This document shows positions 1 through 64,000 of a stretch of 64,000 nucleotides of DNA, piece after piece. The notes under the pieces were generated by a model. That model ran no database searches, was not told the origin of the DNA, and saw nothing but the letters and a program-made list of their open reading frames with translations. The stretch lies in assembly GCA_016197005.1 (NCBI GenBank), contig JACPWO010000001.1:474544-538543 (forward strand), written 5' to 3'. The DNA comes from Candidatus Anderseniibacteriota bacterium. GTDB lineage: Bacteria > Patescibacteriota > Andersenbacteria > UBA10190. Made by a program: the position numbers and the translations under genes. How positions within the stretch are numbered: the first letter of the stretch is position 1; the number at the start of each line of letters is the position of its first letter.

Positions 1-855
1 CAAGGAGGCCCGTCGTATTATTACAGCCCGGCTGGCATTCCGGTATATCTAACAAGAACTGCTTCTGCTGCTCAGATTCAACCACCACTGGCCACCCCAC
101 TCCCAGTACCGCAATTCAGCTTGGGACCAGCCCCAAGTTTTTCGCTAGCACCCAGTTCATTCCCGTCTTTGCCGCGTTTTTCTCCCCGTCCTGCTGACGG
201 GGTTTATGTAATTTTAGGTGATTCAATTGCTGCCGGCGCGTATGGCTTTCCCAGCTATCCGAATATTTACGAAGACAATTTAGAAAATACTAATCAGAAG
301 GAACTGGATTCGCGAAACCTGGCTCGAAGCGGCTGGCACAGCAGCCACCTTGCGGCCGCTCTCCAGCAAGATCCTTTGTTTCAACAAAATATTGCCGAAG
401 CTGACGTTATAACAATAAATATTGGTGGAAACGACCTACGAGCAGCCCGCGACCAGTATTACGCCGGCACTTGCGGCGGGGCGGACAATCAAGATTGTCT
501 GCGTCGAGCAGTGCGTGCCTTCGATGCCAACTGGGACGTCATTACCTCTGAGATCAACAGCCGTAAGCCTGCTGGTGCAATTGTCCGTGTCACCGACTTA
601 TATAACCCCTACGTTCGTGAGGATATGGCACAAGGAACGTTTTCAATCCTCCAGCCATATTTTGACCAAGTAAATACTCAGATTTACAACAGTGGTCTAC
701 CAGTGGCTCAAGTCCGTGATGCCTTTAATGGCAGCAATGGATTAACGGATCCAGCAGATCTCGGCTTCATTAGTGCTGATGGTTATCACCCCAACTCAGC
801 TGGCCATCGCGTCATTGCCGCTAAACTGGCTGAATTAGGAACGAGTCTTCCGTAA
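1..855 (+). CDS. SGNH/GDSL-family hydrolase (lipase/esterase-like), 5' partial; frame is open to window start
   Basis: GDSIAAG block near N-term of domain, GGNDL block, DGYHPN C-terminal block typical of SGNH hydrolases; Pro-rich linker upstream; no stop in frame back to position 1. Confidence 0.7.
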   Translation, partial: QGGPSYYYSPAGIPVYLTRTASAAQIQPPLATPLPVPQFSLGPAPSFSLAPSSFPSLPRFSPRPADGVYVILGDSIAAGAYGFPSYPNIYEDNLENTNQKELDSRNLARSGWHSSHLAAALQQDPLFQQNIAEADVITINIGGNDLRAARDQYYAGTCGGADNQDCLRRAVRAFDANWDVITSEINSRKPAGAIVRVTDLYNPYVREDMAQGTFSILQPYFDQVNTQIYNSGLPVAQVRDAFNGSNGLTDPADLGFISADGYHPNSAGHRVIAAKLAELGTSLP

Positions 856-1785
856 ATGAGTAAGGACTTGTTGAAGATCTTCCGGTAGCTCTGCTTCAAT
901 AATTTTCTTCTTACCCGACGGTAACTGAAAGGCAATTCTCTCCGCGTGAAGGAATTGATGGGTAACGCCTTCAGGGGGACGCTGACGCTTGAATGTATAT
1001 AGCGTGTCTCCAACTACTGGGTGTCCCAAAAAATGCATGTGAACGCGAATCTGATGCGTACGACCAGTGAAGATATATACCTGGAATAAGGAAAAATCAT
1101 TTCCGAACGTTTCTTTTAGTTTCCACTCAGTAATGGCCGGTTTACCTTCTAGGAGGTCATCGGATGTACCGGCTGGTATGACCATCCGGCGGTGCGGATT
1201 TCTTTTGCTGCGACCAATTGGGCGGGTAATGCGTCCAAATTTTTCTCCTGGAATACCAAAAACGAGCGCTAGGTACTCTTTACGTGGCCGGTGACGCTTG
1301 AATTGTTCCTTCAGCCTCGTATATGCCTCGGCCGTTTTCGCCAGCAGGAGAACGCCGCTTGTATCTTTATCTAGGCGATGCACAATTCCTGGCCGACCAG
1401 GATCACCCACCTCCGCACTTCGAGGATAGCGGGCAGCAAACCACGCACTAATGGTTGGGCCGCGCTCGGCGGGAGCGGGGTGAACCGAAATTCCTGCCGG
1501 CTTATTAATTGCCAGCATGTCCTTATCTTCATAGATAATGGGAATTTTGAGGCTGCTTGAGTCTGGGGCTGGCTCAGTATTTTCTGGTGGCACAATGTTT
1601 ACCGTAATGGTGTCATCGACGCGGAGAGTCTGTTTTGGTTTCACTACCACACCATTTAGCATTATGCCGCCTGCTTTAATCGCACGCTGGAGAGCAGCTC
1701 GAGAGTACTGCGGAAAATGCGCAGCACACCACACGTCGAGACGTTGTCCTGATTCTTCTTTACTTACGGTTAGTAGTTCTGGCAT
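835..1785 (-). CDS. rluD: RluA-family 23S rRNA pseudouridine synthase (RluD-like) with N-terminal S4 domain
   Basis: S4-like RNA-binding N-terminus; catalytic motif HRLDKDTSGVLLLAKT with conserved Asp. Confidence 0.85.
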   Translation of the reverse strand: MPELLTVSKEESGQRLDVWCAAHFPQYSRAALQRAIKAGGIMLNGVVVKPKQTLRVDDTITVNIVPPENTEPAPDSSSLKIPIIYEDKDMLAINKPAGISVHPAPAERGPTISAWFAARYPRSAEVGDPGRPGIVHRLDKDTSGVLLLAKTAEAYTRLKEQFKRHRPRKEYLALVFGIPGEKFGRITRPIGRSKRNPHRRMVIPAGTSDDLLEGKPAITEWKLKETFGNDFSLFQVYIFTGRTHQIRVHMHFLGHPVVGDTLYTFKRQRPPEGVTHQFLHAERIAFQLPSGKKKIIEAELPEDLQQVLTHLRKTRS

Positions 1786-1840
1786 ACTCTTTCTTCCTAG
1801 GCATCATGCTAGGATATCTTTAGAAGTCAAGTTTGTATCT

Positions 1841-3124
1841 ATGAAACGAGTACCTAAAATCATTATCGCAGTTGTCGTTATACTCCTAGGCGCCGGGATT
1901 GTTTTTGGCGTTATTCGGTCACGAGGCGGAGAGGAAGAAGCACGAACTACTACTGTCAGTCGAGGAACCGTAACCCAAGATGTTTCATTCACTGGCCGCA
2001 TTTTCCCTGCTCGTTCCTCAGATGTGAGTTTCTCAGCCGCGGGTGTAATTAGTGCGATTCACGTGAAAGCTGGTGAAGTCGTGCAGGCAGGGCAGCTTTT
2101 AGCCTCTCTTGATCCCCGTACTGCTCAACTCGATGTGGCTAAAGCAAAAGCCGATTTAGCTAGTGCTCAAGAAGAAACTCGCCTCACCTGGGAGAAGACA
2201 AAAGTAGAATACGAAAAAGTGAAGGGTGAAAATACTCAGCTTATTGAAGAACAAAAACAACGCGTACGAGACGCAAAGGCGGAACTCGATCAGGCTCTGT
2301 CTGCCTATCAAACTCGCGCTGATGATGAAGGAGACGACTCGTACCTAGCAAAAGCAGCTTACGCGAGCTATCTAAGTGCTCGCTCAGCATATAACAACGC
2401 GCAAGAAAGCCTTACGACGCTGCAAAAAACAGTGGCAAAATCCAACGCTTCAGCCAAAGCCGCTAGTGACGTAGCCGGTGAGCAACACGTATCTACCACG
2501 CAAGCAGCTAGCACGACAGCTGGACTTTCTTCCCTCGGCGCTCTCCAGCAACGCAGTGCGGTGACGCTGTCTCAATATAATCTGTACGCTCCGTTCGCCG
2601 GCACTGTTACGACAAGTGATGTTGAAGTAGGCGAGTACGCCACTTCTGCAGTGAGCGCGTTTACAGTTGAGACCACTGCAGAGTTACAAGTAAAAGCGGA
2701 CGTTACTGAAAGCGACACCATTAAATTAGCAGTGGGTATGTCAGCCGACATATCTTTTGATGCAATTCCTGACCAAACTTCACCCGCTCAGATCTCATAC
2801 ATTGCTCCATCAGCTAAAATTGTTGAGGGAGTACCGGTATATGAGGTTACGTTGCAGCTTAGTAGTGTCGCTACAAATGTGCGTCCAGGACTAACAAGTG
2901 ACGTCACTGTTCACGCTAATAAAGTAGATAACACGTTATTCATTCCGCGCCGCGCCCTTATTCAAAAAGATGGCAAAACCTATGTTCACATACTGGGATC
3001 AGACGGCCTCACCCAAGAACAAGAAATTGAAACCGGTCTTATCGGCTCGACTGGGTCAATTGAGGTAACTTACGGTCTTTCTGAGGGGCAGACCATTGTT
3101 TTGAGTAGACCTGATGGAGAGTAA
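1841..3124 (+). CDS. HlyD-family periplasmic adaptor (membrane fusion protein, MacA-like) of an ABC efflux system
   Basis: N-terminal TM anchor (MKRVPKIIIAVVVILLGAGIV), long coiled-coil-rich middle, beta-barrel-like C-terminus; immediately upstream of ABC ATPase and FtsX permease; ATG at 1841 chosen over the longer ORF that overlaps rluD. Confidence 0.75.
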   Translation: MKRVPKIIIAVVVILLGAGIVFGVIRSRGGEEEARTTTVSRGTVTQDVSFTGRIFPARSSDVSFSAAGVISAIHVKAGEVVQAGQLLASLDPRTAQLDVAKAKADLASAQEETRLTWEKTKVEYEKVKGENTQLIEEQKQRVRDAKAELDQALSAYQTRADDEGDDSYLAKAAYASYLSARSAYNNAQESLTTLQKTVAKSNASAKAASDVAGEQHVSTTQAASTTAGLSSLGALQQRSAVTLSQYNLYAPFAGTVTTSDVEVGEYATSAVSAFTVETTAELQVKADVTESDTIKLAVGMSADISFDAIPDQTSPAQISYIAPSAKIVEGVPVYEVTLQLSSVATNVRPGLTSDVTVHANKVDNTLFIPRRALIQKDGKTYVHILGSDGLTQEQEIETGLIGSTGSIEVTYGLSEGQTIVLSRPDGE

Positions 3125-3836
3125 TACGCATCGTATTATTCAGGCAGAAAATCTGAATAAAACGTATCAGACTGCTGATACCGAGACGATTGCCATCGCT
3201 GATATATCCCTTTCAATAAACGATGGAGAGTTCATATCAATTATGGGTAAGTCCGGCTCGGGCAAATCAACGCTGCTTCACATCCTCGGATTTCTTGATC
3301 GACCAAGTACGGGCACATATATATTCGGCGGAGTGGATACAACTTCTTTAACTGAAGAAGAATTGGCCTTTATTCGCAATGATAAAATTGGGTTTATTTT
3401 CCAAGCTTTTCATCTTCTCCCGAAACAAACTGTTTTAGAAAACGTGATGCTGCCGCTAGTATATTCCCGAATTCCTAGTCGTGAGCATCGCGCCCGAGCG
3501 GAAGAGGCGCTTGAACGGGTGGAGATGACCCATCGTCTCTATCACATGCCGCCCCAACTATCCGGAGGAGAAAAACAGCGAGTAGCGATTGCTCGAGCCT
3601 TGATCAATCGTCCTGATGTAATCTTCGCTGATGAACCGACCGGAAACCTGGACACCCGAACTGGGGAGAAAGTAATGCACACGATCTCTGAGCTCAATAA
3701 ACAGGGGCACACTGTTATTCTCGTCACGCACGAGAGTACGACTGCTTCTTTTGCCAATCGTATTGTTATTGTCCAAGATGGGCGAATTTTATCTGATCAA
3801 CCAAACGAGCGAAGACACGTTCATTACCAGAAATAA
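3114..3836 (+). CDS. ABC transporter ATP-binding protein (MacB/LolD-type)
   Basis: Walker [13 protein letters not shown] signature [15 protein letters not shown], Walker [13 protein letters not shown]. Confidence 0.9.
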
Positions 3837-3838
3837 CT

Positions 3839-5083
3839 ATGCGTTTCCTTGCTACTACTAAAATTGCTTTCGCCTCTCTTCGCTCCAATCTCTTGCGATC
3901 GTTTCTGACGATCCTCGGCATTATTATCGGTGTCCTTTCTATTGTTTTAATCGTGGCCTTGGGGCAGGGAGCACAGGACTTAATTTTAAGTGAATTCGAA
4001 GGGGTTGGAGCAACCGCAGTGATTTTACGTCCCGGTAAACAACCAACCGGGCCGGCAGACTTTAGTGACACCTTGTTTTCGGAATCTATAAAAGACCGTG
4101 ATATTGAAGCATTGCGAAAAAAAGAAAATGTACCCAACGCTGTTTCTATTGACCCCTCAGTAATTGTTCCGGGAGCGGTGTCCTACGGAGATGAGCTATA
4201 CCGCCCGACAACGTTTGGTTGGACTGCTACAGCCATAGAAGAACTCCTCGATATTCAACCAGAAAGCGGTGAATTTTTCACCGCTGACGACATCCGGGAG
4301 CGGGCAAAAGTGGCAGTTATCGGTTCAAAAGTAAAAGAGGAGCTATTTGGTGACGACGATCCAATCGGCCAATCTATTACTATTCGCAATCACAACGTTA
4401 AGGTTATTGGTACGTTCCCCTCCAAAGGACAGCTAGCCTTCTTTAATATTGATGAAGTTGTACTGCTTCCCTATACGACTGCGCAGCGGGATATTTTAGC
4501 AATTGATTATTATCAAGAAATATTTATTCGCGCCGATAGCGAAGAAAATATTAACTTCGTAGTACAAGATGTCGAAGCAACGATGCGCGAACAGCATAAT
4601 ATTACCGACCCGGAAAAGGATGACTTCTTTGTAAATACGCAAAAAGACGCGGTAGAGTCGATTAGCACTGTTACCGATGTACTCACGATTTTCTTAGTTG
4701 CCATTGCCTCAATTGCTCTCGTTGTCGGGGGTATTGGGATTATGAATATTATGTTGGTATCTGTTACCGAGCGAACAAAGGAAATTGGTCTACGTAAAGC
4801 AGTCGGGGCTACTAACCGCGATATTTTAACTCAATTTCTCATTGAAGCCGTCATGCTTACTGTCGGCGGCGGTTTAATTGGTACTACCGGTGCCATCGCG
4901 CTAGCGGCCCTGGCCGCATTAGTTATTCGCCAGCAATTTGCCCTTGATTGGCCCTTATCCGTACCGTTCGGCGCAATCGCGCTCGGTATTGGCGTGGCGA
5001 GCGCAGTTGGGCTGGCTTTTGGTCTGTACCCTGCTCGTCAGGCCTCCCGCAAACACCCTATTGAGGCGCTCCGATACGAGTAG
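3839..5083 (+). CDS. ABC transporter permease, FtsX/MacB family
   Basis: N-terminal TM, large periplasmic domain, C-terminal 3-TM FtsX-type bundle; operonic with ATPase. Confidence 0.85.
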   Translation: MRFLATTKIAFASLRSNLLRSFLTILGIIIGVLSIVLIVALGQGAQDLILSEFEGVGATAVILRPGKQPTGPADFSDTLFSESIKDRDIEALRKKENVPNAVSIDPSVIVPGAVSYGDELYRPTTFGWTATAIEELLDIQPESGEFFTADDIRERAKVAVIGSKVKEELFGDDDPIGQSITIRNHNVKVIGTFPSKGQLAFFNIDEVVLLPYTTAQRDILAIDYYQEIFIRADSEENINFVVQDVEATMREQHNITDPEKDDFFVNTQKDAVESISTVTDVLTIFLVAIASIALVVGGIGIMNIMLVSVTERTKEIGLRKAVGATNRDILTQFLIEAVMLTVGGGLIGTTGAIALAALAALVIRQQFALDWPLSVPFGAIALGIGVASAVGLAFGLYPARQASRKHPIEALRYE

Positions 5084-5106
5084 TTCGAACTCCTAAAGAA
5101 AAAATG

Positions 5107-5180
5107 TAGGCTCGCTGGGATTCGAACCCAGGACCTCGGCTTTATAAGAGCCGCGCTCTTACCAACTGAGCTACGAGCCT
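5107..5180 (-). tRNA. tRNA with anticodon UAU (Ile-like, decoding AUA)
   Basis: Manual cloverleaf on minus strand: acceptor AGGCUCG/CGAGCCU, D-arm GCUCAGUUGGUAAGAGC, anticodon stem CGGCU/AGCCG with loop CUUAUAA (U33, anticodon UAU, A37), T-arm CUGGG-UUCGAAU-CCCAG, discriminator A. Confidence 0.75.
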
Positions 5181-5230
5181 GTATATCTGTTTATTGCACG
5201 TTGCAGCGGCTTTGGCTATAGTTTCCTCGC

Positions 5231-5303
5231 GCGCGTGTAGCTCAGTGGTTAGAGCATCACATTGACATTGTGGGGGCCGAAGGTTCGATTCCTTCCACGC
5301 GCA
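5231..5303 (+). tRNA. tRNA-Val (anticodon GAC)
   Basis: Acceptor GCGCGUG/CACGCGC+A73; anticodon stem UCACA/UGUGG loop UUGACAU; T-arm GAAGG-UUCGAUU-CCUUC. Confidence 0.85.
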
Positions 5304-5337
5304 CCCATAAAAAGAGCCGATGCATGATCGGCTCACC

Positions 5338-5766
5338 TTAGAACAAACGCGCTTCCTCTCCGGAGATCAGTACCTTTACGTTGGACGGAGCTACACGAGT
5401 ACGTTTCTCGTCGCCCGGGTAAAGATCAACCAGGAGAGTATAGAGACTGGGAGGTTGTCCATACTTCTCGCGAACTTTTTCAATCTCTGCCTTACTCCTG
5501 ACGCAAAGACCAATTACTTCACCTATCCTTCCGCCGAAAGCACCGCGCCTGAGCCGTACCCGAGCCCGGTAATACGTGCGAAAAAACTTTCGTAATTGAC
5601 GGATGCGAGTTTCGGGCATTTCATCCGGTTTGCCTGTGCCTTGCAATATGAAGGTGATGAATGTGTCACACGCCTCACGCGTACTCGGGACTGGAAACTC
5701 CAAGACTTGCCCAATCCAATCTCTCTGTTCTTCAGAAGGCAGCCGCCTTTTTCTGTTTGTATCCAT
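5338..5766 (-). CDS. hypothetical protein (basic, Arg-rich)
   Basis: 142-aa ORF with GAGGGAG RBS-like sequence upstream; no recognisable motif. Confidence 0.4.
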   Translation of the reverse strand: MDTNRKRRLPSEEQRDWIGQVLEFPVPSTREACDTFITFILQGTGKPDEMPETRIRQLRKFFRTYYRARVRLRRGAFGGRIGEVIGLCVRSKAEIEKVREKYGQPPSLYTLLVDLYPGDEKRTRVAPSNVKVLISGEEARLF

Positions 5767-5823
5767 AGCTCCCTCTCGAAAAGAAAAGGCGGACGCGCAA
5801 TAAGGCGAATCCGCTTGTGATCT

Positions 5824-6153
5824 TTAAACCAGCACTGCTTCTTCCACTTGGAAGAAAGTCTTCAGCCCGGTGGCTTCTAGAGCTTCAGTCAGCGAGCGTG
5901 GTGGGTGAATGAGATAAAGATGGCGACTGCCACTCTTTCCATTCCGCCGATAAGAGATTAGGGTTCCCACCAACGAAGAGTTGGTTTGCTCTCGCGAAAC
6001 TGAGGAAAAATCAAATGTGACGCTATCGCTGGGGTGCTCATCCAAAAACGCACTCATCTCTTTCCTGACTTGTCCGACCCCTTCCTCATCACATACATCA
6101 TCTGGTTCGAAGACCAACGTTACGCCGCCTTCAGAAATACATAGAATCTTCAT
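5824..6153 (-). CDS. STAS-domain protein (anti-sigma-factor antagonist-like)
   Basis: ~110 aa; the VTFDFSSV...SSLVGTLI region resembles the SpoIIAA/STAS fold pattern; strong GGAGGAG RBS 6 nt before the ATG at 6153. Confidence 0.55.
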   Translation of the reverse strand: MKILCISEGGVTLVFEPDDVCDEEGVGQVRKEMSAFLDEHPSDSVTFDFSSVSREQTNSSLVGTLISYRRNGKSGSRHLYLIHPPRSLTEALEATGLKTFFQVEEAVLV

Positions 6154-6272
6154 GGCCGGACTCCTCCGAGAAAGAGGGTCAAGATGGGTGTCGGCCCGAG
6201 CCGGCACATACAACACATTGGGAAGGTGCTACCTTCGCTATACGCCTTTCCCAGTCAAAAGACAAGGATATA

Positions 6273-8213
6273 TCAAATCGTCGCTCCAGCTGGTTTCGGA
6301 GTAGTAGTCGGGGATGGTTCCGAAGAGGCCCCTGGAAGTGGGTCTCCGAGCGTATCTGGATCAATACCCCCCATAAGGTCAGCAAATTCAGTTTGGCCAA
6401 TCGTTTCTTTTTGCAGAAGCGTTTTGGAGATGAGCTCAAATTTATCCTGGTACTTCACTAGAATGTCATGTGCTCGCGTTTGGGCAGTCTTAAGCAACTC
6501 AGATACTTCTTCATCAATCGTAGCGGCTGTTTTTTCTGAGTATTCCCGCGCTTCATGCATTTCCTTGCCCAAGAAGACAAATTCATCTTTATGGCCATAC
6601 GTAACAGGCCCTAATTTACTCATTCCAAACTGAGTAACGATACGTCGAGCAAGTTTTGTTGCTTTGGATAAATCGCTACTGGCACCAGTTGTCAGCTCCT
6701 TGAACTTTAGTAGTTCAGCGGTATACCCACCCATCAGCGTTGCAAGTTCGCTCAAGAAGCCGGTACGGGTGTGATAGTGTTTGTCGTGCTCGGGTAACTT
6801 CAAGGTATAACCGCCAGCGTGACCGCGAGAAATGATAGAAATCTTTCGGACCGGATCAGAGTCTGGAGTGTAATAGGCCACAATCGCATGCCCAGCCTCA
6901 TGATAAGCCGTCAGTTCCTTATCTTTTTGTGAGAATACTCGACTGCGTTTTTCTGGCCCTAAGAGAACTTTTTCAATCGATTCCTCTAAGTGCATTTGCT
7001 CTACTTTTTCGGCATCCTTCCGGGCCGCGAAGATAGCAGCTTCATTCACCAGGTTGGCTAGGTCGGCGCCAGAAAAGCCCGGGGTGCGTTCAGCAATGTT
7101 GCGCATCTTCACATCGCTTGCCAACGGAACTTTAACAGAGTGAATCTTTAAAATTGCTTCTCGCTCCTGAATATCTGGGAGTTCCATCGTTACTTGTCGG
7201 TCGAAACGACCCGGACGAAGCAACGCTGGATCGAGAACGTCAGGACGATTTGTCGCTGCGAGAACAACCACTCGGTCAGTCTGCTCGAAACCATCCATTT
7301 CAACGAGAATCTGGTTTAAGGTTTGCTCGCGCTCATCGTGCCCACCGCCAAGACCAGCTCCGCGATGACGGCCAACGGCATCGAGCTCGTCGATAAAGAG
7401 AATCGCGGGAGCATGACGCTTCACTTTCTTGAAAATATCACGAGTACGAGCAGCGCCGACTCCAACAAACATTTCGACAAAATCTGATCCTGAAATACTA
7501 AAGAAAGGAACGCCAGCTTCACCCGCCACTGCTCGAGCCATCAACGTTTTACCTGTTCCTGGAGCGCCAATAAGTAATACACCCTTCGGAATTCGAGCAC
7601 CCATGCGATGAAACTTCTTTGGGTGCTTTAAGAACTCAACAACTTCTTGGAGTTCTTGTTTTGCTTCTTCATTACCAGCGACATCTTTAAATGTTGTTCG
7701 TTTTTTCCCTTTCTTAGCATCAACTGGAGCAGTCATCATCTGACCAAACGTCATCGCCCGATTTCCAGTGGCTTGAGCAGAACGCATCATGAACCACAAG
7801 AAAGCTCCTAGGAGAATAAACGGTAGGAGAAGCGGGATTAAGGTAGATATCCAGAAACCAAAGCCAGAAGGCTTTACTACTGTCAGCTCAATATTGTTGA
7901 GCTTACTTTCAGAAACACCAAGGTTACGAAACGTTTCCGTTACGGACGCATCCGGTTCTTTTTGCGTTACTAGTGTCGACGTCCCGTCTTTTAATTTTAC
8001 CTGCAGCTCGCTCTGGTCGACTGTTATATTTGAAACATTATCTTTGCTAATTTCGGAGGCAATGCGAGAAAGACTAGCGTCTTCGGTACGCTCCAAGGGG
8101 CGGCCATAGAAGCTCACAAGAGTGGCTCCAGCCAGAACAACGAGAAGAATAACACCTATGTTTTTACCTACGTTTTCCCGCCGAAATGGAGGGAGTGAAG
8201 TTGGAACTTTCAT
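6273..8213 (-). CDS. ftsH: ATP-dependent zinc metalloprotease FtsH
   Basis: Two N-terminal TMs, AAA Walker A GPPGTGKT, SRH region, Zn-binding HEAGHA. Confidence 0.95.
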
Positions 8214-8604
8214 ATACTAAAGCTATATCAATTAGGGCTATGAATAAAACGAGTGCGTTCCTGGAATATGCCGTGATCAGCCCCTCATTGCAAGTTTCTT
8301 CATTTTGGGCTAATTTGAGCCTCGGGTGGAAGCTCTTTTCAGTGGGTCATTCTCACACGGGAGATGGGAATGGCTCTGGTGAATCTCTTAACGCAAATCC
8401 ACGAAAGGAATGGAAGGGGTTTAAAAGCCCGAGATTCTCTGTTCAAAGTGTGCAGTAATTTCCGGGCAAAGAGAGCCTCTCTCAACGACGTCAGACAAGC
8501 TCAAAATGATTTTCGTGATGCGATTCGTTTGGCGCCACCTGCAGTTGCAGAGATGAAGAGGGAGTTGCTTGAAGGGCAATAACAACGAGTTAGCCCGCAA
8601 CCTA

Positions 8605-8637
8605 GCTAAGAATATGGATGTTCTTAGCTTTTTTTAT
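8605..8637 (+). terminator. Rho-independent terminator-like hairpin (GCTAAGAA-loop-TTCTTAGC followed by T8)
   Basis: Perfect 8-bp stem, 8-nt loop, then TTTTTTTATTT on plus strand. Confidence 0.5.
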
Positions 8638-8674
8638 TTGAGCTTTATCTCCTGATACTCGAGAATTGAGGCAA

Positions 8675-8749
8675 GCCCTCGTAGCTCAGTGGATCCAGAG
8701 CACTCCCGTCCTAAGGGAGGTGTCGTAGGTTCGATTCCTGCCGAGGGCA
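8675..8749 (+). tRNA. tRNA-Arg (anticodon CCU)
   Basis: Acceptor GCCCUCG/CGAGGGC+A73; anticodon stem CUCCC/GGGAG loop GUCCUAA; T-arm GUAGG-UUCGAUU-CCUGC. Confidence 0.8.
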
Positions 8750-8750
8750 C

Positions 8751-9398
8751 ATGATTGTCCCAACCTTCACATTCGAAGAACAATATTGGCAGCAAGGCAT
8801 TAGCCTCGTTGCAGGTATTGATGAAGTTGGTATGGGTGCTCTGGCGGGGCCGGTTGTAGCTGCGGCGGTTATATTTGAAAACGCAAAAGCAGTAGACGTA
8901 ACCAGCCCAACTATTCGCGACAGCAAAACACTTTCTTTAAAACAGCGAAGTACAGCAGCCACCTTTATTCAAAACCGAGCTGTCTCCTGGGCAATCGGGG
9001 AAGCGTCAGTTGAAGAAATTGGAAATCTAAATATTCGTGGTGCAGCACATTTAGCTATGCGCCGAGCGGTTGATACTCTCACCCAAATTCCTCAACTTTT
9101 GCTTATTGATGGTACGCCCGCACAACCCCACCCTCACATTCCCGCCTCCAATATCATCGATGGCGACGCCCTGTCTTTTTCTATTGCCGCCGCCAGTATC
9201 TTGGCCAAAGTTTACCGAGATAATCTTATGGTCAAATTAGACAAAGAGTTCCCAGTATATGGTTTTGCTGGACATAAAGGATATGGCAGCAAATTTCATC
9301 TAGAAGCACTAAAAACCCATGGCGTAAGTCCCTATCACCGTTTAAGCTATGCGCCTATTCAGGCACTTTTGACAAAATCAAGAATATCAATAAGCTAA
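8751..9398 (+). CDS. rnhB: Ribonuclease HII
   Basis: N-terminal IAGIDEVGMGALAGPVVAAAV (catalytic DE), conserved RNase HII core. Confidence 0.9.
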   Translation: MIVPTFTFEEQYWQQGISLVAGIDEVGMGALAGPVVAAAVIFENAKAVDVTSPTIRDSKTLSLKQRSTAATFIQNRAVSWAIGEASVEEIGNLNIRGAAHLAMRRAVDTLTQIPQLLLIDGTPAQPHPHIPASNIIDGDALSFSIAAASILAKVYRDNLMVKLDKEFPVYGFAGHKGYGSKFHLEALKTHGVSPYHRLSYAPIQALLTKSRISIS

Positions 9399-9410
9399 GA
9401 ATCTAAACCT

Positions 9411-9632
9411 ATGGCAGTACCAAAACGGCGGACATCTCGAACTCGACGCAATAACCGACGCAGCCATCACGGCGTGACGGCGATCCAGCTTGTAAAAGAC
9501 CCAGAAACTGGCCTGCCAACCCTTCCTCATGTCGCCAACCCAACCACTGGAAAATACAAAGGCCGAGAAGTTGTGAATGTTCTGCGGAAAGTAGAACGCG
9601 ATCAGAAACGTCGCCAGGCACAAAATCAGTAA
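9411..9632 (+). CDS. rpmF: 50S ribosomal protein L32
   Basis: MAVPKRRTSRTRRNNRRSHH N-terminus characteristic of bL32; C-terminal extension. Confidence 0.85.
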   Translation: MAVPKRRTSRTRRNNRRSHHGVTAIQLVKDPETGLPTLPHVANPTTGKYKGREVVNVLRKVERDQKRRQAQNQ

Positions 9633-9707
9633 TCGGGGTTTACCCCTGCCGCCCCTGGCGGTATAGTGAAGTGAAGTATGATCTTTAGTTCTTTATTGTA
9701 GAGTCGT

Positions 9708-10145
9708 ATGGCTAACAGACATCTATCACGCTCTGTTGCTCTTCAAAGTCTTTTTGAATGGGATGTTCGCGGGCAGAAGAAAAACACTTTGAAAAGCATC
9801 GTGAGTCACAATCTTACTGAGTTTGCGCCGGGTATGGAAGATACGGAATTTATTAATGACCTTGTTCTTGGAACCACGAAGTACCAAGACGAAATAGACA
9901 AACTCATTCAAGAGGCGGCACCAGATTGGCCACTGGAACAAATTACCAATGTTGATCGCAATGTTTTACGCCTTGGTATTTACGAATTGAAATATGCTGG
10001 TGCGGAAGACGTGCCACCGAAGGTAGCAATTAACGAAGCAATTGAACTCGCAAAATCATTTGGCGGCGCCTCCTCGGGAAAATTCGTGAACGGCGTCCTA
10101 GGAACTATTTATAAACAGATGGGGGAACCACGAAAGAATGAATGA
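9708..10145 (+). CDS. nusB: Transcription antitermination factor NusB
   Basis: [22 protein letters not shown] and NusB helical core. Confidence 0.85.
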
Positions 10146-10824
10146 TTTATCAAATCTTGAGAAAAAACTGGGGGCAAAATTTAACGACGAAAATATTCTC
10201 TGGCAGGCAGTAACCCACCGGTCATATCTTAACGAAAACCCAGATTGGAAACTCGATCACAATGAACGATTGGAGTTTTTAGGCGATGCTGTACTCGAAT
10301 TAGTAGTAACGGATCATTTGTACCATCACTACAACTTGCCAGAGGGCGAGCTTACTAACCTTCGCTCGGCGGTGGTGCGAGGAGAAATGCTTTCAAAGAT
10401 CGCAGAAGAGTTAGAAATTGATGATTTTATGCTCATGTCACGAGGCGAGCGTAAAGACACCGGCAAAGCCCGCCAGTATATTCTGGCGAACGCGATGGAA
10501 GCAGTTATTGGGGCGGTTTATTTAGATTCTGGATACGACGCTGCCAAAAAACTCATTGATACTTATATTGTCTCAAAGTTAGCAGCTGTCGTAGAACAAG
10601 GACTGCATATAGATAACAAAAGTCGCTTTCAAGAATTAGCCCAAGAAAAGTTTCGCGTTACTCCTACCTACAAAGTTTTGTCTGAGGCCGGACTTGATCA
10701 CGAAAAACAGTTTGTAGTGGGAGCATTTTTGCAAGATAAGAAGATAGGTGAAGGAGCAGGCAGCAGCAAACAAGAAGCCCAGCAAAAAGCCGCTAAAGAA
10801 GCCTTAATTCAATTGGATGTCTAG
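10138..10824 (+). CDS. rnc: Ribonuclease III
   Basis: RNase III signature [15 protein letters not shown]; C-terminal dsRBD ([16 protein letters not shown]). Confidence 0.9.
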
Positions 10825-11299
10825 CATCATTTTGTGGACCGTAACGACCGTCTTGTTCATTGTCGGCCTAGGAGGAACGGTTATTCCCGGTTTACCTGGG
10901 ATTGGTTTTGTATTCGCTGGAATTTTACTGTATGCCTGGGCCACAAGCTTTACGACGGTAAGTGGAGTTTCCGTCGTGGCTCTCGGTATAGTGGCGCTCG
11001 CAGCGTTAGCCGCTAGCTATCTCGGATCTGCAGTCGGTGCAAAGTATGGGGGAGGTAAGCAAAAAGCAATATGGGGCACCATTTTAGGAGCTTTGATTGG
11101 TGCAACCTTTGGTCCAATTGGAATTTTCGTTGGAGCATTTGTCGGTGGTCTTATTGGAGCACTTCTTGAAGGAAATTCCCATCAACAAGCACTGCGTATT
11201 GCCGCTCTTTCGATTCTTGGAACACTTGGAGCTTCGGTTATTCAATTTTTCCTAGCGCTCGCTATGATCGCCGCATTTCTGGTAGCGGTATTCGTGTAA
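10817..11299 (+). CDS. Gly-rich multi-TM membrane protein (DUF456-like)
   Basis: 160 aa, four hydrophobic helices with GxxxG-rich segments. Confidence 0.5.
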   Translation: MSSIILWTVTTVLFIVGLGGTVIPGLPGIGFVFAGILLYAWATSFTTVSGVSVVALGIVALAALAASYLGSAVGAKYGGGKQKAIWGTILGALIGATFGPIGIFVGAFVGGLIGALLEGNSHQQALRIAALSILGTLGASVIQFFLALAMIAAFLVAVFV

Positions 11300-11326
11300 T
11301 TTTTCCTAGCAACTTATCATACAGCC

Positions 11327-13537
11327 ATGAGGGTGGCTTCCATCGATATCCAAGGATTCAAATCCTTCGCTAAAAAGACTCGCATTGATCTAACCGAGGG
11401 GATAACGGCTGTTATTGGTCCTAACGGCTCCGGTAAAAGCTGTGTTGTCGACGCCGTCAGGTGGGTTCTAGGAGAACAATCAATAAAACAGCTGCGCGGT
11501 AAGGCAAATACTGACATTATTTTTCACGGCAGTGAAGTGCTGCCACCGGCCCGCCGAGCAGAAGTTACGATTACCTTCGATAACGAATCGGGACGGTTCC
11601 CCTTGCCCAGCGCCACGGTCGCAGTAACTCGCCGCCTTACACGTGATGGTGAGAGTAGTTACCAAGTAAATCGCGAAGATGTGCGACTGCTTGATCTCCA
11701 ACAAATGCTGGCGCAAGCCGGAATTGGGGCAAAAACGTTTACGGTAATTTCTCAAGGCATGGTTGACCGTTATATCACCGCCTCACCAGCTGAACGTAAG
11801 GAATTATTTGATGATGCCACCGGCATCAAGCCACTGCAGCTCAAACTCATGGAAGCTCACCGCAAACTGAAGAAAACGCAGCAGCACGCACTAGAAATTG
11901 AAACCACTATTCGTGAGCTGGAGCCTCGTCTTAAAGTTTTGGCACGACAAATAAAACGGTATGAGCAACGAGAAAAAATCCAGGAGGCTTTTACCGTTAG
12001 CCAAGTACAGTGGTTTTCTCATGCCTGGCACAATGTGCGTCAACGTTTGACTGATTTAACAGCCCAGCAAGCTGAAGTAAGTAGGACAATTAAACAAGCT
12101 CGATCGCACCGCGAAACGTTAGAGAAAAAACTTATTACTGGTACGGGAACCCATAATCATGGGCTACACGCAGAGCTAACAACAGCGAATCAGGAGCTAG
12201 CAGCTGCTCAAAAAATATATAACGAGCGCACGCACGCACGAGTTCAACTGGAAAAGCTAATACAAGAAGCGCAGCTACAACTACAGCGAGCAGATAAGGC
12301 TCTTCAGGCCGTTACAACAAGGAGCCAGCCACTCGATTGGGTAGGCAATGTCACTCAACTACTTGAGCGTTGTCAAAAACTCTTACTTAAGATTGCTAAA
12401 AATCCAGCCACGACCACAACTGAAGCAGAGGCTATGGCCGATCAAATTCAAGAAAGCCTACAAACTCTTAAAAATACTTCAGCGGACACATTAATTCGCT
12501 CCGCCGCTGACGAACTCACGCGACCAGCAGCAGAGCTAGCGCGGATCGAGGCAATCCTGGAAGAACGGAAAAGGCAACTAGATGCTCTCCCCCCTCTGGA
12601 GGCACCTTCCTCCGCTCAAGTGGAGAAATTAACAAAACAACTAGCCAACCAGGGTGCCGTGCCTTTATCTGAAGACTCATTGGCTAGTCAGTTATCTTCG
12701 GCCAGACAAAACGAGCTAGCCGCCGAACGAGCAGACGGGGCGCTCGAAGCTGCTCTCGAACAAGCACGCATTGACTTAGCTCAACTGGAAAACGATATCT
12801 TACGGGAGCGCGGATCGCAGGCCTTGTCCACAATGCAACAAAAACCACCAGCTGAAAGTGGTCATACTCCATCTGAAGAAGAGCTACGACAACTCGCTGG
12901 TAAATTAGCGGCCTTAGGCGAACCAGATCCTCTCGTCATTAAAGAATATGGCGAAGTAGAGGAGCGGTATGAAAATCTAACCGCACAAATTGCTGATATT
13001 CGTTCTGCAGCAACCAACATTGTTGATCTCATGGGAACACTCCACACCCAAATGCAGAAACAATTTGGAGAAAAATTTCATGTCATACGCGCGGCTTTTA
13101 CGCGAGCATTTGTCGAACTGTTTGGTGGGGGCAATGCCGAACTTATGTTGATAGAAGAAGGAATAGACATTTCAGTTACTCCTCCCGGGAAAAGATCTCG
13201 ACATATTGGGCTGCTGTCTGGCGGAGAGAGAGCCTTAACATCGCTGGCGCTCTTGATGGCTATTTTAGAAGCGCAGTCGCCGCCCTTTATTGTCCTCGAT
13301 GAGGTTGATGCCGCGCTCGACGAAGCTAACTCTCAGCGGTTCTCTCACCTCTTGAGAGAGCGCTGCCACAACACTCAATGTATTGTCGTTACTCATAACC
13401 GTGAGGCCATGGCCTCAGCCGATGTTCTGTATGGGGTGACAATGCAGCAAAAAGGTGTTTCCAGCGTATATTCGGTAAAACTAGCCGATATTACGGAGAC
13501 GGATATGGGACAAGCTCATCAGGAAATCTCCATTTGA
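11327..13537 (+). CDS. smc: SMC-family chromosome segregation ATPase, unusually short (736 aa), no recognisable hinge
   Basis: N-terminal IQGFKSFA + Walker A GPNGSGKSCVVDAVRWVLGE; C-terminal LSGGERALTSLALLMAIL signature and FIVLDEVDAALDE Walker B; coiled-coil-like middle. Confidence 0.75.
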   Translation: MRVASIDIQGFKSFAKKTRIDLTEGITAVIGPNGSGKSCVVDAVRWVLGEQSIKQLRGKANTDIIFHGSEVLPPARRAEVTITFDNESGRFPLPSATVAVTRRLTRDGESSYQVNREDVRLLDLQQMLAQAGIGAKTFTVISQGMVDRYITASPAERKELFDDATGIKPLQLKLMEAHRKLKKTQQHALEIETTIRELEPRLKVLARQIKRYEQREKIQEAFTVSQVQWFSHAWHNVRQRLTDLTAQQAEVSRTIKQARSHRETLEKKLITGTGTHNHGLHAELTTANQELAAAQKIYNERTHARVQLEKLIQEAQLQLQRADKALQAVTTRSQPLDWVGNVTQLLERCQKLLLKIAKNPATTTTEAEAMADQIQESLQTLKNTSADTLIRSAADELTRPAAELARIEAILEERKRQLDALPPLEAPSSAQVEKLTKQLANQGAVPLSEDSLASQLSSARQNELAAERADGALEAALEQARIDLAQLENDILRERGSQALSTMQQKPPAESGHTPSEEELRQLAGKLAALGEPDPLVIKEYGEVEERYENLTAQIADIRSAATNIVDLMGTLHTQMQKQFGEKFHVIRAAFTRAFVELFGGGNAELMLIEEGIDISVTPPGKRSRHIGLLSGGERALTSLALLMAILEAQSPPFIVLDEVDAALDEANSQRFSHLLRERCHNTQCIVVTHNREAMASADVLYGVTMQQKGVSSVYSVKLADITETDMGQAHQEISI

Positions 13538-13570
13538 AATTTTTTGCCCCTTACGCTAGGATCCACTCAC

Positions 13571-13906
13571 ATGTTAAAGCTTCGACTACAACGACGCGGC
13601 AAACGAAACTACGCCACTTATCGAGTGGTTGTTACAGAAGCCGGCGCTCCAATTAAAGGACGATTCATTGCCGACGTTGGCCATTACAACCCACACACGA
13701 ATGTATTTAGCGTTGACGCCGATGTGGTAAAAATGTGGCTTGGACGTGGTGTGCAAGCGTCTCCGACCGTTCATAATTTACTTGTAAATCACAAAGTTAT
13801 TGACGCCCCTAAAGTAACGAGCTGGCGTCCTAAGAAAAAAGCAACCGAAGCCGCTCCGACTGCTGCAATCGCGGCCCCTGCCGCTCAAGCGGAGAAAAAG
13901 GCGTAA
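13571..13906 (+). CDS. rpsP: 30S ribosomal protein S16 with Ala/Lys-rich C-terminal tail
   Basis: MLKLRLQRRGKRNYATYRVVV N-terminus typical of bS16. Confidence 0.85.
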   Translation: MLKLRLQRRGKRNYATYRVVVTEAGAPIKGRFIADVGHYNPHTNVFSVDADVVKMWLGRGVQASPTVHNLLVNHKVIDAPKVTSWRPKKKATEAAPTAAIAAPAAQAEKKA

Positions 13907-13935
13907 TTGACCGGCTGGGTCGTTTGTGATACTAT
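13907..13935 (+). promoter_or_regulatory. sigma70-like promoter (TTGACC -17- TACTAT) upstream of KH-domain gene
   Basis: -35 TTGACC at 13907-13912, 17-nt spacer, -10 TACTAT at 13930-13935. Confidence 0.45.
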
Positions 13936-13976
13936 ATTCATATTAATTTTTAATTTCTAACCGAACTATTTCGACT

Positions 13977-14357
13977 ATGGCAGATGATCGCCAATCTCAC
14001 GACGTTGAGTTTGTAGAATATGTGGTCAAATCAATCGTTGACCATCCTGATGATGTAAAGTTAGACCGCGCTATTGATGAAATGGGTGTTCTCATTACCC
14101 TAACTGTTAACCCAGAAGATATGGGTCAAGTGATCGGTCGCTCCGGTGCTACCGCTAAATCTATCCGTACTCTTTTGCGTGTTATCGGAGCTCGCAACAA
14201 TGCTCGCGTTAACCTGAAAATCAACGAACCAGAAGGTGGACGAAAGCCAGCTGCTGACACACCAGCGGTTGCTCCTACTGCTTTGCCTGTTGAGGCTCCA
14301 GCCCCTGATGCACCAAAGCCTTCTGTAGAAGAGGCAATCGACGACCTCGACCTCTAA
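13977..14357 (+). CDS. khpA: KH-domain RNA-binding protein (KhpA/YlqC-like)
   Basis: KH motif VIGRSGATAKSIRTLLRV; conserved position after rpsP. Confidence 0.75.
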   Translation: MADDRQSHDVEFVEYVVKSIVDHPDDVKLDRAIDEMGVLITLTVNPEDMGQVIGRSGATAKSIRTLLRVIGARNNARVNLKINEPEGGRKPAADTPAVAPTALPVEAPAPDAPKPSVEEAIDDLDL

Positions 14358-14377
14358 TAGCTACCGTCTTTCGAATA

Positions 14378-14408
14378 AATCCCGCCTGATGGCGGGATTT
14401 TGATTTCA
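14378..14408 (+). terminator. Rho-independent terminator (AAATCCCGCC-TGAT-GGCGGGATTTTGATTT)
   Basis: 10-bp GC-rich stem plus T-run directly after the khpA stop. Confidence 0.55.
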
Positions 14409-14448
14409 CAAAGGCACTTTTTCGTGCTATATTGATACAGTCCTTCGT

Positions 14449-17010
14449 ATGAAATTCCTGTACCGCGTATTTTCTCACCTTCTCCTTGCAACGCTCTTGT
14501 TGCCGGTTCATACTCTACACGCACAGCAAACACCTGAACTATCTCCAAGCTTGTTTGTCCGAGATATTGTAGCTTCTGCTGAAAACGAAACCATTTCTGG
14601 CTCATTCCGCGCTATTAGCCAAAGCGACAACATTGTTGGCGGTATCTACTACCAGATGGCAGTGCTTTCCACCCTGCCAGAAGCGCCAGAGGGAGAATTA
14701 ATTGCTGATGATCCGATTATATACAGTCAAGAAGTAGTTCCCGCTAATCTTAGCTTCCAACCAAAAGAAGAGCAGGTAGTTAATTTTTCTCATGCGTTAC
14801 CGACAGTCCCGACTGGCACTTATCGATTTCGTGTTCAGCTGACAACAGCAAACGGCCGAGATCTCGGTTGGTGGGATCAAGATGTTGTCTTAACTTCCGA
14901 TTCATCTGGATTTATTGATCTCAGACCAATAGCTGTCTTGGTTGATAGTGTCGATCCTCGCGTTAAGCTTTTTGATCAACAAGGGAGTGGTGACAACAAT
15001 ATTAATGAATTCTATCCGGAATTAACTGATTCCTTAAATCCCCCAGAAGCGAATCGATCGGAATGGGGACCGCTCGAAGGCGTTAATGTCGACGCTGGAG
15101 CTACTGCCCAATTGCGTGCTGATGCTACTAACATTGGCACCGGCTCATTGACTGGCACCATTACAGCTTCGGTTAAACGAGACCTCACCACCACGACGAC
15201 GGCCGAGTCTAAAGTGTTACGTGCAATATCACTCACACCGAACCAAACAGAAACTCTTACTATTCCATTTACGTCCCCGCAAGCTGCTGGTGCCTATGAA
15301 ATATTTTTGATGGTTCGAGATGAGAATAACAATTTGGTTAGTTCTATTGGTGAATACCGCCTGGTTGTTCGTGGTCCTTCAGCATCTGTCATCAGTGTGC
15401 TCACGCAAAAATTGAGCGTAACCAAAGGTGATCCGATTGAGTTCACCGTGAATATAGTTGGCCCAGCTGATGGTGAAACAACAATCGCCGGAACAGCAGA
15501 GGTTTCATTACTTGATGGCGCAACGGTGGTCAGTAGCCAAAGTACGGCCGTACAACTTGCGATGGAACCTATAACCATAGAGGGAAGCCTTGTCCCCGAT
15601 CGCGATATTACTGGTAACCCCAAGTTACGAGTAACGCTTAAGGATGGCACCGGAAATATTCTTGATACATATGAAGTCGAGTTTCCGCGCGATGGAATAG
15701 CAGCCGCATCAACATCGCAGGCAACGGATCCCAAGGGGTCCAGCACAAAAATCATTATTGCTGTTGGACTCGCTCTTCTCCTGCTGCTCCTAGGTCTTTT
15801 CTACCGGTATCGTTCTCCCAAGACTCCTATTCCTCCCGTTGCAACAACGACTCTGCTTCTTATCCTGTTAGTCGGTGGGTTATTCACAACAAATCAAACC
15901 GGGAAAGCGAACCATGAATACACTAGTAATTTGGCGGTGGGTAATTATTTAAAAAAGACTAGTGATGGCGGCGGAACAGAGACTTTCATAAACTCGCCGA
16001 TGCACAATGAAACCTTTGTGGGAGGACAGACTATCTCATATAGTGCTTCTTCTACTTTTTGGAACTGTAATAATACAGCACATCGATATAACTATTGGAA
16101 TGTAAACTTGGCTACTTCAGGAGGGAAAGTATCATCTCACGAACAAGCAAGTAGTTGGAATAAGGTACTGGCTTTTCCGACTGTTGCGTTTGGGAAAGGT
16201 AAAGTAACAAGAACGGTAAGCGGGACATTTACATTGTCTCCGTCATATCCTGGAAATTCAACAACTATGTGGAATGAAATATGGTGGAACGGTCATGGAA
16301 GTTATAGGTTGCGTAGTATCATGACGTGGCTCAACGTTAGCAGCCCAACACCTACAGCCACACCAACCGTAACTGCTACTCCGACCCCAACACCTACAGC
16401 CACACCAACTCCCACGCCGACAGAAACTACTCCTGTTCAAAGTCCGTCGCTTGTTTTCACTGCTGACCCAACATCTGTTCCGTATGGAGACAAAACCACC
16501 CTCCAGTGGTCAACAACGAATACAACGAGCTGCTGGGCCGAGCAAGGATGGACTGGCTGGAAAAATCATTTAGGTGGTACTGAGCTTTCTGCCGAGCTTA
16601 CCCAGACTACAACATTCAGTCTTGAGTGCTGGAATGCGGTGGGAGTATCAAGCGGTAAAAAGTTTGTTACTGTTCAGGTTACTCAACCTTCTGAACCCAT
16701 GCTCGTATTTACTGGCGACCCTTTATCTGTACCTATTGGCGGGACAAGCACACTTACGTGGCAAGCAACAAATGCCACCGCTTGCACGGCTAGTCTCGGC
16801 TGGAGCGGTAATAAAAATAACGTCAGCGGTACACAAGTTACTGCACCCCTGACTCAAAGCACAACCTACGCGCTATCATGTCAAAACGCCGCTGGGGTAT
16901 CGACGGGACCAAAGTTTGTAACCATTACGGTCATTGGCGGTCCACCTACACCCACACCCACGCCAACGCCTACGCCCATAGACGATGGACCATTCCAAGA
17001 AGAAGAATAA
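14449..17010 (+). CDS. Large cell-surface protein: signal peptide, extracellular domain, central TM hairpin, PT-rich linkers and two tandem ~85-aa repeat domains
   Basis: N-terminal signal peptide MKFLYRVFSHLLLATLLLPVHTLHA; two hydrophobic helices ~aa 437-480; PTPTATPT linkers; repeats SLVFTADPTSVPYG.../MLVFTGDPLSVPIG... each ending KFVTVQV/KFVTITV. Confidence 0.7.
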   Translation: MKFLYRVFSHLLLATLLLPVHTLHAQQTPELSPSLFVRDIVASAENETISGSFRAISQSDNIVGGIYYQMAVLSTLPEAPEGELIADDPIIYSQEVVPANLSFQPKEEQVVNFSHALPTVPTGTYRFRVQLTTANGRDLGWWDQDVVLTSDSSGFIDLRPIAVLVDSVDPRVKLFDQQGSGDNNINEFYPELTDSLNPPEANRSEWGPLEGVNVDAGATAQLRADATNIGTGSLTGTITASVKRDLTTTTTAESKVLRAISLTPNQTETLTIPFTSPQAAGAYEIFLMVRDENNNLVSSIGEYRLVVRGPSASVISVLTQKLSVTKGDPIEFTVNIVGPADGETTIAGTAEVSLLDGATVVSSQSTAVQLAMEPITIEGSLVPDRDITGNPKLRVTLKDGTGNILDTYEVEFPRDGIAAASTSQATDPKGSSTKIIIAVGLALLLLLLGLFYRYRSPKTPIPPVATTTLLLILLVGGLFTTNQTGKANHEYTSNLAVGNYLKKTSDGGGTETFINSPMHNETFVGGQTISYSASSTFWNCNNTAHRYNYWNVNLATSGGKVSSHEQASSWNKVLAFPTVAFGKGKVTRTVSGTFTLSPSYPGNSTTMWNEIWWNGHGSYRLRSIMTWLNVSSPTPTATPTVTATPTPTPTATPTPTPTETTPVQSPSLVFTADPTSVPYGDKTTLQWSTTNTTSCWAEQGWTGWKNHLGGTELSAELTQTTTFSLECWNAVGVSSGKKFVTVQVTQPSEPMLVFTGDPLSVPIGGTSTLTWQATNATACTASLGWSGNKNNVSGTQVTAPLTQSTTYALSCQNAAGVSTGPKFVTITVIGGPPTPTPTPTPTPIDDGPFQEEE

Positions 17011-17016
17011 ATAAAA

Positions 17017-17048
17017 CAATCCCGCCATAAACGGGGTTGTTTTCTTTT
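17017..17048 (+). terminator. Terminator-like hairpin (CAATCCCGCC-loop-CGGGGTTG then T-run)
   Basis: Stem-loop followed by TTTTCTTTT after surface-protein stop. Confidence 0.45.
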
Positions 17049-17072
17049 ATAATGCCCGCTAGGTTCAGTGGT

Positions 17073-17732
17073 ATGAGGATTGATATTCTAACTCTGTTTC
17101 CGCAAGCAGTTGAACCATACCTTGAAACAAGCATTATTGGCCGAGCCAAAGAAGCCCAGGTTATTGATATCCGTACCTGGAATATTCGCGATTATACGAC
17201 TGGCAAACATCGAACTGTTGATGATAGCCCGTATGGCGGTGGAGCAGGAATGGTAATGAAAGTAGAGCCAATTGATCTGGCGCTAAAAGCTGCGGTACAC
17301 GGACAAGACAATACCAAAAAGAAGATAGTAGTCTTGGCCGCTCGAGGCACCCCTTTTACCCAACAGAAGGCACTGGAATACGCCACACTGGATCAGCTGA
17401 TTCTTATCTGTGGTAGATATGAAGGAATTGATCAACGCGTTGCTGATCACCTAGCGGATGAGGAAATTTCCATCGGCCCGTACGTTCTGGCAGGAGGCGA
17501 GTTGCCAGCCCTAGTAGTGATGGAGGCCGTTGCCCGCCACATACCGGGCGTCCTTGGCAATCCCGAATCTTTGTCTGAGGAATCTTTTACCCAGGATGCT
17601 ATTGAGTATCCACAATATACTAAACCGGAAGAATATAACGGCTGGAAGGTGCCACCAGTTTTGCTTTCTGGTGATCACGCCACTATTAAAGCGTGGCGAG
17701 ATAAAAGCCGACATGATAATTTAAAATCATGA
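17073..17732 (+). CDS. trmD: tRNA (guanine37-N1)-methyltransferase TrmD
   Basis: MRIDILTLFPQ N-terminus; SPOUT-fold motifs (DDSPYGGGAGMVMK, ICGRYEGIDQRV). Confidence 0.9.
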   Translation: MRIDILTLFPQAVEPYLETSIIGRAKEAQVIDIRTWNIRDYTTGKHRTVDDSPYGGGAGMVMKVEPIDLALKAAVHGQDNTKKKIVVLAARGTPFTQQKALEYATLDQLILICGRYEGIDQRVADHLADEEISIGPYVLAGGELPALVVMEAVARHIPGVLGNPESLSEESFTQDAIEYPQYTKPEEYNGWKVPPVLLSGDHATIKAWRDKSRHDNLKS

Positions 17733-18178
17733 ATCCTATTATCTTCCTTATTCCTATAATCGTGGGAATTGCAGCTCAAGTATCTAAAGCTTTCTTAAAC
17801 AAGAACTGGCTGACCGAAAGTAAAATCCACGGGCGACATTTACCGCGTTATGGTGGCATGCCTTCCGCCCATACTGCTTTTGCGTTTTCTCTGGCTACGT
17901 TAGCTGCGTTAGCTGAGGGTATTGGGAGTATGAGTTTTGCAATTGCTTCAGCCTTGGTCATTTTACTTCTCGATGACGCCCTGCGCATGCGGGTATATTT
18001 AAGTCGCCACGGAGAAGCACTCGCTCAACTTATTAAATCTCAACCCCCTAGCGCACAGCAAAAATTCCCTCCTTTAGAGCGGCGTTTAGGACATTCTTTG
18101 CCAGAAGTAGTTGTGGGAGCGCTTGTAGGAATTGGGCTCACCATTGCCCTCTTTTGGCTGCTGGGCGGCCGCGCTTGA
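17729..18178 (+). CDS. Divergent PAP2-family (YuiD-like) membrane protein
   Basis: GGMPSAHTAFAFSL matches the GGMPSSHSA core of the divergent PAP2 family. Confidence 0.6.
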   Translation: MNPIIFLIPIIVGIAAQVSKAFLNKNWLTESKIHGRHLPRYGGMPSAHTAFAFSLATLAALAEGIGSMSFAIASALVILLLDDALRMRVYLSRHGEALAQLIKSQPPSAQQKFPPLERRLGHSLPEVVVGALVGIGLTIALFWLLGGRA

Positions 18179-18202
18179 CAGCCTTCAAGTCCTACCTATA
18201 CT
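18175..18202 (+). promoter_or_regulatory. Candidate 16S rRNA promoter (TTGACA -16- TATACT)
   Basis: Consensus -35 TTGACA at 18175-18180 overlapping the upstream stop codon; -10 TATACT at 18197-18202; ~205 nt upstream of 16S 5' end. Confidence 0.55.
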
Positions 18203-18408
18203 GATCAATACGATCCTTAACGGGTTGATACAATCCAAACAAAGAACACGCACTATTCTCAGTCAAAGTTCCAGACCAAAAGTGGTCACAGAGAATGTGC
18301 CCTCTTTTTTGTTTTAGGGGTCATGATCGTTTAACAATTTGCTACGGAATTATACGTTAAATTACGTTCTAGTCTGCGTATTTATACGCGACTACAAACG
18401 TCTTTCTA

Positions 18409-19878
<1,470 letters not shown>

Positions 19879-20118
19879 AGGGAGAAAACTGACGTTGTGT
19901 CGTGGTTAACCAGACACAACGCCCTAGAGGTCGACTTTGTCACTTTGACAAGGCTTGCTCGTAAAGAGCCGCGGAGAGCATATCCTCCACGAAAAACATG
20001 TGATATGCAACAAATAGAAAGACTACTTTGTAGTCGCGTATAAGAACGTAGAACATAGGCCGCCCTTAGGGCGGCTTTGTGTTGCAAAAGATACATTTTA
20101 AGGGTTAAATGGCACTAC

Positions 20119-20191
20119 GCGCGTGTAGCTCAGTGGTTAGAGCACCACACTGATAATGTGGGGGTCGAAGGTTCGATTCCTTCCACGCGCA
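20119..20191 (+). tRNA. tRNA-Ile (anticodon GAU)
   Basis: Acceptor GCGCGUG/CACGCGC+A73, anticodon stem CCACA/UGUGG loop CUGAUAA; near-identical to tRNA-Val at 5231. Confidence 0.9.
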
Positions 20192-20233
20192 CAAACAAAT
20201 GCACCTTCTGAACCTTTACCAAGGATCTATTAA

Positions 20234-20626
20234 ATGTCTAAATCTAGGCCAAAAACAAAGTTAGTTCGCTTTGGTCAGTATTTACAAGATTTACGGATAA
20301 CTAGAAAAAAGGGCTCTCAAAGAAAGGTTGCTACTGCCTTGAAATCACAAGGTCATCAGGTAACACAAGGCGCTATTGCACAGTATGAAGGGGGGCTGGT
20401 CACAAACCCGCATTACGAATTGCTCTCCGCCCTAGCACGACTCTACGATGAGCCATACGAAAACATGATCGTGCAATTAGTTGCCGATAAATACAAAGTG
20501 AAACCGCCTCCTGAGCAATTATCAGGTAGTTCTCTCCCAGTTCGCCCTGCGATTCGCTTGGAATTTCGAGACATCGACAGTTTGCGCGAAGCTGGTGAGT
20601 GGTTCTTCAACAAGATGCGACAGTGA
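20234..20626 (+). CDS. XRE-like helix-turn-helix DNA-binding protein
   Basis: N-terminal basic region followed by HTH-like segment (QRKVATALKSQGHQVTQGAIAQYEGG); 130 aa. Confidence 0.5.
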   Translation: MSKSRPKTKLVRFGQYLQDLRITRKKGSQRKVATALKSQGHQVTQGAIAQYEGGLVTNPHYELLSALARLYDEPYENMIVQLVADKYKVKPPPEQLSGSSLPVRPAIRLEFRDIDSLREAGEWFFNKMRQ

Positions 20627-20642
20627 GACTGTTACTTCAGCG

Positions 20643-20675
20643 CCCTCGCAGGTAAAACTGCGAGGTTTTATTTCC
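20643..20675 (+). terminator. Terminator-like hairpin (CCCTCGCAG-GTAAAA-CTGCGAGG then TTTTATTT)
   Basis: 8-9 bp stem and T-rich tail just after the HTH gene stop. Confidence 0.4.
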
Positions 20676-20712
20676 TGATTACTCATTCTTAATTACCAGT
20701 TACTATTCACTT

Positions 20713-22149
20713 ATGACACTGCCACCAGAAGTTCAATCTGCCCTGAAAATACTCCACGATGCTGGCTTTGCCGCTTATGGCGTCGGTGGTGGCGTACGGG
20801 ATTTGCTTCTGAATAAAAAACCAAAGGACTGGGACGTTACAACGAATGCCAAGCCTGAGGAAATTCAGAAACTATTTCCAAAAAGTTTTTATGCCAATCA
20901 GTTTGGGACCGTCACTATTCTCACGACGAGCGAAGATCCTTCTCTAAAAGAAATTGAGATTACAACGTACCGGTCAGAAAAAGGATACTCGGACCAACGC
21001 CATCCCGACGAAATAGCATTTGTTTCAAACTTAGAAGAGGACTTGGCTCGTCGTGACTTCACCATTAATGCAATTGCTCTCGACGAAGAGACAGTGGTTG
21101 ATCCTTTCGATGGCCAAGCTGACCTGGCAGGCAAACTGGTGCGAGCAGTTGGCAACCCGAAGGAACGGTTTGCGGAAGATGCGCTGCGTTTGTTACGAGC
21201 AGTGCGCCTCGCAACTGAACTTAACTTTGAGATAGAACCAAAAACACTCGCCGCTGTTACACAATATGCTCCCGCTATTACCGCCGTGTCGCATGAGCGG
21301 GTACGAGATGAATTAATAAAACTGGTAAAGAGTGACTATCCGGAAAAGGGAATGAATCTTCTCAAAGAGACAGGGCTCTTAGCGCTTATCCTCCCCGAAG
21401 TTGCTGAGGGTATTGCCGTCGGACAAAATCGTCACCACATTTATACCGTCTTTGAGCATAATATTAAGTCACTCCAGTACGCGGCTACGTACAAGTACCC
21501 CTTTCACGTCCGTCTAGCTGCTCTTCTTCATGACATCGGTAAACCGCGTACGAAACGATTCGATAAAAAGATTAATGACTATACGTTTTATGCCCACGAT
21601 ATTGTTGGATCACGCATGGCGGAAAAAGTATTGAAGCGTCTTAAGTTTTCGAAAAAGATGACCGACACTATAACGCATTTAGTTCGTCATCACATGTTCT
21701 ATTACGACGTTGGCAAAGTTACTGAGGCGGGCGCCCGGCGCCTGCTGCGACGAGTCGGCAAGGAACACTTCGACGATCTCATCAAGCTTCGCATTGCTGA
21801 ACGTAAAGGCTCGGGCGTGCCCAAGGCAGAACCATATCGACTCCGTCACTTGCAGTTCATGGTTGAAAAGGCCGCTCAAGAACCTATCTCCGTGAAGGAA
21901 CTTAAAATTACCGGTCGCCACTTACAGGAACTTGGCATGAAAGCAGGACCAATTTTTGGTGGTATTTTGAATGCTCTCCTCGCCGAAGTACTAGAAGATC
22001 CAATAAAAAATACGAAAGAATATTTACTCAAACGTGCAGTGGAGCTTAAGGATAAAAATCCTGATGAACTTAAAAAATTAGGTGAGGTAGCGGCGCAAGA
22101 AGAAGAATTGAAGCGTGAGGAAGACATTAAGAAAAAGTATCGGGTATAA
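20713..22149 (+). CDS. cca: CCA-adding enzyme (tRNA nucleotidyltransferase) with HD domain
   Basis: Pol-beta NTase head GVGGGVRDLLLNKKPKDWDVTT, RRDFTINA motif, HD-domain histidines (LLHDIGKP, HDIV). Confidence 0.85.
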   Translation: MTLPPEVQSALKILHDAGFAAYGVGGGVRDLLLNKKPKDWDVTTNAKPEEIQKLFPKSFYANQFGTVTILTTSEDPSLKEIEITTYRSEKGYSDQRHPDEIAFVSNLEEDLARRDFTINAIALDEETVVDPFDGQADLAGKLVRAVGNPKERFAEDALRLLRAVRLATELNFEIEPKTLAAVTQYAPAITAVSHERVRDELIKLVKSDYPEKGMNLLKETGLLALILPEVAEGIAVGQNRHHIYTVFEHNIKSLQYAATYKYPFHVRLAALLHDIGKPRTKRFDKKINDYTFYAHDIVGSRMAEKVLKRLKFSKKMTDTITHLVRHHMFYYDVGKVTEAGARRLLRRVGKEHFDDLIKLRIAERKGSGVPKAEPYRLRHLQFMVEKAAQEPISVKELKITGRHLQELGMKAGPIFGGILNALLAEVLEDPIKNTKEYLLKRAVELKDKNPDELKKLGEVAAQEEELKREEDIKKKYRV

Positions 22150-22156
22150 TAAAGAC

Positions 22157-22408
22157 ATGTCTTTTGGATCCTTCATCTTTGGTTTTCTTATTATGATCGT
22201 TGGTATGTTTATGGTTATCCGCACCAACTGGTTCCTGGAAAACTTGGGTGATCTTGGTTCTATGATTGGTGTCTACGATAAATCCTGGCTCAGCTGGAAA
22301 GCCTTTGGTGTTTTTCTCATCTTCCTCGGGTTCTCAATTGCTTTTAGTTTATTCACGATCCTGATAAAGGCAACGATCGGCCAACTCTTTGTCTTTGGCG
22401 GATTGTAA
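22157..22408 (+). CDS. small 3-TM membrane protein, hypothetical
   Basis: 84 aa, hydrophobic helices; first internal ATG after the cca stop chosen. Confidence 0.4.
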   Translation: MSFGSFIFGFLIMIVGMFMVIRTNWFLENLGDLGSMIGVYDKSWLSWKAFGVFLIFLGFSIAFSLFTILIKATIGQLFVFGGL

Positions 22409-22409
22409 G

Positions 22410-22480
22410 TGGACCTGGGGAGAATCGAACTCCCATCCCCCGGATGCAAACCGGGTGCTCTGCCACTAAGCTACAGGCCC
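22410..22480 (-). tRNA. tRNA-Ala (anticodon UGC), opposite strand to the rRNA genes
   Basis: Acceptor stem with G3:U70 identity pair, anticodon stem CCCGG/CCGGG loop UUUGCAU, T-arm GGGAG-UUCGAUU-CUCCC, discriminator A. Confidence 0.9.
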
Positions 22481-22521
22481 TTGGTATCAACTTTGAAGCA
22501 GTATGCCTAAAGGCGTTGCTT

Positions 22522-22551
22522 TTGACAACACACGTATTTCTGCGCTATAAT
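22522..22551 (+). promoter_or_regulatory. sigma70-like promoter (TTGACA -18- TATAAT) for the downstream membrane-protein gene
   Basis: -35 TTGACA 22522-22527; perfect -10 TATAAT 22546-22551; GAGAGGAGG RBS before ATG 22616; the -35 region is a near-palindrome (TTTGACAA) that could also serve a minus-strand promoter for tRNA-Ala. Confidence 0.5.
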
Positions 22552-22615
22552 AATTTCAGATACGAGACCGATTTTCCTTCGAAATTAATACTACGAGAGG
22601 AGGTGTTACGAGACT

Positions 22616-23317
22616 ATGGCTGTAAATTCATCATTCGGTACGTGGACTGACGCTGTTGTCACGTCGTTAACAGATTTGTGGCTTCAGTTTGTCTCTTTCA
22701 TCCCGAATTTAGTCGCAGCACTGGTTGTCTTTTTTATTGGATGGGCAATTTCTATCGCAGTTGGCCGTCTAATTGAAAAAGCTCTCGTTGTGTTGCGAAT
22801 CAATGAAGCATTTGGAAGTTTGCAAGGACTGAAGCAAGCAGTAGCTCAAGCAGGGCTTAAGCTCAACGTTGCTCACGTGGTTGGCGAAATCTTCAAGTGG
22901 TTCCTCCTTATCGTGACGGTACTCGCCACGACAGATATCTTGGGACTTAATGAAGTATCACAATTCTTGCGATCAGTATTGCTTTATATTCCGAACGTAG
23001 TAGTAGCCGCACTCATCCTCGTAATTTCGGTGGTGCTGGCAAACTTCGTTTATCGAACAGTACTCGCAAGCGTCGAAGCAGCTGGCTTTACCAGCGGCGG
23101 CGCAGTTGCCTTAGTAAGCAAATGGGCGATCATCATCTTCGCTATCTTTGCTGCTTTGCTCCAATTGAATGTAGCGACGCCTTTGATTCAGACATTCCTA
23201 ACTGCCCTCTTCGCCATGATCGCCATCGCTGGCGGTCTAGCGTTTGGCTTAGGTGGCAAGGAACTGGCTGCCAAATGGCTTAAGAAGTTCGAACAAGACC
23301 TTTCTGGACGTAAATAA
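22616..23317 (+). CDS. Multi-TM membrane protein with repeated conserved TM-helix motifs (MscS N-terminal-like)
   Basis: 233 aa, ~6 TM helices with internal repeat character. Confidence 0.45.
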   Translation: MAVNSSFGTWTDAVVTSLTDLWLQFVSFIPNLVAALVVFFIGWAISIAVGRLIEKALVVLRINEAFGSLQGLKQAVAQAGLKLNVAHVVGEIFKWFLLIVTVLATTDILGLNEVSQFLRSVLLYIPNVVVAALILVISVVLANFVYRTVLASVEAAGFTSGGAVALVSKWAIIIFAIFAALLQLNVATPLIQTFLTALFAMIAIAGGLAFGLGGKELAAKWLKKFEQDLSGRK

Positions 23318-23337
23318 TAACGACTAGAAAAACAAAA

Positions 23338-23366
23338 AACGGTGCCTGCAGTAGGGCCGTTTTTTG
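23338..23366 (+). terminator. Imperfect terminator-like hairpin followed by TTTTTT
   Basis: AACGGTGCC-loop-GGGCCGTT then T6, 20 nt after stop. Confidence 0.4.
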
Positions 23367-23382
23367 CGTTTTAAGGCTCCTG

Positions 23383-23410
23383 TTGACAGCTTTTGCAGGT
23401 TATATATAGT
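23383..23410 (+). promoter_or_regulatory. Candidate separate 23S rRNA promoter (TTGACA -16- TATAGT)
   Basis: -35 TTGACA 23383-23388; -10 TATAGT 23405-23410; ~355-nt leader to 23S 5' end. Confidence 0.5.
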
Positions 23411-24382
23411 GTCTATTAGCTATATGCAGAAAGCTTTTAACTGCAAGACCCCACGAAGCGGCTAGGCCGAAATCTTTTCGAGCCCACCAAAACCGCTTCC
23501 TCTGGACAAGCGGTTTTTTAGTAGCCGCTACAACACAAGCCATCGATAGAATAATGGTTCTCAACAATTATTCCTCTGTGGCTTGTTTGATTGAACACTG
23601 CCAATTGAATAAGCAATATCATTGCAATTGAACGATCACCAATAGTAGTAATTAGAAATCAAAAACAAGGAGCGATGTTGATCAGCGCTTGGGGCGCGGA
23701 TACGCATCGCTAGCTATACAAAAATAGCAAAGCATGCAGCTCATGACGGTGTGAATGAAATTCATACACCGTAAGGGTATACAGGTGGATGCCTTGGCAA
23801 TGGACGACGATGAAGGACGTGGCAGGCTACGATAAGCTGCGGGGAGGTGCCTAGCAACCGGCGATCCGCGGATGTCCGAATGGGGAAACCCGGCTTTGTG
23901 AATAACGAAGTCACTTTCTTACTGCAAGGTAGGATAGAGTAAACCTAGCGAACTGAAACATCTTAGTAGCTAGTGGAAAAGAAAAGAACGATCTTTGTTT
24001 CTCTTTAGAATTCCGTTCTCTCTTTCCCGTTTCCTGCAAAGGAAATTGGATTTGGGAGAACTGGTAATTTTACTGTTGAAGACAACGATTACATTCCCTT
24101 AGTAGTGGCGAGCGAAACGGGAACAGCCCAAACTTACATTTATGTAAGTGTTGTAGGGTATCGTTATATAGATAAGAGATATGTGCCTAGTAGAACGGGC
24201 TGGAATGCCCGGCCATAGAAGGTGAGAGCCCTGTAAACGAAAGGTATATTTCTTAACTTACGATATTCCTGAGTAGGGCGGGACACGTGAAATCCTGCCT
24301 GAACCCGGGAGAACTATCAAAATCCTCTGTGTTTTGGCTTCGGCCAGAACATAGTGGATCTCCCAAGGCTAAATACGACCAT

Positions 24383-24429
<47 letters not shown>

Positions 24430-25866
24430 GGAAGGGGAATGAAATAGACCTGAAACCGTATACCTACATCGAGTCGGAGGCTGCTCGCAAGAGCGGCTGA
24501 CGGCGTGCTTTTTGCAGAACGAACCACCGAGTTCGCTGTACACGGCTTAGGTTAAGTCTCATTCGAGACGAAGCCAGAGCGAAAGCGAGTGTTAATAGCG
24601 CGATTATGTCGTGTGCACGAGACCCGAAACCAGGTGATCTACCCATGAGCAGGGTGAAGTGTCGCGAAAGCGTACATGGAGGCCCGAACCGGTTGGCCGT
24701 ACAATACCATCGGATGACTTGTGGGTAGGGGAGAAATTCCAATCGAACCTGGAAATAGCTGGTTCTCGCCGAAATAGCTTTCGGGCTAGCCTCGTATAAT
24801 GAACTAATCAGTGGTAGAGCACTGCAAGGGATCTTCCGTCCTTTTGGATGGGGACCCTAGCAAACTCCGAATGCTGGTTAGGAATGTACGGGAGTCAGAA
24901 CGCGGGGGCTAAGCTCCGCGCTCAAAAGGGGAACAGCCCAGATCGTAATTTAAGGTCCCTAAATCTTACCTAAGTGGGAAAGGTAGTGGGATTGCTAAGA
25001 CAGCCAGGCAGTTGGCTTAGAAGCAGCCACCTGTTAAAGAAAGCGTAACAGCTCACTGGTCAAGCGATCCTGCGCCGAAAATGTAACGGGGCTCAAGGTA
25101 AGTACCGAAAATACGGAGTATTGTCTTTTAAGACAAAATTGGTAGGCGAGCGTTTCAGTCTGCGTCGAAGGTGTACCGTGAGGTATGCTGGAGCGGCTGG
25201 AAGTGAGAATGGTGGTATGAGTAGCAAGACACAAGGTGAGAGTCCTTGTCACCGAAAGCCTAAGGTTTCCTGGGCAATGTCGATCATCCCAGGGTTAGTC
25301 GGTCCTAAGGCGAGGCCGAAAGGCGTAGTCGATGGACAGCAGGTCGATATTCCTGCACCGTCTATAGCGTTCACAAGGCTTGACGGATCGTTAGAGCATG
25401 TCAGGACATATGACTTATCCTGCAGCAACTATTAGACAGAGTGTTTTGGTAAATCCGGACACTTGTTACGTTGAAAGTTGTTGGGCGAGCGCGGCCTTCG
25501 GGCCAAGCCGCTATATGGGAAAACGGTCCCCGGAAAAGCGTCGTGTGATTTCCGCTATGGGCGTCCGTACCGCAAACCAACTCAGGTAGGCAAGTGTGAG
25601 AGTACTAAGGTGATCGGGAGAAACCTCGTTAAGGAACTCGGCAAAAAAGCAGCCGTACGTTCGCAATAAGGCTTGCCCTGTCTTTATGGCAGGGCCGCAG
25701 CGACTGATCTCTGGCGACTGTTTAACAAAAACACAGGTCCCTGCTAACTCGTAAGAGGATGTATAGGGGCTGACGCCTGGCCAGTGTCGGAAGGTCAATC
25801 CTGGGGGTGAAAGCTCTCAGGCCAAGCCCCGATGAACGCCGGCCGTAACTATAACGGTCCTATGGT

Positions 25867-26166
25867 AGAGGAATTTGGCCACGATACGTCGTGGACTTTG
25901 CTGCCATAGTAAAATTGAGCTATATGCTGGAAACTCTGGTGTACTTAAAGAGAAATCTGACAAGTGCAGCCGTCCATTAGGACGAGCTACCAGACAATCA
26001 GCAGGAAATCCGCAAGGAGATCCTCAGAGACTACACGCTCAACCCAACGTATAAATCTTTACGTTGCGGAAGATATAGTCCGATCTGCATGGCGACATGC
26101 AGAACTCTACAGAAATGGAGAGTCACGTAAACTTAACGAAAGTAGATAAGTACGTCGTAACATTCG
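25867..26166 (+). mobile_element. Group I intron (ORF-less, ~300 nt) in 23S at the site equivalent to E. coli ~L1917-1925 (GGTCCTATGGT | AGCGAAATTCC)
   Basis: Exon sequence on both sides reconstitutes the conserved ACGGTCCTA(A/T)GGTAGCGAAATTCC; upstream exon ends in U and intron ends in G; intron contains P7-like strands CAGAGACTACACG and AAGATATAGTCC. Confidence 0.75.
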
Positions 26167-26738
26167 AGCGAAATTCCTTGGCACGTAAGTTGTGTCCCGC
26201 ACGAATGGCGTCACGACTGGAGAACTGTCTCAACGAGGTACCCGGTGAAATTGCAATGTCGGTAAAGATGCCGCCACCCTGCGGCTAGACGGAAAGACCC
26301 CGTGAAGCTTCACTACAGCTTGATATTGGCACGTCGAACTCAATGCTCAGTATAGGTGGGAGACTTTGAACCAGGTGCTTCGGCGCCTGGGGAGTCACAA
26401 TATGAGATACCACCCTTTGTGTTTAACGCGTCTAACGGCGCAGTGCAATCCACTGCCCGGACAGTGTCTGGCGGGTAGTTTGTCTGGGGCGGATTCCTCC
26501 TAAATTGTAACGGAGGAGCCTATAAGGTTACCTAGGTCCGGATGGAAATCGGACTCGTCGTGTAAAGGCACAAGGTAGCTTAACTGCGAGGCGTACATGC
26601 CGAGCAGGCGCGAAAGCGGAGCTTAGTGAACCGACCGTTCTCGAATAGAAGAGCGGAAGATCATCGGATAAAAGTTACTCCGGGGATAACAGGCTGGTCT
26701 CGCCCAATAGTCCACATAGACGGCGAGGTTCGGCACCT

Positions 26739-27093
26739 TAATTAAAATCGGGGTGCCCAAGGAGTGATCCTTGAAAGTCTGAGTTATAAGTCTTTCTGAA
26801 TAATTACAGATAAAAATCGAATAGTAAGTAAACCAGCTAAAAACGGTGAACTCTTACCTATCTTGATGCATTAAAAAGATAGAAGACAACGCCGTGGGAA
26901 GCATGAATCCAAGGTGGACTCATGCCCCGTAACGACTGACTCGAAAGAGGAGGCCCACAAAACACAGTTAAGGAAATCACTGTGGGCAAAAGGCTGGCTC
27001 TCACTAATAAAAAGATGTTATGGAATTTCCTACGACATCTCGTGAGATGAAGGCATAGTCTAATCTTCTTGGAAACAAGAAGTAGAACGACAG
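26739..27093 (+). mobile_element. Second putative group I intron (ORF-less, ~355 nt) in 23S at the site equivalent to E. coli ~L2500 (GGCACCT | CGATGTCGGCTC)
   Basis: Flanks reconstitute the conserved GGCACCTCGATGTCGGCTC; 5' exon ends in U and insert ends in G; insert contains GGCATAGTC (P7 3'-strand-like). Confidence 0.6.
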
Positions 27094-27577
27094 CGATGTC
27101 GGCTCAACCTATCCTGGAGGGGAAGCACCTTCCAAGGGTGTGTCTGTTCGCCACTTAAAAGGTTACGTGAGCTGGGTTCAAACCGTCGCAAGACAGGTTG
27201 GACCCTATCTGTCGCAGGCGTGGAAACTTGAGGAGCGTCCACAATAGTACGAGAGGACCTTGTGGGACCGACCTCTAGTGTACCAGTTGTCCCGTTCTGG
27301 GGCATCGCTGGGTAGCTATGTCGGGCTGGTGATAAGTGCTGAAAGCATCTAAGCACGAAGCCCACTCCAAGATCAGGTTTCAATAACGAGACTCCTAGAA
27401 GACTACTAGGTTGATAGGCAGGAGGTGTACGCGCAGTAATGCGCTCAGCCGACCTGTACTAATGTTCCAGTTGTATGATTCTTACCACCGACATGAGCAA
27501 ATTGCTTTGTTAATAGCTAGCGATGCGTATTTACGCAGTCGTTTAATTAATGATATTGCGTCGTTTCAATTCAGAGA

Positions 27578-27694
<117 letters not shown>

Positions 27695-27719
27695 TTTTCT
27701 GAATTGAAACCCTTCAAAC

Positions 27720-27748
27720 AAACCGCGCTATGCGGTTTGTTTTGTTTG
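27720..27748 (+). terminator. Rho-independent terminator after 5S (AAACCGCG-CTAT-GCGGTTT then GTTTTGTTTG)
   Basis: GC-rich hairpin and T-rich tail. Confidence 0.6.
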
Positions 27749-27767
27749 TGTATAGTATGATCGGATT

Positions 27768-28700
27768 ATGTATATCACATATACAGAAAACTCACAGGCA
27801 CTAGGAAAAGCTTTAGTAAAGCGCTTAAAAGGCGCCGTTTTGCCAGTGGAGCGCCGGCAGTTCGCCGATGGTGAACGATACCTGCGACTTTCTGTACCAG
27901 ATGCTACGACTCTGGCGGGCGAAGACGTCGTAGTTGTGGGCAGCACGCATACTGATGAAGATTTACTCGAGATCTATCGCCTTGGTTGCACGCTGGCGGA
28001 TATGGGTACCCGGCGGCGTATTTTTGTCATACCGTTTTTTGGATATTCAACGATGGATCGAAGCAAACGCGCAGGTGAATCGGTTGCAGCTAAACACAAT
28101 GCCCGTCTCCTGTCTTCTATCCCCAATTCAAATGAAGGCAACATGTTTGTGTTACTCGATCTTCATGAACCCGTCTTAGTCCACTATTTCGAAGGCAGTA
28201 CTGTTGCCATAGAAATTTCAGCAGAGGCGATGCTACTGGCAGCAATTCGAAAAATGAAATTAAAGTCATTTGTTTTAGGATCAGCTGACTTGGGTATGCC
28301 ACGACAAGTAATGAGTTTGGCCGAAAAATTAAACGTGCCGGTAGCACTGGTAAGTAAGGCGCGTGAATTTGAACATACACAAACACTCGCTTGCGTAGGA
28401 AATGTCCATGGTAACGATGTTGTTATGTACGACGACATGATCCGCAGTGGCAGTAGCCTCATTCAGGCTGCGGAAGCATACGAAGAAGCAGGGGCTAATA
28501 ATGTATATGCAGTTGTAAGTCATTTGGCGTTAACAACGGAAAACGTCCTTACTCAGCTAAAAAATTCTCCTTTAAAAGCGATTATTACAACGAATTCACA
28601 CCCAATGAGTCAATTGAAGAGCGTACAGAAATCCAAGCATATTACAGTACTGGATATATCTTCGGTGGTTGCCAACACCATTGAAAAACTCATATCCTAG
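27768..28700 (+). CDS. prs: Ribose-phosphate pyrophosphokinase (PRPP synthetase)
   Basis: N-terminal PRS domain pattern and PRPP-binding loop (VVMYDDMIRSGSSL). Confidence 0.85.
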   Translation: MYITYTENSQALGKALVKRLKGAVLPVERRQFADGERYLRLSVPDATTLAGEDVVVVGSTHTDEDLLEIYRLGCTLADMGTRRRIFVIPFFGYSTMDRSKRAGESVAAKHNARLLSSIPNSNEGNMFVLLDLHEPVLVHYFEGSTVAIEISAEAMLLAAIRKMKLKSFVLGSADLGMPRQVMSLAEKLNVPVALVSKAREFEHTQTLACVGNVHGNDVVMYDDMIRSGSSLIQAAEAYEEAGANNVYAVVSHLALTTENVLTQLKNSPLKAIITTNSHPMSQLKSVQKSKHITVLDISSVVANTIEKLIS

Positions 28701-28707
28701 TGTGACT

Positions 28708-28794
28708 GGACAGATGGCCGAGTGGTTGAAGGCGCGGCTCTCGAAAAGCCGTAGACGGGAAACCGTCTCGTGAGTTCGAATCTCACTCTGTCCG
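28708..28794 (+). tRNA. tRNA-Ser (anticodon CGA), class II with long variable arm
   Basis: GGACAGA acceptor, GCCGAGUGGUUGAAGGC D-arm, anticodon loop CUCGAAA, long extra arm, T-arm GUGAG-UUCGAAU-CUCAC, discriminator G. Confidence 0.85.
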
Positions 28795-28839
28795 CAAACC
28801 TAGACAAAACCCCTATTTTCCGGTAGATTTAGCCCCATT

Positions 28840-30801
28840 ATGGCTAAAGCAAAGATCAGAACAAAGAAGAATACCATCAAAATTGCAGACTTTTTGCAGG
28901 ATGCAAAGTTGACCGAAACTCGTCTCCAGTTCATCCTACGAGAGCTTAATATTCGCATGGCTGAAGGCCAGAAAAACCTTGATATACAAGAAGCGTCTGC
29001 GGTCCGGGGATGGATAAATGAGCAACGCCGTCGAGAAGAGCTCCGTAATAAAACGATTGTTTTGCCTTCAATTGTAAAAGCGCAAGAGTTAGCCAAACTC
29101 CTTGAATTACCAATTGGAAATGTGTTGAGCGCCCTCCTAAAGAATGGTGTCATGGCTAACCTTAATGATGACTTAGATTATGATACGGCAGCTATTATTG
29201 CGCAGGAATTAGGCTATCGAACCGAGGAAAGCGTAGAGGCGCTTGAAGAAGATGTACTGACGGGTGAAAAGTTAGATGAAATTTTAAAGAAAGAAGACCC
29301 AGCAAAACAAAAAGTTCGCCCACCAATTGTCACTATCCTAGGTCATGTCGATCATGGAAAAACGACTTTACTTGATTCCATTCGTCGAGAAAATGTCGCT
29401 GCGGGTGAAGCGGGTGGCATTACTCAGGCAATAAGTAGCTACCAAGCCCAGCACAAAGGACGAACGATTACGTTTATTGATACCCCTGGTCACGAAACGT
29501 TTGATTTTATGCGTCAGCACGGCGCTCAACTGGCAGATATTGCTGTTCTAGTAGTTGCAGCTGACGACGGGGTAAAACCACAGACAAAACAAGCAGCTCA
29601 ATTCGCAAAGGACGCAGGTATTCCAATTGTGGTCGCCATTAACAAAATGGATAAACCGGGAGCAAACGCTGACAAAGTGAAAACGCAGCTCGCCGAACAG
29701 CTCGACTTATCTCCAGAAGAGTGGGGCGGTAAAACAGTTATGGTACCGGTATCTGCGTTGAAAAAAGAAGGGTTAGATAACCTTCTTGAAATGATTTTAC
29801 TGACAGCAGACATTAATCCACCCAAGGCCGATCCAACTCGTCAGGCACTAGGAACAGTAGTAGAAAGTCGTCTCGATAAGAACTTAGGTTCCCTTGCTTC
29901 TATCCTCATTCATACCGGTACCTTACATGTTGGTGATCACGTAGCGGTCGGTCGATCCTCAGGACGCGTTCGTCGCATGCTGGATTGGCGAAACAAGAGC
30001 ATTCAAAAGGCTGGACCAGCTACACCAGTAACTTTAATTGGTCTACGAGACGTACCGACAACTGGTGATATTCTGCAGGCAGTTGAAGCTAAAGAGGAAG
30101 CAGTTCAAAAAGCTGCTCGGGGGCGAGGTCCACTCAAACGGATGGTGACTAGCAGTGATGATAAGCGACCAACGTTGGCACTCGTTATTAAAGCTGACTC
30201 TAAAGGATCGCTGCGTGCAATTGAACAAACAGTTACTGCGATGGTGCCACCAGAGATTCGCCTTTCAATTGTCCGAGCTGATGTTGGACCAATTTCTGAT
30301 TCTGACGTCTTAACAGCGCAAGCAGCGAAAGCTATTATGTACGGATTCAATGTAACGGTGGCCGGAATGTCTAAGAAACTGGCCGATAAAGAAGACGTGG
30401 TCATTAAAGTATTCGACGTTATTTATCGCCTCACGGACGATGTCCGACAAGAAATTGAAGAGCGACAACCGATGGATATAGTGCAAGAAGATACTGGTCG
30501 CCTGAAAGTACTGAAGGTTTTCTTCTCTACTCCAAAGAAGAAGATTATTGGTGGAGAAATTGCCGAAGGCTTTATTGAACCGAATTCTAAATTCATTATT
30601 CTGCGTGGCTCCGGCGATGCTCGAGAAGAAATTGGTCATGGCACCATTCAAGAATTACAGCGTGAACGACAGAAAATTACCAAAGGACAAATGGGTGATC
30701 AGGTAGGTATGACAGTTGAAGGTAAAGGGAAGATAAAAGAAGGCGACGTGCTCAAAATTTACGTTGAGAAAAAAGTGAAGCGTGTTCAAGGTAAAGTGTA
30801 A
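28840..30801 (+). CDS. infB: Translation initiation factor IF-2
   Basis: G1 GHVDHGKTTLLD, DTPGHE, NKMD motifs; beta-barrel C-terminal domains. Confidence 0.95.
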   Translation: MAKAKIRTKKNTIKIADFLQDAKLTETRLQFILRELNIRMAEGQKNLDIQEASAVRGWINEQRRREELRNKTIVLPSIVKAQELAKLLELPIGNVLSALLKNGVMANLNDDLDYDTAAIIAQELGYRTEESVEALEEDVLTGEKLDEILKKEDPAKQKVRPPIVTILGHVDHGKTTLLDSIRRENVAAGEAGGITQAISSYQAQHKGRTITFIDTPGHETFDFMRQHGAQLADIAVLVVAADDGVKPQTKQAAQFAKDAGIPIVVAINKMDKPGANADKVKTQLAEQLDLSPEEWGGKTVMVPVSALKKEGLDNLLEMILLTADINPPKADPTRQALGTVVESRLDKNLGSLASILIHTGTLHVGDHVAVGRSSGRVRRMLDWRNKSIQKAGPATPVTLIGLRDVPTTGDILQAVEAKEEAVQKAARGRGPLKRMVTSSDDKRPTLALVIKADSKGSLRAIEQTVTAMVPPEIRLSIVRADVGPISDSDVLTAQAAKAIMYGFNVTVAGMSKKLADKEDVVIKVFDVIYRLTDDVRQEIEERQPMDIVQEDTGRLKVLKVFFSTPKKKIIGGEIAEGFIEPNSKFIILRGSGDAREEIGHGTIQELQRERQKITKGQMGDQVGMTVEGKGKIKEGDVLKIYVEKKVKRVQGKV

Positions 30802-30807
30802 CTCGTC

Positions 30808-31152
30808 GTGTCTCGCAGGATTGAAAAAATAAATAAGCATATTCAAAAAACGTTAGGCGAGATATTTCAGCGTGAGACTGACATCCCCCCCGACGTGTTA
30901 GTTACAATTTCTCGAGTTGATACAACCCCGAACTTGCAATCAGCTGCAGTTTGGCTGTATATTCAGCCACTTGAGCGCGGGGAGGATACCTTAGAACTAC
31001 TCAAGAAACAGTTGTATGATATACAAGGAGCGCTTAATAGAGCCCTACAAATGAGGCCTCTCCCGCGCATCACATTACGTTTAGACTTAGGTTCATACCA
31101 TGCCCAAAAGCTGGAAGAAAAACTGGATGAAATCAAAAACGCCGGGGACTAA
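30808..31152 (+). CDS. rbfA: Ribosome-binding factor A
   Basis: RbfA KH-like fold pattern; canonical position after infB. Confidence 0.85.
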   Translation: MSRRIEKINKHIQKTLGEIFQRETDIPPDVLVTISRVDTTPNLQSAAVWLYIQPLERGEDTLELLKKQLYDIQGALNRALQMRPLPRITLRLDLGSYHAQKLEEKLDEIKNAGD

Positions 31153-32125
31153 CCTCTTGGAGCCGTACCGCGAAACAGCACTAGATATTGCTGCCAAACT
31201 TCGGGCCAGCAAACGCGTGCTTATTGGTACTCATGAACATCCTGACGGTGATGCGCTTGGCTCAACGTTAGCCCTCCTCCATGTCCTTGCTATTCAAGGC
31301 AAACAGGTGACTGCCTACATTCCAGATAGTCCACCAGACTTCTTTTCTTTTTTGCCAGCATTTGAAAAACTAACAACACAGAAGCCTGACGTTGCTTCTT
31401 TTGATACTGTCGTGCTCTTGGATTACACGCAGCTGTACCGCACTCATCTGGAGGCAGAAGCCAAAGCGCATCCTAATACTATCGCGATTGATCACCATCA
31501 CGATAACCTTCAAGAAACGAATATCCACCTCATTGTCCCGGAAGCTGCTGCTACTGCCCAGATATTGTATGAGCTGTTTCAAGACACCAACACTCCAATT
31601 ACAAAAGATGTAGCAACCTGCCTTTTAACTGGTATTTTTACCGATACCGGCTCCTTCATGCACGACTCGGTAACGCCTGACATCCTGGAAATTGCCTCGT
31701 TCCTAATGGGAAGAGGGGCTCGCTTGTCTCACATTGCCCACGAAACCTATCAAAAGAAAAATCTTGCTGCCTTACATATTTGGGGACGAGCATTTTCTCG
31801 TATTATGCTCAGCAAAGAAACAGGCGCGGCTACCTCTATTATTACCTACAAGGACTTACAAGAATGTGGCGCCACCCTCGATGATTTATCTGGAGCCGTA
31901 AACATGTTAAATACACTCCCAGATACAAAATTTGCTATGCTGCTCGTAGAATTTGAACCGGGAAAAATAAAAGGAAGTCTGCGCAGTGAACCACAAAAGG
32001 GTACGGATGTTAGTAAAATTGCTCATCGCCTAGGTGGTGGTGGCCACGTTCTGGCAGCTGGCTTTGAAGTACCAGGAACATTTGTACAACAGGATGGTAA
32101 ATGGCACATTAATCCAACTATCTAA
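31100..32125 (+). CDS. nrnA: DHH/DHHA1 phosphoesterase (NrnA-like oligoribonuclease/pAp phosphatase)
   Basis: DHH motifs GTHEHPDGDALGS, IDHHH; DHHA1 GGGH near C-terminus. Confidence 0.8.
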   Translation: MPKSWKKNWMKSKTPGTNLLEPYRETALDIAAKLRASKRVLIGTHEHPDGDALGSTLALLHVLAIQGKQVTAYIPDSPPDFFSFLPAFEKLTTQKPDVASFDTVVLLDYTQLYRTHLEAEAKAHPNTIAIDHHHDNLQETNIHLIVPEAAATAQILYELFQDTNTPITKDVATCLLTGIFTDTGSFMHDSVTPDILEIASFLMGRGARLSHIAHETYQKKNLAALHIWGRAFSRIMLSKETGAATSIITYKDLQECGATLDDLSGAVNMLNTLPDTKFAMLLVEFEPGKIKGSLRSEPQKGTDVSKIAHRLGGGGHVLAAGFEVPGTFVQQDGKWHINPTI

Positions 32126-32131
32126 GACCAT

Positions 32132-32927
32132 GAAATTTCTTGTCTTTGGCGATGTTGTCGGAAGAGTGGGCCGGAGCGCCATGACGAAGATCTTGCCGCA
32201 GCTCAGAAAAGAATATAAGCCGGACTCCGTTATTATTAACGTAGAAAACATGGCCCGCGGTAAAGGCATTACTCGCAACACCATGAACGAGGCTTTAACG
32301 TGGAAAGCCGATGTGTATACTACCGGCGATCATGCCTGGGATAACGATGGAGAGCTTGATGTATTGGATGACTTATCTATTCCTGTTATCCGCCCGGCTA
32401 ACTATCCTGCAAAAACACCAGGGCGAGGCTGGCACGTCTTTACAAATGGTGCCTGGCAAGTAGCCGTTATTAATCTTCAAGGTCAGGTTTTCTTCCGTAA
32501 CCACCCGCGTAGTCCTTTTGAGGCGCTGGATGAAATACTACAGAAGCCTGACGTTGCAGCTGCACATATTAAACTTGTAGATTTCCACGCTGAAGTGACT
32601 TCAGAAAAGCGTGCCTTCGGCTGGCATGCTGATGGTCGCGTCTCAGCAATGTGGGGAACTCATACCCATGTACCAACAGCGGATGCCCAAATTTTACCAA
32701 AAGGGACCGGATATATTAGTGACCTTGGCATGTGCGGTGGGCATAACACCATAATTGGTATGAAGCCAGATGGGCCCATGCGGATGTTCTTAACACAGAC
32801 AAAATCAAAATTTGAACCTCCAGAGGAAGGCTCAGCCGAGATTGGTGCCATGTTTATTGACATAGATCCCTCCTCAGGAAAGACAACTCATATTGAACAT
32901 GTACGTAGAATTGTGGAGAATGTATAA
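32132..32927 (+). CDS. ymdB: YmdB-like metallophosphoesterase (2',3'-cyclic-nucleotide phosphodiesterase family)
   Basis: MKFLVFGDVVGRVGR N-terminus, GDHAWD and GNHE-like metal-binding blocks typical of TIGR00282. Confidence 0.8.
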
Positions 32928-32960
32928 AGAGCTAAACTAAGGAACAATTTAACCTTCTCT

Positions 32961-33236
32961 ATGCTGAACAAACAATCTCTCATCGATCGCGTATCCGACA
33001 TTACTCGTAAGCCGAAGAAAGAGGTGGAGGAAATCGTAGATACTTTTGTTGAAACTATTATCGAGAAGCTTTCAATGGATGAAAAAATTAACTTATCCGG
33101 ATTCGGTGTATTTGAAGTACGAGAACGAAAAGGCCGTAAAGGAGTAGATCCTCGCACGCTTAAACCAACTCAAATTCCAACTGTTCGCGTTGCGAAATTC
33201 CGCCCAGGTAAAACTCTCAAAGAGGCGGTTAAATAA
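32961..33236 (+). CDS. hup: DNA-binding protein HU
   Basis: HU fold signature GFGVFEVRERKGRKGVDPRT, KPTQIPTVRVAKFRPGK arm. Confidence 0.9.
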   Translation: MLNKQSLIDRVSDITRKPKKEVEEIVDTFVETIIEKLSMDEKINLSGFGVFEVRERKGRKGVDPRTLKPTQIPTVRVAKFRPGKTLKEAVK

Positions 33237-33240
33237 CGTG

Positions 33241-33311
33241 TCGGGGTGCTGAGAATTGAACTCAGTCTACATGGTCCCAAACCATGCGTACTACCGGTAT
33301 ACGACACCCCG
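33241..33311 (-). tRNA. tRNA-Pro (anticodon UGG)
   Basis: CGGGGUG acceptor start typical of tRNA-Pro, anticodon stem CAUGG/CCAUG loop UUUGGGA (G37), T-arm CUGAG-UUCAAUU-CUCAG, discriminator A. Confidence 0.85.
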
Positions 33312-33352
33312 TATGCTTTGAGACTATAGCCAATAATGCCATACTGAGCAAC

Positions 33353-33739
33353 ATGACTGCGTCGTTTATTCTTTCCTTGATTATTTTGGCAGTTTCAGCT
33401 GGGTCTTTGTATTTTTTGATTCAGGCTGAAGGTGGGTACAAGGAAATTCCACGGCTTTTAAAACGTTCTGGACTTGAGATCAGTATTCCAACCCTACCAA
33501 CCTTGCCCAAGTCGACCCGTTCAAATCAATCTATCCCGCCAGAATTCCAATCTGGCACTTCTCGTTTCAGCCAAGGCTCATGCGCCACGGCTTCCGACTG
33601 TATGCCGGCGGGTTGTTCCGGAGAAGTATGTGGTAATAGCCCCGATGTAGTCACAACGTGTGAATACAGCGACTCCTTTCCGAATACCCAAGGGTATTCG
33701 TGCACGTGTCTACTCACAAAAGTGTGCGGGTGGAAGTAG
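33353..33739 (+). CDS. Small membrane-anchored protein with 8-Cys C-terminal domain, hypothetical
   Basis: N-terminal TM (FILSLIILAVSAGSLYFLI); C-terminal Cys pattern C-x5-C-x3-C-x4-C-x9-C-x13-C-x1-C-x6-C; ATG at 33353 chosen to avoid overlap with tRNA-Pro. Confidence 0.45.
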   Translation: MTASFILSLIILAVSAGSLYFLIQAEGGYKEIPRLLKRSGLEISIPTLPTLPKSTRSNQSIPPEFQSGTSRFSQGSCATASDCMPAGCSGEVCGNSPDVVTTCEYSDSFPNTQGYSCTCLLTKVCGWK

Positions 33740-33779
33740 GTTGAATATTTTCCCTTTTTCTCGTACAAAAGGATAACGC

Positions 33780-33850
33780 GCGGGTATAGTACAATGGCAG
33801 TACTCCAGTTTTCCAAACTGAGGACGCGGGTTCGATTCCCGCTACCCGCT
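33780..33850 (+). tRNA. tRNA-Gly (anticodon UCC)
   Basis: Acceptor GCGGGUA/UACCCGC + U73, anticodon loop UUUCCAA, T-arm GCGGG-UUCGAUU-CCCGC. Confidence 0.85.
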
Positions 33851-33947
33851 CTTACGCAAACATATACTTGAGTAAATACTCGCTCAGCTATTTCTCTACT
33901 TCCTTAGCACCGTAGGCGATGCCAATTCATTTCGGTATACTAGTGAC

Positions 33948-34364
33948 ATGAAATACGGTCGGTACGGCTGGAGCTATATTTTTATGAGTTGGGGACTAGG
34001 CATTGTCTTCTTGTGGATTGGACTTGATATCTTAGTACACCCAACCAACTGGATTGGATTCCTTCCAGAAAACATTCCGCTCGGTTTATCTCGGGAACGA
34101 GCATTGTTTTTGAATGGCATCGCTGATGCGGTTGCGGGTTCTCTTCTTATTCTCCACTGGTGGCCTCGCCTTATTAGTGGATATGCCATCCTTCACTTAC
34201 TGGGTATTTTAGTTACGAATGGAATTGATGCAGTGATTATTCGAGATGTGGGACTGCTAGGAATAGCCTTGGCACTCTTTTTCTGGCCCACTCATTACCG
34301 TCGCCATCGCTGGTGGAAATTCTGGCAACGCAGCTCTAGTAGTTATACAGAAGAAGAAGAATAA
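33948..34364 (+). CDS. 4-TM membrane protein, hypothetical
   Basis: 138 aa, hydrophobic helices, basic C-terminus. Confidence 0.45.
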   Translation: MKYGRYGWSYIFMSWGLGIVFLWIGLDILVHPTNWIGFLPENIPLGLSRERALFLNGIADAVAGSLLILHWWPRLISGYAILHLLGILVTNGIDAVIIRDVGLLGIALALFFWPTHYRRHRWWKFWQRSSSSYTEEEE

Positions 34365-34385
34365 ATAACTACTTTACGGAGATAA

Positions 34386-34414
34386 CAAAAATCCCGCCTT
34401 TTGCGGGATTTTTT
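34386..34414. terminator. Bidirectional terminator hairpin (AAAATCCCGC-CTTT-GCGGGATTTT) between convergent genes
   Basis: Stem flanked by A-run on one side and T-run on the other. Confidence 0.55.
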
Positions 34415-35720
34415 AGTAAAGACCGAGCGGGTTAACGGGAGTGCCGTTGCGACGAACCTCGAAGTGAAGGTGAGGACCGGTAGAGCGGCCAGTTGAACCC
34501 ATCTGACCAATGGCGGCGCCTTTCTCAACAGCCTGGCCCTTACTAACATAGAACTTATCCAAATGAGCGTAATACGTCGTCATACCACCACCATGGTTCA
34601 CAATAATGAGATTGCCGTATCCCCCAAGCCAACCCGTGAATTCAACTGTACCGCCAGCGGCTGCATACACAGCAGGACGAGAGCGGTTATCGATATCAAT
34701 ACCAGTGTGACCCCACTTGAAGTACTGAGAAATGTGTTTCGTTGTGGTTGGCCAGAGGAGACCAGAACCATCAGTTGGAGCGGGAGCAGGAGTTGGGCCG
34801 TCTTCGGCTTCACGAGCGACGCGAGTGTTACTTGATACAACAGAGGGGACAGCCTGAGCAGGGGTGCCATCTCCATCAGGAACAATAATCTTTTGCCCCA
34901 AAGATAATCGAGAACCGTCACCTAAGTTATTGTATTCAATGATGTCAGACTGTTTGGCATCATAATCAGCGGCAATGCCAGAAATAGTATCACCGTTGCT
35001 AACCGTATGTAGGACGCCTGTCACCGGTAAAATTGTTAAATGATCTCCCACCTTGATAACGTCTTTACTAGAAAGACCATTGGCCCACAAAATAGTATTT
35101 GCGCTGATATCAAATTGAGCGGCAATACTCGCAATCGTGTCATTTTCCTGAACGGTGTAGACACGAGGCTGGCTAGATTTTTGAGTAGAACCGGAAGGAT
35201 CACTGCCTGGTTCTGGAACGAGTGGAGAGAGGGGAGCTACTACTGCATTGCCACCAAGAGTTGCAGCAAATTCCACCTCTGGATCGTCAAATGTAATTAA
35301 CCCAACATCCGAAGCAATTGCTGCCGCGAGACGAGATCCGCCTGTTCCTGGAGCGTTGGTCTGTGCATACGTTACCGGATCGAGCGGTCCTTCAGTTATT
35401 TCCTCACCGGACATAAGACTGTACAAGAGAGAGTTGCGATCGATGGCTGCACCGGACTGACTTTGCCAAGCGAGGATACCAACTACCCCCAGAAAGACAG
35501 CGTGAGCAGCTGTGTTTTTAGATATATGAAATAGACGGCAACCTGAGCGGACAGCCAAAGCAATCGCCGCAGGCGCTTCTTTTAGAATTGAGCTTCCATT
35601 CGTCCTCTCCTTTTTAGGGGAAGATGTCTGGGGAGATAGTAAAATAGCAATACACCAAGGATGAGATGTTTGTAGTTTGGTGTGTTTGATGTTTGAGGAC
35701 TTGTCAGTGGTTCCTGACAA
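34413..35720 (-). CDS. M23-family metallopeptidase with two LysM domains
   Basis: LysM blocks (YTVQENDTIASIAAQF, HTVSNGDTISGIAADY); M23 motifs GHTGIDID, HLHFEV. Confidence 0.85.
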   Translation of the reverse strand: MSGTTDKSSNIKHTKLQTSHPWCIAILLSPQTSSPKKERTNGSSILKEAPAAIALAVRSGCRLFHISKNTAAHAVFLGVVGILAWQSQSGAAIDRNSLLYSLMSGEEITEGPLDPVTYAQTNAPGTGGSRLAAAIASDVGLITFDDPEVEFAATLGGNAVVAPLSPLVPEPGSDPSGSTQKSSQPRVYTVQENDTIASIAAQFDISANTILWANGLSSKDVIKVGDHLTILPVTGVLHTVSNGDTISGIAADYDAKQSDIIEYNNLGDGSRLSLGQKIIVPDGDGTPAQAVPSVVSSNTRVAREAEDGPTPAPAPTDGSGLLWPTTTKHISQYFKWGHTGIDIDNRSRPAVYAAAGGTVEFTGWLGGYGNLIIVNHGGGMTTYYAHLDKFYVSKGQAVEKGAAIGQMGSTGRSTGPHLHFEVRRNGTPVNPLGLY

Positions 35721-35834
35721 GATACAAGAAGGTATAGTACGCGACCGGGCGGGAGAGTCAACCTTGACAAATTATCAACTAATATTTGCTATAATGGCCT
35801 GGCAAAGCCTATCTCTGGGGTAAGGGTATATTCT

Positions 35835-37934
35835 GTGGATAAAAGAAGAGGTTTTGGGGGCTTTTTGGTATTATTAGCTCCTGTGACTCTACTTCTAGAC
35901 GGCCTTAATCCCGAACAGCAAAAGGCAGTAACGACTACTCATGGCCCTGTCCTTATTCTGGCTGGCGCCGGATCCGGCAAAACGAGAGCCCTAACTCATC
36001 GAATTGCCTATTTAGTACACCAAGGCATCGCTCGCCCCCAAGAGATTTTGGCGGTTACGTTTACGAACAAAGCAGCGGGGGAAATGAGAAGTCGTCTGAA
36101 AAAACTTTTAGGATCTCCCCTAAATGTGCCCCGTGCGGTTAGTACATTTCACAGTTTAGGAGCGCGAATGTTGCGAGAGACTACCAGCTTTCACCCTCGT
36201 TCCGCTACCTTCACTGTTCTCGACACAAAAGACAGCGAGAAATTAATTCGCCAAGCACTCAAAGAAGCAAACATATCTTTAAAGACATGGTCGCCATTAG
36301 CCGTCCGGCATATTATTTCACGTGCCAAGAACAGCGGATACACTCCCGCCTCCTTCGCCGAAAGAACTGGAAGCGAAGGATCAGAAGTAGCGGCGCTTAT
36401 CTGGCCTCGATACGAGACACTACTGGCTAGAAATGATGCGTATGACTTCGATGATTTACTTGTTGTGCCGGTGCGGATGCTCCAAGAACATTCGCAACTG
36501 GCAGCCACCTACCAACAACGTTGGCGCTGGCTACACGTGGATGAATATCAGGATACAAATGATTTACAAGAAGAACTCTTACGCCTCCTTTTGGGACCAG
36601 AAAAACATATCTGTGTAGTTGGAGACGACTATCAAGCTATTTATTCCTGGCGAGGAGCACGGGTGGACCATATATTAGGATTCGAAAAACGTTTTCCGAC
36701 ATGTCAGGTTATTCACTTAACTCAGAATTACCGCTCCACTCCACAAATTTTGGAAACGGCTGATCAAGTGATTGCTGGTAATACCAAGCAAAAGCACAAA
36801 CGGCTGTGGACAGAAAATGCCGCAGGCGGCGCAGTAAGTATTTTAGCTCTCCCCACTGACCGCGACGAAGCTGCCTGGGTTCGGCAGCAAATAGCTGAAC
36901 ACACCCAAAATGGCGGAAAGCTACGTGACTGTGCCATTCTGTACCGGACCAATGCGCAGTCTCGTATCTTAGAAGAAGAATTTCTTCGCGCTCGTATTCC
37001 CTACACTATTGTGGGTGGATTTCGCTTTTATGAACGACGAGAGATAAAAGATGCTCTCGCTCATCTTCAGTGGCTGGTAACTCCGGAGGCTCGACTACCG
37101 CTTGATCGGCTATCTGAATCTTTACTCCCACGAGTTGGCCCTAAAACAATTGGTCGTTGGGAGGAAGGTTCGCTTGAGTCGGGTCAGTCATTGCGGTCGT
37201 ACTTAAAAACTGCAACGGGCAATCTTCATGTGATAAAACTACTGCGAGCATATACAAATGTTCCAAAAGAAGGGTCGGTAGCAGACATCCTACGCCATCT
37301 TCTTCTGCGGAGCGGCTACCTCGACTACGTAAAATTGCTACCGGATAGCGAAGAACGTCTGCAAAACATTGAGGAGTTACTCAACGTTACGTCTGTCTAT
37401 CAAAACGTCAGCGAGTTTTTGCAAGAGGCAGCCTTGATGACCGACCTAGATACACAAAAAGCAGGTGAGAGTGATCGCCTGACCTGCATGACACTACACG
37501 CCGCTAAGGGTCTTGAGTTTAAGCGTGTCTTTATTGTGGGCTGCGAAGAAGAGCTCATTCCACACATCAATAGCATTGATGATACGGAAAAATTAGAAGA
37601 AGAACGACGCCTTCTCTACGTTGGCATTACCCGAGCTCGCGAGCAGCTCACCATGACGTATGTAGCACTCCGGTACCAAGCAGGGCAACTCACGCCTCGC
37701 ATGCCCTCTCGTTTCCTCGACCCTATTACCTCGGCTATTCGCCATGACGACCAAACATTACCTCAAGATCAATTCCCAGGAGACCCTAATTTGGTATATG
37801 CCAATCAAGGAGAAATCCTCCAGCATCCTCTCTTTGGTCGCGGCGTGGTGATCAGCGTGTCGGGTAGCAACTTAACGTGCGTATTTGAAGGACATGGCGT
37901 TAAAACAATTAGCGGCGCAGATATTACCCAATAA
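35835..37934 (+). CDS. pcrA: ATP-dependent DNA helicase PcrA/UvrD
   Basis: LNPEQQKAV, Walker A AGAGSGKTRALTHRIAYL, DEYQDTN, VGDDYQAIYSWRGA, TLHAAKGLEF motifs. Confidence 0.9.
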   Translation: MDKRRGFGGFLVLLAPVTLLLDGLNPEQQKAVTTTHGPVLILAGAGSGKTRALTHRIAYLVHQGIARPQEILAVTFTNKAAGEMRSRLKKLLGSPLNVPRAVSTFHSLGARMLRETTSFHPRSATFTVLDTKDSEKLIRQALKEANISLKTWSPLAVRHIISRAKNSGYTPASFAERTGSEGSEVAALIWPRYETLLARNDAYDFDDLLVVPVRMLQEHSQLAATYQQRWRWLHVDEYQDTNDLQEELLRLLLGPEKHICVVGDDYQAIYSWRGARVDHILGFEKRFPTCQVIHLTQNYRSTPQILETADQVIAGNTKQKHKRLWTENAAGGAVSILALPTDRDEAAWVRQQIAEHTQNGGKLRDCAILYRTNAQSRILEEEFLRARIPYTIVGGFRFYERREIKDALAHLQWLVTPEARLPLDRLSESLLPRVGPKTIGRWEEGSLESGQSLRSYLKTATGNLHVIKLLRAYTNVPKEGSVADILRHLLLRSGYLDYVKLLPDSEERLQNIEELLNVTSVYQNVSEFLQEAALMTDLDTQKAGESDRLTCMTLHAAKGLEFKRVFIVGCEEELIPHINSIDDTEKLEEERRLLYVGITRAREQLTMTYVALRYQAGQLTPRMPSRFLDPITSAIRHDDQTLPQDQFPGDPNLVYANQGEILQHPLFGRGVVISVSGSNLTCVFEGHGVKTISGADITQ

Positions 37935-38781
37935 TATGTTGCCAATTAACCTCACAGATAGTGACGCACTACGAGAGTTCCTGGGTCGACAAGGCATTTC
38001 ACCCAAGAAATCAATGGGCCAAAACTTTCTAGTAGCACCAGAAGTTGTTGAAGCAACAGTGGCAGCAGCCAAAGAGGGACCGCAACAGGTAACAGAGCTT
38101 GGTCCAGGCGTCGGTACTCTTACCCAAGGACTCGCGGCTAATAATTTTTCTATTAAAGCGATTGAAAAAGATGATGTGTTTGTGCAACTTCTCGCCAAAC
38201 AGTTTCCGGCTATTACGATTGTTCATGATGATTTAAAAAACGTCGATTGGTCCTGGCCCGACAAGTACCAAATAATTGGAAACATCCCATATAATCTTTC
38301 TGGTCTTATTATTCGCCGTATTACGGAAATGCAACCCGCTCCTGCTCAAGCAATTTTATTGGTTCAACGAGAAGTAGGGCAGCGCCTCCTCGCACAGCCG
38401 CCTGAAATGAGCCTTATGTCACTCGCGCTTCAGCTTTGGGGAACAGGAGAGCTGCTTTTACGAGTACCACGAAATTGTTTTTGGCCACAGCCTGAAGTAG
38501 ATTCCGCATTAGTATTACTGACGCCAGATAAGACATCAGCCCCAAAAGAACGAGAGGCTATTATGCAAATAGCTAAGCCCCTCTTCCAGCAAAAGCGAAA
38601 GCAGTTGGGTGGCAGCCTGCGTCGAATTCTTAATCTTTCTGCCACTGACATAGCAACGCTCTTAGAACAAATACATATTGATACTACTGCTCGACCGCAG
38701 GAACTTTCTCAACAACAGTGGCGCGCATTGCACCAGGCACTTGCATCTTCCTTACCCGAGATACCCCTTACGCCTCGCTAA
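37885..38781 (+). CDS. rsmA: 16S rRNA (adenine1518/1519-N6)-dimethyltransferase RsmA/KsgA
   Basis: GQNFLV and SAM-binding ELGPGVGTLT motifs, NIPYN catalytic block. Confidence 0.85.
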   Translation: MKDMALKQLAAQILPNNMLPINLTDSDALREFLGRQGISPKKSMGQNFLVAPEVVEATVAAAKEGPQQVTELGPGVGTLTQGLAANNFSIKAIEKDDVFVQLLAKQFPAITIVHDDLKNVDWSWPDKYQIIGNIPYNLSGLIIRRITEMQPAPAQAILLVQREVGQRLLAQPPEMSLMSLALQLWGTGELLLRVPRNCFWPQPEVDSALVLLTPDKTSAPKEREAIMQIAKPLFQQKRKQLGGSLRRILNLSATDIATLLEQIHIDTTARPQELSQQQWRALHQALASSLPEIPLTPR

Positions 38782-38811
38782 AGGTGACCATGATATACTG
38801 GGGAGGCAAGT

Positions 38812-40338
38812 ATGAACATGCCTTCATTCCTTCGCCCAAAAAGGGCGTTATTCGCAGTTGTCGCTGGTGTTGTAATAGTTGTACTGGCATTACTTATATG
38901 GGTTAGCATAATCCTCCTGCGTCAATCAGCTAACAATGTCCCGGCCATTCCTTTTTTCGGCACCCTGCCTGGATCCGACATACTTCAACGGCTAGTTGAC
39001 CAGGGGACTACTCCAGCGCCCACATCGCCGACACCCACGAGTAGCGTTTTGGCTACGCCCACATTACCACCCACGTCAGTGGGACAAAATCTTGAGGTAA
39101 CAGTGACCTTCACACGAACACCTCAGTTTACATTTCATATAGAGAGTGTTGGCTTTACGGGAGATGCGCCAAACGTGGCTGATTTTGATCCCCGCAATGG
39201 TGATCGATTTTTTAATGTGAATGTGATCGGTACCAGCAATCAAACAATCGCCACGTATCCAACGATGATAGCAACTACCGAGATCGCGGAAAATGCAACC
39301 TCCGCTCAAATACGTCCGTATGATAATTCTCGTGCTCGAATTATATTGCCCGCCACTACTACTCCACTAACAGGAGTTGAGTTGCGTTCAGTAACTGGTG
39401 CCTTGCTTGATTCCCAAACTATTAGCAGTAGTGAGATATCACTGCTTGATATAAAAAGAAAGTTAGCGGCTTTGCGAGGCGCCTTTACTGGATGGCGTCC
39501 GGTTGTACTAGCACAAGATATTCCACTTGACGATCCTTGCCAGGCCCTAGCACCAGTTGATCCTGAAACCGGGCAGCCGCGAAGTCTTTCACACTACACG
39601 ATTGCAATTACTAATGAAGGAACGACGAAGAGCGAAGAGGAGGTAAAAGTAATTCTAGAACAGATTGAAACGCAGGCAGACGCAATGATCAGCACAATTT
39701 CTCCTTGGTCACTCTATGCTCCTTGTATTGATGCTGTCATTGCAGTAAACGACCAAACATTCGGTGATTGCGTTCTCACCCAGGGCGCATTCCCTTCTTG
39801 CCCTAATCAAAAAACCGTCCCACGTCAAGATGGAGATGTGTCAATTGTCGTTCACCTTGATACCCCTTGTGATTGCACTACTACTCCAGAAAATTTCCCG
39901 GCATATACCGTAGTGGGAACTGGTATCAGTACAAATATGCTTGCTCACGCCTTAGGCCACGCCACCGGCAAGATGACTGACGAATATTTGTATCAGCAAA
40001 ATAATACGTATTCACTACCGGGGAAAAATTGTTTTCCTACGCAAGAGGCTTGTTCGTCGTTCGCTTCGTCTTCTGGGATTGGTATTGAGTGCACCTCTGG
40101 CTGCAGCACGGTAGAAGAATACCGTCCCTCGACCGCTATTATGCACAAGACAATGACGGGGACATACGGCGAGTTTGAAACGTGTATTTTGCGCAATAAA
40201 CTGGCCCGAGCAATTGGTTTCCGTGCCGATGATGAAGGTGGCCACATTAATCCCGCCTGTGATGGGAGTGGCGGACAAAGTCGACCGCAAGATCCCGCCC
40301 CGCAAGGCGAGTACTTTGGTGGTCGGCGTGTATTCTAA
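38812..40338 (+). CDS. Secreted/membrane-anchored Cys-rich hypothetical protein; contains AHALGHATG metzincin-like (E-less) motif
   Basis: N-terminal TM anchor, PT-rich linker, multiple Cys pairs, HALGHATG segment. Confidence 0.55.
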   Translation: MNMPSFLRPKRALFAVVAGVVIVVLALLIWVSIILLRQSANNVPAIPFFGTLPGSDILQRLVDQGTTPAPTSPTPTSSVLATPTLPPTSVGQNLEVTVTFTRTPQFTFHIESVGFTGDAPNVADFDPRNGDRFFNVNVIGTSNQTIATYPTMIATTEIAENATSAQIRPYDNSRARIILPATTTPLTGVELRSVTGALLDSQTISSSEISLLDIKRKLAALRGAFTGWRPVVLAQDIPLDDPCQALAPVDPETGQPRSLSHYTIAITNEGTTKSEEEVKVILEQIETQADAMISTISPWSLYAPCIDAVIAVNDQTFGDCVLTQGAFPSCPNQKTVPRQDGDVSIVVHLDTPCDCTTTPENFPAYTVVGTGISTNMLAHALGHATGKMTDEYLYQQNNTYSLPGKNCFPTQEACSSFASSSGIGIECTSGCSTVEEYRPSTAIMHKTMTGTYGEFETCILRNKLARAIGFRADDEGGHINPACDGSGGQSRPQDPAPQGEYFGGRRVF

Positions 40339-40347
40339 CTGCATCCA

Positions 40348-42147
40348 ATGATTGAATCATTTCTCACGATAATTCTTGCTCCCTTGATTGCTCTGGCAGC
40401 AACACAGCAAGTCTCTATTGTCCCACAAGATACACAGTATGGGGCACTAGCAGCCGCGCAGATATATAACAGCGGATTTTCGACTAACCCAGTCGGAGGA
40501 TCAGTACCAACAGCAGCGCGCGGAACACTAACCGCGTTTCTTATTACAAACCAAGAACACGGAACGCCAGGGGAGCCGGTGGTGGTACGAGCATTGATTC
40601 GTAATGATAGCGCCGGTCCCGCTCGAGATGTAGCGGTAGAACTTTTAGCAGAAGGCGGACTTGAAATAACATCCGTCGAACCAACGGCGGATGATCAAGA
40701 CGAAGACTCACTAACCTGGTTTGCACCTGATATTATTCCTTATGAATATCTGACATATGATATTACTTTCGCTACTTCTTCGCCCGGCCATCTTACCTTG
40801 CGCGTGCAATATCAGAATACAGACGGCAAAGCTTCCGTAGAAACAACTCGGGGGTTAGTGGCGGCTGACGAAGATACCAACCCGACGGAAGAATCGTCTC
40901 CCAGCAGCGCATCTCCGACGCTCGGCGTTAACTTTCAAACCGCGCTGAAAAACGGCACGTATGTCATATTCTGCGGTGATGAAAATGACAGTGAGTGCGC
41001 TGAAAAAAAACCGACACTTGGTAGTCGGTTTAACGAAGCGGTTGCTTCGATCGAACCCGGGGAATGCCGAGTAAACAGTGACGATATCATTGTGACCCCC
41101 GAATATCACGATGCGCTTGGACGAAAATCTCGGCCAGCAGCATATTTTATGTTTCCACTATACGAATCCGGTCAAGATTTTAAGAAATTAGTAGTAGAAA
41201 ATGAAATTGATGGCATTAAAAACATCATTGCAGTCCGCCGCAAACTACTCCCCATATGGCTCGCTTGCGTAAATAAAAAGCAGACACAGGCAGATTGCAA
41301 CCAAACATTAACGGAAGCTCAAAAGAATTTGCTCAAGGATTATGAGGCCATTCAAGATCGGCGGAAAGACCGATTTTCGCCCATTGCTAAACAAGCAGTT
41401 AATAATGCGAATGAATCAATTCGCCGTTCATGCGGTGTTGATTCCGAAAACAACTTACAAGGACCTATCGATGGTGTCCAAAAAGTCTACGAAAGCACAC
41501 TAGATGCTCGAGAGCAGGCCTATACGCCAACGCAAGCTACTTTTATTGCTCTTCTGGGAAACCCGCGTGATGTCAAAGACCCATATAGTGTGTTCGGATA
41601 CGCCCTAACAAACTCCTATCAAGCACACACAACAATTGATAAAAGTCGGGACGAAGCAGTTCGGCTGGAGAATTGGGAAGTCATGCTCGACTCTCCCAAG
41701 ACAGACGCAACGACCTGTGAGAAGGAAATTGTATTTAAAGAACGAGTAGAACGAACCGCTTGCGAGTCTGGTAATTACACGCAAGATATAATCCGAGATG
41801 CTCCAACGCCCGTGAAAGCGAGGCAAGGGTCCATTCAACCACCAAATATTCCTGGTAACATTCCAGAACAATATGCTAACAAACAAACCGTTACCATTGA
41901 AGATCAAGCGCTCGTCGGCGAAGTGTGCGGAGGCCGTCCCGGAGATCCGTATTGGGCCGCCGATTGTTCCTGTAAATGTAACGATGTTTTGAGCTCAGCT
42001 GGCAACGTAATTCCCAAAGGTGATGCAACTGGTGCTGGATTTAACTTATGCCAAGGACAAAAAGAAATAACCCGTCATGATATTTTTGTTACCGATCAGG
42101 CTGAATGCTTAAAACAAGGAGACGAAAGCGATGAAGAATCCTTTTAG
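40348..42147 (+). CDS. Secreted hypothetical protein with Cys-rich C-terminus
   Basis: N-terminal hydrophobic signal/anchor; no known motif; tight spacing within co-directional block. Confidence 0.55.
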   Translation: MIESFLTIILAPLIALAATQQVSIVPQDTQYGALAAAQIYNSGFSTNPVGGSVPTAARGTLTAFLITNQEHGTPGEPVVVRALIRNDSAGPARDVAVELLAEGGLEITSVEPTADDQDEDSLTWFAPDIIPYEYLTYDITFATSSPGHLTLRVQYQNTDGKASVETTRGLVAADEDTNPTEESSPSSASPTLGVNFQTALKNGTYVIFCGDENDSECAEKKPTLGSRFNEAVASIEPGECRVNSDDIIVTPEYHDALGRKSRPAAYFMFPLYESGQDFKKLVVENEIDGIKNIIAVRRKLLPIWLACVNKKQTQADCNQTLTEAQKNLLKDYEAIQDRRKDRFSPIAKQAVNNANESIRRSCGVDSENNLQGPIDGVQKVYESTLDAREQAYTPTQATFIALLGNPRDVKDPYSVFGYALTNSYQAHTTIDKSRDEAVRLENWEVMLDSPKTDATTCEKEIVFKERVERTACESGNYTQDIIRDAPTPVKARQGSIQPPNIPGNIPEQYANKQTVTIEDQALVGEVCGGRPGDPYWAADCSCKCNDVLSSAGNVIPKGDATGAGFNLCQGQKEITRHDIFVTDQAECLKQGDESDEESF

Positions 42148-42895
42148 CAGTCCGGCTACCTGGGTGGCTATTAGTTTTTTAGCAGTCGGTATTTTTCTCC
42201 TTGCTTGGTGGTATAGCAGCCAGGATACGACTGCGTTTCCTGCCAATACTCCATCTCTAAAAACAATTGCGCAAAAAATACTGGAGCCAGTGATGCCGAC
42301 TACTATTCCGGCTGAACCCAATGATGCGTTTACTACCTATCTAGAAGCGGCGACCGGAATATCCGAACAAACCTCTTATACGGCTCGATACAAACTATAT
42401 GCTGGCGTTACCGGTCAGATAACAGAAGGGCTTTCCCAAGAGGAAGAGGTAGCTGCATATGTTGAAGAAGAGAGAAAAAACTTACTGCCTTCAGACTTTG
42501 CAATTCCGCCGCTGGACGCGACGGCTACCGAAGTTACTGCCTACCAACAATCTATCTCACCTACCGCAAACCCAGCGATAACTGCGGTTACGAGCCCAGC
42601 GATTGCGGATGCCTTTCGTAAGTATTTTCAGAACCCCACCACCTCTGCCCTAGATAGGATTAATCAAGATCTCGAAACCACCATTGCTGAACTCAATCGC
42701 ATAGCTGTGCCTGAATCTTTGCGCCCTTGGCATACTGAATACATTCATCTCCATGCGCTCCTGTTAGAAAATATCCAGCTTCTTAAAACAATGCCAGAAG
42801 ATCCCATCGGTGGTCTCGTTGCCGCCCGGAATATTCAAGAACTCGGTGATCGCTTCAACCAACTAGCGAAGGCGCTCAATACGCTGGTACCATAA
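42131..42895 (+). CDS. N-terminally anchored hypothetical protein, paralog family member A
   Basis: N-terminal TM; C-terminal ~70 aa similar to the next two genes (IAELNRIAVPESL...LLENIQLLKTM). Confidence 0.55.
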   Translation: MKNPFSSPATWVAISFLAVGIFLLAWWYSSQDTTAFPANTPSLKTIAQKILEPVMPTTIPAEPNDAFTTYLEAATGISEQTSYTARYKLYAGVTGQITEGLSQEEEVAAYVEEERKNLLPSDFAIPPLDATATEVTAYQQSISPTANPAITAVTSPAIADAFRKYFQNPTTSALDRINQDLETTIAELNRIAVPESLRPWHTEYIHLHALLLENIQLLKTMPEDPIGGLVAARNIQELGDRFNQLAKALNTLVP

Positions 42896-42901
42896 GAAGT
42901 C

Positions 42902-43801
42902 ATGCCTTCTTCAATCAACCGTTTAGGAATAGTGGTCGCTGGTATTGCGGCGCTTGTCATCGTTGCCATTTGGACCCTTTTCATGGGTACACGAGCAGTG
43001 TGGCGACACTTTCATGAACCTGCACCGATCGCGACAGAAGAACATAAAACTGACGTATTATCCGATCAGGACACGGACCAAGACGGCTTAAGCGATGACT
43101 TAGAACCCATATACCGCAGTAACCCAGTTGTTGCTGATACTGACCTGGATGGGACAAACGATGGTGACGAGGTAGTAGCCTTACGCGACCCAACAACTGC
43201 TGGGCCAGACGATGCACTTTTTCCAGAAAACGTCACAAATAACGCCCTTAATGAGAATACGCTGACAAATAAATATCTTCAGACTCTCCCCGCCGATGCG
43301 CCTAGAGAAGAAGTGCTGTCGCCAGAAAAACTTGAAGGATTTGTCGATCAAAATCGCCAACAATTTCTTCCTCAACCTGCTTCTATCCTCATAAAAACCA
43401 CAACCGAGGAGGGGAGAGCAGCAATTGAGGCCTATTTAAACACTGTCTCTTCTTCGCACAATACTAAACTCGTTTTTATATCGAGCGATGACATTGCTCA
43501 GGCATTTCAAAAAAGCTTTGGGCAAGAACAGCATGCTGACTTAGACGCCATTATTGAAAAATTAAAAGCAAATATTGCCATTTTAAAAGAGGCGGCCGCA
43601 CCCGCTGAAGCGGCAGAATTACACAAGAAGCTTGTAGCTGCCAGTGAAGCCCTACTCCAGAACGTACAACTTCTGCGAAATATGAAGGTAGACTATGTAG
43701 CGGGCTTGATTGGTGCAAAAAATCTAGAAGGATTGGCGACAACGTTCACTGAGATAACTACGAGTATTAAAGACCTCGAGTCGAAGTACGGGCTTGAGTA
43801 A
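42902..43801 (+). CDS. N-terminally anchored protein with Asp-rich calcium-binding (thrombospondin type-3-like) repeats, paralog B
   Basis: DQDTDQDGLSDDLE and DTDLDGTNDGDE repeats; C-terminal region paralogous to genes A and C. Confidence 0.55.
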   Translation: MPSSINRLGIVVAGIAALVIVAIWTLFMGTRAVWRHFHEPAPIATEEHKTDVLSDQDTDQDGLSDDLEPIYRSNPVVADTDLDGTNDGDEVVALRDPTTAGPDDALFPENVTNNALNENTLTNKYLQTLPADAPREEVLSPEKLEGFVDQNRQQFLPQPASILIKTTTEEGRAAIEAYLNTVSSSHNTKLVFISSDDIAQAFQKSFGQEQHADLDAIIEKLKANIAILKEAAAPAEAAELHKKLVAASEALLQNVQLLRNMKVDYVAGLIGAKNLEGLATTFTEITTSIKDLESKYGLE

Positions 43802-43815
43802 GCTATACTAACGCC

Positions 43816-44778
43816 ATGTCACGGCGAATTGTTATCGCCATCCTAGTGGTCCTTATCCTTGGTGTCCTTGCCGGTACCGTGTGGCTTGTTATTTCTCGTT
43901 TACGCGCAAACGCTCCCACGGACACAGCCAATGACACCACTCCGGGAACATTGGAAGAAGCTCCTACAGGTGGCCAAAATATAGTAAATCCTACCGGTGA
44001 TGATGACGGGGATGGTCTTTCAAATGCCGATGAGTCTATTTGGGGAGCTGATCCTAAAAATGCCGATACTGACGCAGATGGGTTTAAGGATGGCGAAGAG
44101 GTACGCAATAGCCATAATCCAACGATTGCTGGGCCAAACGACATCCTACCGGATGGATTTACACCAGGAAAAGAAATAACACCTATTGAAGCCGCTCCGG
44201 CTCAACCAATTGCGGTTGACCAGTTTTTTGAAGAGAATGTAAATTTAGAAATTGCGCCAGGTAGAAATTTAACTCTGGAATATGAAAGCAAATACCCAGA
44301 AGATCAGCGAACAGAGGCCAGTTTAATGGATTTTGTCTATCAACAATCTATCGAAGTAAAACTGCCCACCCCTTCCGTTAACTCAACAAATATTTTACAA
44401 CGAGAAGCGAACGCTGCCGACATTAATGCATATGTAGAAGAAGTGGGAAGTTTAGATTTCTTAGGAAACGAGCAAGTAATACAACTAGCGTTGAACGAAC
44501 TACTCAACAATGAAGATCCAACTCTAATTCAAAGTCAAGCAGTACAATTGCAGGTATATCAACAGCTTTTAATTAAGACCCCCGTACCTAAACAAGCAGA
44601 GAGTGTTCACAAATTACTACTAGGCTATAGTGAACTTGCAACAGCCACTTATAATCAAGCCGCTCTTCACCCCGTTGATCCCGTGAAAGCCCTTGTAGCT
44701 ATAAACCAACTCGAATTGATAAATGGGCAATATTTGCCTTTAATTGAACAAGAATTAAATCGCCTTCTCTTAGACTAG
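43816..44778 (+). CDS. N-terminally anchored protein with Asp-rich calcium-binding repeats, paralog C
   Basis: DDDGDGLSNADE and DTDADGFKDGEE repeats; conserved C-terminal helical region shared with A and B. Confidence 0.55.
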   Translation: MSRRIVIAILVVLILGVLAGTVWLVISRLRANAPTDTANDTTPGTLEEAPTGGQNIVNPTGDDDGDGLSNADESIWGADPKNADTDADGFKDGEEVRNSHNPTIAGPNDILPDGFTPGKEITPIEAAPAQPIAVDQFFEENVNLEIAPGRNLTLEYESKYPEDQRTEASLMDFVYQQSIEVKLPTPSVNSTNILQREANAADINAYVEEVGSLDFLGNEQVIQLALNELLNNEDPTLIQSQAVQLQVYQQLLIKTPVPKQAESVHKLLLGYSELATATYNQAALHPVDPVKALVAINQLELINGQYLPLIEQELNRLLLD

Positions 44779-44860
44779 GAAGAACTTTGGCAGGCCGGTA
44801 TCTTAATTAGGCTATAGCTTCTTTCTTTGCCAAACTCTGTTAGAATATGTCTAACTTGCT

Positions 44861-46720
44861 ATGTCCTTCTTTCGCCCTGCTTTTTATGCTGTTGGCTTCC
44901 TAATAGTATTTGGCATTCTTGTTGCCGTTCCGAAAGCACACGCAGATCCACATGCAATGTTCTATACCGCAATTGGTCAACAGCAACTCTTTTTTAACGT
45001 TTTAGCAGCCTTGGACCAGGCAGATTATGTTGAGCCATCTACCAACACAACTGGAACTGATTCAGGAAGTTCTCGGGAAGAACTTATAAAAGAGCGTGAT
45101 GAGGCAGCTAAAGCACTTACTGAAGGTGAAACTGGATATCCAGCTGAAGATTTTCCAGTACTAAAAGCAACTGAGAGCGATCTAGCTTCAGTCTTAACTC
45201 GTAATATTTCACTTGAGGGACAAGATATTTGGACTAGTTATTTACTACGGGAAGCTGTGAAGGAAGAGGAGCGACGAGAACATTTTGAAAAACTCACTGG
45301 CATCTTATGTAACATAAGTCAGGGAGCATGTTCTGGTGAAAAAACTCCAAGAGAAGCGTTTGAAACAAGCCCTTTTGAAAAGGCTGTTAATTCCATTACA
45401 AACGGTGCAGTTGGCGCTCTCTTTTCAAGTAACGATCCTAATAGTTACGATCAAGAACGTCGCCGTAAGGCTTTAGAAGATCAGTTCAAAGGAGACGCAG
45501 CTGAATCTATTCCATACCGTGCGGATATCGCTGCGCTAGAGTCAGCCACAAGTGGAGATGTAACAAAAAAAACAACAATTACACAGCTCAAAAATGCTCA
45601 GCTCCGCGGACTACGAAACCCTGTGATAAATCCAAACGCTTTAAGTGGTATTGTTTTTGACCCCGAGACACAAGAACCCTCCCTTGCGTTTGATGAAAGC
45701 AGTGAAGAGTATGATGTTTCTGCATTTACTGGTTCTATTAGTAATTTCCTAACTCTTAATCAGGCGCTTGGTTCAGCCGCGTCAGAGGGAGCAAATAAGA
45801 GCATCGCAAGCAAAAACAGCACAACAGAAGACGGGGGGTACTTAGCAGAAACTATTCAAGCTGCTCGTCCTGCTGGGAACGGAGCAATTGGAGAACTATC
45901 GCCGCGAATACTTCGTCCAGCTGGTGCGGGTCCAGCTGTATTATCAGGAGTAATTTCTAGCTTAGGAATTTCTGAAGGTATTCCCTCTGATGTCAAATTA
46001 AGCGACAAGGAAGACAGCAAGGACGAAGACTGTGATATTAAAAAGGACGGGATCTGTGTAAAGAATAACAGCCCGATTTGTTTTGTAGGCGGCAGCTCTC
46101 TAACCGTTTCGTTTACCCTGAGTAGTACTGGCGGAGAGTCAAAAGCAGGAGTAGTAGCTTTATACCCAACCCAGCACGATGGCGAAATAGGAGGACCAAT
46201 TCGCGATCCGTCTTACTCTCCTCCGTCTAATAATTTTTACGGTAGCAGCGGAAGATCTTGGGGTAATCAATCTATTGGTAATCAAACATACTCTGTATCC
46301 GGAACAGCACAAGTAAACGGTGTACTTGGATATCGCATCCTCTTTAGATACGGTCAAAGCAGTTCCGTTGCTGCAACTTTAATTATTCCTGAGTGCAATG
46401 CCACTACTAGAAGTACCGATCAAAGTCGAATCTTTGGAGCCCAAGACTCGGTCACTGTTAGTCCTTCTTCACCTACTCCAGAAACAATCAATTCACCTGT
46501 AAATGGTTCGGTTTTAGGTACACGAGAAGACTTAAGGAGTGCGGACAATGATTATCTTCCTTTGCATGAGGAAAGTTATGAAGCTCAGAGCTTACTGCAA
46601 GCCCTATCACCGCTTCATTATCAACGCAAAAAACCTGGAAATTCTAGTTCCGGTGGTACCGTCAGTGGGGCAAGCACTACTTCTTATTTTCAGCAGGCGA
46701 TTACTAACTACTTCAAATAG
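44861..46720 (+). CDS. Secreted hypothetical protein (619 aa)
   Basis: N-terminal signal/anchor (FYAVGFLIVFGILVAVPKAHA), Ser/Gly-rich, no known motif. Confidence 0.5.
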   Translation: MSFFRPAFYAVGFLIVFGILVAVPKAHADPHAMFYTAIGQQQLFFNVLAALDQADYVEPSTNTTGTDSGSSREELIKERDEAAKALTEGETGYPAEDFPVLKATESDLASVLTRNISLEGQDIWTSYLLREAVKEEERREHFEKLTGILCNISQGACSGEKTPREAFETSPFEKAVNSITNGAVGALFSSNDPNSYDQERRRKALEDQFKGDAAESIPYRADIAALESATSGDVTKKTTITQLKNAQLRGLRNPVINPNALSGIVFDPETQEPSLAFDESSEEYDVSAFTGSISNFLTLNQALGSAASEGANKSIASKNSTTEDGGYLAETIQAARPAGNGAIGELSPRILRPAGAGPAVLSGVISSLGISEGIPSDVKLSDKEDSKDEDCDIKKDGICVKNNSPICFVGGSSLTVSFTLSSTGGESKAGVVALYPTQHDGEIGGPIRDPSYSPPSNNFYGSSGRSWGNQSIGNQTYSVSGTAQVNGVLGYRILFRYGQSSSVAATLIIPECNATTRSTDQSRIFGAQDSVTVSPSSPTPETINSPVNGSVLGTREDLRSADNDYLPLHEESYEAQSLLQALSPLHYQRKKPGNSSSGGTVSGASTTSYFQQAITNYFK

Positions 46721-46726
46721 AGTTAC

Positions 46727-48808
46727 TTGATGCCATCACTCAAAAAACTTTACCGACCACTACAGCTCCTTCTGATTGGAATGAGTTTTGCTTTTCCGGG
46801 TGGTGCCTCAGCAGAAGAAGTTTACGACATCAGAAACGCAGAACCCATGTACGTCCTTACTTACAATAAGGCAACTCTTATTAGCCAGTACGGGTGTCAA
46901 GAAGTACCAACAGAAGATCGAGTTAATGATTTAGGGTTTGTTGCCTTTGTTATTCCTGATGGTCAAGTGCTAATTAAAACAGTAGAAAGTGAAACCGGGC
47001 AAAATGCTCAAGCAACCAAAAAAGTGTTTGCGTTTGCGTGGGCAATGTGCACAGAAGCACAAGCAGAGGCGGCTTATAAATCACAACCTCAAATTGAAAC
47101 CGGTATCACGCTGGAAGGTGTCCAATATTACGCAGCACAAATAATAAGTTCGGTATTGTGGATGGTAGCCGAAATCGGATTATGGCTACTACAACTTGCC
47201 AGTAAGCTGCTTTTTCCGGTTTTAACCGCGGGGGCTTTTATTACGAACGATATCGTACAAAAGGGGTGGCCTTTCATCCAAGGCTTGGCAAACCTTGGCT
47301 TTATCCTAGCGTTACTAGCAATAGCAGCTTTAACTGTCCTGCGTATTGACGTTGGCGGCGGAGTAAAGCGGCTGCTTCCTCGCCTTTTGATTGCTGCACT
47401 GCTTATTAACTTCAGCCTTGTTATAGGCGGGGTTATTATCGATTCCTCTCGAGTTGTTATGGCTATTTCTTGGCAAATCCTTAAAGGTAGTTCAGGGGCA
47501 ACTCCAGATAAATTAGGGGCTCGGATCATAGATAATTCTCAGCTTATGAAGAATGTTTTTTGTCCGGTAGGATCAGGGGCAAATGCATCATGCGTAGGTG
47601 GTAGCTTCGAGCTTCAGGGGAAAATATATACAACCTGGGATGGTGTTTTAAAAGTTGCAGAGGCAACAATATTTATTTGGGTCATCACAGGAGCCTTGCT
47701 CGTGCTGGCAATTATGCTCTTCATACGCCACGTGGCTCTATTACTACTCCTTATAGTTTCTCCCTTGGCGTATCTGGCTGCCGCGATGCCAGCAGCTGGT
47801 AAATTTGCCTCGCAATGGTGGGAAAATTTCTTGCGATACGTTATTTATGGTCCGGTAGTCATGCTTATTCTCACAATCATTGCTGCCTTAACCGAATCCG
47901 AGAGTGCGGGTGCTGGAATCGATGTAAAATCTTCGTCACTGCGAAATATTATGGAAATGTCGGTGGTTACAGTCTTGATCATAGTAGCAGCAACTGCGGG
48001 TAAATATGTTGGAATGTACGGAGCGGGAGCAGCAGTCGGATTTGTGAAGGGTTTACCAGGACGCGCAGCTAGAAATCCCAAGAAAACTGCCGCCTTAGCT
48101 GCTGGCATTGCTACCGGAGGGCTTGGGTTAGTTCCTAGTCTAGCCGCTGCCGGCGGAACAGCCTATGGAATACGACGCACACAAGATGCCTGGAAAAAAT
48201 TCCAAACTGGTAGAAAGAAAACCCAAGAAAAGAAAGAAAAAGCCTCCTTTATGCAAAGAGCGGGCGAAGTCGGTTTTCGCAAAGCAACCAAAGAAGCAAG
48301 AGGTAGAAATGAAGCATTCAGAGACGCTCGAGTGCAGGGAGATCTTAGTCGCTTAAGTAGAGCTGAACTTACTACCAACCCAGCTCTTTCTCCAGAAAAA
48401 CTAGCTAATCCTTCATTCCTTACGGGGTTAGGAAAATCTAATATTCAAGAAATATTGAAACGAGGAACCAGGAGCCAGCGTGTCGGAATTGCAGCCAGTG
48501 TTGGATCTATGAAGCAAGAATCACCTGCCATGAAGACCGTAATTGACGGGGTAATTAACCAACAAACATTTGATGTTTACAACAGTGCTCAACAAGTTAT
48601 TAATGACCCTACTGCCACCCAAGGAGCAAAAGACAAGGCTGCAAATGAAATTGATGGTATTAATCGTGTTCTGCGCAGTTTGGCAAACAACGAAAAACTT
48701 GTTGATAAAATGGATGCAGGTCAGATACAGCAAATGCTAGAACACGAAGATACGAAAACCACAGATGATCTTTTAAAGAGCCTTAGTAAGACACGGTCTA
48801 GCGGATAA
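46727..48808 (+). CDS. Polytopic membrane protein, VirB6/TrbL-like candidate (T4SS-like inner-membrane component) with Lys/Ala-rich C-terminal tail
   Basis: Signal peptide, ~120-aa extracellular domain, >=6 TM helices, ~230-aa hydrophilic tail; lies next to a VirB4-like ATPase. Confidence 0.5.
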   Translation: MMPSLKKLYRPLQLLLIGMSFAFPGGASAEEVYDIRNAEPMYVLTYNKATLISQYGCQEVPTEDRVNDLGFVAFVIPDGQVLIKTVESETGQNAQATKKVFAFAWAMCTEAQAEAAYKSQPQIETGITLEGVQYYAAQIISSVLWMVAEIGLWLLQLASKLLFPVLTAGAFITNDIVQKGWPFIQGLANLGFILALLAIAALTVLRIDVGGGVKRLLPRLLIAALLINFSLVIGGVIIDSSRVVMAISWQILKGSSGATPDKLGARIIDNSQLMKNVFCPVGSGANASCVGGSFELQGKIYTTWDGVLKVAEATIFIWVITGALLVLAIMLFIRHVALLLLLIVSPLAYLAAAMPAAGKFASQWWENFLRYVIYGPVVMLILTIIAALTESESAGAGIDVKSSSLRNIMEMSVVTVLIIVAATAGKYVGMYGAGAAVGFVKGLPGRAARNPKKTAALAAGIATGGLGLVPSLAAAGGTAYGIRRTQDAWKKFQTGRKKTQEKKEKASFMQRAGEVGFRKATKEARGRNEAFRDARVQGDLSRLSRAELTTNPALSPEKLANPSFLTGLGKSNIQEILKRGTRSQRVGIAASVGSMKQESPAMKTVIDGVINQQTFDVYNSAQQVINDPTATQGAKDKAANEIDGINRVLRSLANNEKLVDKMDAGQIQQMLEHEDTKTTDDLLKSLSKTRSSG

Positions 48809-49413
48809 TGACTCTTATGCCGTCTACTAACTTCTCTGGTATACCTGCCGCATCCTTGGTAATGATTCCCGAGGATAGACGCGCAGAATATATTCGAGCG
48901 CTACGAGCGCTACCTGTAACTTTACTTAAGGCTACTACTTCCGCAAAAACTGGTGCCTACATACTAGGTCTAGCAAAAACGCATGATATCCCCTTGGCAC
49001 AAGTAGAGAATATTTCTTTTGCTATATTTGAAATATTAATTGGCAAAAAAATATTAGTTCAGTTACCTAGTATTTTTTCAACCGAGCTACAGGTTGCTAA
49101 TGACAAAGCTCAGACAATGGCAAGAGAAGTAGAACGTGACTTAATTGCTCCTATATCGTCCGAATTAAATCGATATCTAGCTGATCAAAAAAAAATACAA
49201 GGAAGCATAAGTTCTAAGATTGGAAAGCAAAAATCTAAGCCAGTAGCTACTTCTCCAGCGTTGTCACCAACAACCAACTCAAAACCGGAAATTAGAACAT
49301 TTTCCACCCCTCCATCATTAAAGCGAATACCAAATAAACCTGCAATTCCTCCAAACATTCTTGATCTAAAAAAGAAGTGGGAACAACCAAAGCCCCCACC
49401 AATTCCCAACTAG
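48808..49413 (+). CDS. hypothetical protein, Pro/Lys-rich C-terminus
   Basis: 201-aa ORF translationally coupled to the upstream gene (overlapping stop/start). Confidence 0.4.
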   Translation: MTLMPSTNFSGIPAASLVMIPEDRRAEYIRALRALPVTLLKATTSAKTGAYILGLAKTHDIPLAQVENISFAIFEILIGKKILVQLPSIFSTELQVANDKAQTMAREVERDLIAPISSELNRYLADQKKIQGSISSKIGKQKSKPVATSPALSPTTNSKPEIRTFSTPPSLKRIPNKPAIPPNILDLKKKWEQPKPPPIPN

Positions 49414-50102
49414 CGTTCTGTTTCCTCAATTTTTAGCTGTCCAACGTCGTGTAATCTCTGATTGTGGGATGTCATTGGGTTATAGAAGTTATAAAACAGC
49501 TCTAAAAGTTCAGGGGTTTTTAAAGGTACGGCCCGTAGTCCAATTGCTCGCAGACCGCTAGCCACTTGCTCAACCCGTTGATACAACTGGGCACGATAAT
49601 GTCCAAATTCTTGCTCCGTAATTTTCTGGTTCCCGGTTGCTGCTTTTGCTCCTTTAAATATACGAGCAAAGAATCCTTCTTTGGAGGCTTGAGTAACTGA
49701 AAATGGGATAGTTACAAAAAATGTTTTTGTCATAATACTACTGTCTTTTACTAATTCACTGACGAAGTTAATATATTCTCCCATTTGAACTCGGAGCAGC
49801 TCATTTTGTTGTTTTTCCCGTAGTACCTTGACTTCTTCGAGATAGGGGGTGATATCTGCTTTGCGAGAAGAAATAGTTATCTGAATAGGATAATCAAGAG
49901 AGTTGAGAAAGTCTTGGTAGGCAAAGATAATAGCACTCTGTTCGTCTTCAGACTTTAGGGCGAAGTTAATCGAGGAAACCATAATGACTGCTCGCATTGT
50001 CCCATCATTCAATACTAGAACTCCATCTCGAATTTCTTTAAGACGCACCAGTACCTGGGAGGGTTTCCCTTTCTTCTCTGTTGATTTCATTTCATCGACC
50101 AT
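49410..50102 (-). CDS. hypothetical soluble protein
   Basis: 230-aa ORF divergent from the VirB4-like gene; no motif recognised. Confidence 0.45.
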   Translation of the reverse strand: MVDEMKSTEKKGKPSQVLVRLKEIRDGVLVLNDGTMRAVIMVSSINFALKSEDEQSAIIFAYQDFLNSLDYPIQITISSRKADITPYLEEVKVLREKQQNELLRVQMGEYINFVSELVKDSSIMTKTFFVTIPFSVTQASKEGFFARIFKGAKAATGNQKITEQEFGHYRAQLYQRVEQVASGLRAIGLRAVPLKTPELLELFYNFYNPMTSHNQRLHDVGQLKIEETER

Positions 50103-50106
50103 AGTT

Positions 50107-50553
50107 CTACTGAGGGACAGTTAAAGGATCTTCTTCATCTACTTTAGAAATATTACCTTCTGTTTCAAGCGAACGCGAGGTAGCTGCTAAAGCAGAAAAG
50201 TCTTCTTGGGCTGATCCACGAGCGATGAGTAATTCCTCCCACTCTGCATCCTGAATAACAAGAATGCGAGGGGTCTTTGTGCGCTGCCAGATATATAATT
50301 GGCCACTAGAGTAAAAGCGGAAAGCAGACGACACCGTTGAAGCGAGAGACTTACCATTAACTTTCCAATGAGCAAATGCGGCCGCTATACCCAGCACAGG
50401 GAAAGCAGCAGAAAAAAAGAGAGCAAGATCAGAAAACAAGAATACTGGCACTAGCGTTAGAGCCGCAGCTACATACATAAGAAACTGTTTTAGGGTAAGC
50501 GGCCCCAAAATTTTATCTTCAATATCAACAAACTGCGGTACCTGATAACGCAT
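50107..50553 (-). CDS. Small 2-TM protein, PrgI/VirB3-like candidate
   Basis: 148 aa; N-terminal MRYQVPQFVDIEDKILGPLTLKQF followed by two adjacent TM helices, as in PrgI/VirB3-type proteins. Confidence 0.4.
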   Translation of the reverse strand: MRYQVPQFVDIEDKILGPLTLKQFLMYVAAALTLVPVFLFSDLALFFSAAFPVLGIAAAFAHWKVNGKSLASTVSSAFRFYSSGQLYIWQRTKTPRILVIQDAEWEELLIARGSAQEDFSALAATSRSLETEGNISKVDEEDPLTVPQ

Positions 50554-50600
50554 CGTCTTTGCATTATAGCAGAAACTAACGTGTGGTATGATGCAGAGAT

Positions 50601-52454
50601 ATGAGCATTGTGAAAGATGCCGTTTCTTACCTTCGCGGCAATAAAGGCGATAAAACCGCAGCTACAGCTGACCATAAAAAAGCTGAGGGAGAAAGCGAGC
50701 GCCAATTTAATGAAGGAATATCTTCATTGACGGATATTTTAGCTCCGGCCGGATATAAGGTGGGGCCACGCCATTTAGAAATAGACGGCAAGTATGTGAC
50801 TACTCTTTTCGTTACAACGTACCCCCGTTATTTAGACACAAACTGGTTTTCACCAATTGTGAACTTTGACGTTGAGTTTGACGTTTCCATGTTCATCTAT
50901 CCGCAAGATACAGCGGCTATGCTTAAAGTTCTTCTAAAACGAGTTACTCAGGTATCTGCCTCTATCTCCATGAAGACGGAGCAAGGGAAAGTTCGCGATC
51001 CACAATTAGAAACGGCTTACCAAGATATTGAAGAGCTGCGCGATCGACTGGTACAAGGCACGGAACGTTTTTACAAGTTCGGCATGTACTTAACTCTGTA
51101 TGCCGATAGCGAAAAGGACCTTGATGATGTGCTATCTCAGATCCAGGTACTTCTGGAGGGGCGCCTGGTATATGCCAAACCTGCGCTTTTCCAAATGGAC
51201 CTGGGCTTTACTTCCACACTTCCATTAGGAAATGATCGACTTGCAGTAAATACCAACATGAATACTTCACCTCTTTCCACAACATTCCCATTTGTTAGCT
51301 CCGACTTAACAAGTAATTCTGGTGTTTTATATGGCATTAACCTCCACAACAGCAGCCTTGTCTTATTTGATCGTTTCAGTTTGGAAAACGCGAATATGGT
51401 CATATTCGCCAAATCCGGTGCGGGTAAAAGCTATACGGTAAAGCTTGAAGTGCTGCGCTCTCTCATGTTTGGAACAGAAGTCATTATTATTGATCCGGAA
51501 CAAGAGTATCGCTATCTATCAGAGGCAGTGGGAGGAAGTTACTTAAAAATTGCTATTGCGTCTGATCACCGTATTAATCCCTTCGATCTACCAGAATTAA
51601 ACGAAGATGAAGAACCAGACTCAGTTCTTCGTGAAAACGTTATCCGCCTTATTGGTCTTGTTACTCTCATGGCTGAAGGACTTTCTGCTGAAGAGCAGTC
51701 GGTCGTAGATAAGGCCCTCTGGGAAACATATGCTTTGAAAGACATAACGCCAGGCGTTCGCTGGCAAAAACCAGAGGTACCTACTCTCCAAGACTTCTAT
51801 AACATCTTAAAAGAAATGGATGGGGGCACAAACGCTGCTACACGACTTCAACGATTCGTTGAGGGAACGTTTGCTGGCGTATTCAATAGACCAACCAATA
51901 TTGATCTAGATAAGCAGCTCGTTGTATTTAACATCCGCGACATGGAAGAGGAGCTGCGCCCGATTGCTATGCACGTTGTACTCGGATACATCTGGAATCG
52001 TGTGCGCTCGAAACTTAAAAGGCGCCTGTTAGTAGTAGATGAGGCGTGGATCATGATGAAACACGAAGAGTCAGCTAAATTCTTGTTTTCCATGGCGAAA
52101 CGCGCTCGTAAGTACTACTTAGGAGTCACTACTATTACACAAGATATTCAAGATTTCCTTGCATCAAAATATGGCAAACCAATTGTCACCAACTCCTCTA
52201 TCCAGCTTCTTTTACGGCAAAGCCCGGCAGCAATCGATATGTTAGCTCAGGTGTTTTACTTAACTGATCATGAAAAATTCCGTCTCCTGGAATCTGACGT
52301 AGGCGAAGGTATTTTCTTTGCTGGTTTAAAACATGTGGCAATCAAAGTTATTGCGAGTTACGCAGAAGATCAGATTATTACTTCCGATCCACGGCAAATT
52401 TTAGCTATTGAAGCCGCTAAGAAGGAAATGCAAGAGCAAGAACTTACTAACTAA
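50601..52454 (+). CDS. VirB4/TraC-family T4SS-like ATPase
   Basis: Walker A FAKSGAGKSYTV; Walker B LLVVDEAWIMM with the VirB4-characteristic DEAW; ~600 aa, no TM. Confidence 0.75.
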   Translation: MSIVKDAVSYLRGNKGDKTAATADHKKAEGESERQFNEGISSLTDILAPAGYKVGPRHLEIDGKYVTTLFVTTYPRYLDTNWFSPIVNFDVEFDVSMFIYPQDTAAMLKVLLKRVTQVSASISMKTEQGKVRDPQLETAYQDIEELRDRLVQGTERFYKFGMYLTLYADSEKDLDDVLSQIQVLLEGRLVYAKPALFQMDLGFTSTLPLGNDRLAVNTNMNTSPLSTTFPFVSSDLTSNSGVLYGINLHNSSLVLFDRFSLENANMVIFAKSGAGKSYTVKLEVLRSLMFGTEVIIIDPEQEYRYLSEAVGGSYLKIAIASDHRINPFDLPELNEDEEPDSVLRENVIRLIGLVTLMAEGLSAEEQSVVDKALWETYALKDITPGVRWQKPEVPTLQDFYNILKEMDGGTNAATRLQRFVEGTFAGVFNRPTNIDLDKQLVVFNIRDMEEELRPIAMHVVLGYIWNRVRSKLKRRLLVVDEAWIMMKHEESAKFLFSMAKRARKYYLGVTTITQDIQDFLASKYGKPIVTNSSIQLLLRQSPAAIDMLAQVFYLTDHEKFRLLESDVGEGIFFAGLKHVAIKVIASYAEDQIITSDPRQILAIEAAKKEMQEQELTN

Positions 52455-52463
52455 GACTAGATA

Positions 52464-52886
52464 ATGGCTACGTACAACGCAGAATCCCAAAATGCAGCAC
52501 GCTTAAATTTTGATCGCCGTCTCAGCCAGACACAACCGCAAGGTACTTCATCAAATCGAAATCCAGCAAGCAATTTAGCGAGCCGATTACCAGGCGCGTC
52601 AATGGCACAACGTCTGGGCCTTAACAAAAACCAGAGAGCGCAGAGAAAACAACCACAAGATATAAGCGAGAAAGCACTATCAACCGCACTGACTGCAGCA
52701 AAATTTGTTGCTAAAAGACTTGCGTGGATGCTTATGACGTGGCTATTCGGAATTCTCATCTGGCTTGCTCCATGGATACTACTTATTTCCTTAGTTCTGC
52801 TTATAATTATTGTTATCTTTGATGCAGGCGCCCTCGAAGCAGCTCGAGACACCTTCGTAGAATTGACCGTAAAAAGTCACCCATAA
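52464..52886 (+). CDS. Small membrane protein, hypothetical (T4SS-like module)
   Basis: 140 aa, long C-terminal TM hairpin (WMLMTWLFGILIWLAPWILLISLVLLIIIVIF). Confidence 0.4.
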   Translation: MATYNAESQNAARLNFDRRLSQTQPQGTSSNRNPASNLASRLPGASMAQRLGLNKNQRAQRKQPQDISEKALSTALTAAKFVAKRLAWMLMTWLFGILIWLAPWILLISLVLLIIIVIFDAGALEAARDTFVELTVKSHP

Positions 52887-52888
52887 TT

Positions 52889-53350
52889 ATGAGAACAAAA
52901 ATCCTATTTTCTCTTTTTGTTACCCTGCTTACATTCAGTGGGATACTTATTAATTCTATTCCCGTACTCGCACAGGACGAGGAGGATCCATGCGCAGAGA
53001 GTCCATTCGGATGTTTTGAAGCTCCTTTACCGGGCATATTTGATGGAAAAATTCTTGATTATGTAAAAGATAATGAAGGAAGTGCCCTAACATCTTACGT
53101 TGGCACTGTTGTTGAGTTTGTTACCGCTACGATTATCATCGTTGGCCTCATTCTTATTGTGGGCGGAGGTTATGTGTATATGACTGCTGGGGGCAGCGCT
53201 GAACGCGTAGGAACCGCTAAAACAATGATTGGCTCTGCTTTGCTAGGAATAGTTCTGGCCTTAGTAGCAGTTCTTATCTTAAATACGCTTAGCCCTCAAT
53301 TTGCTGAGCAGGCAAAAGAACCTTGTATTGGCGAAGACTGCCCAGAGTAA
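52889..53350 (+). CDS. Pilin-like protein (VirB2/TrbC-like topology)
   Basis: Signal peptide (cleavage near VLAQDE), then two hydrophobic helices (VVEFVTATIIIVGLILIVGG; IGSALLGIVLALVAVLILN); Cys at both ends. Confidence 0.45.
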   Translation: MRTKILFSLFVTLLTFSGILINSIPVLAQDEEDPCAESPFGCFEAPLPGIFDGKILDYVKDNEGSALTSYVGTVVEFVTATIIIVGLILIVGGGYVYMTAGGSAERVGTAKTMIGSALLGIVLALVAVLILNTLSPQFAEQAKEPCIGEDCPE

Positions 53351-54503
53351 GAGCTATTAATACAAAGTGTAGTATCGCTAAATCGTTCTTCCAAAAGATA
53401 GTGTCAGTAAAACCAAAGAGTATTAATACAAATAAAGCTAAAGCCACAGAAAACTTGAGACCTCTTTGGTAAAATATCCAGACGTGAAGAACAAGAAAGG
53501 CTCCTACCCCCACTAATCCGGTATTAAGCCAAAAAGAGAGAACCAAACTATGTGGATCCCTATACACAAATTCACTAAGTGGCTTTTTTTGTGATCTAGA
53601 GTTTTTAAAACTCTCAAAACGCTCGTGAAGTTTTCCTTGGTATGCCGGCTCAAAAGTTCCCAGCCCAATGCCAAGGATTGGGTTTTCTCGAATGAGTTCC
53701 CCCGAAATATCCCATAGTTGTAGTCGAACATATGCAGAACTGGCTGGTTGTAATAAGTAACTCGTCTTTTGAACGCTCACCCATACCGCAATCACCAACA
53801 AAATACTTACTGAGATTAAGACGAGAGGTTTTCTTGTTAACTGTATGTGTGGACGTAATGAGATTGTTCCTAAAAAAAGAACTACTATCACTGTCAGAAT
53901 ACCAGCCAGTGACTTTGTTCCCAGCAGGGCTATAAACATGGTACCGGCCATCAAGTAATTGATCTGCCATCCTCCAATTTTTATTCTTGTAAAAACGGCC
54001 AATACAATTAACGGCGCAAGAAAAAGTGCCAGGGATGCAGGGACATCATACACGCTCCGAATTCGATCAAGTGTTCCAATCTGACTAATGCCAATAAGCG
54101 CCACCACTACCCCTGATGTAATAAGCGCATTTAAGATATAGTCTCGTATCTTAGGAAATCTCCAAGTAGCTATATATACCTGAGCGGCATATAGCAAAGG
54201 GACTAATATCCACCCTTTTAAAACTCCAAGACTCGTCTCAGGGTGAGGAGAAATGATAGTAGAAACAACTGCTGCTGCAACAAAGAGAAGGAGACAAGTA
54301 GCTACTGGCCATGGTAGGACCCACATAACTTCTTTCCAACTTCGCCTCATTGTGGGTTGCAGAAACCCTGCAATTGTCACCCCAATAATCAGCACCTCAA
54401 GTACGTTTGTAGGAATACCCAATACGGAAAACCGCACCAGATACGTCGGTAAGAGAGCGGCTATCGCTATGAGGCCGTATCGGTAGAGAGGCTCAGTGCC
54501 CAT
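53289..54503 (-). CDS. Polytopic membrane protein, O-antigen ligase/Wzy-like candidate
   Basis: ~10-12 TM helices with a larger loop; adjacent to GT2 and Wzx genes. Confidence 0.45.
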   Translation of the reverse strand: MGTEPLYRYGLIAIAALLPTYLVRFSVLGIPTNVLEVLIIGVTIAGFLQPTMRRSWKEVMWVLPWPVATCLLLFVAAAVVSTIISPHPETSLGVLKGWILVPLLYAAQVYIATWRFPKIRDYILNALITSGVVVALIGISQIGTLDRIRSVYDVPASLALFLAPLIVLAVFTRIKIGGWQINYLMAGTMFIALLGTKSLAGILTVIVVLFLGTISLRPHIQLTRKPLVLISVSILLVIAVWVSVQKTSYLLQPASSAYVRLQLWDISGELIRENPILGIGLGTFEPAYQGKLHERFESFKNSRSQKKPLSEFVYRDPHSLVLSFWLNTGLVGVGAFLVLHVWIFYQRGLKFSVALALFVLILFGFTDTIFWKNDLAILHFVLIALTLGSLRQYKVLLPAQQIEG

Positions 54504-55792
54504 AAAATGCTTAAAGTAATAAGGAGATGTACATACAAAAAGCTATTAAGAAATTGAGAGTGAATAAGAAGCGTCAGAAAACAACCAAGCGGAGCAAGTA
54601 AGGGGAGAGCCCTTTCACTCAGAAATCGCCGCCATGTTTGTTGCAGGCCATATGTCCATGGAAGAAGAAACAAGATAACTCCTGGTATTCCAGTTGTAAC
54701 CCATAACATAAGCCAGCTGTTATCTACCCCGGCTCGAGAATGGAGAGAGAAGTCCGAAGCAAGACCTGCCCTGGCTGCTGCAAATTGATAGCTATTATAC
54801 CCAACCCCCACGAGAGCTGTCGTCGAAGCAAATTCTTGCCACACTGCTCTCAGTGACTGTAGCCGCAATTGAACAGTGGAATCATGCGTTATTGTTCCCA
54901 CCAGCCGATCGCCGAGTATCCACCCGGCTATGCTTACACTCACTAGCCCCAAGGCTCCAACGAGAACAATCTGAAGGATCCTATGCTTCCGATATATTGC
55001 GCCCGCAGCAGATACATACCGCCAGACAAGGAGGGGAGACATAAGTAAGCCGGCTGCCGCCAGCGCAATCAAGCTGCTGCGAGACTGGGTTAGGGCGAGA
55101 GCTAAAAAACTAGCCCCTATAAGAAAAGCACGCTGAATGGTCCAGCGTGCATTTGCGCCCCAAAAAATAAGCATGAGCATAAAAAACCCACCCAGGAAAT
55201 TCGGATCAAGCCAACTCGCAACCAGTCGCTTCTCGTGTGGATCCCAGCCCGTGCCAACCCAAGCTGGCAGATCATGTATGTTTGGCAGAATGAGTATCTG
55301 TAAAAATCCAAGAACAAGTAAAGCGACTGTAGCCCCCATCAAAATTTTATGGGCAAATCGTCGCAGCAGTGGATCCTGGAACAGAAGTAAAAGTGCCGGC
55401 AAGAGGAGAAGGTAAGAAGTAAGACGAAATAGGTAAGATATCGAAATGATTGATACCGACGTATCCATCGAAGGTAGGTGAATAACAAGTGTAAACAAGG
55501 ACCACATAAGAAATGGGAGAAGGAGCAAACCGTGATAAGTAGCTGTCCTACTTATCTGTTTTCTCTGCAGAACTCGCATGCTGCTAGCTACTAGTATAAG
55601 AATAACAGCCACGTCGCTGAGTAAGAGTCCTCCCGCTTGTCCGAAGACTGGAATACGTAAGACCTGCCCAGTGATAAGGGATATTCCGAGTATTCCAATG
55701 GCTATCCGTGGGAATACTACTGACCACCACCCTAACGGGAGTAAGGCGAGACCAAGCGGTATAAATGGCGCAAAAATCGCTGTAATAGCCAT
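54467..55792 (-). CDS. Polytopic membrane protein, O-antigen polymerase/ligase-like candidate
   Basis: 441 aa, >=10 TM helices; polysaccharide-cluster context. Confidence 0.45.
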   Translation of the reverse strand: MAITAIFAPFIPLGLALLPLGWWSVVFPRIAIGILGISLITGQVLRIPVFGQAGGLLLSDVAVILILVASSMRVLQRKQISRTATYHGLLLLPFLMWSLFTLVIHLPSMDTSVSIISISYLFRLTSYLLLLPALLLLFQDPLLRRFAHKILMGATVALLVLGFLQILILPNIHDLPAWVGTGWDPHEKRLVASWLDPNFLGGFFMLMLIFWGANARWTIQRAFLIGASFLALALTQSRSSLIALAAAGLLMSPLLVWRYVSAAGAIYRKHRILQIVLVGALGLVSVSIAGWILGDRLVGTITHDSTVQLRLQSLRAVWQEFASTTALVGVGYNSYQFAAARAGLASDFSLHSRAGVDNSWLMLWVTTGIPGVILFLLPWTYGLQQTWRRFLSERALPLLAPLGCFLTLLIHSQFLNSFLYVHLLITLSILWALSLSTDTAS

Positions 55793-56508
55793 ATCGATGG
55801 AGAATAGTGCTTTTTGAAGTACTTGTCTGCAGAGGCATCATATAGCCGGGCTTTCACTCGCTTATTACTCAAGCTTGCTCCACGTTCATGCCGTACTTTT
55901 ATCGTCGGCTCAATTACTACTTTCCACCCACCAACACGCGCCCGGCGACATAGGTCAACATCCTCCCAATACATGAAGAACTCTTCATTAAAGCCCTTTA
56001 GTTGTTCAAATGTCTGTCGGCGAATAAGCATGGCTGCTCCAGAGACCCAATCTGGCAATTGGTATTCCGATTGGTACGTTTTTCCTTTTTTAATAAGTGA
56101 CCATAGCGTTGGCTCCATGCCATACGCAAAGGTTTCTGGTTTACCATCAGAATCTTCTAAACCCAATCCGATAATACCTATTTGTGGGTCAGCTTCGAAT
56201 ACGGCCGTAGCAACGTCGAGCGAACTTTGTAACTCGGCATCAGGATTGATGAAAAGGAAATACGCAGGAAGCGTGGCTTGGTTAATAAGAGCAGCTACTC
56301 CCTGATTTATTGCCGCTCCAAATCCCTTGTTAGTAGCATTTACGATTGCAGTAACCGAAAGGGTATGTAATATCTCAACTGTTTTATCTTGAGAGGCGTT
56401 ATCAACGATAACGATACGAGAAATATTCGCCCGCTGCAGACTTTGTACACACTTTGTGATCGTGTGCTCATTGTTATGGGTAACAATAGCGACAGCAGTT
56501 TTGTTCAT
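55732..56508 (-). CDS. Family 2 glycosyltransferase
   Basis: AIVTHNNEHTITKCVQSL...IVIVDNASQD GT-A N-terminus, DxD-like motif. Confidence 0.8.
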   Translation of the reverse strand: MNKTAVAIVTHNNEHTITKCVQSLQRANISRIVIVDNASQDKTVEILHTLSVTAIVNATNKGFGAAINQGVAALINQATLPAYFLFINPDAELQSSLDVATAVFEADPQIGIIGLGLEDSDGKPETFAYGMEPTLWSLIKKGKTYQSEYQLPDWVSGAAMLIRRQTFEQLKGFNEEFFMYWEDVDLCRRARVGGWKVVIEPTIKVRHERGASLSNKRVKARLYDASADKYFKKHYSPSIWLLQRFLRHLYRLVSPYSR

Positions 56509-57287
56509 ATCACTATACTTTTTCTATCGACTAAAGCTTGTGCGAGATCAGTATGTCCAGACAGACGATGATAGAGATAACGACCAGAGTTTAGAGCCTT
56601 CCAATACACGCGCCAAAAAGAAGATGTATAGTTCTCCAGAACGTAAGCGCCATTCCGCACTAGGTAATACTTCTTCAGAGGAGGTAGAGGTTCTACTGCG
56701 TCATTATGCGTTATCCCTATACGAGGCAGGGGCAGAAGGGGGATACCAGCTTTGGAGACACTCCAGCTAAATACTACGTCTTCCCAATACATGTATAACC
56801 CCAACGGTAACTGTGTCACTTGAAAGACGTGAAGCGGAGCAACTAATACTGAGCCGTGAACATATTGCTTGCCCATTAATATTTCTGGCATTGGTGGCAG
56901 ATGAGCCCTCCCCGTAAACAGATTTACTACCCCCAATTTATCCCCCGCTAAGAAGGGATTGCTTCGGCTCTCTGCCCACTCACGTAATCCTTTCATCGTG
57001 CCACTTGAAATCTCAACGTCGTTATTAAGGCAAATAACAACATCATCCGATTGCCCTCCCAAGGATTGAATCACTTTTAACCCCACGGTTAATCCAGCAA
57101 CATATCCCTTATTTGACTGCCGTTTAACTATTACCGTCTTATCTGTCGGTAGGTCATAGGGAATATCAGCATGATCTACTATAACGGTGAAGTCAGGGCG
57201 GGCACTGCTACTGCCTAAAGCCTCAACAAGCCTAAAAGTGCTTCTAGGCGATGTATAATGGACAATTACAGCAAAATACCGTCTCAT
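56505..57287 (-). CDS. Family 2 glycosyltransferase-like protein
   Basis: VIVHYTSPRS...VIVDHAD N-terminal GT-A-like pattern. Confidence 0.65.
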   Translation of the reverse strand: MRRYFAVIVHYTSPRSTFRLVEALGSSSARPDFTVIVDHADIPYDLPTDKTVIVKRQSNKGYVAGLTVGLKVIQSLGGQSDDVVICLNNDVEISSGTMKGLREWAESRSNPFLAGDKLGVVNLFTGRAHLPPMPEILMGKQYVHGSVLVAPLHVFQVTQLPLGLYMYWEDVVFSWSVSKAGIPLLPLPRIGITHNDAVEPLPPLKKYYLVRNGAYVLENYTSSFWRVYWKALNSGRYLYHRLSGHTDLAQALVDRKSIVI

Positions 57288-57364
57288 ACTGGGGAATTAT
57301 ATGTGGAAAACTCTGTGGGAAAAGGGGTCGTCATCTGTGTACAAGTCTGGACACTAATACTAGT

Positions 57365-58288
57365 CTATTTCGACAATTTTCGCGGGATTCCAGCAACTAC
57401 CCCCCGACGATAGGCGTAGGCCGCGGCGTGCGAAAACAAACGAGGAAGCGTATATCGACGAGAGGTAAGGCGCACAACGGAAGTAAGCAAAGGAGCAATA
57501 AGGAAAGGATACAAAAAAAGTTGAAGCCGATGCCGAAAACTAAATTCGGATTCTGGCGAGGGCAGATGAAGAAGCTTTGCATAGAGGTGCCGACTTTTCC
57601 CAGCTGCATACTGCCGCTTCAGAAAGGCAGAGGTGGAATAGAAATGGTGATGAAGTCCCGTCGCTCGTTCCAGTATGTGCAATCGCAACCCCCTCGTCGC
57701 CAGTCTATCACCCAGTTCTGTATCTTCATGCCCATAGCCAGTAAACTGCTCGGAAAAGAGGTCAGAAGAAATAAGGTCACGCTTCAGAGAAAGGTTTGAG
57801 CCGTACAGGTACTTTCGAGCATCGACGATCTTTTCTCCTAATAAAGTATCGAAGTCATTTTGTGGCCCTCCGTGTATTGCCCATTGCATCAGGGGCGTTG
57901 GTCGCAACCGGGGGTCCCACATTACAAAACCAAGCGCACCGTCTTGCGTACTCGGATGTTGTTCATGAAAAGAAAGATGAGCTGCAAGCGCGCTTGGTCG
58001 GAGAATAATATCGGCACCAAGAAACAAAAGAATATCAGCCCTTGAAGCTTTAATACCGCGATTTCTCGCCGCGGCTGCACCATGATGCTCTCCGGATATA
58101 GAGATGGTTTCCAGGCAGTATTTCGTGCGAGATATCATTTCACGCGTTGCATCCGTTGACCCGTCATCACACAGGAGCACGCGTACTTTCCACGAAGAAA
58201 CAATCTCTTGCCTGTTGAGCTCTTCCAATACTAACGGGAGAGTCTCAGCGTTGTTGTACGTTGGAACAATAATGTCGCATGTTTTCAT
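57365..58288 (-). CDS. Family 2 glycosyltransferase
   Basis: IIVPTYNNAETLPLVLEEL...VLLCDDGSTD. Confidence 0.8.
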   Translation of the reverse strand: MKTCDIIVPTYNNAETLPLVLEELNRQEIVSSWKVRVLLCDDGSTDATREMISRTKYCLETISISGEHHGAAAARNRGIKASRADILLFLGADIILRPSALAAHLSFHEQHPSTQDGALGFVMWDPRLRPTPLMQWAIHGGPQNDFDTLLGEKIVDARKYLYGSNLSLKRDLISSDLFSEQFTGYGHEDTELGDRLATRGLRLHILERATGLHHHFYSTSAFLKRQYAAGKSRHLYAKLLHLPSPESEFSFRHRLQLFLYPFLIAPLLTSVVRLTSRRYTLPRLFSHAAAYAYRRGVVAGIPRKLSK

Positions 58289-59709
58289 GCTGTCTTCTGC
58301 ATAAGAAGTTTAAATTGTTTGGCTTTTAGTAAGCCCGCCGCCCATGCCCCCGCCCCATATACCATCATAGCTAAGATAAGCGCAGGAACAGTTGGTATAA
58401 CTCCAAGAAGCGCTCGACATACAAGCCAAGTGGCTACAGATAACACACTGATTGCCAGTAGCGCCCCAAAGGAAATACGGAAGTGAATACTTTTGTGTAC
58501 CAATACACCCGCAACTATAGCTGAGAGTGCCTCAGTGGCTACTGTTACCCACGCCGCGGCCGGTGCGCCAAAGTGAGGAATGGTAAGGGAGTTAGCGATA
58601 ACTGCAAAAATCACGAGCCCGGCGTATAACACAAGAAGACTACGCTGCTTTCCTTGAGCTACTAAAGTAAACCCAAATAAGTTACCAAAGAACATAACGA
58701 GAAGGGCAATTGCCAACGTAGACAAGAGAGGACCGGCTGGAGAAAATTCTGCGCCAGATAATATTGTAACAATGGGTGTCCCCGCGCTAATAAGTAAGGA
58801 ACAGACGAGCCCGCCGGCGATAAGCAGCGCATAGAGTGACTGTTCTAGTAACGCCCGAAGTTTAGTAGTGTCTCGAGTAGCACTTAGTTTTGGTAAGAGC
58901 AGCCCTCCAAAAGCAGCCGGGATGAAAAGTAAGCTTTCAACAATTCGGTAAGCTAAGCCGTACCACCCCACTTCTACCGCTGGCCTAAACCAGGACAACA
59001 TAAGAATATCGATACGAAAATAGATGGCGCTCAGAATGAGCATAAGAGCTAGTGGCCATGACGTCGTGAGTAGCTCTTTCCACTTTTCTCCCGCAAATGT
59101 TAAGCGAAAAGGCCGCAGTTGAGGCAAGAGTAAACTATGAATGAGGTAAGCTCCAGCTGCAGATACGGCAAACGCTGCCGTCGCAAAAACGACCGAGACT
59201 TTTCCATATTGATGTGCAAACACGCTTATGAACACTCCAACTACTACTACCTGCAAGAGACGACCAACAAAGTCACCAAGAGCGGCTCGCCACATGGCGC
59301 CATACGTTTGGTACACCCCCATAAAAAGTTGGCTCCAGGATTGAAACAAGAAGCCAAGAGCGGCAACTGCATACGCCGAAAGGAGAAAACGGTAGGTAGG
59401 TAGAAGAAAAATCGCTACTCCTCCCAAACCAAACACCACTACGGCGAGCACTAGCCGCAACGACATGGCTGAGGAAAGTATTGTTTGTTGCCGAGAAGCA
59501 GCTGCTCCTAGCTGTCGCGTTACCGTAAGATAAAGTCCAAAATCAGCTGCTGTTTGTAAAAGCGCTCCCAAAGAAAGCAGCAGAGCATAATCCCCAAAGT
59601 TATTAACTCCTAAGAGACGACTTATGAGGGCGGCAACGACTACCCCCAGGGCGCCACTAGCTACTCGCCCGGCGACCGACCAGCCGGTGTTAGCGAGGAC
59701 AGACGCCAC
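58285..59709 (-). CDS. Wzx-type polysaccharide flippase (MOP superfamily)
   Basis: 474 aa, ~12-14 TM helices, N-terminal pattern of polysaccharide biosynthesis protein family. Confidence 0.75.
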   Translation of the reverse strand: MASVLANTGWSVAGRVASGALGVVVAALISRLLGVNNFGDYALLLSLGALLQTAADFGLYLTVTRQLGAAASRQQTILSSAMSLRLVLAVVVFGLGGVAIFLLPTYRFLLSAYAVAALGFLFQSWSQLFMGVYQTYGAMWRAALGDFVGRLLQVVVVGVFISVFAHQYGKVSVVFATAAFAVSAAGAYLIHSLLLPQLRPFRLTFAGEKWKELLTTSWPLALMLILSAIYFRIDILMLSWFRPAVEVGWYGLAYRIVESLLFIPAAFGGLLLPKLSATRDTTKLRALLEQSLYALLIAGGLVCSLLISAGTPIVTILSGAEFSPAGPLLSTLAIALLVMFFGNLFGFTLVAQGKQRSLLVLYAGLVIFAVIANSLTIPHFGAPAAAWVTVATEALSAIVAGVLVHKSIHFRISFGALLAISVLSVATWLVCRALLGVIPTVPALILAMMVYGAGAWAAGLLKAKQFKLLMQKTA

Positions 59710-59721
59710 TTCAGTAGCGAA

Positions 59722-60192
59722 TTATAAGAAAACCGGACGGACAACAACCCGCCGATTTGGCTCTTCTCCTAAACTCTCGGTGCGAATATCTTTATGAGTC
59801 GCAAGTGCCGTGTGAATAGCTCGACGATCAGCTGCCGTCATCGGTTCCAGTACGACAGTTCGACCAGTGCGATGGGCACGCCTTGCTACTTCCTGCGCCA
59901 TCTCAAGGAGGGTACGCTCACGACGCAGTCGGTAACCGTTCACATCTACTAAGATTCGAACTTCTTCATTCTTTAAATTCTTGCGGAGCAAGCAACGTAG
60001 TACGTGCTGGAGAGCAGAGAGATGAGCACCATGAGCGCCGATTAATAGTCGCCCCTCATCCCCAGCCTCTATTTCCACTCGAATAAGGTGTTCTTCAGGA
60101 AGAGCACAATGCACTGTAACTTCGGCAAACCCGACCATTGCCAGTATATGCCTGACATGTTCCTCTATAAGTGCTGCCCCTTGCCGATCCAT
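59722..60192 (-). CDS. khpB: Jag/KhpB RNA-binding protein (KH + R3H domains)
   Basis: R3H block (HRTGRTVVLEPMTAADRRAIH); conserved position downstream of yidC; internal ATG chosen to limit overlap with yidC. Confidence 0.75.
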   Translation of the reverse strand: MDRQGAALIEEHVRHILAMVGFAEVTVHCALPEEHLIRVEIEAGDEGRLLIGAHGAHLSALQHVLRCLLRKNLKNEEVRILVDVNGYRLRRERTLLEMAQEVARRAHRTGRTVVLEPMTAADRRAIHTALATHKDIRTESLGEEPNRRVVVRPVFL

Positions 60193-60227
60193 ATTCGTAC
60201 AGTAAACAGGCGCTATACGCCCGTCAA

Positions 60228-60977
60228 TTACACCATCGGAACGTTGCCGGATACATGATACCAACGACGCAGGAGATACTGCTGAGCTGCTCCAAAGACA
60301 GTGGTCACAAACCAATAGAGAGCAAGAGCCGCTGGTAATCGCAAAGAGATAAATACGGTCATAGCCGGAAATATATAGGCCATATTCTTTTGCATGCTAT
60401 TCGTAACTGCAGCTGCATCATCATCGGCTGTCATCTGGGGAGGAGTGGGTGCCAGAAATTTCATCTGCGCAAATTGGGCAACGCCAGCCAGTATACCCAA
60501 TACCAGACTAGGCTGAGTTAAATTAATACCAAAGAACAAATTGTGTATGTCACCAGGAAACGGCACAAAGCTATAAAGCATTGATTGTATTTCAGGAGTA
60601 AGACCAGCTAAGAACACTCGGTACAGCGCAATCAAAATCGGGAGTTGCACCAACAGGGGCAAACAACCAGCCGCGGGATTAATACCGCTTTCACGGTAGA
60701 GACGCATGGTTTCCTCGGCTTGTTTTGCCTTGTCGTCTTTATGTTGTTCTTTGATGTGCTTGAGCCTGCCTTGAACAGCAGCCATCTTTGTTTGTTGCTG
60801 ACTGGCTCGCTTTACCTGATGTAAAGAAGACGGCAGAAGAATGAGGCGAACAATAAAAGTTACCACGATGATTGCCCACCCGACCGAGTGAGCAGGGATG
60901 ATGTTTGTTGTACCGACCAAGAGGTTCAGAAGCGGGCGAAACAGCCCTTCGGTATATACCAAAATAATAGGATTCAT
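60228..60977 (-). CDS. yidC: Membrane protein insertase YidC (short, Gram-positive-type)
   Basis: YidC/Oxa1 5-TM core; rnpA-yidD-yidC-jag synteny. Confidence 0.85.
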   Translation of the reverse strand: MNPIILVYTEGLFRPLLNLLVGTTNIIPAHSVGWAIIVVTFIVRLILLPSSLHQVKRASQQQTKMAAVQGRLKHIKEQHKDDKAKQAEETMRLYRESGINPAAGCLPLLVQLPILIALYRVFLAGLTPEIQSMLYSFVPFPGDIHNLFFGINLTQPSLVLGILAGVAQFAQMKFLAPTPPQMTADDDAAAVTNSMQKNMAYIFPAMTVFISLRLPAALALYWFVTTVFGAAQQYLLRRWYHVSGNVPMV

Positions 60978-61225
60978 ACTTTTGCGGACTTAAAAGCGGG
61001 AACATCATCACGACCACCTACTGCAAATGGATGACAGCGCAGAATACGCAATGCACCCAGTTTTAACCCTCGCCAGCCGTGGTGACGAAGGGCAAGCGCC
61101 ATGTACTGCGAGCAGGTTGGCTCGTATCTGCACACCCCGTGTGGAAAAAATATTTTCAACCAACCGTGATCAGGGGAAAGCGTGTGTTGATATATCGCAA
61201 TGAGTTTAAGGAGAATACGAATCAT
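60974..61225 (-). CDS. yidD: Membrane protein insertion efficiency factor YidD
   Basis: Conserved CRYEPTCSQY and HPFAVGG motifs. Confidence 0.85.
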   Translation of the reverse strand: MIRILLKLIAIYQHTLSPDHGWLKIFFPHGVCRYEPTCSQYMALALRHHGWRGLKLGALRILRCHPFAVGGRDDVPAFKSAKV

Positions 61226-61569
61226 TTTTTGGAGGTTAATAATTTTAAAAGTGGCTGCGCCTCTTCCATTATTTCGGCCAAGCTTGTAAGACGAGCGAGG
61301 GAAGGCTGAGCCACTACTACCATATCATAGCCGATTGGTGCTTCTTTTATCACGTCACGACAAACCTCGCGAAGCCAGCGTTGATACATGTGCCGTTTCA
61401 CCGCAAGTGCATGTACTCGTTTGCCCACAACTACGGCTGCCCGGGTTGGTTCTTTATCAGAACGCTGGGCTATGCGTACGACAAAAGATCGCCCGCGTAT
61501 AAGACGGCCTTCTCGTAGGGTGCGCCGAACGTCTCCTTGTCGGTGCAGCCGATTTGAGTGCGGCAGCAC
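61222..61569 (-). CDS. rnpA: Ribonuclease P protein component
   Basis: Basic RnpA fold; synteny rpmH-rnpA. Confidence 0.85.
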   Translation of the reverse strand: MLPHSNRLHRQGDVRRTLREGRLIRGRSFVVRIAQRSDKEPTRAAVVVGKRVHALAVKRHMYQRWLREVCRDVIKEAPIGYDMVVVAQPSLARLTSLAEIMEEAQPLLKLLTSKK

Positions 61570-61578
61570 AAGCGATTC

Positions 61579-61713
61579 TTAGACAGGTGCTATTCGAGCG
61601 CGCTTCTTGGCACGACGACGATTCAATACACGAACGTGCTTGCGAGCCCGGGCTAAGAAGCCATGGCGGCGGGCGCGACGACGTTTGCTAGGCTGGTATG
61701 TTCTTTTAGGCAT
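61579..61713 (-). CDS. rpmH: 50S ribosomal protein L34
   Basis: MPKRTYQPSKRRRARRHGFLARA...RRRAKKRARI matches bL34 (44 aa); internal start of the longer ORF. Confidence 0.9.
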   Translation of the reverse strand: MPKRTYQPSKRRRARRHGFLARARKHVRVLNRRRAKKRARIAPV

Positions 61714-61922
61714 TGTCCCGATTATGGAATCAGTGCACCGAGAAGTCAACTCGAGGAGGGCTTTGTGCTGTGTAAGCTCACTTACAGTTTTTAACATGTG
61801 AAAGGGCAACTTTTTCCTTACAAGGTCAATGTTTTAATTTTGTTCGGTGAAGCTGTATGATATTCACATCTTTTCAACATGTTTTTCACATACTGCATTA
61901 TGTCGAGTGATAGGATGAACCG

Positions 61923-63305
61923 ATGACTAATGATCAGTTGTGGAAAGCTGCGCTAGGACAGTTGGAGTTACGGGTAAGTCCTGGCAATTTTCTGACTTGG
62001 TTTCGCAGTACTCGTGCTAAGGAGCGTAAGCGCTCCACCCTCGTAGTAGAAACCCAGAACCCCTTTGCCTACGAGTGGCTCTCACGAAAGTATCGCTCTC
62101 TCATTCTCGAGGTACTGAAAGACCTCGATCAATCGATTACAGATATAAAGATAATGGCTACTCCCAAGAACCATGCGGCTGCTAGTCAGCGACGCAATCT
62201 ACGTATCGTTGCTCATAAACAAAAAGTAACGCGTCCATCCCTAACTACTCCCACCAGACAAGTCACGACTGGACAATCATCCGTTATTGCCCTGAACGAA
62301 AAATATACCTTTGAATCATTTGTGGTTGGTGCTAGTAATGAAATTGCTTACGCTGCTTGCCGTGCTGTAGCCGACAAACCAGGAGCGGCATACAATCCAC
62401 TTTTTATCTACGGGGGAGTAGGACTAGGAAAAACCCACTTACTCCAGGCCATTGGTACAACTATTTTAGCTCGTAATCCCAACTCCCGAATCCTGTATGT
62501 GGCTTCAGAAAAATTCATGAATGACTTTGTGCGATCCCTGCGAGAAAAGGCCACTCAGAAATTTAAGGATTTTTACCGTAATGCAGATGTTTTAATCGTT
62601 GATGATATTCAAATCCTAGCTGGCAAAGAAAAAACACAGGAAGAATTGTTTTATACCTATAACTCCCTTCATCAGCAAAACAAACAGCTCATTATTAGCA
62701 GTGATCGACCACCATCAGCCATTCCCGCTTTCCAAGAACGTCTTTCCTCTCGGCTCGCCGCTGGAATGATTGTTGATGTTAAGAAACCAGATTTTGAAAC
62801 ACGTCTTGCAATTTTAGAAGAAAAATCTAAGCACACCAGTATCACTATTCACGGAGACGCTCTAACTTTCATTGCAAAAAACATTCAAAGTAATGTCCGA
62901 GACTTAGAAGGAGCCTTAAATCGAGTTATTGGTCACGCTGAGATCCGAAAACAAGAGGTAACAGTCGAATATGCCAAAGAAACACTCCAAGATATCTTAA
63001 CCCAATCTCAACATAAAGCTGTAGATACTAAACAAATTATTCAAACTGTTAGTACCTACTACAACCTCACATCCGATGAAATCTGTGGTAAGCGCCGTAA
63101 TAAAGAAATTGTTCGACCACGCCAAATTGCTATGTACCTCTTACGAAAAGAAAATAATATGTCCTACCCCTCTATAGGGAATTACTTTGGTGGACGAGAT
63201 CATACTACCGCCATGCATGCTTGTGAAAAGATAGAAAAACTTATTGAACGAGACGAAGAATTATCCCAGGAAATTAATTTTTTACGAGAACGCCTCTATG
63301 CATAA
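61923..63305 (+). CDS. dnaA: Chromosomal replication initiator protein DnaA
   Basis: AAA+ Walker A GGVGLGKTHLL, Walker B LIVDDIQ, C-terminal DNA-binding HTH. Confidence 0.95.
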   Translation: MTNDQLWKAALGQLELRVSPGNFLTWFRSTRAKERKRSTLVVETQNPFAYEWLSRKYRSLILEVLKDLDQSITDIKIMATPKNHAAASQRRNLRIVAHKQKVTRPSLTTPTRQVTTGQSSVIALNEKYTFESFVVGASNEIAYAACRAVADKPGAAYNPLFIYGGVGLGKTHLLQAIGTTILARNPNSRILYVASEKFMNDFVRSLREKATQKFKDFYRNADVLIVDDIQILAGKEKTQEELFYTYNSLHQQNKQLIISSDRPPSAIPAFQERLSSRLAAGMIVDVKKPDFETRLAILEEKSKHTSITIHGDALTFIAKNIQSNVRDLEGALNRVIGHAEIRKQEVTVEYAKETLQDILTQSQHKAVDTKQIIQTVSTYYNLTSDEICGKRRNKEIVRPRQIAMYLLRKENNMSYPSIGNYFGGRDHTTAMHACEKIEKLIERDEELSQEINFLRERLYA

Positions 63306-63308
63306 GGA

Positions 63309-63494
63309 GGGGATAAGTATGGGGATACATAGTCCCCAACTCACCCAAACAACAACACTTATACCCACACCAACACCAACCCAATATACTTCGCTCCACT
63401 TATCACCAATACTCCACATGTTATACCCACGTCTTTTAGGAAAACTCATACTCAATAAAACCCTTAGTAAAGATACTAAGCAACCTTATCCCCA
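63309..63494. promoter_or_regulatory. Cluster of DnaA-box-like motifs (candidate oriC) in the dnaA-dnaN intergenic region
   Basis: Five TTATNCCCA/TTATCCACA-like 9-mers at 63309-63317 (reverse), 63359-63369, 63400-63408, 63421-63430, 63486-63494, each 1-2 mismatches from TTATCCACA, in a 240-nt A+C-rich spacer. Confidence 0.55.
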
Positions 63495-63548
63495 TTATTT
63501 CTAAACACTACAACAACAATAACTAATACTTATATAGCTATACGTAGT

Positions 63549-64000
63549 ATGACGACAAAAGAATCCACTCAATTCACTTTTACCTGCACTCAAGAAAATC
63601 TTTTACGCGGTCTTCAACGAACAGCGCCAGTAGCGGGAAGAAATTCTCAGCTTCCTATCTTGGGATATATTCTTTTTCAGGCAAAGAACGGAGTTATTCA
63701 GTTAACAGCTACTGATCTTGAAGTGGGAATTATAACAACGGTTGGAGGTGGTCTAAAGGGAAGTGGGGCGGCGGCATTGCCGGCGAGGAGTGTATTTTCT
63801 TATGTACAACAACTTCCTAATACACATCCTATTGTAATTGAATATAAAGATGCGGCAGTTCATATAACCACAACTCACTACTCCGCGGCTTTTCCTACTG
63901 CTAATACTGATGACTTTCCATTATTACCAAGTGGAACAAGTAAAACAACATATTCTGTTTCTGGTAAGGATTTAAGTAGTGGGATTGATCAAGTGTTGTT
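63549..64000 (+). CDS. dnaN: DNA polymerase III beta subunit (sliding clamp), 3' partial
   Basis: N-terminal beta-clamp pattern; follows dnaA; open to window end. Confidence 0.85.
   Translation, partial: MTTKESTQFTFTCTQENLLRGLQRTAPVAGRNSQLPILGYILFQAKNGVIQLTATDLEVGIITTVGGGLKGSGAAALPARSVFSYVQQLPNTHPIVIEYKDAAVHITTTHYSAAFPTANTDDFPLLPSGTSKTTYSVSGKDLSSGIDQVL

Follow-up and report, generated by a model that had tools for sequence, protein, structure and literature searches.

The canonical bacterial system for AUA consists of tRNA-Ile2(CAU) and TilS, and the latter, found in approximately 98% of bacteria, has been called the evolutionarily stable wobble-modification system (PMC6063277). Bacterial tRNA-Ile(UAU) has been presented as "rare cases": the count stood at nine species in 2013 and at 19 in 2014, and a 2026 preprint continues to use the word "rare". 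Taniguchi et al. (2013, PMC3575796) described the Mycoplasma mobile system and listed nine species, from three clades, with a tRNA-Ile(TAT) gene and no tilS, and a suppressor of a tilS deletion in Bacillus subtilis indicated that the switch takes few mutational steps (Kohrer et al. 2014, PMC3919564). No paper linking tilS or lysidine with CPR bacteria was found in the literature searched. In the locus described here, a functional tRNA-Ile(UAU) derived from tRNA-Ile2(CAU) probably replaces the TilS/lysidine system, in Andersenbacteria and in a large surrounding part of the CPR/Patescibacteria.

A tRNA-Ile gene with the anticodon TAT was called by ARAGORN at 5106-5180 on the minus strand of the window (the whole 64-kb stretch of DNA analysed), and the Rfam tRNA model RF00005 covered 5107-5180 of the same strand end to end: 75.5 bits (E-value, 9.7e-15; gathering score, 29), with no non-canonical pairs flagged in the match. 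When read from the sequence, all of the stem pairs were Watson-Crick (21/21): AGGCUCG/CGAGCCU in the acceptor stem, GCUC/GAGC in the D stem, CGGCU/AGCCG in the anticodon stem, and CUGGG/CCCAG in the T stem. The 7-nt anticodon loop was C32 U33 U34 A35 U36 A37 A38, the discriminator base was A73, and the first pair was A1-U72. The first-pass annotation had described a minus-strand cloverleaf with UAU, U33, and A37, and every detail was borne out by ARAGORN, Rfam, and the reading of the sequence; covariance-model folding, which it had named as a possible refutation, returned the same anticodon and nothing pointing to a pseudogene. The feature is a genuine, canonical tRNA gene, far beyond chance. 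Since it encodes no CCA, the CCA-adding enzyme is needed, and a gene for one was present in the window (Table 1). A T-run was found 3' of the tRNA gene, a separate terminator-like hairpin ended the upstream unit on the ftsH side, and a sigma-70 promoter scan around the tRNA gene gave no match. Among the eight tRNA genes detected in the window by ARAGORN, tRNA(CAU) was absent, and tRNA-Ile(GAU) and tRNA-Ile(UAU) together formed a complete AUH decoding set.

Table 1. Coordinates of the features discussed, in the window and in related loci.
Feature	Location	Coordinates	Strand	Remarks
RluD-like pseudouridine synthase gene	window	835-1785	-	
tRNA-Ile(UAU)	window	5107..5180	-	ARAGORN and Rfam tRNA (75.5 bits); tRNA-Ile2-type backbone; proposed sole AUA decoder
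tRNA-Val(GAC)	window	5231..5305	+	conserved neighbour of the AUA-decoding tRNA gene
ftsH	window	6273..8213	-	Pfam Peptidase_M41 and AAA; syntenic anchor, tRNA(UAU) downstream
ftsH-upstream slot (tilS site in CPR relatives)	window	8214..8674	.	small ORF only
tRNA-Arg(CCU)	window	8675-8750		next after the small ORF of the ftsH-upstream slot
Long ORF without Pfam match	window	14449-17010	+	
rRNA operon	window	18406-27695		5S also present
16S rRNA	window	18406-19876		
tRNA-Ile(GAU)	window	20119..20192	+	major AUU/AUC isoleucine tRNA; ARAGORN and Rfam (78.8 bits); inside rRNA operon
HTH gene	window	20234-20626		16S-23S spacer
CCA-adding enzyme	window	20713..22149	+	Pfam PolyA_pol, PolyA_pol_RNAbd, tRNA_NucTran2_2, HD; 16S-23S spacer
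tRNA-Ala(UGC)	window	22409-22480	opposite	16S-23S spacer
MscS-like gene	window	22616-23317		16S-23S spacer
23S rRNA	window	23760-27482		
Group I intron in 23S rRNA	window	25851-26102		
Region of several large ORFs without Pfam match	window	38812-48808		
Long ORF without Pfam match	window	38812-40338		
Long ORF without Pfam match	window	40348-42147		
Long ORF without Pfam match	window	44861-46720		
Long ORF without Pfam match	window	46727-48808		
TraC-like gene	window	49410-50102	-	
TraG/VirB4-like ATPase gene	window	50601-52454	+	
RluD-like synthase gene	L129	12067-12984		
RluD-like synthase gene	L125	13569-14609		
RluD-like synthase gene	L210	18162-19163		
RluD-like synthase gene	L142	~5010-5714		
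RluD-like synthase gene	L139	~12100-12813		
RluD-like synthase gene	L136	7060-7686		
RluD-like synthase gene	L123	6968-7666		
ValRS gene with inserted His_Phos_1 domain	L124	1119-4427	-	Magasanikbacteria MAG

The setting was that of chromosomal housekeeping genes: an rRNA operon, dnaA, infB, smc, trmD, and ftsH. The FtsH protein was 100% identical to an NCBI protein of Candidatus Andersenbacteria, and the next-best matches bore that name as well, which places the host in the CPR/Patescibacteria, and the tRNA(UAU) gene lay approximately 1.1 kb downstream of ftsH on the same strand.

Other features of the window and of a relative were noted. The tRNA-Val(GAC) and tRNA-Ile(GAU) genes shared 93% identity and had the acceptor, D, and T arms in common, the difference being essentially confined to the anticodon arm, so that one looks like a duplicate whose identity was changed by an anticodon shift. 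The rRNA operon was unusual: its 16S-23S spacer held, in addition to tRNA-Ile(GAU), the HTH gene and the CCA-adding enzyme gene, an opposite-strand tRNA-Ala(UGC) and an MscS-like gene. The 23S rRNA spanned 3,723 nt, as compared with the 2,925-nt model, and contained a group I intron and other insertions (e.g., of 105 and 44 nt, both towards the 5' end). TraC-like and TraG/VirB4-like genes were set among several large ORFs without a Pfam match; a type IV secretion system has reportedly been described for Patescibacteria, with which these genes fit. The long ORFs without a Pfam match encoded 508-853 amino acids, and the position of the 853-aa ORF, between a KH-domain (KhpA-like) gene and trmD, was kept in other assemblies of the same organism. 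A close FtsH homologue of 1,097 amino acids (P0011) matched PF14528 and PF14890 besides the FtsH domains; we take these to be LAGLIDADG and intein-splicing families, which would make P0011 an intein-containing FtsH in an Andersenbacteria relative.

No PP-loop/TilS domain was detected by Pfam in the approximately 50 window ORFs scanned, and a search with the SGGxDS motif and a local TilS HMM found no TilS in the 64-kb window. The surroundings of ftsH were compared in an FtsH-anchored sample of 80 related metagenome loci (FtsH identity, 47-77%). In 28 of them, an ORF with the SGGxDS PP-loop motif lay directly upstream of ftsH; all 10 of those checked with Pfam were TilS (PF01171 with TilS_C or TilS domains), and the distance from the end of TilS to the start of ftsH was 0-410 nt in the CPR-type relatives. 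The tRNA(UAU) gene was found in 24 of the 80 loci and, in 17 of these, lay 9-840 nt downstream of ftsH, on the same strand in all but one. The two genes never occurred together in the 52 informative loci (28 with TilS, 24 with UAU), and TilS was absent from all of the approximately 27 UAU loci searched. When only loci in which ftsH was flanked on either side by 1.5 kb or more were counted, tRNA(UAU) alone was found near ftsH in 17 loci, TilS alone in 17, neither in five, and both in none. Fisher's exact test for this distribution (p = 5e-7) overstates the evidence because the loci are related, the exclusivity amounting to a few independent events (approximately 2-3 on the FtsH tree). In the neighbour-joining tree of FtsH, one large UAU clade included the window, a lone UAU locus (L155) lay inside a TilS clade, and a small TilS subclade (L135/L138) lay inside the UAU clade.

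As a check of the bias introduced by anchoring on ftsH, five CPR homologues of the L135 TilS were picked by TilS similarity alone: from a Doudnabacteria-like genome, Doudnabacteria, the "Parcubacteria group", Moranbacteria, and the "Patescibacteria group". In all five, tilS directly preceded ftsH, and an S1-domain gene usually lay ahead of tilS. The ftsH-upstream slot is thus the site of tilS in tilS-bearing CPR genomes. The best 120 of the 6,810 homologues of the L135 TilS carried Doudna-, Torok-, Moran-, and Parcubacteria names and extended down to 36% identity, with non-CPR bacteria included; no Andersen- or Magasanikbacteria names were present among these best 120, and none of the 120 was on a contig matching the Andersenbacteria FtsH contigs in length, which adds weak support for a real loss of tilS. 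On the other hand, five loci with ample flanks (L133, L137, L172, L128, and L148) had neither tilS nor tRNA(UAU) near ftsH, and the positions of both genes can thus change.

The tilS gene is gone from the conserved ftsH-upstream locus in UAU loci. The first-pass annotation had proposed altered AUA decoding and possibly the loss of tilS. This interpretation is supported by the comparison with relatives, in that the tilS slot was empty in every tRNA(UAU) locus and the orthologous tRNA had changed from CAU to UAU (see below). The loss of tilS does not follow from the TAT gene alone: that gene and tilS occur together in Lactobacillus plantarum and L. casei. For the window's organism, a genome-wide loss of tilS appears likely from the gene neighbourhoods compared.

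Relatives that differ in the state of this locus suggested how the change took place. The FtsH proteins of L155 and L158 were 80% identical and the same gene was found upstream; in L158, tilS lay between that gene and ftsH, whereas the two genes abutted in L155. The tRNA order of L155 was that of L147 and L152 (Ile-type on the minus strand, followed by the initiator and elongator Met tRNAs on the plus strand), and its Ile-type tRNA read UAU, being 84% identical to tRNA-Ile2(CAU) of L147, which in turn was approximately 90% identical to E. coli genes annotated as tRNA-Ile. A second set of pairs was provided by the Doudnabacteria-like L135/L211 and L138, in which the gene order was S1 gene-tilS-ftsH-...-tRNA(CAU, Ile2-like)-tRNA-Ala(GGC), and their neighbours L136, L139, and L142, in which the same S1 gene stood beside ftsH, without tilS and followed by tRNA(UAU). 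Furthermore, the TilS-bearing Moranbacteria locus L214 had tRNA(CAU) and tRNA-Val(GAC) in tandem, and UAU loci had tRNA(UAU) and tRNA-Val(GAC) in tandem with the same spacing of 1-4 nt; the adjacency of Ile(UAU) and Val(GAC) was kept in the window.

The window tRNA(UAU) was 81% identical to tRNA-Ile2(CAU) of L147, 76% to the elongator Met, 68% to the initiator, and 65% to its own tRNA-Ile(GAU), comparisons that carry limited weight at tRNA length. The UAU tRNA is the positional orthologue of the Ile2-like CAU genes, and the neighbourhoods indicate that the orthologous tRNA gene reads CAU where relatives have TilS and UAU where they lack it. On the simplest interpretation, C34 of a tRNA-Ile2 gene changed to U at least twice, and tilS was then lost because the change left TilS without a substrate. 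An origin from tRNA-Ile1(GAU), suggested by the clustering of the L140 and L142 tRNAs with the window GAU tRNA in a crude neighbour-joining tree, was rejected as a general explanation in view of the positional orthology with CAU genes and the higher identity to Ile2.

A strict pattern, based on the fixed D arm and T loop of the window tRNA and scanned over 185,579 species genomes, gave two matches, both in Candidatus Magasanikbacteria MAGs, and was too strict for counting the distribution; both copies had the UAU loop and compensatory changes in the stems. The tRNA(UAU) gene was also present in three loci fetched via FtsH homologues: the Andersenbacteria-like GCA_040384205.1 (850-kb contig), with the Val(GAC)/Ile(UAU) pair as in the window; a scaffold with an FtsH named Candidatus Paceibacterota; and Candidatus Yonathbacteria GCA_002789555.1. 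In all, the gene recurred in 29 related loci, and the Ile(UAU)/Val(GAC) pair was seen again in L125, L129, L130, L136, L139, L142, and L210. The first-pass annotation had called a UAU anticodon rare, and this does not hold within the lineage, where it is the rule in the Andersenbacteria, Magasanikbacteria, Yonathbacteria, and Paceibacterota loci.

Among 26 aligned copies of tRNA(UAU), double compensatory changes were found at 16 of the 21 stem pairs, including covariation at all five pairs of the anticodon stem, and 99.5% of the stem cells were paired. The covariation score was 0.783, compared with 0.172 in shuffles and at most 0.156 with slid partners. C32 U33 U34 A35 U36 A37 (CUUAUA) was invariant in these copies, which indicates strong purifying selection. 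Covarying stems around an invariant CUUAUA are the mark of a functional tRNA that is under selection for the UAU anticodon.

The first pair of the acceptor stem varied among these tRNAs. U72 (as A1-U72 or the G1-U72 wobble) was found in tRNA(UAU) of the window, L123, L124, L127, L129, L130, L155, and L210, which represent the Andersenbacteria and Magasanikbacteria groups and the independent L155 lineage; elsewhere, the Ile2(CAU) relatives had G1-C72, and the Paceibacterota-type UAU copies had G1-C72 or C1-G72. U72 in UAU tRNAs may reflect convergence at an identity element. In the Magasanikbacteria MAG L124, a full His_Phos_1 (histidine-phosphatase) domain was inserted in the middle of a ValRS.

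AUA occurred 206 times in 42 window ORFs (15,969 codons): 12.9 per 1000 codons and 20% of the Ile codons. This is regular use, shared by ftsH, infB, and dnaA, and such a frequency would rank as "high" in a recent TilS study (PMC12514573). Across the UAU loci, AUA ranged from 5 to 41 per 1000; its frequency tracked GC content and did not separate the UAU from the TilS lineages. The meaning of the codon was assessed by comparing the codons of UAU-lineage ftsH genes with the residues of TilS-lineage FtsH at the aligned positions. Columns with AUA contained I, V, and L at 37%, 19%, and 17%, respectively; I accounted for 41% in AUU columns and 40% in AUC columns, and M for 35% in AUG columns. Since the profile of AUA was like those of AUU and AUC and unlike that of AUG, the codon appears not to be reassigned and needs a decoder; these alignments indicate that AUA is a working Ile codon.

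In the proposed mechanism, the genomically encoded U34 would pair with A and read AUA directly. The tRNA-Ile(UAU) would descend from the minor tRNA-Ile2(CAU) by the C34-to-U change and would have taken over from the TilS/lysidine system in the lineage, and tilS would have become dispensable at the ftsH-upstream site because the UAU tRNA needs no lysidine. tRNA(UAU) would be charged by IleRS, with A37 presumably modified to t6A; E. coli IleRS requires t6A37 (PMC3575796), with which the invariant A37 is compatible. The mechanism further predicts that both tilS and tRNA-Ile2(CAU) are lacking genome-wide. Misreading of AUG would most likely be avoided by weak U34-G pairing that is tolerated or suppressed by the ribosome, or else by modification of U34; in M. 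mobile (PMC3575796) and B. subtilis (PMC3919564), measurements with the cognate ribosome showed unmodified U34 to be an intrinsically weak binder of AUG. An IleRS that accepts U34 would be expected to have a basic residue where E. coli has W905 or to be of the eukaryote type. No IleRS was found in the window or the fetched loci for the residue equivalent to W905, the only matches being ValRS/LeuRS-like (22-27% identity). We lean slightly towards the broader claim that lysidine was dropped altogether in a part of the CPR/Patescibacteria that is both large and deep (Andersenbacteria, Magasanikbacteria, Yonathbacteria, and other Paceibacterota), with the change from CAU to UAU and the deletion of tilS beside ftsH taking place at least twice independently.

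Among the other explanations, that which survives best accepts the same replacement and differs in the state of U34, which would be modified (e.g., pseudouridylated or with another 5-substituent), so that the modification, not the ribosome, restricts reading to AUA. A gene for an RluD-like pseudouridine synthase was located 0-5 kb from tRNA(UAU) in eight UAU loci, the window and a Magasanikbacteria MAG among them, and in none of the 28 TilS loci. Moreover, eukaryotic tRNA-Ile has the anticodon psi-A-psi, and U34 carries a modification in UAU tRNAs of eukaryotes and of haloarchaeal mutants (PMC3575796; PMC3895270). However, U34 was unmodified in both of the bacterial cases analysed chemically (PMC3575796, PMC3919564), the S4 and PseudoU_synth_2 architecture of the synthase is that of an ordinary rRNA enzyme, and the linkage, which holds within related subclades only and is missing from the UAU loci of the Paceibacterota type, could be no more than synteny. 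The linkage of the synthase may be inherited synteny or may hint at a link with decoding, via helix 69 or the pseudouridylation of U34. We regard modified U34 as a minority possibility, although one to be taken seriously.

A redundant decoder is somewhat less probable and, on balance, unlikely: tilS and tRNA-Ile2(CAU) would be kept at another locus, tilS being merely relocated, and tRNA(UAU) would be an extra reader of AUA. L. plantarum and L. casei have the TAT gene and tilS together (PMC3575796), positions are not fixed, as seen from the five related loci in which neither gene was near ftsH, and the absence of tilS and tRNA(CAU) from the window covers 64 kb of a contig of approximately 576 kb. 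Nevertheless, co-occurrence was not seen in any of the 52 informative loci, and relocation fits poorly with the abutment of tilS and ftsH in the five CPR loci sampled independently of ftsH and with the lack of an Andersen- or Magasanikbacteria TilS among the best 120 of the 6,810 homologues. In addition, the UAU gene corresponds by position to tRNA-Ile2(CAU) itself, so that TilS is deprived of the substrate known for it. Replacement of the lysidine system is therefore preferred to redundancy.

A reassignment of AUA, in which tRNA(UAU) would bear an amino acid other than isoleucine, is highly improbable because AUA aligned with I/V/L columns in the manner of AUU and AUC, not with M, and because the tRNA has a backbone of the tRNA-Ile2 type with A37 and A73 kept. 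Equally improbable, and effectively refuted, is the idea that the gene is a decaying, mobile, or phage-derived copy that plays no part in decoding by the host: tRNA(UAU) is very common on viral contigs (at least 120 matches of a generic pattern), but the gene stands in a chromosomal housekeeping context (ftsH, rRNA operon, dnaA), its site beside ftsH and tRNA-Val(GAC) is kept across lineages in which FtsH is only approximately 51-57% identical, and its perfect cloverleaf has undergone compensatory evolution. The viral matches, which came from loci L003-L122 and included contigs of giant-virus MAGs, suggest in their own right that virus-borne, AUA-reading U34 tRNAs are abundant.

If the replacement of lysidine by tRNA-Ile(UAU) is genome-wide, AUA is decoded without lysidine in a considerable fraction of bacterial diversity. 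If lysidine was abandoned, TilS would not be the near-universal, evolutionarily stable bacterial enzyme that it has been assumed to be, and these bacteria would need their own means of keeping U34 off AUG: IleRS, the ribosome, or an undescribed modification of U34. TilS would also lose value as a marker for all bacteria or as a universal target for antibiotics. Furthermore, L158/L155 and the Doudnabacteria-like loci with their neighbours would provide natural before-and-after pairs for studying the swap of a decoding system, and the discrimination between AUA and AUG by a U34 tRNA could be tested on a second and quite dissimilar ribosome background. The interest of the finding lies in the breadth of the lineage, the apparently repeated origin, and the clean syntenic evidence for the swap.

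In comparison with the canonical system of tRNA-Ile2(CAU) and TilS, the codon, the tRNA backbone, and the neighbourhood (in CPR, S1 gene-tilS-ftsH with tRNA(CAU) nearby) are shared, whereas position 34 in the window is U instead of C and TilS was found neither in the window nor in any UAU locus. L. plantarum and L. casei (PMC3575796) likewise have a bacterial tRNA-Ile(TAT) gene; however, they keep tilS, whereas in the window tilS is missing from its slot and the change affected the Ile2 orthologue itself. The B. subtilis suppressor (PMC3919564) shares TilS-free life by means of an Ile tRNA with U34, but its tRNA arose from tRNA-Ile1 by a G34-to-U change, and the window tRNA is Ile2-like (81% vs 65%), with a C34-to-U change among its relatives. 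tRNA-Ile2(UAU) of M. mobile (PMC3575796) shares the encoded UAU together with A37, the reduced bacterial genome, AUA as an ordinary Ile codon, and the missing tilS, the last of which is shown in the window's lineage for the conserved chromosomal slot. Unlike M. mobile, this lineage belongs to the CPR/Patescibacteria, the trait spans class-level lineages instead of a single species, and the position of tRNA(UAU) is tied to ftsH, next to which tilS formerly lay. The adaptation of M. mobile IleRS is Arg865 (the position of W905 in E. coli), and the window's lineage is compared here by its tRNA and tilS genes alone. The mechanism is thus a known one, of the M. mobile type, and the lineage in which it occurs is new and much broader.

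Follow-up and report, generated by a model that had tools for sequence, protein, structure and literature searches.

The tRNA-Val(GAC) and tRNA-Ile(GAU) genes of a CPR bacterium, Candidatus Anderseniibacteriota, are identical at 68 of 73 bases (93.2%; ungapped, over the 73 nt up to A73). Comparison with the corresponding genes of relatives suggests that this similarity probably arose in two steps: an old one, by which the tRNA-Ile of the clade acquired a Val-type body, and a later gene conversion, which carried the T-arm of tRNA-Val into tRNA-Ile. The identity of 93% is exceptional because the T-arm of this tRNA-Ile equals that of its own tRNA-Val. Throughout, the window denotes the whole 64-kb stretch of DNA that was analysed.

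Two tRNAs that differ at five positions

According to ARAGORN, the window contains eight tRNAs. Two of them, both on the plus strand, form the pair described here: tRNA-Val(GAC) at 5231-5303 (5231-5305 as called by ARAGORN; Rfam tRNA, 73.1 bits) and a tRNA-Ile(GAU) with a Val-type body at 20119-20191 (20119-20192 as called by ARAGORN; Rfam tRNA, 78.8 bits). The tRNA-Val gene comprises 73 nt up to the discriminator A73 and has no encoded CCA. Five bases distinguish the two genes. In tRNA-Val they are U27, U32, C36, U38 and C47 (5257, 5262, 5266, 5268 and 5277), and in tRNA-Ile C27, C32, U36, A38 and U47 (20145, 20150, 20154, 20156 and 20165). The change of anticodon from GAC to GAU is thus the C36/U36 difference, which comes together with changes at 27, 32, 38 and 47. 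All five lie in a segment formed by the anticodon arm and part of the variable loop, at 20145-20165 in tRNA-Ile, with its counterpart at 5257-5277 in tRNA-Val. The original prediction had described the two genes as near-identical, with the same acceptor stem, D-arm, T-arm and A73, and all of this is borne out by the ungapped alignment; its estimate of about seven differences was too high.

The minimum free energy fold of the tRNA-Val transcript is the cloverleaf. The same stems fit tRNA-Ile, but there the minimum-energy fold shifts the register of the T-arm. Both genes are predicted to be functional tRNAs, and each appears as a single copy; ARAGORN reports no second tRNA-Ile(GAU) within the 64-kb window. 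The 5' 26-mer and the 3' 22-mer shared by the pair are confined to the two tRNA sites when the window is searched with up to three mismatches, and shuffled sequences give an expectation of 0. When the flanks of the two genes were compared with each other, we found no similarity and no footprint of a segmental duplication.

The similarity of the pair is far above background. Within single genomes, tRNA-Val(GAC) and tRNA-Ile(GAU) are 71.6-73.0% identical in the distant CPR loci L021, L022, L036 and L039, and in E. coli K-12 they share 50-54 of 74 positions (68-73%). Among members of the clade itself, the value is 70.3% in L097 and 81.9% in L095, and it reaches 86.3% between the tRNA-Val of L093 and the tRNA-Ile of L092, two contigs of one sample that are assumed to represent one genome. 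Chance similarity, one of the two circumstances that the original prediction had named as speaking against it, is ruled out: no other pair of tRNAs in the window is more than 72% identical, and Val/Ile pairs elsewhere stay at 68-73%. As a separate observation, the two genes stand in tandem in L021, L022, L036 and L039/L040, only 5-270 nt apart, yet are 72-73% identical.

Genomic setting of the two genes

The tRNA-Val(GAC) gene lies between a gene for a MacB-type ABC permease and ftsH. It is divergent from a tRNA-Ile(UAU) gene on the minus strand (5106-5180), the body of which is unrelated, being 58-65% identical to those of tRNA-Val and tRNA-Ile(GAU). This divergent pairing is kept in L003, L005, L006, L008, L014, L093, L095, L097 and L099. 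The tRNA-Ile(UAU) bodies themselves are of two types, one beginning with AGGC (window, L093, L005 and L099) and the other with GGGCC (L003, L006, L008, L095 and L097). A tRNA-Ile(UAU) allows lysidine-independent reading of AUA, as is known from Mycoplasma mobile (PMC3575796).

The tRNA-Ile(GAU) gene starts 243 nt 3' of the end of the 16S rRNA gene (18406-19876, plus strand; Rfam; 3' end motif at 19863-19875). Given its position relative to 16S, it is the spacer-type Ile gene of an rRNA operon that is fragmented (18406-27695), with protein genes between its parts. The 16S gene is followed by a GC hairpin (20059-20075), tRNA-Ile, a gene for an HTH protein (20234-20626), the gene for the CCA-adding enzyme (20713-22149), tRNA-Ala(UGC), a mechanosensitive-channel gene (22616-23317), 23S (23760-27482) and 5S, and a group I intron is present within 23S (25851-26102; Rfam RF00028, 70 bits). 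The same gene order is found in L092, L095, L097 and L100. The tRNAs have no encoded CCA, and the gene for the CCA-adding enzyme sits between two of them. The tRNA-Ala(UGC) gene (22409-22480) is on the minus strand in the window and on the plus strand in L100, L092, L095 and L097; only the tRNA itself, about 72 nt long and 95.8% identical to that of L100, matches in inverted orientation, and the neighbouring genes are collinear.

A TTGCAA-17 nt-TTAAAT motif on the plus strand (20082-20110) ends 8 nt before tRNA-Ile and is conserved in the window, L100 and L092; the GC hairpin at 20059-20075 lies just ahead of it. Going by the motif, it is possible that tRNA-Ile has a putative promoter of its own. 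Ahead of tRNA-Val, a TTGCAC-17-TATAGT motif (5194-5222) likewise leaves 8 nt to the start of the mature tRNA. A sigma-70 promoter scan, at its threshold, called nothing upstream of either tRNA, these motifs included. The window was also searched for genes encoding IleRS or ValRS, and it contains no sufficiently large ORF for either enzyme.

A Val-type body in the tRNA-Ile genes of the clade

Loci of relatives were retrieved via homologues of the CCA-adding enzyme and of an SMC protein (11327-13537). Relatives belonging to the clade share the gene order of the window, have FtsH proteins 73-79% identical and, where measured, 16S genes 83-87% identical; the syntenic ones are labelled Saccharibacteria or Andersenbacteria. 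The SMC-anchored metagenome scan returned mostly distant CPR (SMC 31-54% identical), which are of use as outgroups only. A pattern scan of a genome collection was biased by design, as it demanded the D-arm and T-loop of the window; its seven hits, all in CPR, include no genome with both genes, and they reveal the lineage and the conservation of tRNA-Val, the Ile side being beyond its reach.

The tRNA-Val(GAC) gene of the window is matched at 73 of 73 bases in L004, despite an FtsH identity of only 69%, at 72 in L005, at 71 in L006 and at 69 in L093. In L014, a member of the clade with an FtsH 76% identical, tRNA-Val(GAC) at 5094-5166 is divergent: its acceptor is GCGCGCG, its anticodon stem, variable loop and T-arm are not those of the window, and outside the anticodon loop it differs from the tRNA-Val of the window at 19 positions. 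The L014 contig stops before 16S.

Orthologous tRNA-Ile(GAU) genes with a Val-type body occupy the same post-16S site in L100, L092, L094 and L095. With L100 and L092, the tRNA-Ile of the window shares both its position and its flanks, the upstream flank being conserved. The tRNA-Ile bodies of the clade combine a GCGC(G/A)UG acceptor, a short D-loop, A26, the anticodon stem C(C/U)ACA and a (G/U)GGUC variable loop. Those of clade tRNA-Val(GAC) have a GCGCGYG acceptor, a 7-8 nt D-loop AGUGGU(U)A, A26, a YCACA/UGUGG anticodon stem and a GGGYC variable loop. All outgroup tRNA-Ile(GAU) genes carry GGGY-type acceptors, mostly GGGC. Outside the clade, the tRNA-Ile of the window and that of L100 are, in spite of their anticodon loops, slightly nearer to the tRNA-Val(GAC) of E. 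coli (54-56/74) than to its tRNA-Ile(GAU) (52/74). Since the relatives that share the Val-type Ile body have 16S genes only 83-87% identical, the trait is old and clade-wide.

Five alignment columns, 27, 32, 36, 38 and 47, distinguish every clade Val gene from every clade Ile gene, and they are exactly the five differences of the window; the sole exception to these fixed states is U47 in the tRNA-Val of L005. Because the five differences are fixed across the clade, they are selected class markers and not fresh mutations.

A derived C2-G71 pair is common to tRNA-Val and tRNA-Ile only within this clade. Together with the overall body, it argues that one of the two genes originated as a copy of the other or was converted by it. 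The GCGCGCG acceptor, being present also in the divergent tRNA-Val of L014, favours transfer from Val to Ile. C2-G71 is derived in both genes, and in the Berkelbacteria locus L007 the tRNA-Ile is GGGC-type, yet its D- and T-arms equal those of the window. How the Ile genes of the clade gained their Val-type body, and whether sequence passed from Val to Ile or the other way, is less certain than the presence of that body.

In this first step, the Ile gene of the clade ancestor would have gained its Val-type body in one of two ways: a mutated copy of tRNA-Val was recruited as tRNA-Ile (alloacceptor remoulding), or the Ile gene was converted by tRNA-Val. At 83-87% 16S identity among relatives, any footprint of a duplication would have decayed. 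Conversion without duplication would account for the sequence data equally well.

A Val-type T-arm in the tRNA-Ile of the window

L100 is the sister of the window according to an NJ tree of the CCA-adding enzyme and the similarity of the spacers, and the species tree rests on these two. Its tRNA-Ile gene reads GCGCGTGTAGCTCAGTGGTTAGAGCACCACACTGATAATGTGGGGGTCGGAAGTTCGACTCTTCCCACGCGCA. The tRNA-Ile of the window equals this gene at positions 1-49, including the entire segment 20145-20165 that holds all differences to tRNA-Val. The two Ile genes differ only in the T-arm, at positions 50, 52, 59, 62 and 64, and at five of these five the tRNA-Ile of the window has the base of its own tRNA-Val. The Ile-type T-stem GGAAG/CUUCC is present in the Ile genes of L100, L092, L094 and L095 and in a remnant in L090; being common to several Ile genes, it is old in Ile. 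By the same reasoning the Val-type T-stem GAAGG/CCUUC, common to the Val genes of the window, L004, L005 and L006, is old in Val.

A single breakpoint, between positions 47 and 50, divides the ten informative sites 5|5, with Ile-lineage sequence on its 5' side and the sequence of the genome's own tRNA-Val on its 3' side; such an arrangement has a probability of 2/252 = 0.008. Against this argument, selection by itself would already gather Ile-like sites in the anticodon arm. Had three independent events, two base-pair swaps and one loop change, produced the T-arm match, the probability of each hitting the state of the paralogue, with nothing else altered, would roughly be below 1e-4. From these site patterns, it appears well supported that the T-arm was converted from Val to Ile once the lineages of the window and L100 had separated. 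The minimal conversion tract spans 20168-20182 (positions 50-64) on the plus strand. The maximal tract, 20166-20192 on the same strand, would comprise the T-arm and the 3' acceptor strand and run from after position 47 to one base beyond A73. In this recent second step, tRNA-Val(GAC), 15 kb away, would have been the donor in a non-reciprocal transfer of its T-arm into tRNA-Ile. The transfer would have erased the remaining neutral differences and left the five selected positions.

Trees of the tRNAs are less informative than individual sites. Outside the anticodon loop, the tRNA-Ile of the window has 2 differences from its own tRNA-Val, 1 from the tRNA-Val of L005, 5 from the tRNA-Ile of L100 and 7 from that of L092; counted without gaps, it is 5-9 differences away from other clade Ile genes and 6-18 from outgroup Ile genes. 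In an NJ tree of 68 columns, with the anticodon loop removed, it nests among the Val genes, and much of this closeness to Val stems from the T-arm tract. The clade Ile genes (n = 5) are monophyletic in 0.6% of 500 bootstraps, and the combined clade of Val and Ile twins has a bootstrap value of 56%, short tRNAs yielding weak trees. Because of this weak node support, we relied on site-by-site parsimony instead. The clade provides three or four within-genome Val/Ile pairs, the assumed L092/L093 pair included.

The same data could be read without any exchange between the genes, as two separate Val and Ile lineages kept alike by very slow evolution and by structural constraint (the elbow of D-loop and T-loop, modification enzymes used in common), with the T-arm match a result of parallel substitution. 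The extreme conservation of tRNA-Val, as seen in the complete match of L004, is in line with this. So is the L095 lineage, in which D-loop length and T-loop position 60 shift together in Val and Ile, and similar loops occur in other tRNAs of that lineage, consistent with structural coupling. We nonetheless regard this explanation as unlikely: all five substitutions would have to hit the states of the paralogue, for which the rough probability is that given above; the pairs of outgroup CPR, which are similarly constrained, stay at 70-73%; and the derived C2-G71 pair is common to Val and Ile in this clade only.

Quite improbable, too, is that a recent duplicate of the whole tRNA-Val(GAC) gene replaced the spacer tRNA-Ile and that mutations of the anticodon arm then turned it into tRNA-Ile(GAU). 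This would fit the two differences from its own tRNA-Val outside the anticodon loop and the nesting among Val genes in the NJ tree, and the change from C36 to U36 does switch the main identity determinant (PMC9976931). Against it stand the orthologues of L100 and L092, found at the same site with a conserved upstream flank, and the identity to L100 throughout positions 1-49. A recent duplicate would need five convergent substitutions as well as an exact same-site replacement, where one T-arm conversion suffices, and the flanks of the two loci show no similarity. Of the duplication with anticodon remoulding that the original prediction proposed, the Val-type body and common ancestry or sequence transfer between the genes are supported. 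A simple duplication in this genome is not, given that the orthologues of relatives already have Val-type bodies, the differences are fixed in the clade, the tRNA-Ile gene is a mosaic with a Val-type T-arm and the flanks are unrelated.

Finally, it is very improbable that an assembly or binning error produced a chimeric or duplicated tRNA or that one of the two is a pseudogene, even though the source is a metagenome-assembled genome and rRNA regions are easily misassembled. Two independent Logan assemblies made from other runs, L001 and L002, contain exactly the same tRNA-Ile/HTH/CCA-enzyme segment. Moreover, L092, L095, L097 and L100 have the same gene order, and both genes combine Rfam scores of 73-79 bits with intact cloverleaf stems and the conserved class-specific states at the five positions. 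Assembly duplication, the other circumstance named against the original prediction, and segmental duplication are likewise ruled out by the unrelated flanks and the agreement of these assemblies.

Turnover at the tRNA-Ile locus of relatives

Conventional and dissimilar tRNA-Val and tRNA-Ile genes in related genomes had been proposed as evidence against remoulding, and the relatives give a mixed picture: distant CPR as well as L090, L101 and L097 have conventional Ile bodies, and other near relatives share the twin. The tRNA-Ile of L097 joins a GCGCGUG acceptor to a conventional body, and those of L101 and L090 are of the conventional GGGC type.

In L090, an intact conventional tRNA-Ile(GAU) of the GGGC type (1014-1088, minus strand) lies inside a 173-nt insert, which is bordered by the remnants of a Val-like tRNA-Ile: its 5' positions 1-21 at 1142-1162 and its 3' positions 36-73 at 931-968. 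The whole structure (931-1162) is antisense to 16S and recurs in L091 (899-1130), and 14 nt of the Val-like tRNA-Ile are missing. The ends of the insert resemble 12-nt inverted repeats (CCAGCCTTCGCC / GGCGAAGGCCGG). The CCA-adding enzyme of L090 is 72% identical to that of the window. Judged from these sequences, both conventional and Val-bodied types of tRNA-Ile appear to circulate in the clade.

L097 (16041-16117) and L095 (16017-16089) have identical tRNA-Val genes and 16S genes 93% identical, and the bodies of their tRNA-Ile(GAU) are very different. These Ile genes share the acceptor and anticodon stems and differ in the D-loop, position 26, variable loop and T-arm. The contrast suggests another event of mosaic formation or replacement.

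A wider reading would be that, in a CPR lineage of class rank, tRNA-Val(GAC) and tRNA-Ile(GAU) behave as one pair that repeatedly exchanges tracts, the Val-bodied Ile being recurrently disrupted or replaced by conventional cassettes. The cases behind it are the T-arm of the window, the shared D- and T-loop changes of the L095 lineage, and L090, L101 and the mosaic of L097. We put this forward only tentatively and think it rather doubtful. If it were true, IleRS and ValRS would tell the twins apart by no more than some 3-5 anticodon-arm nucleotides, and the two synthetases most prone to error would be kept separate by a minimal identity switch of natural origin.

Identity elements of the twin tRNAs

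Isoleucine identity depends on the anticodon, t6A37 and A73 together with minor stem elements, which in E. coli are C4-G69, the 12-23 pair and C29-G41; valine identity depends on A35, C36 and A73, with minor contributions of G20 and G45 (Giegé & Eriani 2023, PMC9976931). Because A35 and A73 are shared by both systems, tRNA-Ile is readily mischarged by ValRS (PMC9976931). These sets are E. coli rules and may not apply to CPR enzymes. The tRNA-Ile of the window contains G34, A35, U36, A37 (which is t6A-capable), A38 and A73. It also has C4-G69 and U12-A23, as does its Val twin, and its 29-41 pair is A-U, not C-G. The tRNA-Val of the window contains A35, C36, A73 and G45, and a U at position 20 takes the place of the minor determinant G20.

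As A35, A73, C4-G69, U12-A23 and G45 are thus common to both twins, the discrimination between them would have to lie in position 36, the modification of A37 and positions 38, 32 and 27. IleRS and ValRS would separate the twins by U36, t6A37 and A38 in tRNA-Ile versus C36 in tRNA-Val. From the distribution of these bases, we infer that the discrimination by the two enzymes rests on the anticodon arm. These positions make up the extended anticodon, of which C27, C32, U36, A38 and U47 represent the Ile type, and the extended anticodon also tunes decoding.

Discussion

The pair appears to fit alloacceptor remoulding on two points, a body from a foreign acceptor family and a changed anticodon. Such recruitment of tRNA genes by an anticodon shift is described in metazoan mitochondria, as treated by Sahyoun et al. 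2015 (PMC4783518), and in eukaryotic nuclear genomes (Rogers & Griffiths-Jones 2014, PMC3923123). As in those cases, the tRNA-Ile body of the window is nearer to another acceptor family than to tRNAs elsewhere with the same anticodon, and the switch, made by C36/U36, is between two synthetases that mainly read the anticodon. Unlike in those cases, the genome is a bacterial one (CPR) of free-living type, the genes are single-copy, the trait is old and clade-wide, the footprint of a duplication is absent, and the extreme similarity seen in the window would stem from a later, partial conversion.

Ectopic gene conversion and concerted evolution among tRNA copies are described, for example, in Velandia-Huerto et al. 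2016 (PMC4981973). The T-arm tract of the window's tRNA-Ile resembles such conversion in that the sequence of a distant paralogue would have replaced it, resulting in a two-segment mosaic. Concerted evolution usually operates among isoacceptor copies of multicopy families, whereas the genes concerned here are a single-copy Val and a single-copy Ile gene, and selection would keep their anticodon arms apart.

With the spacer tRNA-Ile(GAU) of E. coli (ileV, between rrsH and alaV), the tRNA-Ile of the window shares its location downstream of 16S, the GAU anticodon, A37, A38 and A73 and the pairs C4-G69 and U12-A23. It differs in having a GCGC instead of a GGGC or AGGC acceptor and A29-U41 instead of C29-G41. 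In contrast to E. coli, protein genes interrupt the rRNA operon, and this tRNA-Ile has a putative promoter of its own.

In engineered E. coli anticodon-swap tRNAs, Ile or Val identity follows the anticodon (classic work, reviewed in Giegé & Eriani 2023, PMC9976931). Much as in these constructs, one body in the window would accept valine or isoleucine according to nucleotides of the anticodon loop. The swapped tRNAs are laboratory constructs, whereas the pair of the window is natural and has been kept throughout a deep clade.

We conclude that the pair is a bacterial example of known tRNA evolution and not a new kind of molecular system. A literature search did not find this Val/Ile pair described in Patescibacteria, an absence that is no proof of novelty. 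An old Val-type body in tRNA-Ile, followed by conversion of the T-arm, would provide a natural, single-copy bacterial case of a tRNA body from a foreign family, which is usually documented in organelles and eukaryotes. It would equally be a natural case of conversion across acceptor identities, restrained by selection on the anticodon arm. The pair also offers a natural minimal set of differences between Ile and Val, at positions 27, 32, 36, 38 and 47, for IleRS and ValRS, the classic editing and fidelity pair. For CPR genomes more generally, phylogenies of tRNA bodies and similarity-based annotation of tRNAs may mislead.

Follow-up and report, generated by a model that had tools for sequence, protein, structure and literature searches.

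We found an smc gene on the forward strand of the window, the whole 64,000-nucleotide stretch of DNA analyzed here. The window belongs to contig JACPWO010000001.1 of a Candidatus Anderseniibacteriota bacterium, a tiny-genome member of the candidate phyla radiation (CPR). The open reading frame starts with ATG, contains 736 codons, and has no internal stops. The gene, its parts, and its neighbors are listed in Table 1.

Table 1. Features of the smc locus, in window coordinates.
Feature	Residues	Position (nt)	Strand	Basis or remark
nusB		9708-10145	+	Assigned via Pfam-annotated counterparts in syntenic homologue loci
rnc		10138-10824	+	Assigned via Pfam-annotated counterparts in syntenic homologue loci
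DUF456 membrane protein		10817-11299	+	Pfam; upstream of smc
smc, hinge-less short-armed SMC, 736 aa	1-736	11327-13537	+	SMC_N, TIGR02168, 3zgx; stop codon 13535-13537
N-terminal half of ATPase head	1-167	11327-11827	+	Aligns with B. subtilis Smc head residues 4-208
Walker A, GPNGSGKS	31-38	11417-11440	+	Invariant in 93 homologues
Ascending N-terminal coiled-coil arm	168-332	11828-12322	+	AF2 secondary structure
Optional N-arm module	~278-332	12158-12322	+	Missing in ~610-aa subclass (MAFFT)
Arm tip replacing hinge	333-385	12323-12481	+	AF2, full protein and excised tip
Descending C-terminal arm	386-570	12482-13036	+	AF2, homologue alignment
Optional C-arm module	~386-450	12482-12676	+	Missing in ~610-aa subclass; partner of N-arm module
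C-terminal half of head	571-736	13037-13534	+	Aligns with B. subtilis Smc head
Signature LSGGE	630-634	13214-13228	+	S631-E634 invariant
Walker B, FIVLDE	654-659	13286-13303	+	D658 and E659 invariant
rpsP		13544-13906	+	Assigned from syntenic loci; downstream of smc
khpA-like KH protein		13977-14357	+	Pfam KH
trmD		17037-17732		Pfam

The gene order nusB-rnc-smc-rpsP-khpA-trmD is kept in family members of 625, 711, 736, and 770 aa. At every CPR smc locus examined, a hinge-less smc is still at the rnc/rpsP position. B. subtilis shares what we take to be the ancestral arrangement, rnc-smc ... rpsP-khpA-trmD. A condensin of the MukB, MksB, or JetC type was considered and rejected. The operon that marks that type was not found, as the flanking genes are rnc, the DUF456 gene, and rpsP. 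At one homologue locus (L001), two ORFs lie 3' of smc. They had no Pfam match, and their position is not conserved.

The protein carries all of the SMC head motifs that the first-pass annotation had reported. GFKSFA is at residues 10 to 15, GPNGSGKS at 31 to 38, LSGGERALTSLAL at 630 to 642, and FIVLDEVDAALDE at 654 to 666. The protein matched Pfam SMC_N at 1.2e-67 over residues 3 to 712. It scored 589.9 bits against TIGR02168 (Smc), above the NCBI equivalog cutoff of 567.35. The B. subtilis Smc head (3zgx) matched at 7e-97, with ~50% identity in the aligned head regions. The N-terminal half of the head was modeled by AF2 with a pLDDT of >90. The C-terminal half contains the D-loop DAALD and the H-loop residue H690. 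Across 93 homologues, G31 to S38, R57, Q-loop Q143, D665, and H690 are invariant, and the neck next to the head is conserved in the homologue alignment. The top Foldseek match to the whole AF2 model was 5xei (Smc head, coiled coil, and joint; 2e-31). Judged from these motifs, the head of each chain is complete and apparently catalytic. The TIGR02168 score, the likeness of the head to that of B. subtilis Smc, the invariant motifs, the 5xei match, and the gene order together identify the protein as Smc.

The first-pass annotation had left the choice between a short-armed SMC and a RecN/SbcC-like variant. The TIGR02168 score upheld the first option, and the second was dropped. A DNA repair ATPase like RecN, SbcC, or Rad50, in place of a chromosome-organizing Smc, would share the length of ~740 aa, the SMC-type head, the coiled coil, and the missing hinge. 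The protein also has weak NCBIfam and Pfam matches to Rad50, RecN, and SbcC_Walker_B. These scores were far under the cutoffs, with 41.3 bits against 407.85 for RecN (TIGR00634), 33.5 against 418 for PRK10869, and ~58 to 64 against 700 to 1087 for the Rad50 models. The 736-aa protein contains no CxxC hook motif, and its sole cysteines are residues 39, 349, 680, and 685. No conserved Cys/His set for a zinc hook was found, and C349 is only ~55% conserved. The gene has no sbcD or mre11 neighbor, and in all members examined it lies where smc belongs, between rnc and rpsP. The head identity to B. subtilis Smc also argues against a repair ATPase, which we consider very unlikely.

The hinge was not found by any of the profile searches. 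The Pfam SMC_hinge profile (PF06470), set beforehand as a potential refutation of the hinge-less claim, had no match in the 736-aa protein even at E<=10. It had none in ~24 other hinge-less relatives of 561 to 1043 aa (E<=1, <=0.01, or <=0.001). The positive control, a 1036-aa Anaerolineae Smc, was matched at 1e-24. A hinge HMM was also built locally from a training region of ~185 residues, and it recovers held-out canonical hinges at 1e-30 to 1e-55. It had no match in the 736-aa protein at E<=10, and its best E value against 120 homologues was 0.25. The homologue set contained the 251 nearest proteins, 237 of them <950 aa. One of these 237 was matched by the local HMM, leaving 236 without a hinge. 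A 93-sequence family profile retrieved no hinge among its best 60 matches to PDB sequences, a search in which weak matches to hinge-only chains are possible.

The structure prediction and the composition gave the same picture. The AF2 model (pLDDT 87) has no strands in residues 168 to 599, and the region is all-helical. Residues 168 to 570 contain 13.4% L, 13.4% A, 10.9% E, 9.7% Q, and only 3% Gly, and no 10-residue window in them has four or more Gly. This agrees with the earlier description of a central Ala/Gln/Leu-rich stretch lacking a Gly-rich hinge signature. The protein had been described as ~400 aa shorter than canonical Smc; it is 450 aa below the canonical ORFs (1186 aa). Profiles, AF2, family conservation, and synteny all agree with a compact SMC homologue without a recognizable hinge. 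They support the absence of the central hinge dimerization domain and a helical hairpin in its place.

Two other explanations of the missing hinge were weighed. CPR proteins are often very divergent, and the hinge could be present and too diverged for the profiles. A CPR2 fragment bears the legacy database name "SMCs flexible hinge domain protein," which favors this explanation, but the fragment had no PF06470 match at E<=10. The paired arm segments leave room for only ~50 residues, compared with ~185 in the local HMM region. AF2 gives two helices and no strands in these ~50 residues, and the ~610-aa class offers even less space. A diverged hinge is highly improbable. The window is also part of a metagenome-assembled genome (MAG), in which misassembly, a frameshift, or an internal deletion might have shortened the gene. 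The first-pass annotation had named frameshift and assembly truncation as points to check, and neither was found. The frame is uninterrupted. The identical protein is recorded on two contigs (one of 575,969 bp, labeled "MAG: Candidatus Andersenbacteria bacterium"), which rules out a one-off truncation or frameshift. The 236 hinge-less homologues of <950 aa come from NCBI, ENA, JGI, and Logan assemblies, and synteny is conserved. These family data refute an artifact in one MAG, and its chance is negligible.

A length class of 850 to 930 aa is present among the relatives. In one homologue (P0124), an intein interrupts the Walker A region. Inteins usually occupy conserved sites in important proteins.

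The center of the protein folds as an antiparallel coiled-coil arm of ~195 residues. At the standard rise of ~0.15 nm per residue, this converts to ~29 nm. In the AF2 model, the N-terminal arm contains helices at 168 to 272 and 278 to 332, with a low-confidence break at 272 to 278. The C-terminal arm contains the conserved motif LExPLQxVARLxAIEQER with a near-invariant P400, a break at 441 to 450, and joint-like loops at 506 to 516 and 531 to 534. A local MAFFT alignment of 18 homologues of 581 to 627 aa was used to compare the arms. In the ~610-aa subclass, the tip is retained and exactly residues ~278 to 332 and ~386 to 450 are missing, two segments matched as an antiparallel pair. It is this paired deletion that shows the antiparallel arm. 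Both low-pLDDT breaks in the AF2 model fall at the module boundaries. Judged from the alignment, arm length is modular, with N- and C-arm segments gained or lost jointly between lineages.

The tip is predicted by AF2 to be a two-helix hairpin of ~45 residues. It contains a "DW" turn, helix a1 (338 to 358), a loop (359 to 363), and helix a2 (364 to 383). The hairpin is present in all length classes. In the ~610-aa class, it is tethered by variable Pro/Thr/Ser/Ala-rich linkers. The fraction of strongly hydrophobic conserved positions is 0.40 to 0.45 in the tip helices versus 0.17 to 0.33 in the arms. The tip helices bear wide a/d/e hydrophobic stripes, whereas the arms have a narrow a/d-like pattern. 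Sequence conservation of the tip is low, with a column identity of ~30%. Foldseek gave no significant match to the tip, only helical hairpins at E>=0.1. One of these, the CheA dimerization hairpin, was at E=0.1 and was not significant. In the monomer AF2 models, the hairpin may merely lengthen the arm or fold back onto it.

No ScpA or ScpB gene was found in the DNA searched. The first-pass annotation had proposed a genome search for scpA and scpB and for another full-length smc, and this was done in the window and short extensions of it (~10 kb left and ~0.8 kb right), which amount to ~15% of the ~576-kb genome. Pfam detected neither protein in ~30 window ORFs, in both window extensions, or in the annotated neighborhoods of five homologue loci. 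A phmmer search found neither among 7,317 ORFs from the window, its extensions, and the 10 kb on either side of smc at a dozen other CPR loci. The probe sequences matched PDB ScpA and ScpB at 1e-61 and 1e-65. The canonical smc loci analyzed likewise lack scpAB near smc, so the pair was never expected there. Other kleisin and KITE partners (MukF/E, MksF/E, and JetA/B) were absent from the five homologue loci. The rows of a Saccharibacteria Tn-seq annotation that extend to SEML1_0347 contain no ScpA/B entries and are uninformative. Were ScpAB absent too, CPR chromosome organization would be more unusual still.

In SMC proteins, the hinge holds the dimer together constitutively, binds DNA, and has been proposed as a gate for DNA. 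In the most likely reading, the 736-aa protein, encoded at the ancestral smc locus, is the Smc orthologue and an ABC ATPase of the condensin type. On this reading, the globular hinge has been lost and the arms shortened in Andersenbacteria, as in many more of the Patescibacteria lineages sampled. The protein would serve as the condensin of the cell and would dimerize via the hydrophobic tip hairpin. We give this whole explanation, tip dimerization included, a probability of about 0.6. Two chains would meet tip to tip via the wide a/d/e stripes and form a four-helix bundle. The bundle would be a minimal constitutive dimerization module that stands in for the hinge or for the zinc hook of Rad50. 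The heads would be engaged by ATP, and a kleisin (ScpA-ScpB) with its gene elsewhere in the genome would probably bridge them. The resulting closed small ring or rod would organize a chromosome that may be small, as the 575,969-bp contig suggests. The heads and arms would take on the DNA contacts usually credited to the hinge, or such contacts would be lacking. Published replacements are consistent with such a mechanism. B. subtilis Smc supported normal growth with its hinge swapped for the unrelated Rad50 zinc hook, and shortened arms function in some length windows (PMC5344682). Yeast Rad50 with a MukB hinge in place of the hook was functional in DNA repair (PMC6969161).

The hinge-less Smc may instead be real and have a tip that does not dimerize. 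Contact between two chains would then be limited to the heads when ATP engages them (a kleisin may or may not take part) or would come from zipping of the arms, and the protein would be a head-based DNA clamp or bridge and not a tripartite ring or loop extruder. The poor sequence conservation of the tip, the nonsignificant Foldseek matches of the hairpin, and the lack of a kleisin gene in the DNA examined are in line with this. Sussfeld et al. also speculate that hinge-less SMCs have a different function or DNA-binding mode (PMC12153180). However, the hairpin is kept in each length class while the arm modules vary. The additional conserved hydrophobic stripe of its helices would be superfluous at a hairpin end exposed to solvent, and the conserved neck and joint are hard to square with arms as mere appendages. 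We consider a nondimerizing tip unlikely.

Dimerization through the tip hairpin may be part of a wider pattern. In many of the Patescibacteria lineages sampled (Andersenbacteria, Uhrbacteria, Azambacteria, Saccharibacteria, UBA2100, and CPR2), the sole Smc would carry in place of the hinge a metal-free hairpin of ~45 residues that dimerizes as a four-helix bundle. The arms would be assembled from paired coiled-coil modules that can be exchanged, and total protein length would range from 561 to 1033 aa. The hinge would have been lost independently at least three times, in the CPR, in an actinobacterial clade, and in Leptospira. This combined reading is tentative, at somewhat less than even odds. 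If it is true, this is a natural minimal SMC, and bacterial chromosomes can be organized without the hinge fold and without DNA contacts by the hinge.

The hairpin design is common to hundreds of related proteins, and the hinge is therefore dispensable or replaceable in nature. The dimerization-domain fold is replaceable by engineering in B. subtilis (PMC5344682). Evolution made the same swap, apparently in every member sampled from several large lineages of bacteria. The hinge-less gene of this CPR bacterium would be a real chromosome-organizing SMC ATPase. A natural compact SMC of ~610 to 740 aa, with arms estimated at roughly 20 to 29 nm, would suit structural and single-molecule tests of the parts needed for loading and loop extrusion. 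Surveys that require both head and hinge overlook such proteins, as do annotation pipelines. Many hinge-less SMCs are annotated merely as "AAA family ATPase."

The 736-aa protein resembles several known systems. Like the Smc of the Smc-ScpAB condensin (B. subtilis; TIGR02168, COG1196), it has the head motifs, neck, joint, and antiparallel intramolecular coiled-coil arm, and its gene is beside rnc, upstream of rpsP-khpA-trmD. Unlike B. subtilis Smc, it has a helical hairpin and not a globular hinge. The B. subtilis arm contains 344 residues (PMC5344682) versus ~195 here and is reported at ~47 to 49 nm versus the estimated ~29 nm.

The protein shares with RecN its compact size, an SMC-like ATPase character, a short coiled coil, and the lack of a globular hinge. 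RecN dimerizes via its coiled-coil tip. Unlike RecN, the protein is below the family cutoff (41 versus 408 bits) and has another gene context. It differs from Rad50/SbcC in lacking the CxxC zinc hook and a nearby Mre11/SbcD partner gene, and in scoring far under the cutoffs.

The available text of Sussfeld et al. 2025 (PMC12153180) describes a clade of "hinge-less" SMCs that was recovered in ocean metagenomes and assigned to Actinobacteria. Like that clade, as described there, the protein has an SMC head and coiled coil with neither hinge nor CxxC. It differs in its CPR lineage and in a separate loss event. That text describes no CPR hinge-less SMCs, tip hairpin, modular arms, or synteny. A literature search found no paper tying SMC hinge loss or ScpAB to CPR/Patescibacteria. 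A "Thermoleophilales" MAG yielded another hinge-less Smc, of 782 aa (L014), which is probably of the kind that the text describes. In a head-only NJ tree, L014 represented the actinobacterial hinge-less type in place of the Sussfeld paper's own sequences, and it joined the Smc proteins of Actinobacteria that do bear a hinge (94% bootstrap). Andersenbacteria formed a clade (100% bootstrap) apart from Actinobacteria, and the CPR proteins had their own clades. The CPR hinge loss is independent of the actinobacterial hinge-less clade (2025) and of Leptospira Smc.

The protein is also like the engineered Mini-Smc/Smc(Zh) of Burmann et al. 2017, in which arms are shorter and an unrelated small element replaces the hinge (PMC5344682). 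These B. subtilis constructs still support growth (PMC5344682). The natural SMC arm-length distribution in that study has a minor mode at 163 aa, and natural hinge-less forms were excluded from the survey because a hinge alignment was required (PMC5344682). Unlike the 736-aa Smc, with its metal-free hairpin, Mini-Smc/Smc(Zh) are artificial and retain a hinge or a zinc hook.

The open reading frame at 11327..13537 (+) starts with ATG and encodes 736 aa, as the first-pass annotation had it, and all four SMC head motifs quoted there were found in the protein. We conclude that it is a genuine hinge-less Smc orthologue (probability roughly 0.9). The Pfam SMC_N match covers residues 3-712 (1.2e-67). 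The protein scores 589.9 bits against TIGR02168, the NCBIfam Smc equivalog, and passes the curated cutoff of 567.35. The B. subtilis Smc head structure (3zgx) aligns with both head halves, residues 4-208 and 531-723, at 7e-97. Across 93 homologues there is no variation in Walker A, R57, Q-loop Q143, LSGGE, Walker B DE, the D-loop, or H690. Judged from its sequence, the ATPase head is complete. The neck and joint are conserved. A "Candidatus Andersenbacteria bacterium" MAG encodes an identical protein on a 575,969-bp contig, where its sole annotation is "AAA family ATPase".

In the window, smc is flanked by rnc and then a DUF456 membrane-protein gene on one side and by rpsP-khpA on the other. 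Further out, nusB and rpmF lie upstream and trmD lies downstream. This order is kept at the loci of 625-, 711-, and 770-aa homologues. It mirrors the B. subtilis arrangement, rnc-smc ... rpsP-khpA-trmD. The first-pass annotation had offered either a short-armed SMC or a RecN/SbcC-like variant. TIGR02168 and synteny uphold the former. The latter fails by an order of magnitude on both scores, with 41 bits against a cutoff of 408 for RecN and about 63 bits against cutoffs of 700-1087 for Rad50. Inspection of the whole protein found no CxxC. The smc score, head alignment, and gene order thus identify a positional and sequence orthologue of smc and no RecN- or SbcC-like paralogue.

An 853-aa ORF is inserted between khpA and trmD. 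It has two hydrophobic stretches, the first of them N-terminal, and linkers rich in Pro and Thr. The same interval contains another large insert at one other smc locus (L005) and none at a second (L003). The window also contains a replication-origin neighbourhood, where yidD-yidC-jag are encoded on the minus strand, divergent from dnaA. The dnaA gene encodes DnaA_N, Bac_DnaA, and Bac_DnaA_C domains, and its position places smc ~48 kb away.

The hinge is absent. Nothing similar to SMC_hinge (PF06470) was found in the protein even at E<=10, and the domain was not found in ~24 other hinge-less relatives (561-1043 aa). A 1036-aa Anaerolineae Smc, the positive control, matches at 1e-24. A local hinge HMM that we trained on twelve canonical Smc proteins matches three held-out hinges at 1e-30 to 1e-55, and its best E value against 120 homologues and all short locus ORFs was 0.25. 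Some of the 251 nearest homologues stand for 50%-identity clusters of a set of 1.84 billion proteins. Among the 251, a hinge match was obtained for 1 of 237 proteins below 950 aa versus 11 of 14 at >=950 aa. The lone shorter match, a 794-aa Smc (P0248), has just the domain's first half (PF06470 positions 2-61 of 116) and is possibly an intermediate. The central 403 residues (168-570) contain 13.4% Leu, 13.4% Ala, 10.9% Glu, 9.7% Gln, and 3% Gly, with no Gly-rich window, in line with the composition noted earlier. The frame is uninterrupted and the family is large and coherent, which excludes a frameshift or truncation by assembly. The finding of the first-pass annotation is therefore real in its ORF, its motifs, and its missing hinge.

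An AlphaFold2 model was made from a 93-sequence alignment (mean pLDDT 87). It contains no strands between residues 168 and 599, only helices (see table). The closest structures to the whole model are Smc head, coiled coil, and joint crystals (e.g., 5xei, 2e-31; Foldseek). Eighteen aligned homologues of 581-627 aa lack exactly segments ~278-332 and ~386-450 and keep all the others, including both short tip helices. The two missing segments are of similar length, one on each strand of the predicted antiparallel coiled coil. Their boundaries coincide with low-confidence breaks in the model at 272-278 and 441-450. These matched paired deletions independently confirm the fold-back topology; the arm is antiparallel, and its length is modular. 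Measured as far as the tip loop (359-363), it has ~195 residues in the 736-aa protein, or roughly 29 nm by our own conversion of ~0.15 nm per residue. The short class has ~135 residues (roughly 20 nm), and B. subtilis Smc has 344 (~47-49 nm; PMC5344682, PMC5526789).

Coordinates of predicted helices (residues of the 736-aa protein) and of other window features (nucleotides)
Feature	Position	Strand	Basis
Arm helix	168-272		AlphaFold2
Arm helix	278-332		AlphaFold2
Tip helices	338-358 and 364-383		AlphaFold2
Helices	386-419 and 430-440		AlphaFold2
Helix	451-505		AlphaFold2
Helix	517-530		AlphaFold2
Helix	535-599		AlphaFold2
tRNA-Ile (TAT)	5106-5180	-	
853-aa ORF	14449-17010	+	
rRNA region	18406-27695		
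16S	18406-19876		
23S	23760-27482		
Group I intron in 23S	25851-26102		
5S	27579-27695		
Type IV secretion/conjugation-like cluster	44861-54503		
617-aa ATPase	50601-52454		
Replication-origin neighbourhood	59722-63305		
dnaA	61923-63305	+	

The tip runs from a "DW" turn through helix a1 and a loop of five residues to helix a2, ~45-50 residues in all. In Andersenbacteria-type proteins it is followed by the best-conserved central motif, LExPLQxVARLxAIEQER, in which P400 is near-invariant. Excised residues 296-424 were modeled as four helices (pLDDT 87). Foldseek finds no significant neighbour for this model in the PDB. Its best matches (E>=0.1), the CheA dimerisation domain, p85 iSH2, and an Smc coiled-coil fragment, are long helical hairpins. 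The tip thus contains no cryptic globular domain. Across the family, three heptad positions of a1 and a2 (a/d/e) hold conserved, strongly hydrophobic residues (density, 0.40-0.45). The arm helices have a narrower a/d pattern (0.17-0.33). In the short class, variable Pro-, Thr-, Ser-, and Ala-rich linkers tether the hairpin. Two hydrophobic faces per tip helix mean that the hairpin needs partners beyond its own mate. Two chains may dimerise at the tip, and the simplest solution would be two hairpins packed as a four-helix bundle. The hairpin may instead fold back onto the arm of its own chain. We give tip-mediated dimerisation an even chance. It is functionally plausible given precedents that include yeast Rad50, which is functional in DNA repair with a MukB hinge replacing its hook (PMC6969161).

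Collinear proteins without a hinge are encoded in MAGs that carry the labels Uhrbacteria, Azambacteria, Saccharibacteria, Patescibacteria UBA2100, and CPR2. The CPR2 member has 1033 aa and long arms. Lengths span 561-1033 aa and peak near 610 and 750. The family extremes are P0248 and a 561-aa Smc (P0191) whose heads are complete and whose arms are very short. In a 1340-aa Andersenbacteria-type hinge-less Smc (P0124), the Walker A region is split by an intein that carries a LAGLIDADG homing endonuclease (Intein_splicing, residues 69-624). In a rough head-only tree (neighbour-joining, 337 columns, 50 bootstraps), CPR proteins form several well-supported clades, none with a hinge-bearing Smc. 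A 782-aa hinge-less Smc from a "Thermoleophilales" MAG (L014) clusters with hinge-bearing actinobacterial Smc (94% bootstrap). The 924-aa Smc of Leptospira interrogans clusters with Firmicutes-type Smc, and neither PF06470 nor the local hinge HMM matches it. In strain ATCC 43642 (L069:10001-12775) coiled coil seems to run through its centre without a break. By sequence, it looks like another hinge-less Smc, and this cultivated spirochaete would be a tractable organism for studying one. These separate placements indicate that the hinge was probably lost at least three times. Close relatives of smc also occur in four MAGs titled "uncultured Gammaproteobacteria bacterium". Two copies (L007 and L012) are complete and collinear (~740-760 aa), and two (L016 and L021) end at a contig edge. 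The MAGs are probably mislabelled, since in the head tree the complete copies cluster with Uhrbacteria-type sequences.

No ScpA or ScpB domains were found among ~30 window ORFs, in the window extensions (~10 kb left and ~0.8 kb right), or within +-10 kb of smc at other CPR loci. Phmmer searches with probes able to detect PDB ScpA/ScpB of several phyla had no match in the same regions. This carries little weight either way, because scpAB is not normally beside smc and ~85% of the genome lay outside the search. We lean towards cooperation with ScpAB.

The window encodes unlinked rRNA genes. The 16S and 23S are ~3.9 kb apart, and the gap contains tRNA-Ile(GAT), an HTH gene, a 478-aa ORF, an opposite-strand tRNA-Ala, and an MscS-like gene. 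The 23S, which harbours a group I intron, spans 3723 nt against 2925 nt in the model. One tRNA-Ile has the anticodon TAT (UAU), which is unusual in bacteria, where AUA is normally read by a lysidine-modified CAU tRNA. The type IV secretion/conjugation-like cluster has weak TraC_F_IV, PrgI, and weak TraG_N matches and encodes a P-loop_TraG/DUF87/AAA_10 ATPase. A free-standing LAGLIDADG_3 homing-endonuclease gene lies beside rplS, ~4 kb past the left end of the window (L087:8267-8938, -).

A search of the literature for SMC, hinge, or ScpB together with CPR/Patescibacteria yielded nothing relevant, and the protein family is public yet unrecognised. As far as we found, its CPR-scale distribution, helical-hairpin tip, and modular arms are undescribed. 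The hinge-less SMC concept has one recent precedent, in a different phylum. Sussfeld et al. 2025 (PMC12153180) is the sole description of natural "hinge-less" SMCs that we found; in the available part of its text, CPR sequences were among the seeds and CPR SMCs are not described as hinge-less. The natural arm-length distribution of Burmann et al. 2017 (PMC5344682) has a minor mode at 163 aa, and it came from a pipeline that demanded a hinge alignment.

Follow-up and report, generated by a model that had tools for sequence, protein, structure and literature searches.

Position 1931 of the 23S rRNA (L1931) is a classical site of rRNA introns. Haugen et al. (2007; PMC1995217) characterized the group I introns found there as closely resembling subgroup IC1: P7 is of the classical IC1 type, P5 is complex and P2 is missing. 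The bacterial examples tabulated in that work, from Simkania negevensis, Thermotoga spp. and Synechococcus C1/C9, fall in the range 654-700 nt, with a single-motif LAGLIDADG gene in every one. Counterparts of the published L1931 introns are reported in green-algal chloroplast genomes and in the Acanthamoeba mitochondrial genome. In CPR bacteria, group I introns make up 45% of 968 insertions in 23S genes, and 222 ORF-less ones were counted there (Tsurumaki et al. 2024; PMC11270868). Position 1931 belongs to the sites (23IS6-8 and 12-14) at which that survey found a clustering of intron-encoded LAGLIDADG_1 genes, and copies with and without the ORF at a given site are described as nearly identical outside the ORF and scattered over the phylogeny.

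The locus analyzed here lies in a stretch of 64 kb, hereafter the window. Two proteins encoded in it, DnaA and IF-2, are listed by NCBI, in two assemblies, under Candidatus Andersenbacteria bacterium, a CPR/Patescibacteria lineage. An Rfam scan of the window returned one rRNA operon:

18406-19876: 16S rRNA
23760-27482: 23S rRNA
27579-27695: 5S rRNA

At 3,723 nt, the 23S gene exceeds the 2,925 positions of the Rfam model, a length explained by two endonuclease-free group I introns (L1931 and L2500) together with several short insertions. MAFFT alignment against the E. coli 23S gene, whose position numbering was verified on the H69 sequence at U1911, shows one insertion of 300 nt, at 25867-26166, that follows E. 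coli position 1931 (...ACGGTCCTATGGT / intron / AGCGAAATTCC...). An earlier note on this DNA had proposed exactly these coordinates and the same exon reconstruction. Since AG is duplicated at both junctions, alignment alone permits a shift of 0-2 nt; the boundary was chosen because it is the sole placement with a U before the intron (exon U25866) and a G at its end (G26166, the last intron base), as that note had also observed, and because P1 and P10 fit it. The insertion site it had named, L1917-1925, has to be corrected to L1931, given that the insert falls between E. coli 1931 and 1932, after U1931. The 5′ exon carries the substitution A1928U, CCUAUGGU in place of CCUAAGGU.

The same alignment reveals another insertion, 355 nt long, at 26739-27093. 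It follows U2500 when numbered in the standard way; the site was restated as U2500 because the E. coli reference copy is one base short there. This is a second ORF-less intron, L2500. Short extra segments were also seen in the 23S gene near E. coli positions 228, 292 and 414.

A scan with the Rfam covariance model RF00028 (Intron_gpI), as the earlier note had suggested, gave a match at 25851-26102 with 70.0 bits (gathering score 50; E = 1.1e-15 for the 64-kb window) that covers the full model, positions 1-253 of 253. The lack of such a match, which that note had listed among the grounds for refutation, was therefore not observed. The P7-like strands first picked out by eye, CAGAGACTACACG at 26025-26037 and AAGATATAGTCC at 26070-26081, both fall on the J6/7-P7 and J8/7-P7′ consensus when aligned to this model. 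Minimum free energy (MFE) folding of the intron yields −96.5 kcal/mol (z = −5.5 vs 200 dinucleotide shuffles) and recovers most of its helices; core helices P3-P9 are all readable, the P3/P7 pseudoknot included. With this covariance-model match, a complete P1-P10, covariation between homologues and no LAGLIDADG or GIY-YIG match, the first reading of the insert as an ORF-less group I intron in the 23S gene stands, and we put at roughly 90% the probability that it is a 300-nt group I intron devoid of a homing-endonuclease gene, inserted at 23S L1931 (U1931/A1932) and self-spliced from the pre-rRNA. Its parts, with the exon strands that they contact, are the following:

25860-25866, + strand: P1 5′ strand CUAUGGU, the last 7 nt of the 5′ exon (E. 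coli 1925-1931), pairing with GCCAUAG at 25903-25909
25867-26166, + strand: whole group I intron, 300 nt, site L1931 (MAFFT, RF00028; identical in a second NCBI assembly)
25870-25876, + strand: GGAAUUU, proposed distal half of an extended P10, exact reverse complement of AAAUUCC at 26171-26177 in the 3′ exon
25879-25894, + strand: hairpin within the P1 loop, CCACGA-UACG-UCGUGG (MFE fold)
25897-25909, + strand: internal guide sequence, UUUGCU at 25897-25902 for P10 and GCCAUAG at 25903-25909 for P1 (read from the sequence; family motif)
25915-25920, + strand: P3 5′ strand UUGAGC, pairing with GCUCAA at 26037-26042 over 6 bp (5/6 pairs compensatory, 98.6% of cells paired)
25925-26003, + strand: P4-P5 domain (MFE fold; P4 100% paired, P5 compensatory at 5/5 pairs)
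25925-30 with 25998-26003, + strand: P4
25935-40 with 25989-94, + strand: P5
25941-46 with 25962-67, + strand: P5a
25949-51 with 25956-58, + strand: P5b, with a GAAA loop
25968-75 with 25980-88, + strand: P5c
26004-26023, + strand: P6, a 20-nt hairpin with a GCAA loop (MFE fold)
26024-26036, + strand: J6/7 (UCA), P7 5′ strand (G26027, bulged A26028, GACUA 26029-33) and J7/3 (CAC) (RF00028 consensus)
26037-26042, + strand: P3 3′ strand GCUCAA, closing the P3/P7 pseudoknot (RNAalifold, pair counts)
26043-26069, + strand: P8 hairpin (MFE fold; an RNAalifold hairpin in every family member, with compensatory changes)
26070-26081, + strand: J8/7 (AAGAUA) and P7 3′ strand (UAGUCC), agreeing with the RF00028 consensus gAAGAUAUAGUC
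26084-26155, + strand: P9 domain (MFE fold)
26084-91 with 26096-103, + strand: P9, with a GCGA loop (6/8 pairs compensatory)
26104-11 with 26116-23, + strand: P9a, with a GAAA loop (7/7 pairs compensatory)
26125-29 with 26151-55, + strand: P9b, retained in close homologues
26156-26166, + strand: 3′ tail CGUAACAUUCG with the GUAACA family motif and the terminal G26166
26167-26177, + strand: 3′ exon AGCGAAAUUCC, E. coli 1932-1942, partner of the guide in P10

P2 is absent, P1 leading through J1/3 (UAAAA) directly into P3. Joining segments J4/5 and J5/4 are AAAC and CAA, respectively, and the former aligns, as does J8/7, to the RF00028 consensus. The P5 extension is three-armed (P5a/P5b/P5c) and differs from homologue to homologue. 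In P7, the 5′ strand (G26027 and 26029-33) pairs with UAGUCC at 26076-81, and G26029-C26080, which we take by analogy with the Tetrahymena ribozyme to be the guanosine-binding pair, adjoins the bulged A26028. The absence of P2 and the presence of P5a/b/c and of the P7 motif would be IC1-like traits, as read from the structure.

At the 5′ splice site, U25866 forms the P1 wobble with G25903. The P1 helix was predicted independently by RNAalifold, 97.6% of its cells are paired in the L1931 family alignment, and the guide motif (GCU)GCCUUAG-UAAAA is conserved across the family. Alignment columns 7/52 of P1 hold AU in 8 sequences and UA in 3; exon U1928 in the window and in two homologues (L096 and L109) is matched by a guide A where the other sequences have U. 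Compensation of A1928U by the guide A can be understood only if selection acts on P1 pairing. The guide sequence has evolved together with the host's own exon substitution, as expected if splicing is under selection.

Three other pairings were considered and set aside. An automatic choice of the P1 guide strand, GUCGUGG in the L1 hairpin (7/7 pairs, mostly wobbles), was rejected and GCCAUAG preferred by homology. RNAalifold on the four closest homologues only mispredicted P1, because three of the four have a U-U mismatch in it, and the P1 of the wider family was retained. A UACGUCGU repeat, with one copy in the L1 hairpin and another in the 3′ tail, was judged coincidental as a long-range pairing: its 3′ copy is conserved in homologues and the L1 hairpin sequence is not, the hairpin occurring at the same place with a different sequence in the closest homologues, L191, L242 and L178.

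Directly 5′ of the P1 strand of the guide, UUUGCU (25897-902) can pair with AGCGAA of the 3′ exon (26167-72) to form a P10 of 6 bp. Across the family alignment only 59% of P10 cells are paired, a figure due in part to the poor alignment of the guide region at its 5′ side. A further complementarity to the 3′ exon is found at the very start of the intron, where the GGAAUUU/AAAUUCC duplex has an energy of −13.2 kcal/mol (z = −5.4 vs shuffles). Other L1931 introns show a comparable complementarity of the 5′ portion of the P1 loop to the distal 3′ exon (median z = −1.8 vs shuffles); it is continuous in L144, L029 and L114, and the sequences of L029 and L114 are consistent with tracking of the exon variant AAGUUCC. 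Judging from complementarity, GGAAUUU and UUUGCU together could pair 11 consecutive exon nucleotides, with the P1-loop hairpin between the two halves. The resemblance of the first intron bases to the 3′ exon could equally reflect a competition between P1 extension and P10. One may go further and speculate that a split P10 of ~11 bp (AGCGAAAUUCC), with a lineage-specific hairpin between its halves, marks an endonuclease-free intron that became adapted to its host and vertically kept, its removal being tied to H69-H71 folding in 50S assembly; we regard this scenario as improbable.

Covariation was assessed in two ways. RNAalifold on 6 L1931 introns recovers P1, P3, P4, P5, P6, P8, P9 and P9a unaided, and 30/57 pairs are compensatory. 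The full structure was then tested on a MAFFT alignment of 12 L1931 introns, with P7 and P10 entered as pseudoknots: standard pairs occupy 89.0% of the cells in these 12 sequences vs 32-41% after displacement of the partners by 1-3 columns, and 28 pairs are changed on both sides vs a shuffle mean of 13.0. None of 500 shuffles attained any of the observed measures. P7 is neither supported nor contradicted by covariation, given that it is invariant in the family and that the genome scan selected on it.

That scan used the P7/J8/7 pattern on one genome per species and returned at least 120 loci with at least 126 pattern matches. In about 40 of the 126 matches listed the 3′ flank falls at E. coli ~1932; the L1931 introns that could be extracted and used number 35. 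Hosts of L1931 introns among the matches listed are CPR, DPANN archaea and MAGs of Proteobacteria, Actinobacteria, Acidobacteria and Planctomycetes; other matches listed lie at further rRNA sites, including about 1917, 1923, 2500 and 2593/2604. ORF-less L1931 introns of 234-360 nt occur, among the matches listed, in Uhrbacteria, Chisholmbacteria, Daviesbacteria, Saccharibacteria and in proteobacterial, actinobacterial and acidobacterial MAGs. The window intron has in common with the L1931 introns the series guide-UAAAA-P3-UAUAUGCUGG, the P9 hairpin CUGCAUGGCGACAUGCAG, the P9a GAAA hairpin and the GUAACA tail; GUAACA followed by 3-6 nt and a G forms the 3′ end of most of them.

Membership in this family also bears on whether the insert could instead be an intervening sequence (IVS), which RNase III would excise with no rejoining of the ends, so that the 23S rRNA would be in fragments. 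IVSs take the place of helix tips and consist of a simple extended hairpin. The insert, on the contrary, interrupts a conserved stretch, matches the group I model at full length with a multi-helix architecture, pairs through its guide with both exons and is a member of the L1931 intron family, and a long perfect stem joining its ends was looked for in the MFE fold and not found there. Such elements do exist in some bacterial 23S genes, possibly in CPR genes too (PMC11270868), and the short extra segments of the window gene near 228, 292 and 414 may be counted in favor of this possibility, which we nonetheless consider very unlikely.

The preferred reading, an endonuclease-free group I intron, was examined through the reading frames that overlap the insert:

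25875-26054, + strand: ORF of 59 aa
25964-26149, + strand: ORF of 61 aa
26097-26288, + strand: ORF of 63 aa, running into the exon
overlapping the insert, − strand: ORF of 48 aa

A Pfam search of these four ORFs (59, 61, 63 and 48 aa) gave no match with E < 0.1, in agreement with the initial claim that no LAGLIDADG or GIY-YIG endonuclease is encoded. The ORFs of 61 and 63 aa that had been reported as the only ones are both present; the list was incomplete, lacking the 59-aa ORF at 25875-26054. Relatives that carry a LAGLIDADG gene have it in the P6 loop, between GGAAAGACU... and ...GAAUCCUCAGAGACUA (L044, L038, L048, L089 and L117; in L044 the motif region GFVDGEGCF comes after GGAAAGACUAAAA), and these gene-bearing L1931 introns are 590-770 nt long. 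Here P6 is a minimal 20-nt hairpin with a 4-nt loop, which therefore leaves no room for an ORF remnant. Without an endonuclease of its own the intron cannot home by itself; most likely it has been inherited as a copy from which the endonuclease gene was lost or in which it had never been present.

Closer relatives came from metagenomes. Among the genome-scan matches listed, none has rRNA exons more than ~77% identical to those of the window. A metagenome scan with the host-type exon motif TATAACGGTCCTATGGTAG returned 120 loci; at L1931, 101 of them are without an insert and 18 have one. Closest among the 120 are the inserts of L191 (303 nt), L242 (365 nt) and L178 (424 nt), ~71% identical to the window intron, with which they share the periphery: a AGAGGAAUUU start, the P1-loop hairpin (with a different sequence), AACUUAACGAA and the tail UACGUCGUAACAUUCG. 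Three relatives can be compared at several sites:

L242, rRNA identity 88%: homologous intron at L1931, homologous intron at L2500, contig ending before the site at ~L2593
L199, rRNA identity 87%: none at L1931, none at L2500, a 759-nt insert at ~L2593
L191, rRNA identity 83%: intron at L1931, insert at L2500, insert at ~L2593

Intron presence is thus patchy among close rRNA relatives.

These relatives also help to judge whether an intron-bearing rRNA fragment of another organism was joined into the contig during assembly. Ribosomal RNA operons are often misassembled in metagenomes, and other assemblies of this organism break inside or beside the operon. Yet a second NCBI contig, JACOTL010000022.1, is identical to window positions 25573-38700 at 13,126/13,128 bases and contains both introns with 0 differences inside either, and the presence of identical introns in an independent assembly argues against a chimera. 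The guide, moreover, matches the host's own exon variant, and the nearest rRNA relative, L242, has homologous introns at both sites, so that we find an assembly artefact scarcely credible.

If the insert is a self-splicing intron, as we hold, the precursor rRNA would fold around it into a group I ribozyme that removes itself by two transesterifications. The guide GCCAUAG and the exon end CUAUGGU would form P1 and present the U25866·G25903 wobble; a free guanosine, bound at G26029-C26080 of P7 beside A26028, would attack after U25866, and the terminal G26166 would then occupy the G-binding site. P10 (UUUGCU/AGCGAA), probably lengthened by GGAAUUU/AAAUUCC across the inserted hairpin, would hold the 3′ exon, and exon ligation would restore ...CCUAUGGU-AGCGAAAUUCC...

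A group I fold at L1931 does not guarantee removal, since the Simkania L1931 intron is described as unspliced in the title of Everett et al. (1999), as it stands in the reference list of PMC11270868. By this precedent the window insert might fold as a group I intron and yet be retained, expanding the mature 23S rRNA near H69-H71. Against such retention, the guide compensates the host's A1928U exon change, and P1, P10, the terminal G and all core helices are intact, with covariation in helices other than the invariant P7, a pattern that implies selection on splicing. Position 1931 lies in a highly conserved sequence near the subunit interface, an unlikely place for 300 additional nucleotides to be tolerated. 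In CPR, rRNA insertions are removed from transcripts according to Brown et al. (cited in PMC11270868). On balance we judge retention unlikely, and excision by self-splicing remains the preferred reading.

The relevance of the locus lies mainly in correct annotation: rRNA predictors, primers and phylogenies should remove both introns. Co-evolution of the guide with A1928U and the patchy presence among relatives fit the published CPR picture of gain, endonuclease-gene loss and intron loss, and neither of them raises a new question.

Concerning known systems, the LSU intron of Tetrahymena thermophila has J6/7-P7 CACAGACUAAAUG and J8/7-P7′ AAGAUAUAGUCGG sequences close to those of the window intron, and in both introns P7 contains a bulged A and the P5 extension a GAAA loop; RF00028 carries the same J6/7-P7 and J8/7-P7′ motifs in its consensus. 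The Tetrahymena intron, the archetype of subgroup IC1, is nuclear, lies at another LSU site, measures 413 nt and has P2/P2.1, whereas the window intron has no P2, and the outer P7 pair is C-G in Tetrahymena and G-C here. The comparison with Tetrahymena drawn in the earlier note is apt so far as L1931 introns are called very IC1-like with a classical P7 (PMC1995217).

The Coxiella burnetii introns Cbu.L1917 and Cbu.L1951 are group I introns in the same 23S stretch, at other sites and in another host phylum. Cbu.L1917 is not known to carry an ORF. Cbu.L1951 is tabulated with a LAGLIDADG gene (PMC1995217). The published bacterial L1931 introns have the same site and the same architecture, being likened here by their description in PMC1995217, and differ in length and coding content: 654-700 nt with a LAGLIDADG gene in their case, 300 nt without one in ours. 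The periphery of the window intron is lineage-specific, its P1-loop hairpin, P5c arm and P9b arm with the tail ACGUCGUAACAUUCG being otherwise found, among the loci listed, only in the metagenome loci L191, L242 and L178. Compared with the ORF-less 23S introns of CPR, it is of the same class and in a CPR host, with no difference in kind. ORF-less group I introns are already known to be common in CPR, and the window intron is an ordinary new example of them.

A second ORF-less group I intron interrupts the same 23S gene that carries the intron at L1931 (the insertion site after E. coli 23S position 1931):

26739-27093, group I intron without an ORF, 355 nt, inserted after E. coli U2500 (L2500)

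Its Rfam score of 45.6 bits is lower than the gathering score of 50. The intron is immediately preceded by exon U26738 and terminates in G27093; exon GGCACCU (26732-38) forms a helix with GGGUGCC (26751-57) that includes a U·G wobble, and the 3′ exon CGAU pairs with the complementary AUCG (26747-50). Loci L242 and L191, found in metagenomes through the host-type exon motif, carry inserts of 303-352 nt at the same position, as do L165 and L235. Extended similarity to the window's L2500 intron is confined to the L242 insert (73% identity over 207 nt), the matches of the other three being short, at 24-33 nt.

Comparison with relatives also bears on the L1931 intron. In its three closest homologues (metagenome loci L191, L242 and L178) the exon reads CUAUGGU but the guide is still GCCUUAG, and because the guide is unchanged against this exon, their P1 contains a U-U mismatch. 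The window copy, unlike these three, has the compensating guide GCCAUAG. A close relative, L199, whose rRNA is 87% identical to that of the window, has neither the L1931 nor the L2500 intron; near E. coli 2593, roughly 93 nt 3′ of the L2500 site, it has an insertion of 759 nt, and L191 has one of 768 nt at the equivalent position. Among the matches listed from the genome scan for the P7/J8/7 pattern, several proteobacterial MAGs (L007, L059, L075, L094, L116, L106 and others) share the L1931 5′ flank ...GACCAG/ATCACG|AACGGTCCTAAGGT. This flank suggests that these MAGs have a further insertion, with its end after position 1917, and that the two introns would be separated by an exon of just 14 nt.

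Besides several deletions, the window's 23S gene shows four short insertions relative to E. coli:

23990-24088, 99 nt, after E. coli 228
24152-24187, 36 nt, after E. coli 292
24316-24357, 42 nt, after E. coli 414
25513-25535, 23 nt, after E. coli 1578

None of the four has an Rfam match; possibly they are expansion segments or resemble IVSs. The 16S-23S spacer (19877-23759) is 3.9 kb long and accommodates two tRNA genes on opposite strands as well as two protein-coding regions:

20119-20192, + strand, tRNA-Ile(GAU)
20713-22149, HD-domain gene of the CCA-adding/poly(A) polymerase family
22409-22480, strand opposite to tRNA-Ile(GAU), tRNA-Ala(UGC)
22616-23317, ORF of 233 aa carrying a mechanosensitive-channel TM helix domain

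Elsewhere in the window, a series of large ORFs (508, 599, 619 and 693 aa), all without an NCBIfam match, lies within 38812-52454, with a recognizable gene further downstream:

50601-52454, VirB4-like conjugal-transfer ATPase, CD1110 family

One possible identity of this region is a cluster of type IV secretion or pilus-like genes. An SMC homologue (11327-13537) has 736 aa against 1,181 positions in the NCBIfam model, whose match is split into two stretches; together these suggest a much shortened coiled coil. Finally, ARAGORN reports an additional isoleucine tRNA:

5106-5180, - strand, tRNA-Ile, anticodon UAU

A tRNA-Ile with this anticodon is an uncommon bacterial means of reading AUA, replacing the lysidine-modified CAU tRNA.

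Follow-up and report, generated by a model that had tools for sequence, protein, structure and literature searches.

The 355-nt insert that interrupts the 23S rRNA gene at positions 26739-27093 of the window, the whole 64,000-nt stretch of Candidatus Anderseniibacteriota DNA analysed here, is almost certainly a group I intron. It carries every sequence-level hallmark of the class, and its architecture appears IA-like, with helices P1-P10 supplemented by P7.1 and P7.2. On sequence comparison it is an ORF-less member of a family of homing introns that occupy the same site in the peptidyl-transferase centre (PTC), and it represents an ordinary new individual of a widespread and already described class of CPR rRNA introns. 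The original prediction of a putative group I intron is supported by the P1 and P10 pairings, by minimum free energy (MFE) and RNAalifold folds, by covariation, and by the LAGLIDADG genes found in homologues at the same site.

The rRNA genes of the window, located by Rfam scan, and the genes that lie between them are as follows.

18406-19876, 16S rRNA
20119-20192, tRNA-Ile(GAU)
20713-22149, gene of the CCA-adding/poly(A)-polymerase family, 478 aa, with an HD domain
22409-22480, tRNA-Ala(UGC), on the opposite strand
22616-23317, MscS-like membrane protein, 233 aa
23760..27482, plus strand, 23S rRNA with two inserts, both read as group I introns (RF02541, 2339.8 bits, model 1-2925)
25867-26166, first 23S intron, after U1931 (L1931), ORF-less, 300 nt (RF00028, 70 bits over 25851-26102)
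27579-27695, 5S rRNA

The rRNA genes do not form a compact operon, because the gap of ~3.9 kb between 16S and 23S (19877-23759) holds tRNA and protein genes; the flanks of the rRNA locus are densely filled with long ORFs at ~47% GC. A further tRNA-Ile, with the anticodon UAU, lies on the minus strand at 5106-5180; tRNA-Ile(UAU) is uncommon in bacteria, in which a CAU tRNA modified with lysidine usually reads AUA. The insert under study is the second in this 23S gene, as had been predicted, the first being the intron after U1931, the site of the Simkania, Thermotoga and cyanobacterial introns. The boundaries of this first intron carry a 2-nt sliding ambiguity ('AG') that was settled by requiring a U as the last base of the exon and a G as that of the intron. 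Three stretches of the 23S gene, at 23991-24092 (102 nt), 24304-24353 (50 nt), and 25390-25524 (135 nt), have no counterpart in almost any of ~170 other 23S loci, and on their account the gene, even without its two introns, is ~150 nt longer than typical. They may represent expansion segments or short intervening sequences (IVSs).

Direct reading of positions 26500-27400 bore out, to the base, the coordinates originally given for an insert that splits GGCACCT in the peptidyl-transferase region. The insert lies on the plus strand and separates GGCACCU (GGCACCT in the DNA, 26732-26738) from CGAUGUCGGCUC; the last base of exon 1 is T (U) at 26738 and the last base of the insert is G at 27093, the two terminal bases that had been predicted, and CGATGTCGGCTC begins at 27094. 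The site had been put at approximately L2500 and proves to be exactly that, the T of GGCACCT being position 2500 and the C of CGATG position 2501 of E. coli K-12 rrlH (2904 nt). The boundaries are unambiguous, because no shift restores the conserved GGCACCU-CGAUGUC junction, and the 23S sequence of the window without the insert is colinear through this junction with 27 intron-less 23S genes from metagenomes. The sequence element singled out in the original prediction is GGCATAGTC, at 27052-27060 within the insert, and the AT-richness noted there corresponds to a GC content of 40.6% in the insert against 51.1% in the 23S exons. An ORF search of the insert returned nothing longer than 48 aa, and comparison with the LAGLIDADG_2 endonuclease of the family found no similarity (best tblastn E 0.16), on which grounds the label 'ORF-less' is correct. 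The insert is single-copy within the 64-kb window and unrelated to the first 23S intron. The same sequence recurs in the MAG GCA_016178385.1 (contig JACOTL010000022.1), at 99.985% identity over 13 kb that include both 23S inserts. A gene close by assigns the window to the genome of this MAG, which is represented in the DNA runs SRR12113416 and SRR12113417.

An Rfam scan for group I and group II introns had been proposed as the check on this assignment, and its outcome depends on the threshold. Scanning the whole window at gathering thresholds labelled the first 23S insert and left 26739-27093 unlabelled. A local permissive scan, conversely, aligned the full length of RF00028 (model 1-253) to window positions 26769-27082 with 45.6 bits (E 1.8e-10), short of the gathering score of 50 bits; up to an E of 10, it found no group II intron or other credible Rfam family in the insert. 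The gathering score was reached by none of ten family members tested (L005, L015, L047, L048, L054, L075, L082, L090, L092, and L099). The threshold is thus insensitive for the L2500 family, and a score beneath it is no argument against membership; the absence of an intron model hit, which had been offered as grounds for refutation, would give a false negative at default settings. Comparative evidence was sought because the match to RF00028 is sub-threshold. The features of the insert and its exon borders are listed below, with the cells and pairs counted over an alignment of 67 homologues.

26732..26738, plus strand, 3′ end of exon 1, GGCACCU (E. coli 2494-2500), the 5′ strand of P1, with U26738 as the splice-site U
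26739..27093, plus strand, intron, read as group I and IA-like from its sequence, RF00028, folds, and covariation; no ORF
26747..26750, plus strand, P10 intron strand AUCG, pairing with CGAU of exon 2 (100% of cells paired in 67 sequences)
26751..26757, plus strand, internal guide sequence GGGUGCC, the 3′ strand of P1, with the wobble G26751·U26738; inverted repeat
26758..26773, plus strand, P2 hairpin CAAGGA-GUGA-UCCUUG with GNRA loop L2 (94% of cells paired)
26774..26832, plus strand, predicted P2.1 hairpin (~26774-26795) and A-rich J2/3 linker, from the MFE fold only, a variable periphery in which homologues align poorly
26833..26838, plus strand, P3 5′ strand CCAGCU, partner of 26992-26997
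26843..26895, plus strand, P4-P5-P5a domain: P4 ACGGUG/CGCCGU, P5 UCUU/AAGA, and predicted P5a CUAUCUU/AAGAUAG
26896..26928, plus strand, compact, ORF-free P6/P6a hairpin (P6 100% paired, 2 covarying pairs); inverted repeat
26929..26938, plus strand, J6/7 (GUA) and P7 5′ strand A-[C bulge]-GACUG, with G26934 as the G of the putative guanosine-binding pair
26940..26949, plus strand, P7.1 hairpin CUC-GAAA-GAG
26953..26987, plus strand, P7.2 hairpin GCCCACA...UGUGGGC, from the MFE fold
26992..26997, plus strand, P3 3′ strand GGCUGG, covarying with CCAGCU
26999..27047, plus strand, P8 UCUCAC/GUGAGA (93.3% paired) with predicted distal extension P8a
27048..27061, plus strand, J8/7 (UGAAGGCA) and P7 3′ strand UAGUCU, including GGCATAGTC and C27060 of the putative guanosine-binding pair
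27065..27082, plus strand, P9 hairpin CUUCUUG-GAAA-CAAGAAG with GNRA loop L9, from per-sequence folds
27083..27093, plus strand, 3′ tail UAGAACGACAG, ending in ωG (G27093); ending CGACAG or CAG in 40 of 110 family members
27094..27097, plus strand, start of exon 2, CGAU (E. coli 2501-2504), the P10 exon strand, from direct reading and pairing in 67 sequences

The splice-site helix P1 comprises 7 bp between GGCACCU and GGGUGCC and places a U·G wobble at the cleavage site, and the 3′ splice site is bracketed by ωG and a 4-bp P10 (AUCG/CGAU); the perfect pairing of P10 in the 67 sequences shows consistency rather than covariation, because its exon side is invariant. The core P3-P8 contains the P3/P7 pseudoknot, and within P7 (A-[C]-GACU / AGUC-U) a G-C pair beside a bulged nucleotide probably forms the guanosine-binding pocket. 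P7.1 and P7.2, the pair of hairpins expected of subgroup IA, are both present between P7 and P3′. When the insert is folded by itself without constraints, the MFE structure (-103.8 kcal/mol) contains P2, P3, P4, P5, P6, P8, and P9, together with two extra hairpins between P7 and P3′, and RNAalifold applied to the 67 ORF-less homologues gives P1-P6 and P8 at the hand-assigned positions of the window. P2.1, P5a, and P8a are predicted from the fold of the single window sequence. The segment equivalent to P7.2 folds with z < -1 in 91% of the 67 homologues (median z -2.8). P9 reaches just 50% paired in the alignment because MAFFT cannot register its 4-nt with its 6-nt loops; when the sequences are folded one by one, a GNRA-capped P9 hairpin appears 4-5 nt past P7′ in ~90 of the 109 members, and its stem occurs in 61 distinct versions.

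Covariation was assessed in an alignment (A1) made with MAFFT from 67 distinct ORF-less members of up to 400 nt (670 columns), against a hand-assigned structure of 58 pairs that includes the P7 pseudoknot and P10. Standard pairs fill 87.5% of cells, a share that drops to 39-45% once the 3′ partners are shifted by 1-3 columns. Because the window sequence itself served to derive the structure, the count of paired cells is inflated for that row, in which all 58 core pairs are standard; this bias is addressed by the shifted controls and by compensatory counts over the 66 other sequences. Compensatory cells, with changes on both sides, number 600 against 199±15 in shuffles, the covariation score is 0.397 against 0.156 when shuffled, and on none of five measures does any of 500 shuffles reach the observed value. 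Changes on both sides are found in 32 pairs, and compensatory changes affect 6 of 6 pairs in P2, 5 of 6 in P3, 3 of 4 in P5, 3 of 3 in P7.1, and 5 of 6 in P8. P4 is 99.3% paired with two covarying pairs, its outer pair flipping between A-U and U-A (40/27). The splice-site U·G of P1 is found in 67/67 homologues, the P7 core GACU/AGUC is likewise invariant (67/67) while its outer pair varies between A-U, U-A, and G-C (29/29/9), L2 is a GNRA loop in 65/67, and GAAGRUAUAGUC is conserved across the family. A variant of the guide was also observed in 23 of the 67 sequences (e.g. L004, L031, L035, L037, L046, L048, and L059), which read GGGGCGCC rather than GGGGUGCC and thereby have an A·C mismatch midway along P1, where the guide faces exon A2497 (A1 columns 4 and 49), although the exon is still GGCACCU.

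The spread of the family was surveyed in one genome for each of 185,579 bacterial and archaeal species, using as pattern the conserved exon through U2500 followed by any base but C. Inserts at the identical site were found in at least 120 species, and 110 of the loci listed include both exon borders; in nearly all of these 110, CGGGGTGC or TGGGGCGCC is found at a distance of 8-50 nt from the 5′ end, and GAAGRTATAGTC lies close to the 3′ end. The hosts among the matches listed are mainly Patescibacteria, comprising Uhr-, Davies-, Levy-, Magasanik-, Andersen-, Kerfeld-, Falkow-, Yonath-, Campbell-, and Berkelbacteria, among others. Other hosts include MAGs labelled Gammaproteobacteria, Legionella (L018), Polynucleobacter (L015), Lysobacteraceae (L092), and Bdellovibrionales (L067), as well as a Coxiella endosymbiont of the tick Ornithodoros amblus (L021) and the isolate Comamonas brasiliensis PE63 (L060). 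The occurrence of the family in several proteobacterial lineages, one of them represented by a cultured isolate, suggests horizontal spread. Within the family, many members match the window intron about equally well, at 65-72% identity, and none stands out as its nearest relative. The nearest 23S exons, at ~84%, belong to L119 and L055 (a Candidatus Andersenbacteria MAG), and the introns of these two loci are no closer than others. A search of metagenomes for a close intron-minus allele, using a lineage-specific exon 20-mer, returned only intron-less 23S genes at ≤77% identity.

Long members of the family, of 815-1050 nt, contain a sense-strand ORF of ~200-230 aa that matches Pfam PF03161 (LAGLIDADG_2, E ~1e-40) and lies between P4′/P6 and P7, that is, in the P6 loop. 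The encoded endonuclease has two motif-like segments, and its closest solved structures are 6x1j ('probable intron-encoded endonuclease 1', E 1.3e-9) and I-SceI (E 5.5e-9 to 1.5e-8). The P6 loop of the window copy, conversely, is a 25-nt hairpin with no detectable endonuclease remnant. The window intron therefore no longer homes on its own, having neither an endonuclease gene nor a remnant of one. The intron of the Coxiella endosymbiont (L021) has 832 nt and no ORF of 80 aa or more, and possibly holds a decayed endonuclease gene.

The terminal base of the intron is A, and not ωG, in 39 of the 110 family members (28 end in GUA, 8 in AUA, and 3 otherwise), directly before an intact exon 2 CGAUGUCGGCU (L007, L010, L012, L013, L015, L022, L024, L029, L032-L034, L036, L039, L043, L045, L047, L051, L053-L055, L061, L070, L073, L074, L080-L083, L088, L097, L098, L100, L104, L108, L112, L113, and L121-L123). 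No boundary shift restores a terminal G in these members; their guide, the guanosine-binding pair of P7, and P9 are unchanged, and several keep the LAGLIDADG_2 ORF. Going by their sequences, they appear to form a sizeable natural clade of group I introns that lack ωG, and the terminal A of a third of L2500 introns would imply that these members carry out the second step of splicing by other means than ωG. ωG is near-universal in group I introns; the sole precedent we can name for introns without it is, by its title, reportedly the 2007 paper of Raghavan and colleagues on Coxiella 23S.

Splicing of the window intron likely follows the established chemistry of its class. In the pre-rRNA, the exon end GGCACCU and the guide GGGUGCC would pair to form P1 with its U·G wobble at the cleavage site, and the P3-P8 core would fold around the P3/P7 pseudoknot, buttressed by the GNRA tetraloops L2 and L9 and by P7.1/P7.2. 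The invariant G-C pair of P7 would bind an exogenous guanosine, which would attack after U2500; ωG (G27093) would next occupy the same pocket, and AUCG would pair with CGAU of exon 2 in P10. Attack by the free 3′-OH of U2500 after ωG would then join the two exons into an uninterrupted 23S and set the intron free. We infer that the insert is excised from the mature rRNA, and that it self-splices in vivo, because the catalytic architecture is intact and the site is essential in what is presumably the only 23S copy of the genome; a single 23S copy is described as usual for CPR bacteria in the text of PMC11270868. The window copy may thus persist through clean splicing, without the ability to home.

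It is improbable, by contrast, that the ribozyme has lost its autonomy and either needs a host protein (maturase- or chaperone-like) or is cleaved without ligation to leave a fragmented 23S. The RF00028 score beneath the gathering threshold, the lack of a maturase or endonuclease ORF in the insert, and a P10 of just 4 bp, compared with 6 bp in many relatives, speak for such a reading. However, the low Rfam score is a trait of the whole family rather than decay of the window copy, and the 58 core pairs, the guanosine-binding pair, the U·G wobble, ωG, J8/7, and both GNRA loops are intact and match the family consensus. A break at 2500/2501 in the PTC is, moreover, unlikely to be tolerated.

Readings of the insert as something other than a group I element fare far worse. 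IVSs are known from helices 25 and 45 of enterobacterial and Coxiella 23S. An IVS processed by RNase III and excised without ligation would have parallels in the bacterial and CPR 23S genes in which such elements are reported to occur (PMC11270868), yet the insert lies at U2500/C2501, within the PTC rather than in either of those helices, it lacks an end-to-end stem (its terminal duplex, at -19.3 kcal/mol, is no better than the -19.4±3.9 kcal/mol of shuffles), and it has a group I fold supported by covariation, findings that effectively refute this reading. That the element could be a group II intron, an insertion sequence (IS), a MITE, or an assembly chimera has nothing in its favour except that a conserved gene is interrupted in a genome assembled from a metagenome, and all of these are effectively refuted too. 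It starts with UAAUU rather than GUGYG, and the permissive Rfam scan matched no group II family. Terminal inverted repeats and a target-site duplication are absent, the sole inverted repeat that spans a boundary being P1, and the insert occurs once in the window. An assembly artefact is contradicted by the near-identical MAG contig and by the presence, in independent genomes, of more than 110 homologous inserts at exactly this position. Each of these readings, whether IVS or other element, is so improbable as to be negligible beside that of a group I intron.

Taken as a self-splicing group I intron, the insert closely resembles introns already described in CPR bacteria. Tsurumaki et al. (2024; PMC11270868) surveyed 348 CPR 23S genes and found insertions in 82% of them; the Rfam group I model matches 45% of these insertions, and group I introns devoid of an ORF number 222. 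The authors state that such insertions 'are removed from their transcripts', for which they refer to a previous study of groundwater metagenomes, and that the intron sites 23IS6-23IS14 cluster round the PTC, with 23IS9-11, -13, and -14 new to bacteria (PMC11270868). The introns described there share with the window intron their host clade, their gene region (domain V, PTC), and their class, occur with or without a LAGLIDADG ORF, and may be several to a gene, as are the L1931 and L2500 introns of the window (PMC11270868). The positions given in the text are 1917, 1931, 1952, 2593, 2604, and 2657, with 23IS9-11 falling between 1952 and 2593 (PMC11270868); L2500 may be one of these three sites. 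A further difference is that LAGLIDADG_1 is named there as the commonest endonuclease type, whereas the L2500 family encodes LAGLIDADG_2 (PMC11270868). The 2007 compilation of bacterial rRNA introns with endonuclease genes gives L1917, L1931, L1951, and L2593 but no L2500 (PMC1995217), and literature searches for L2500 introns and for the MAG accession found nothing relevant.

Several better-known introns also invite comparison. The L2593 introns of cyanobacteria and organelles have the same layout, with a short P5, a short P2, and a P7 extension of ~65 nt (P7.1, P7.2), and they too reside in domain V of the 23S and owe their mobility to LAGLIDADG endonucleases (Haugen et al., 2007; PMC1995217). 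They differ in their site (2593 versus 2500) and in their endonuclease, which is a single-motif LAGLIDADG protein, in contrast to the two motif-like segments of LAGLIDADG_2 in the L2500 family (PMC1995217). Two group I introns in one bacterial 23S gene have been reported before, spliced from the precursor, though at different sites and from a different intron family (PMC4990558). Another parallel is offered by the ω intron of the yeast mitochondrial LSU (Sc.LSU.1), which encodes I-SceI: it too belongs to group I and interrupts LSU rRNA in the region of the PTC, and its endonuclease belongs to the same Pfam family, PF03161, as that of the L2500 family. The yeast ω intron, which is mitochondrial, lies ~50 nt upstream of L2500, near position 2449, and has retained its ORF, whereas the window copy has none; the likeness rests on the endonuclease and the region.

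The window intron is canonical and unsurprising, and the 23S gene is intact once the L1931 and L2500 introns are removed, which matters mainly for annotation. Pipelines that apply the Rfam gathering threshold leave the L2500 intron unlabelled, with the result that the 23S is mis-sized or called disrupted. Being large and well covarying, the L2500 family could seed a dedicated covariance model, and its natural set of introns without ωG could interest ribozyme mechanists. Because the intron splits the PTC between U2500 and C2501, no 50S subunit should be active before splicing, and CPR bacteria are described as having about half the usual ribosome-biogenesis factors (PMC12641178). It is conceivable, but unlikely, that such bacteria retain ORF-less introns in the PTC because these check or time, at the RNA level, the maturation of the large subunit, or that the excised RNA is regulatory; the intron would then be more than a tolerated parasite.

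Further insertions were observed very close to L2500 at other loci. Several of the metagenome contigs L153, L163, and L168-L171 read GGCACCTCGAT followed by AAATTCGATT…, with an insert after position 2504, and L113 and L121 carry, besides their L2500 intron, a second insert right after CGATGTCGGCTC, that is, after position ~2512.
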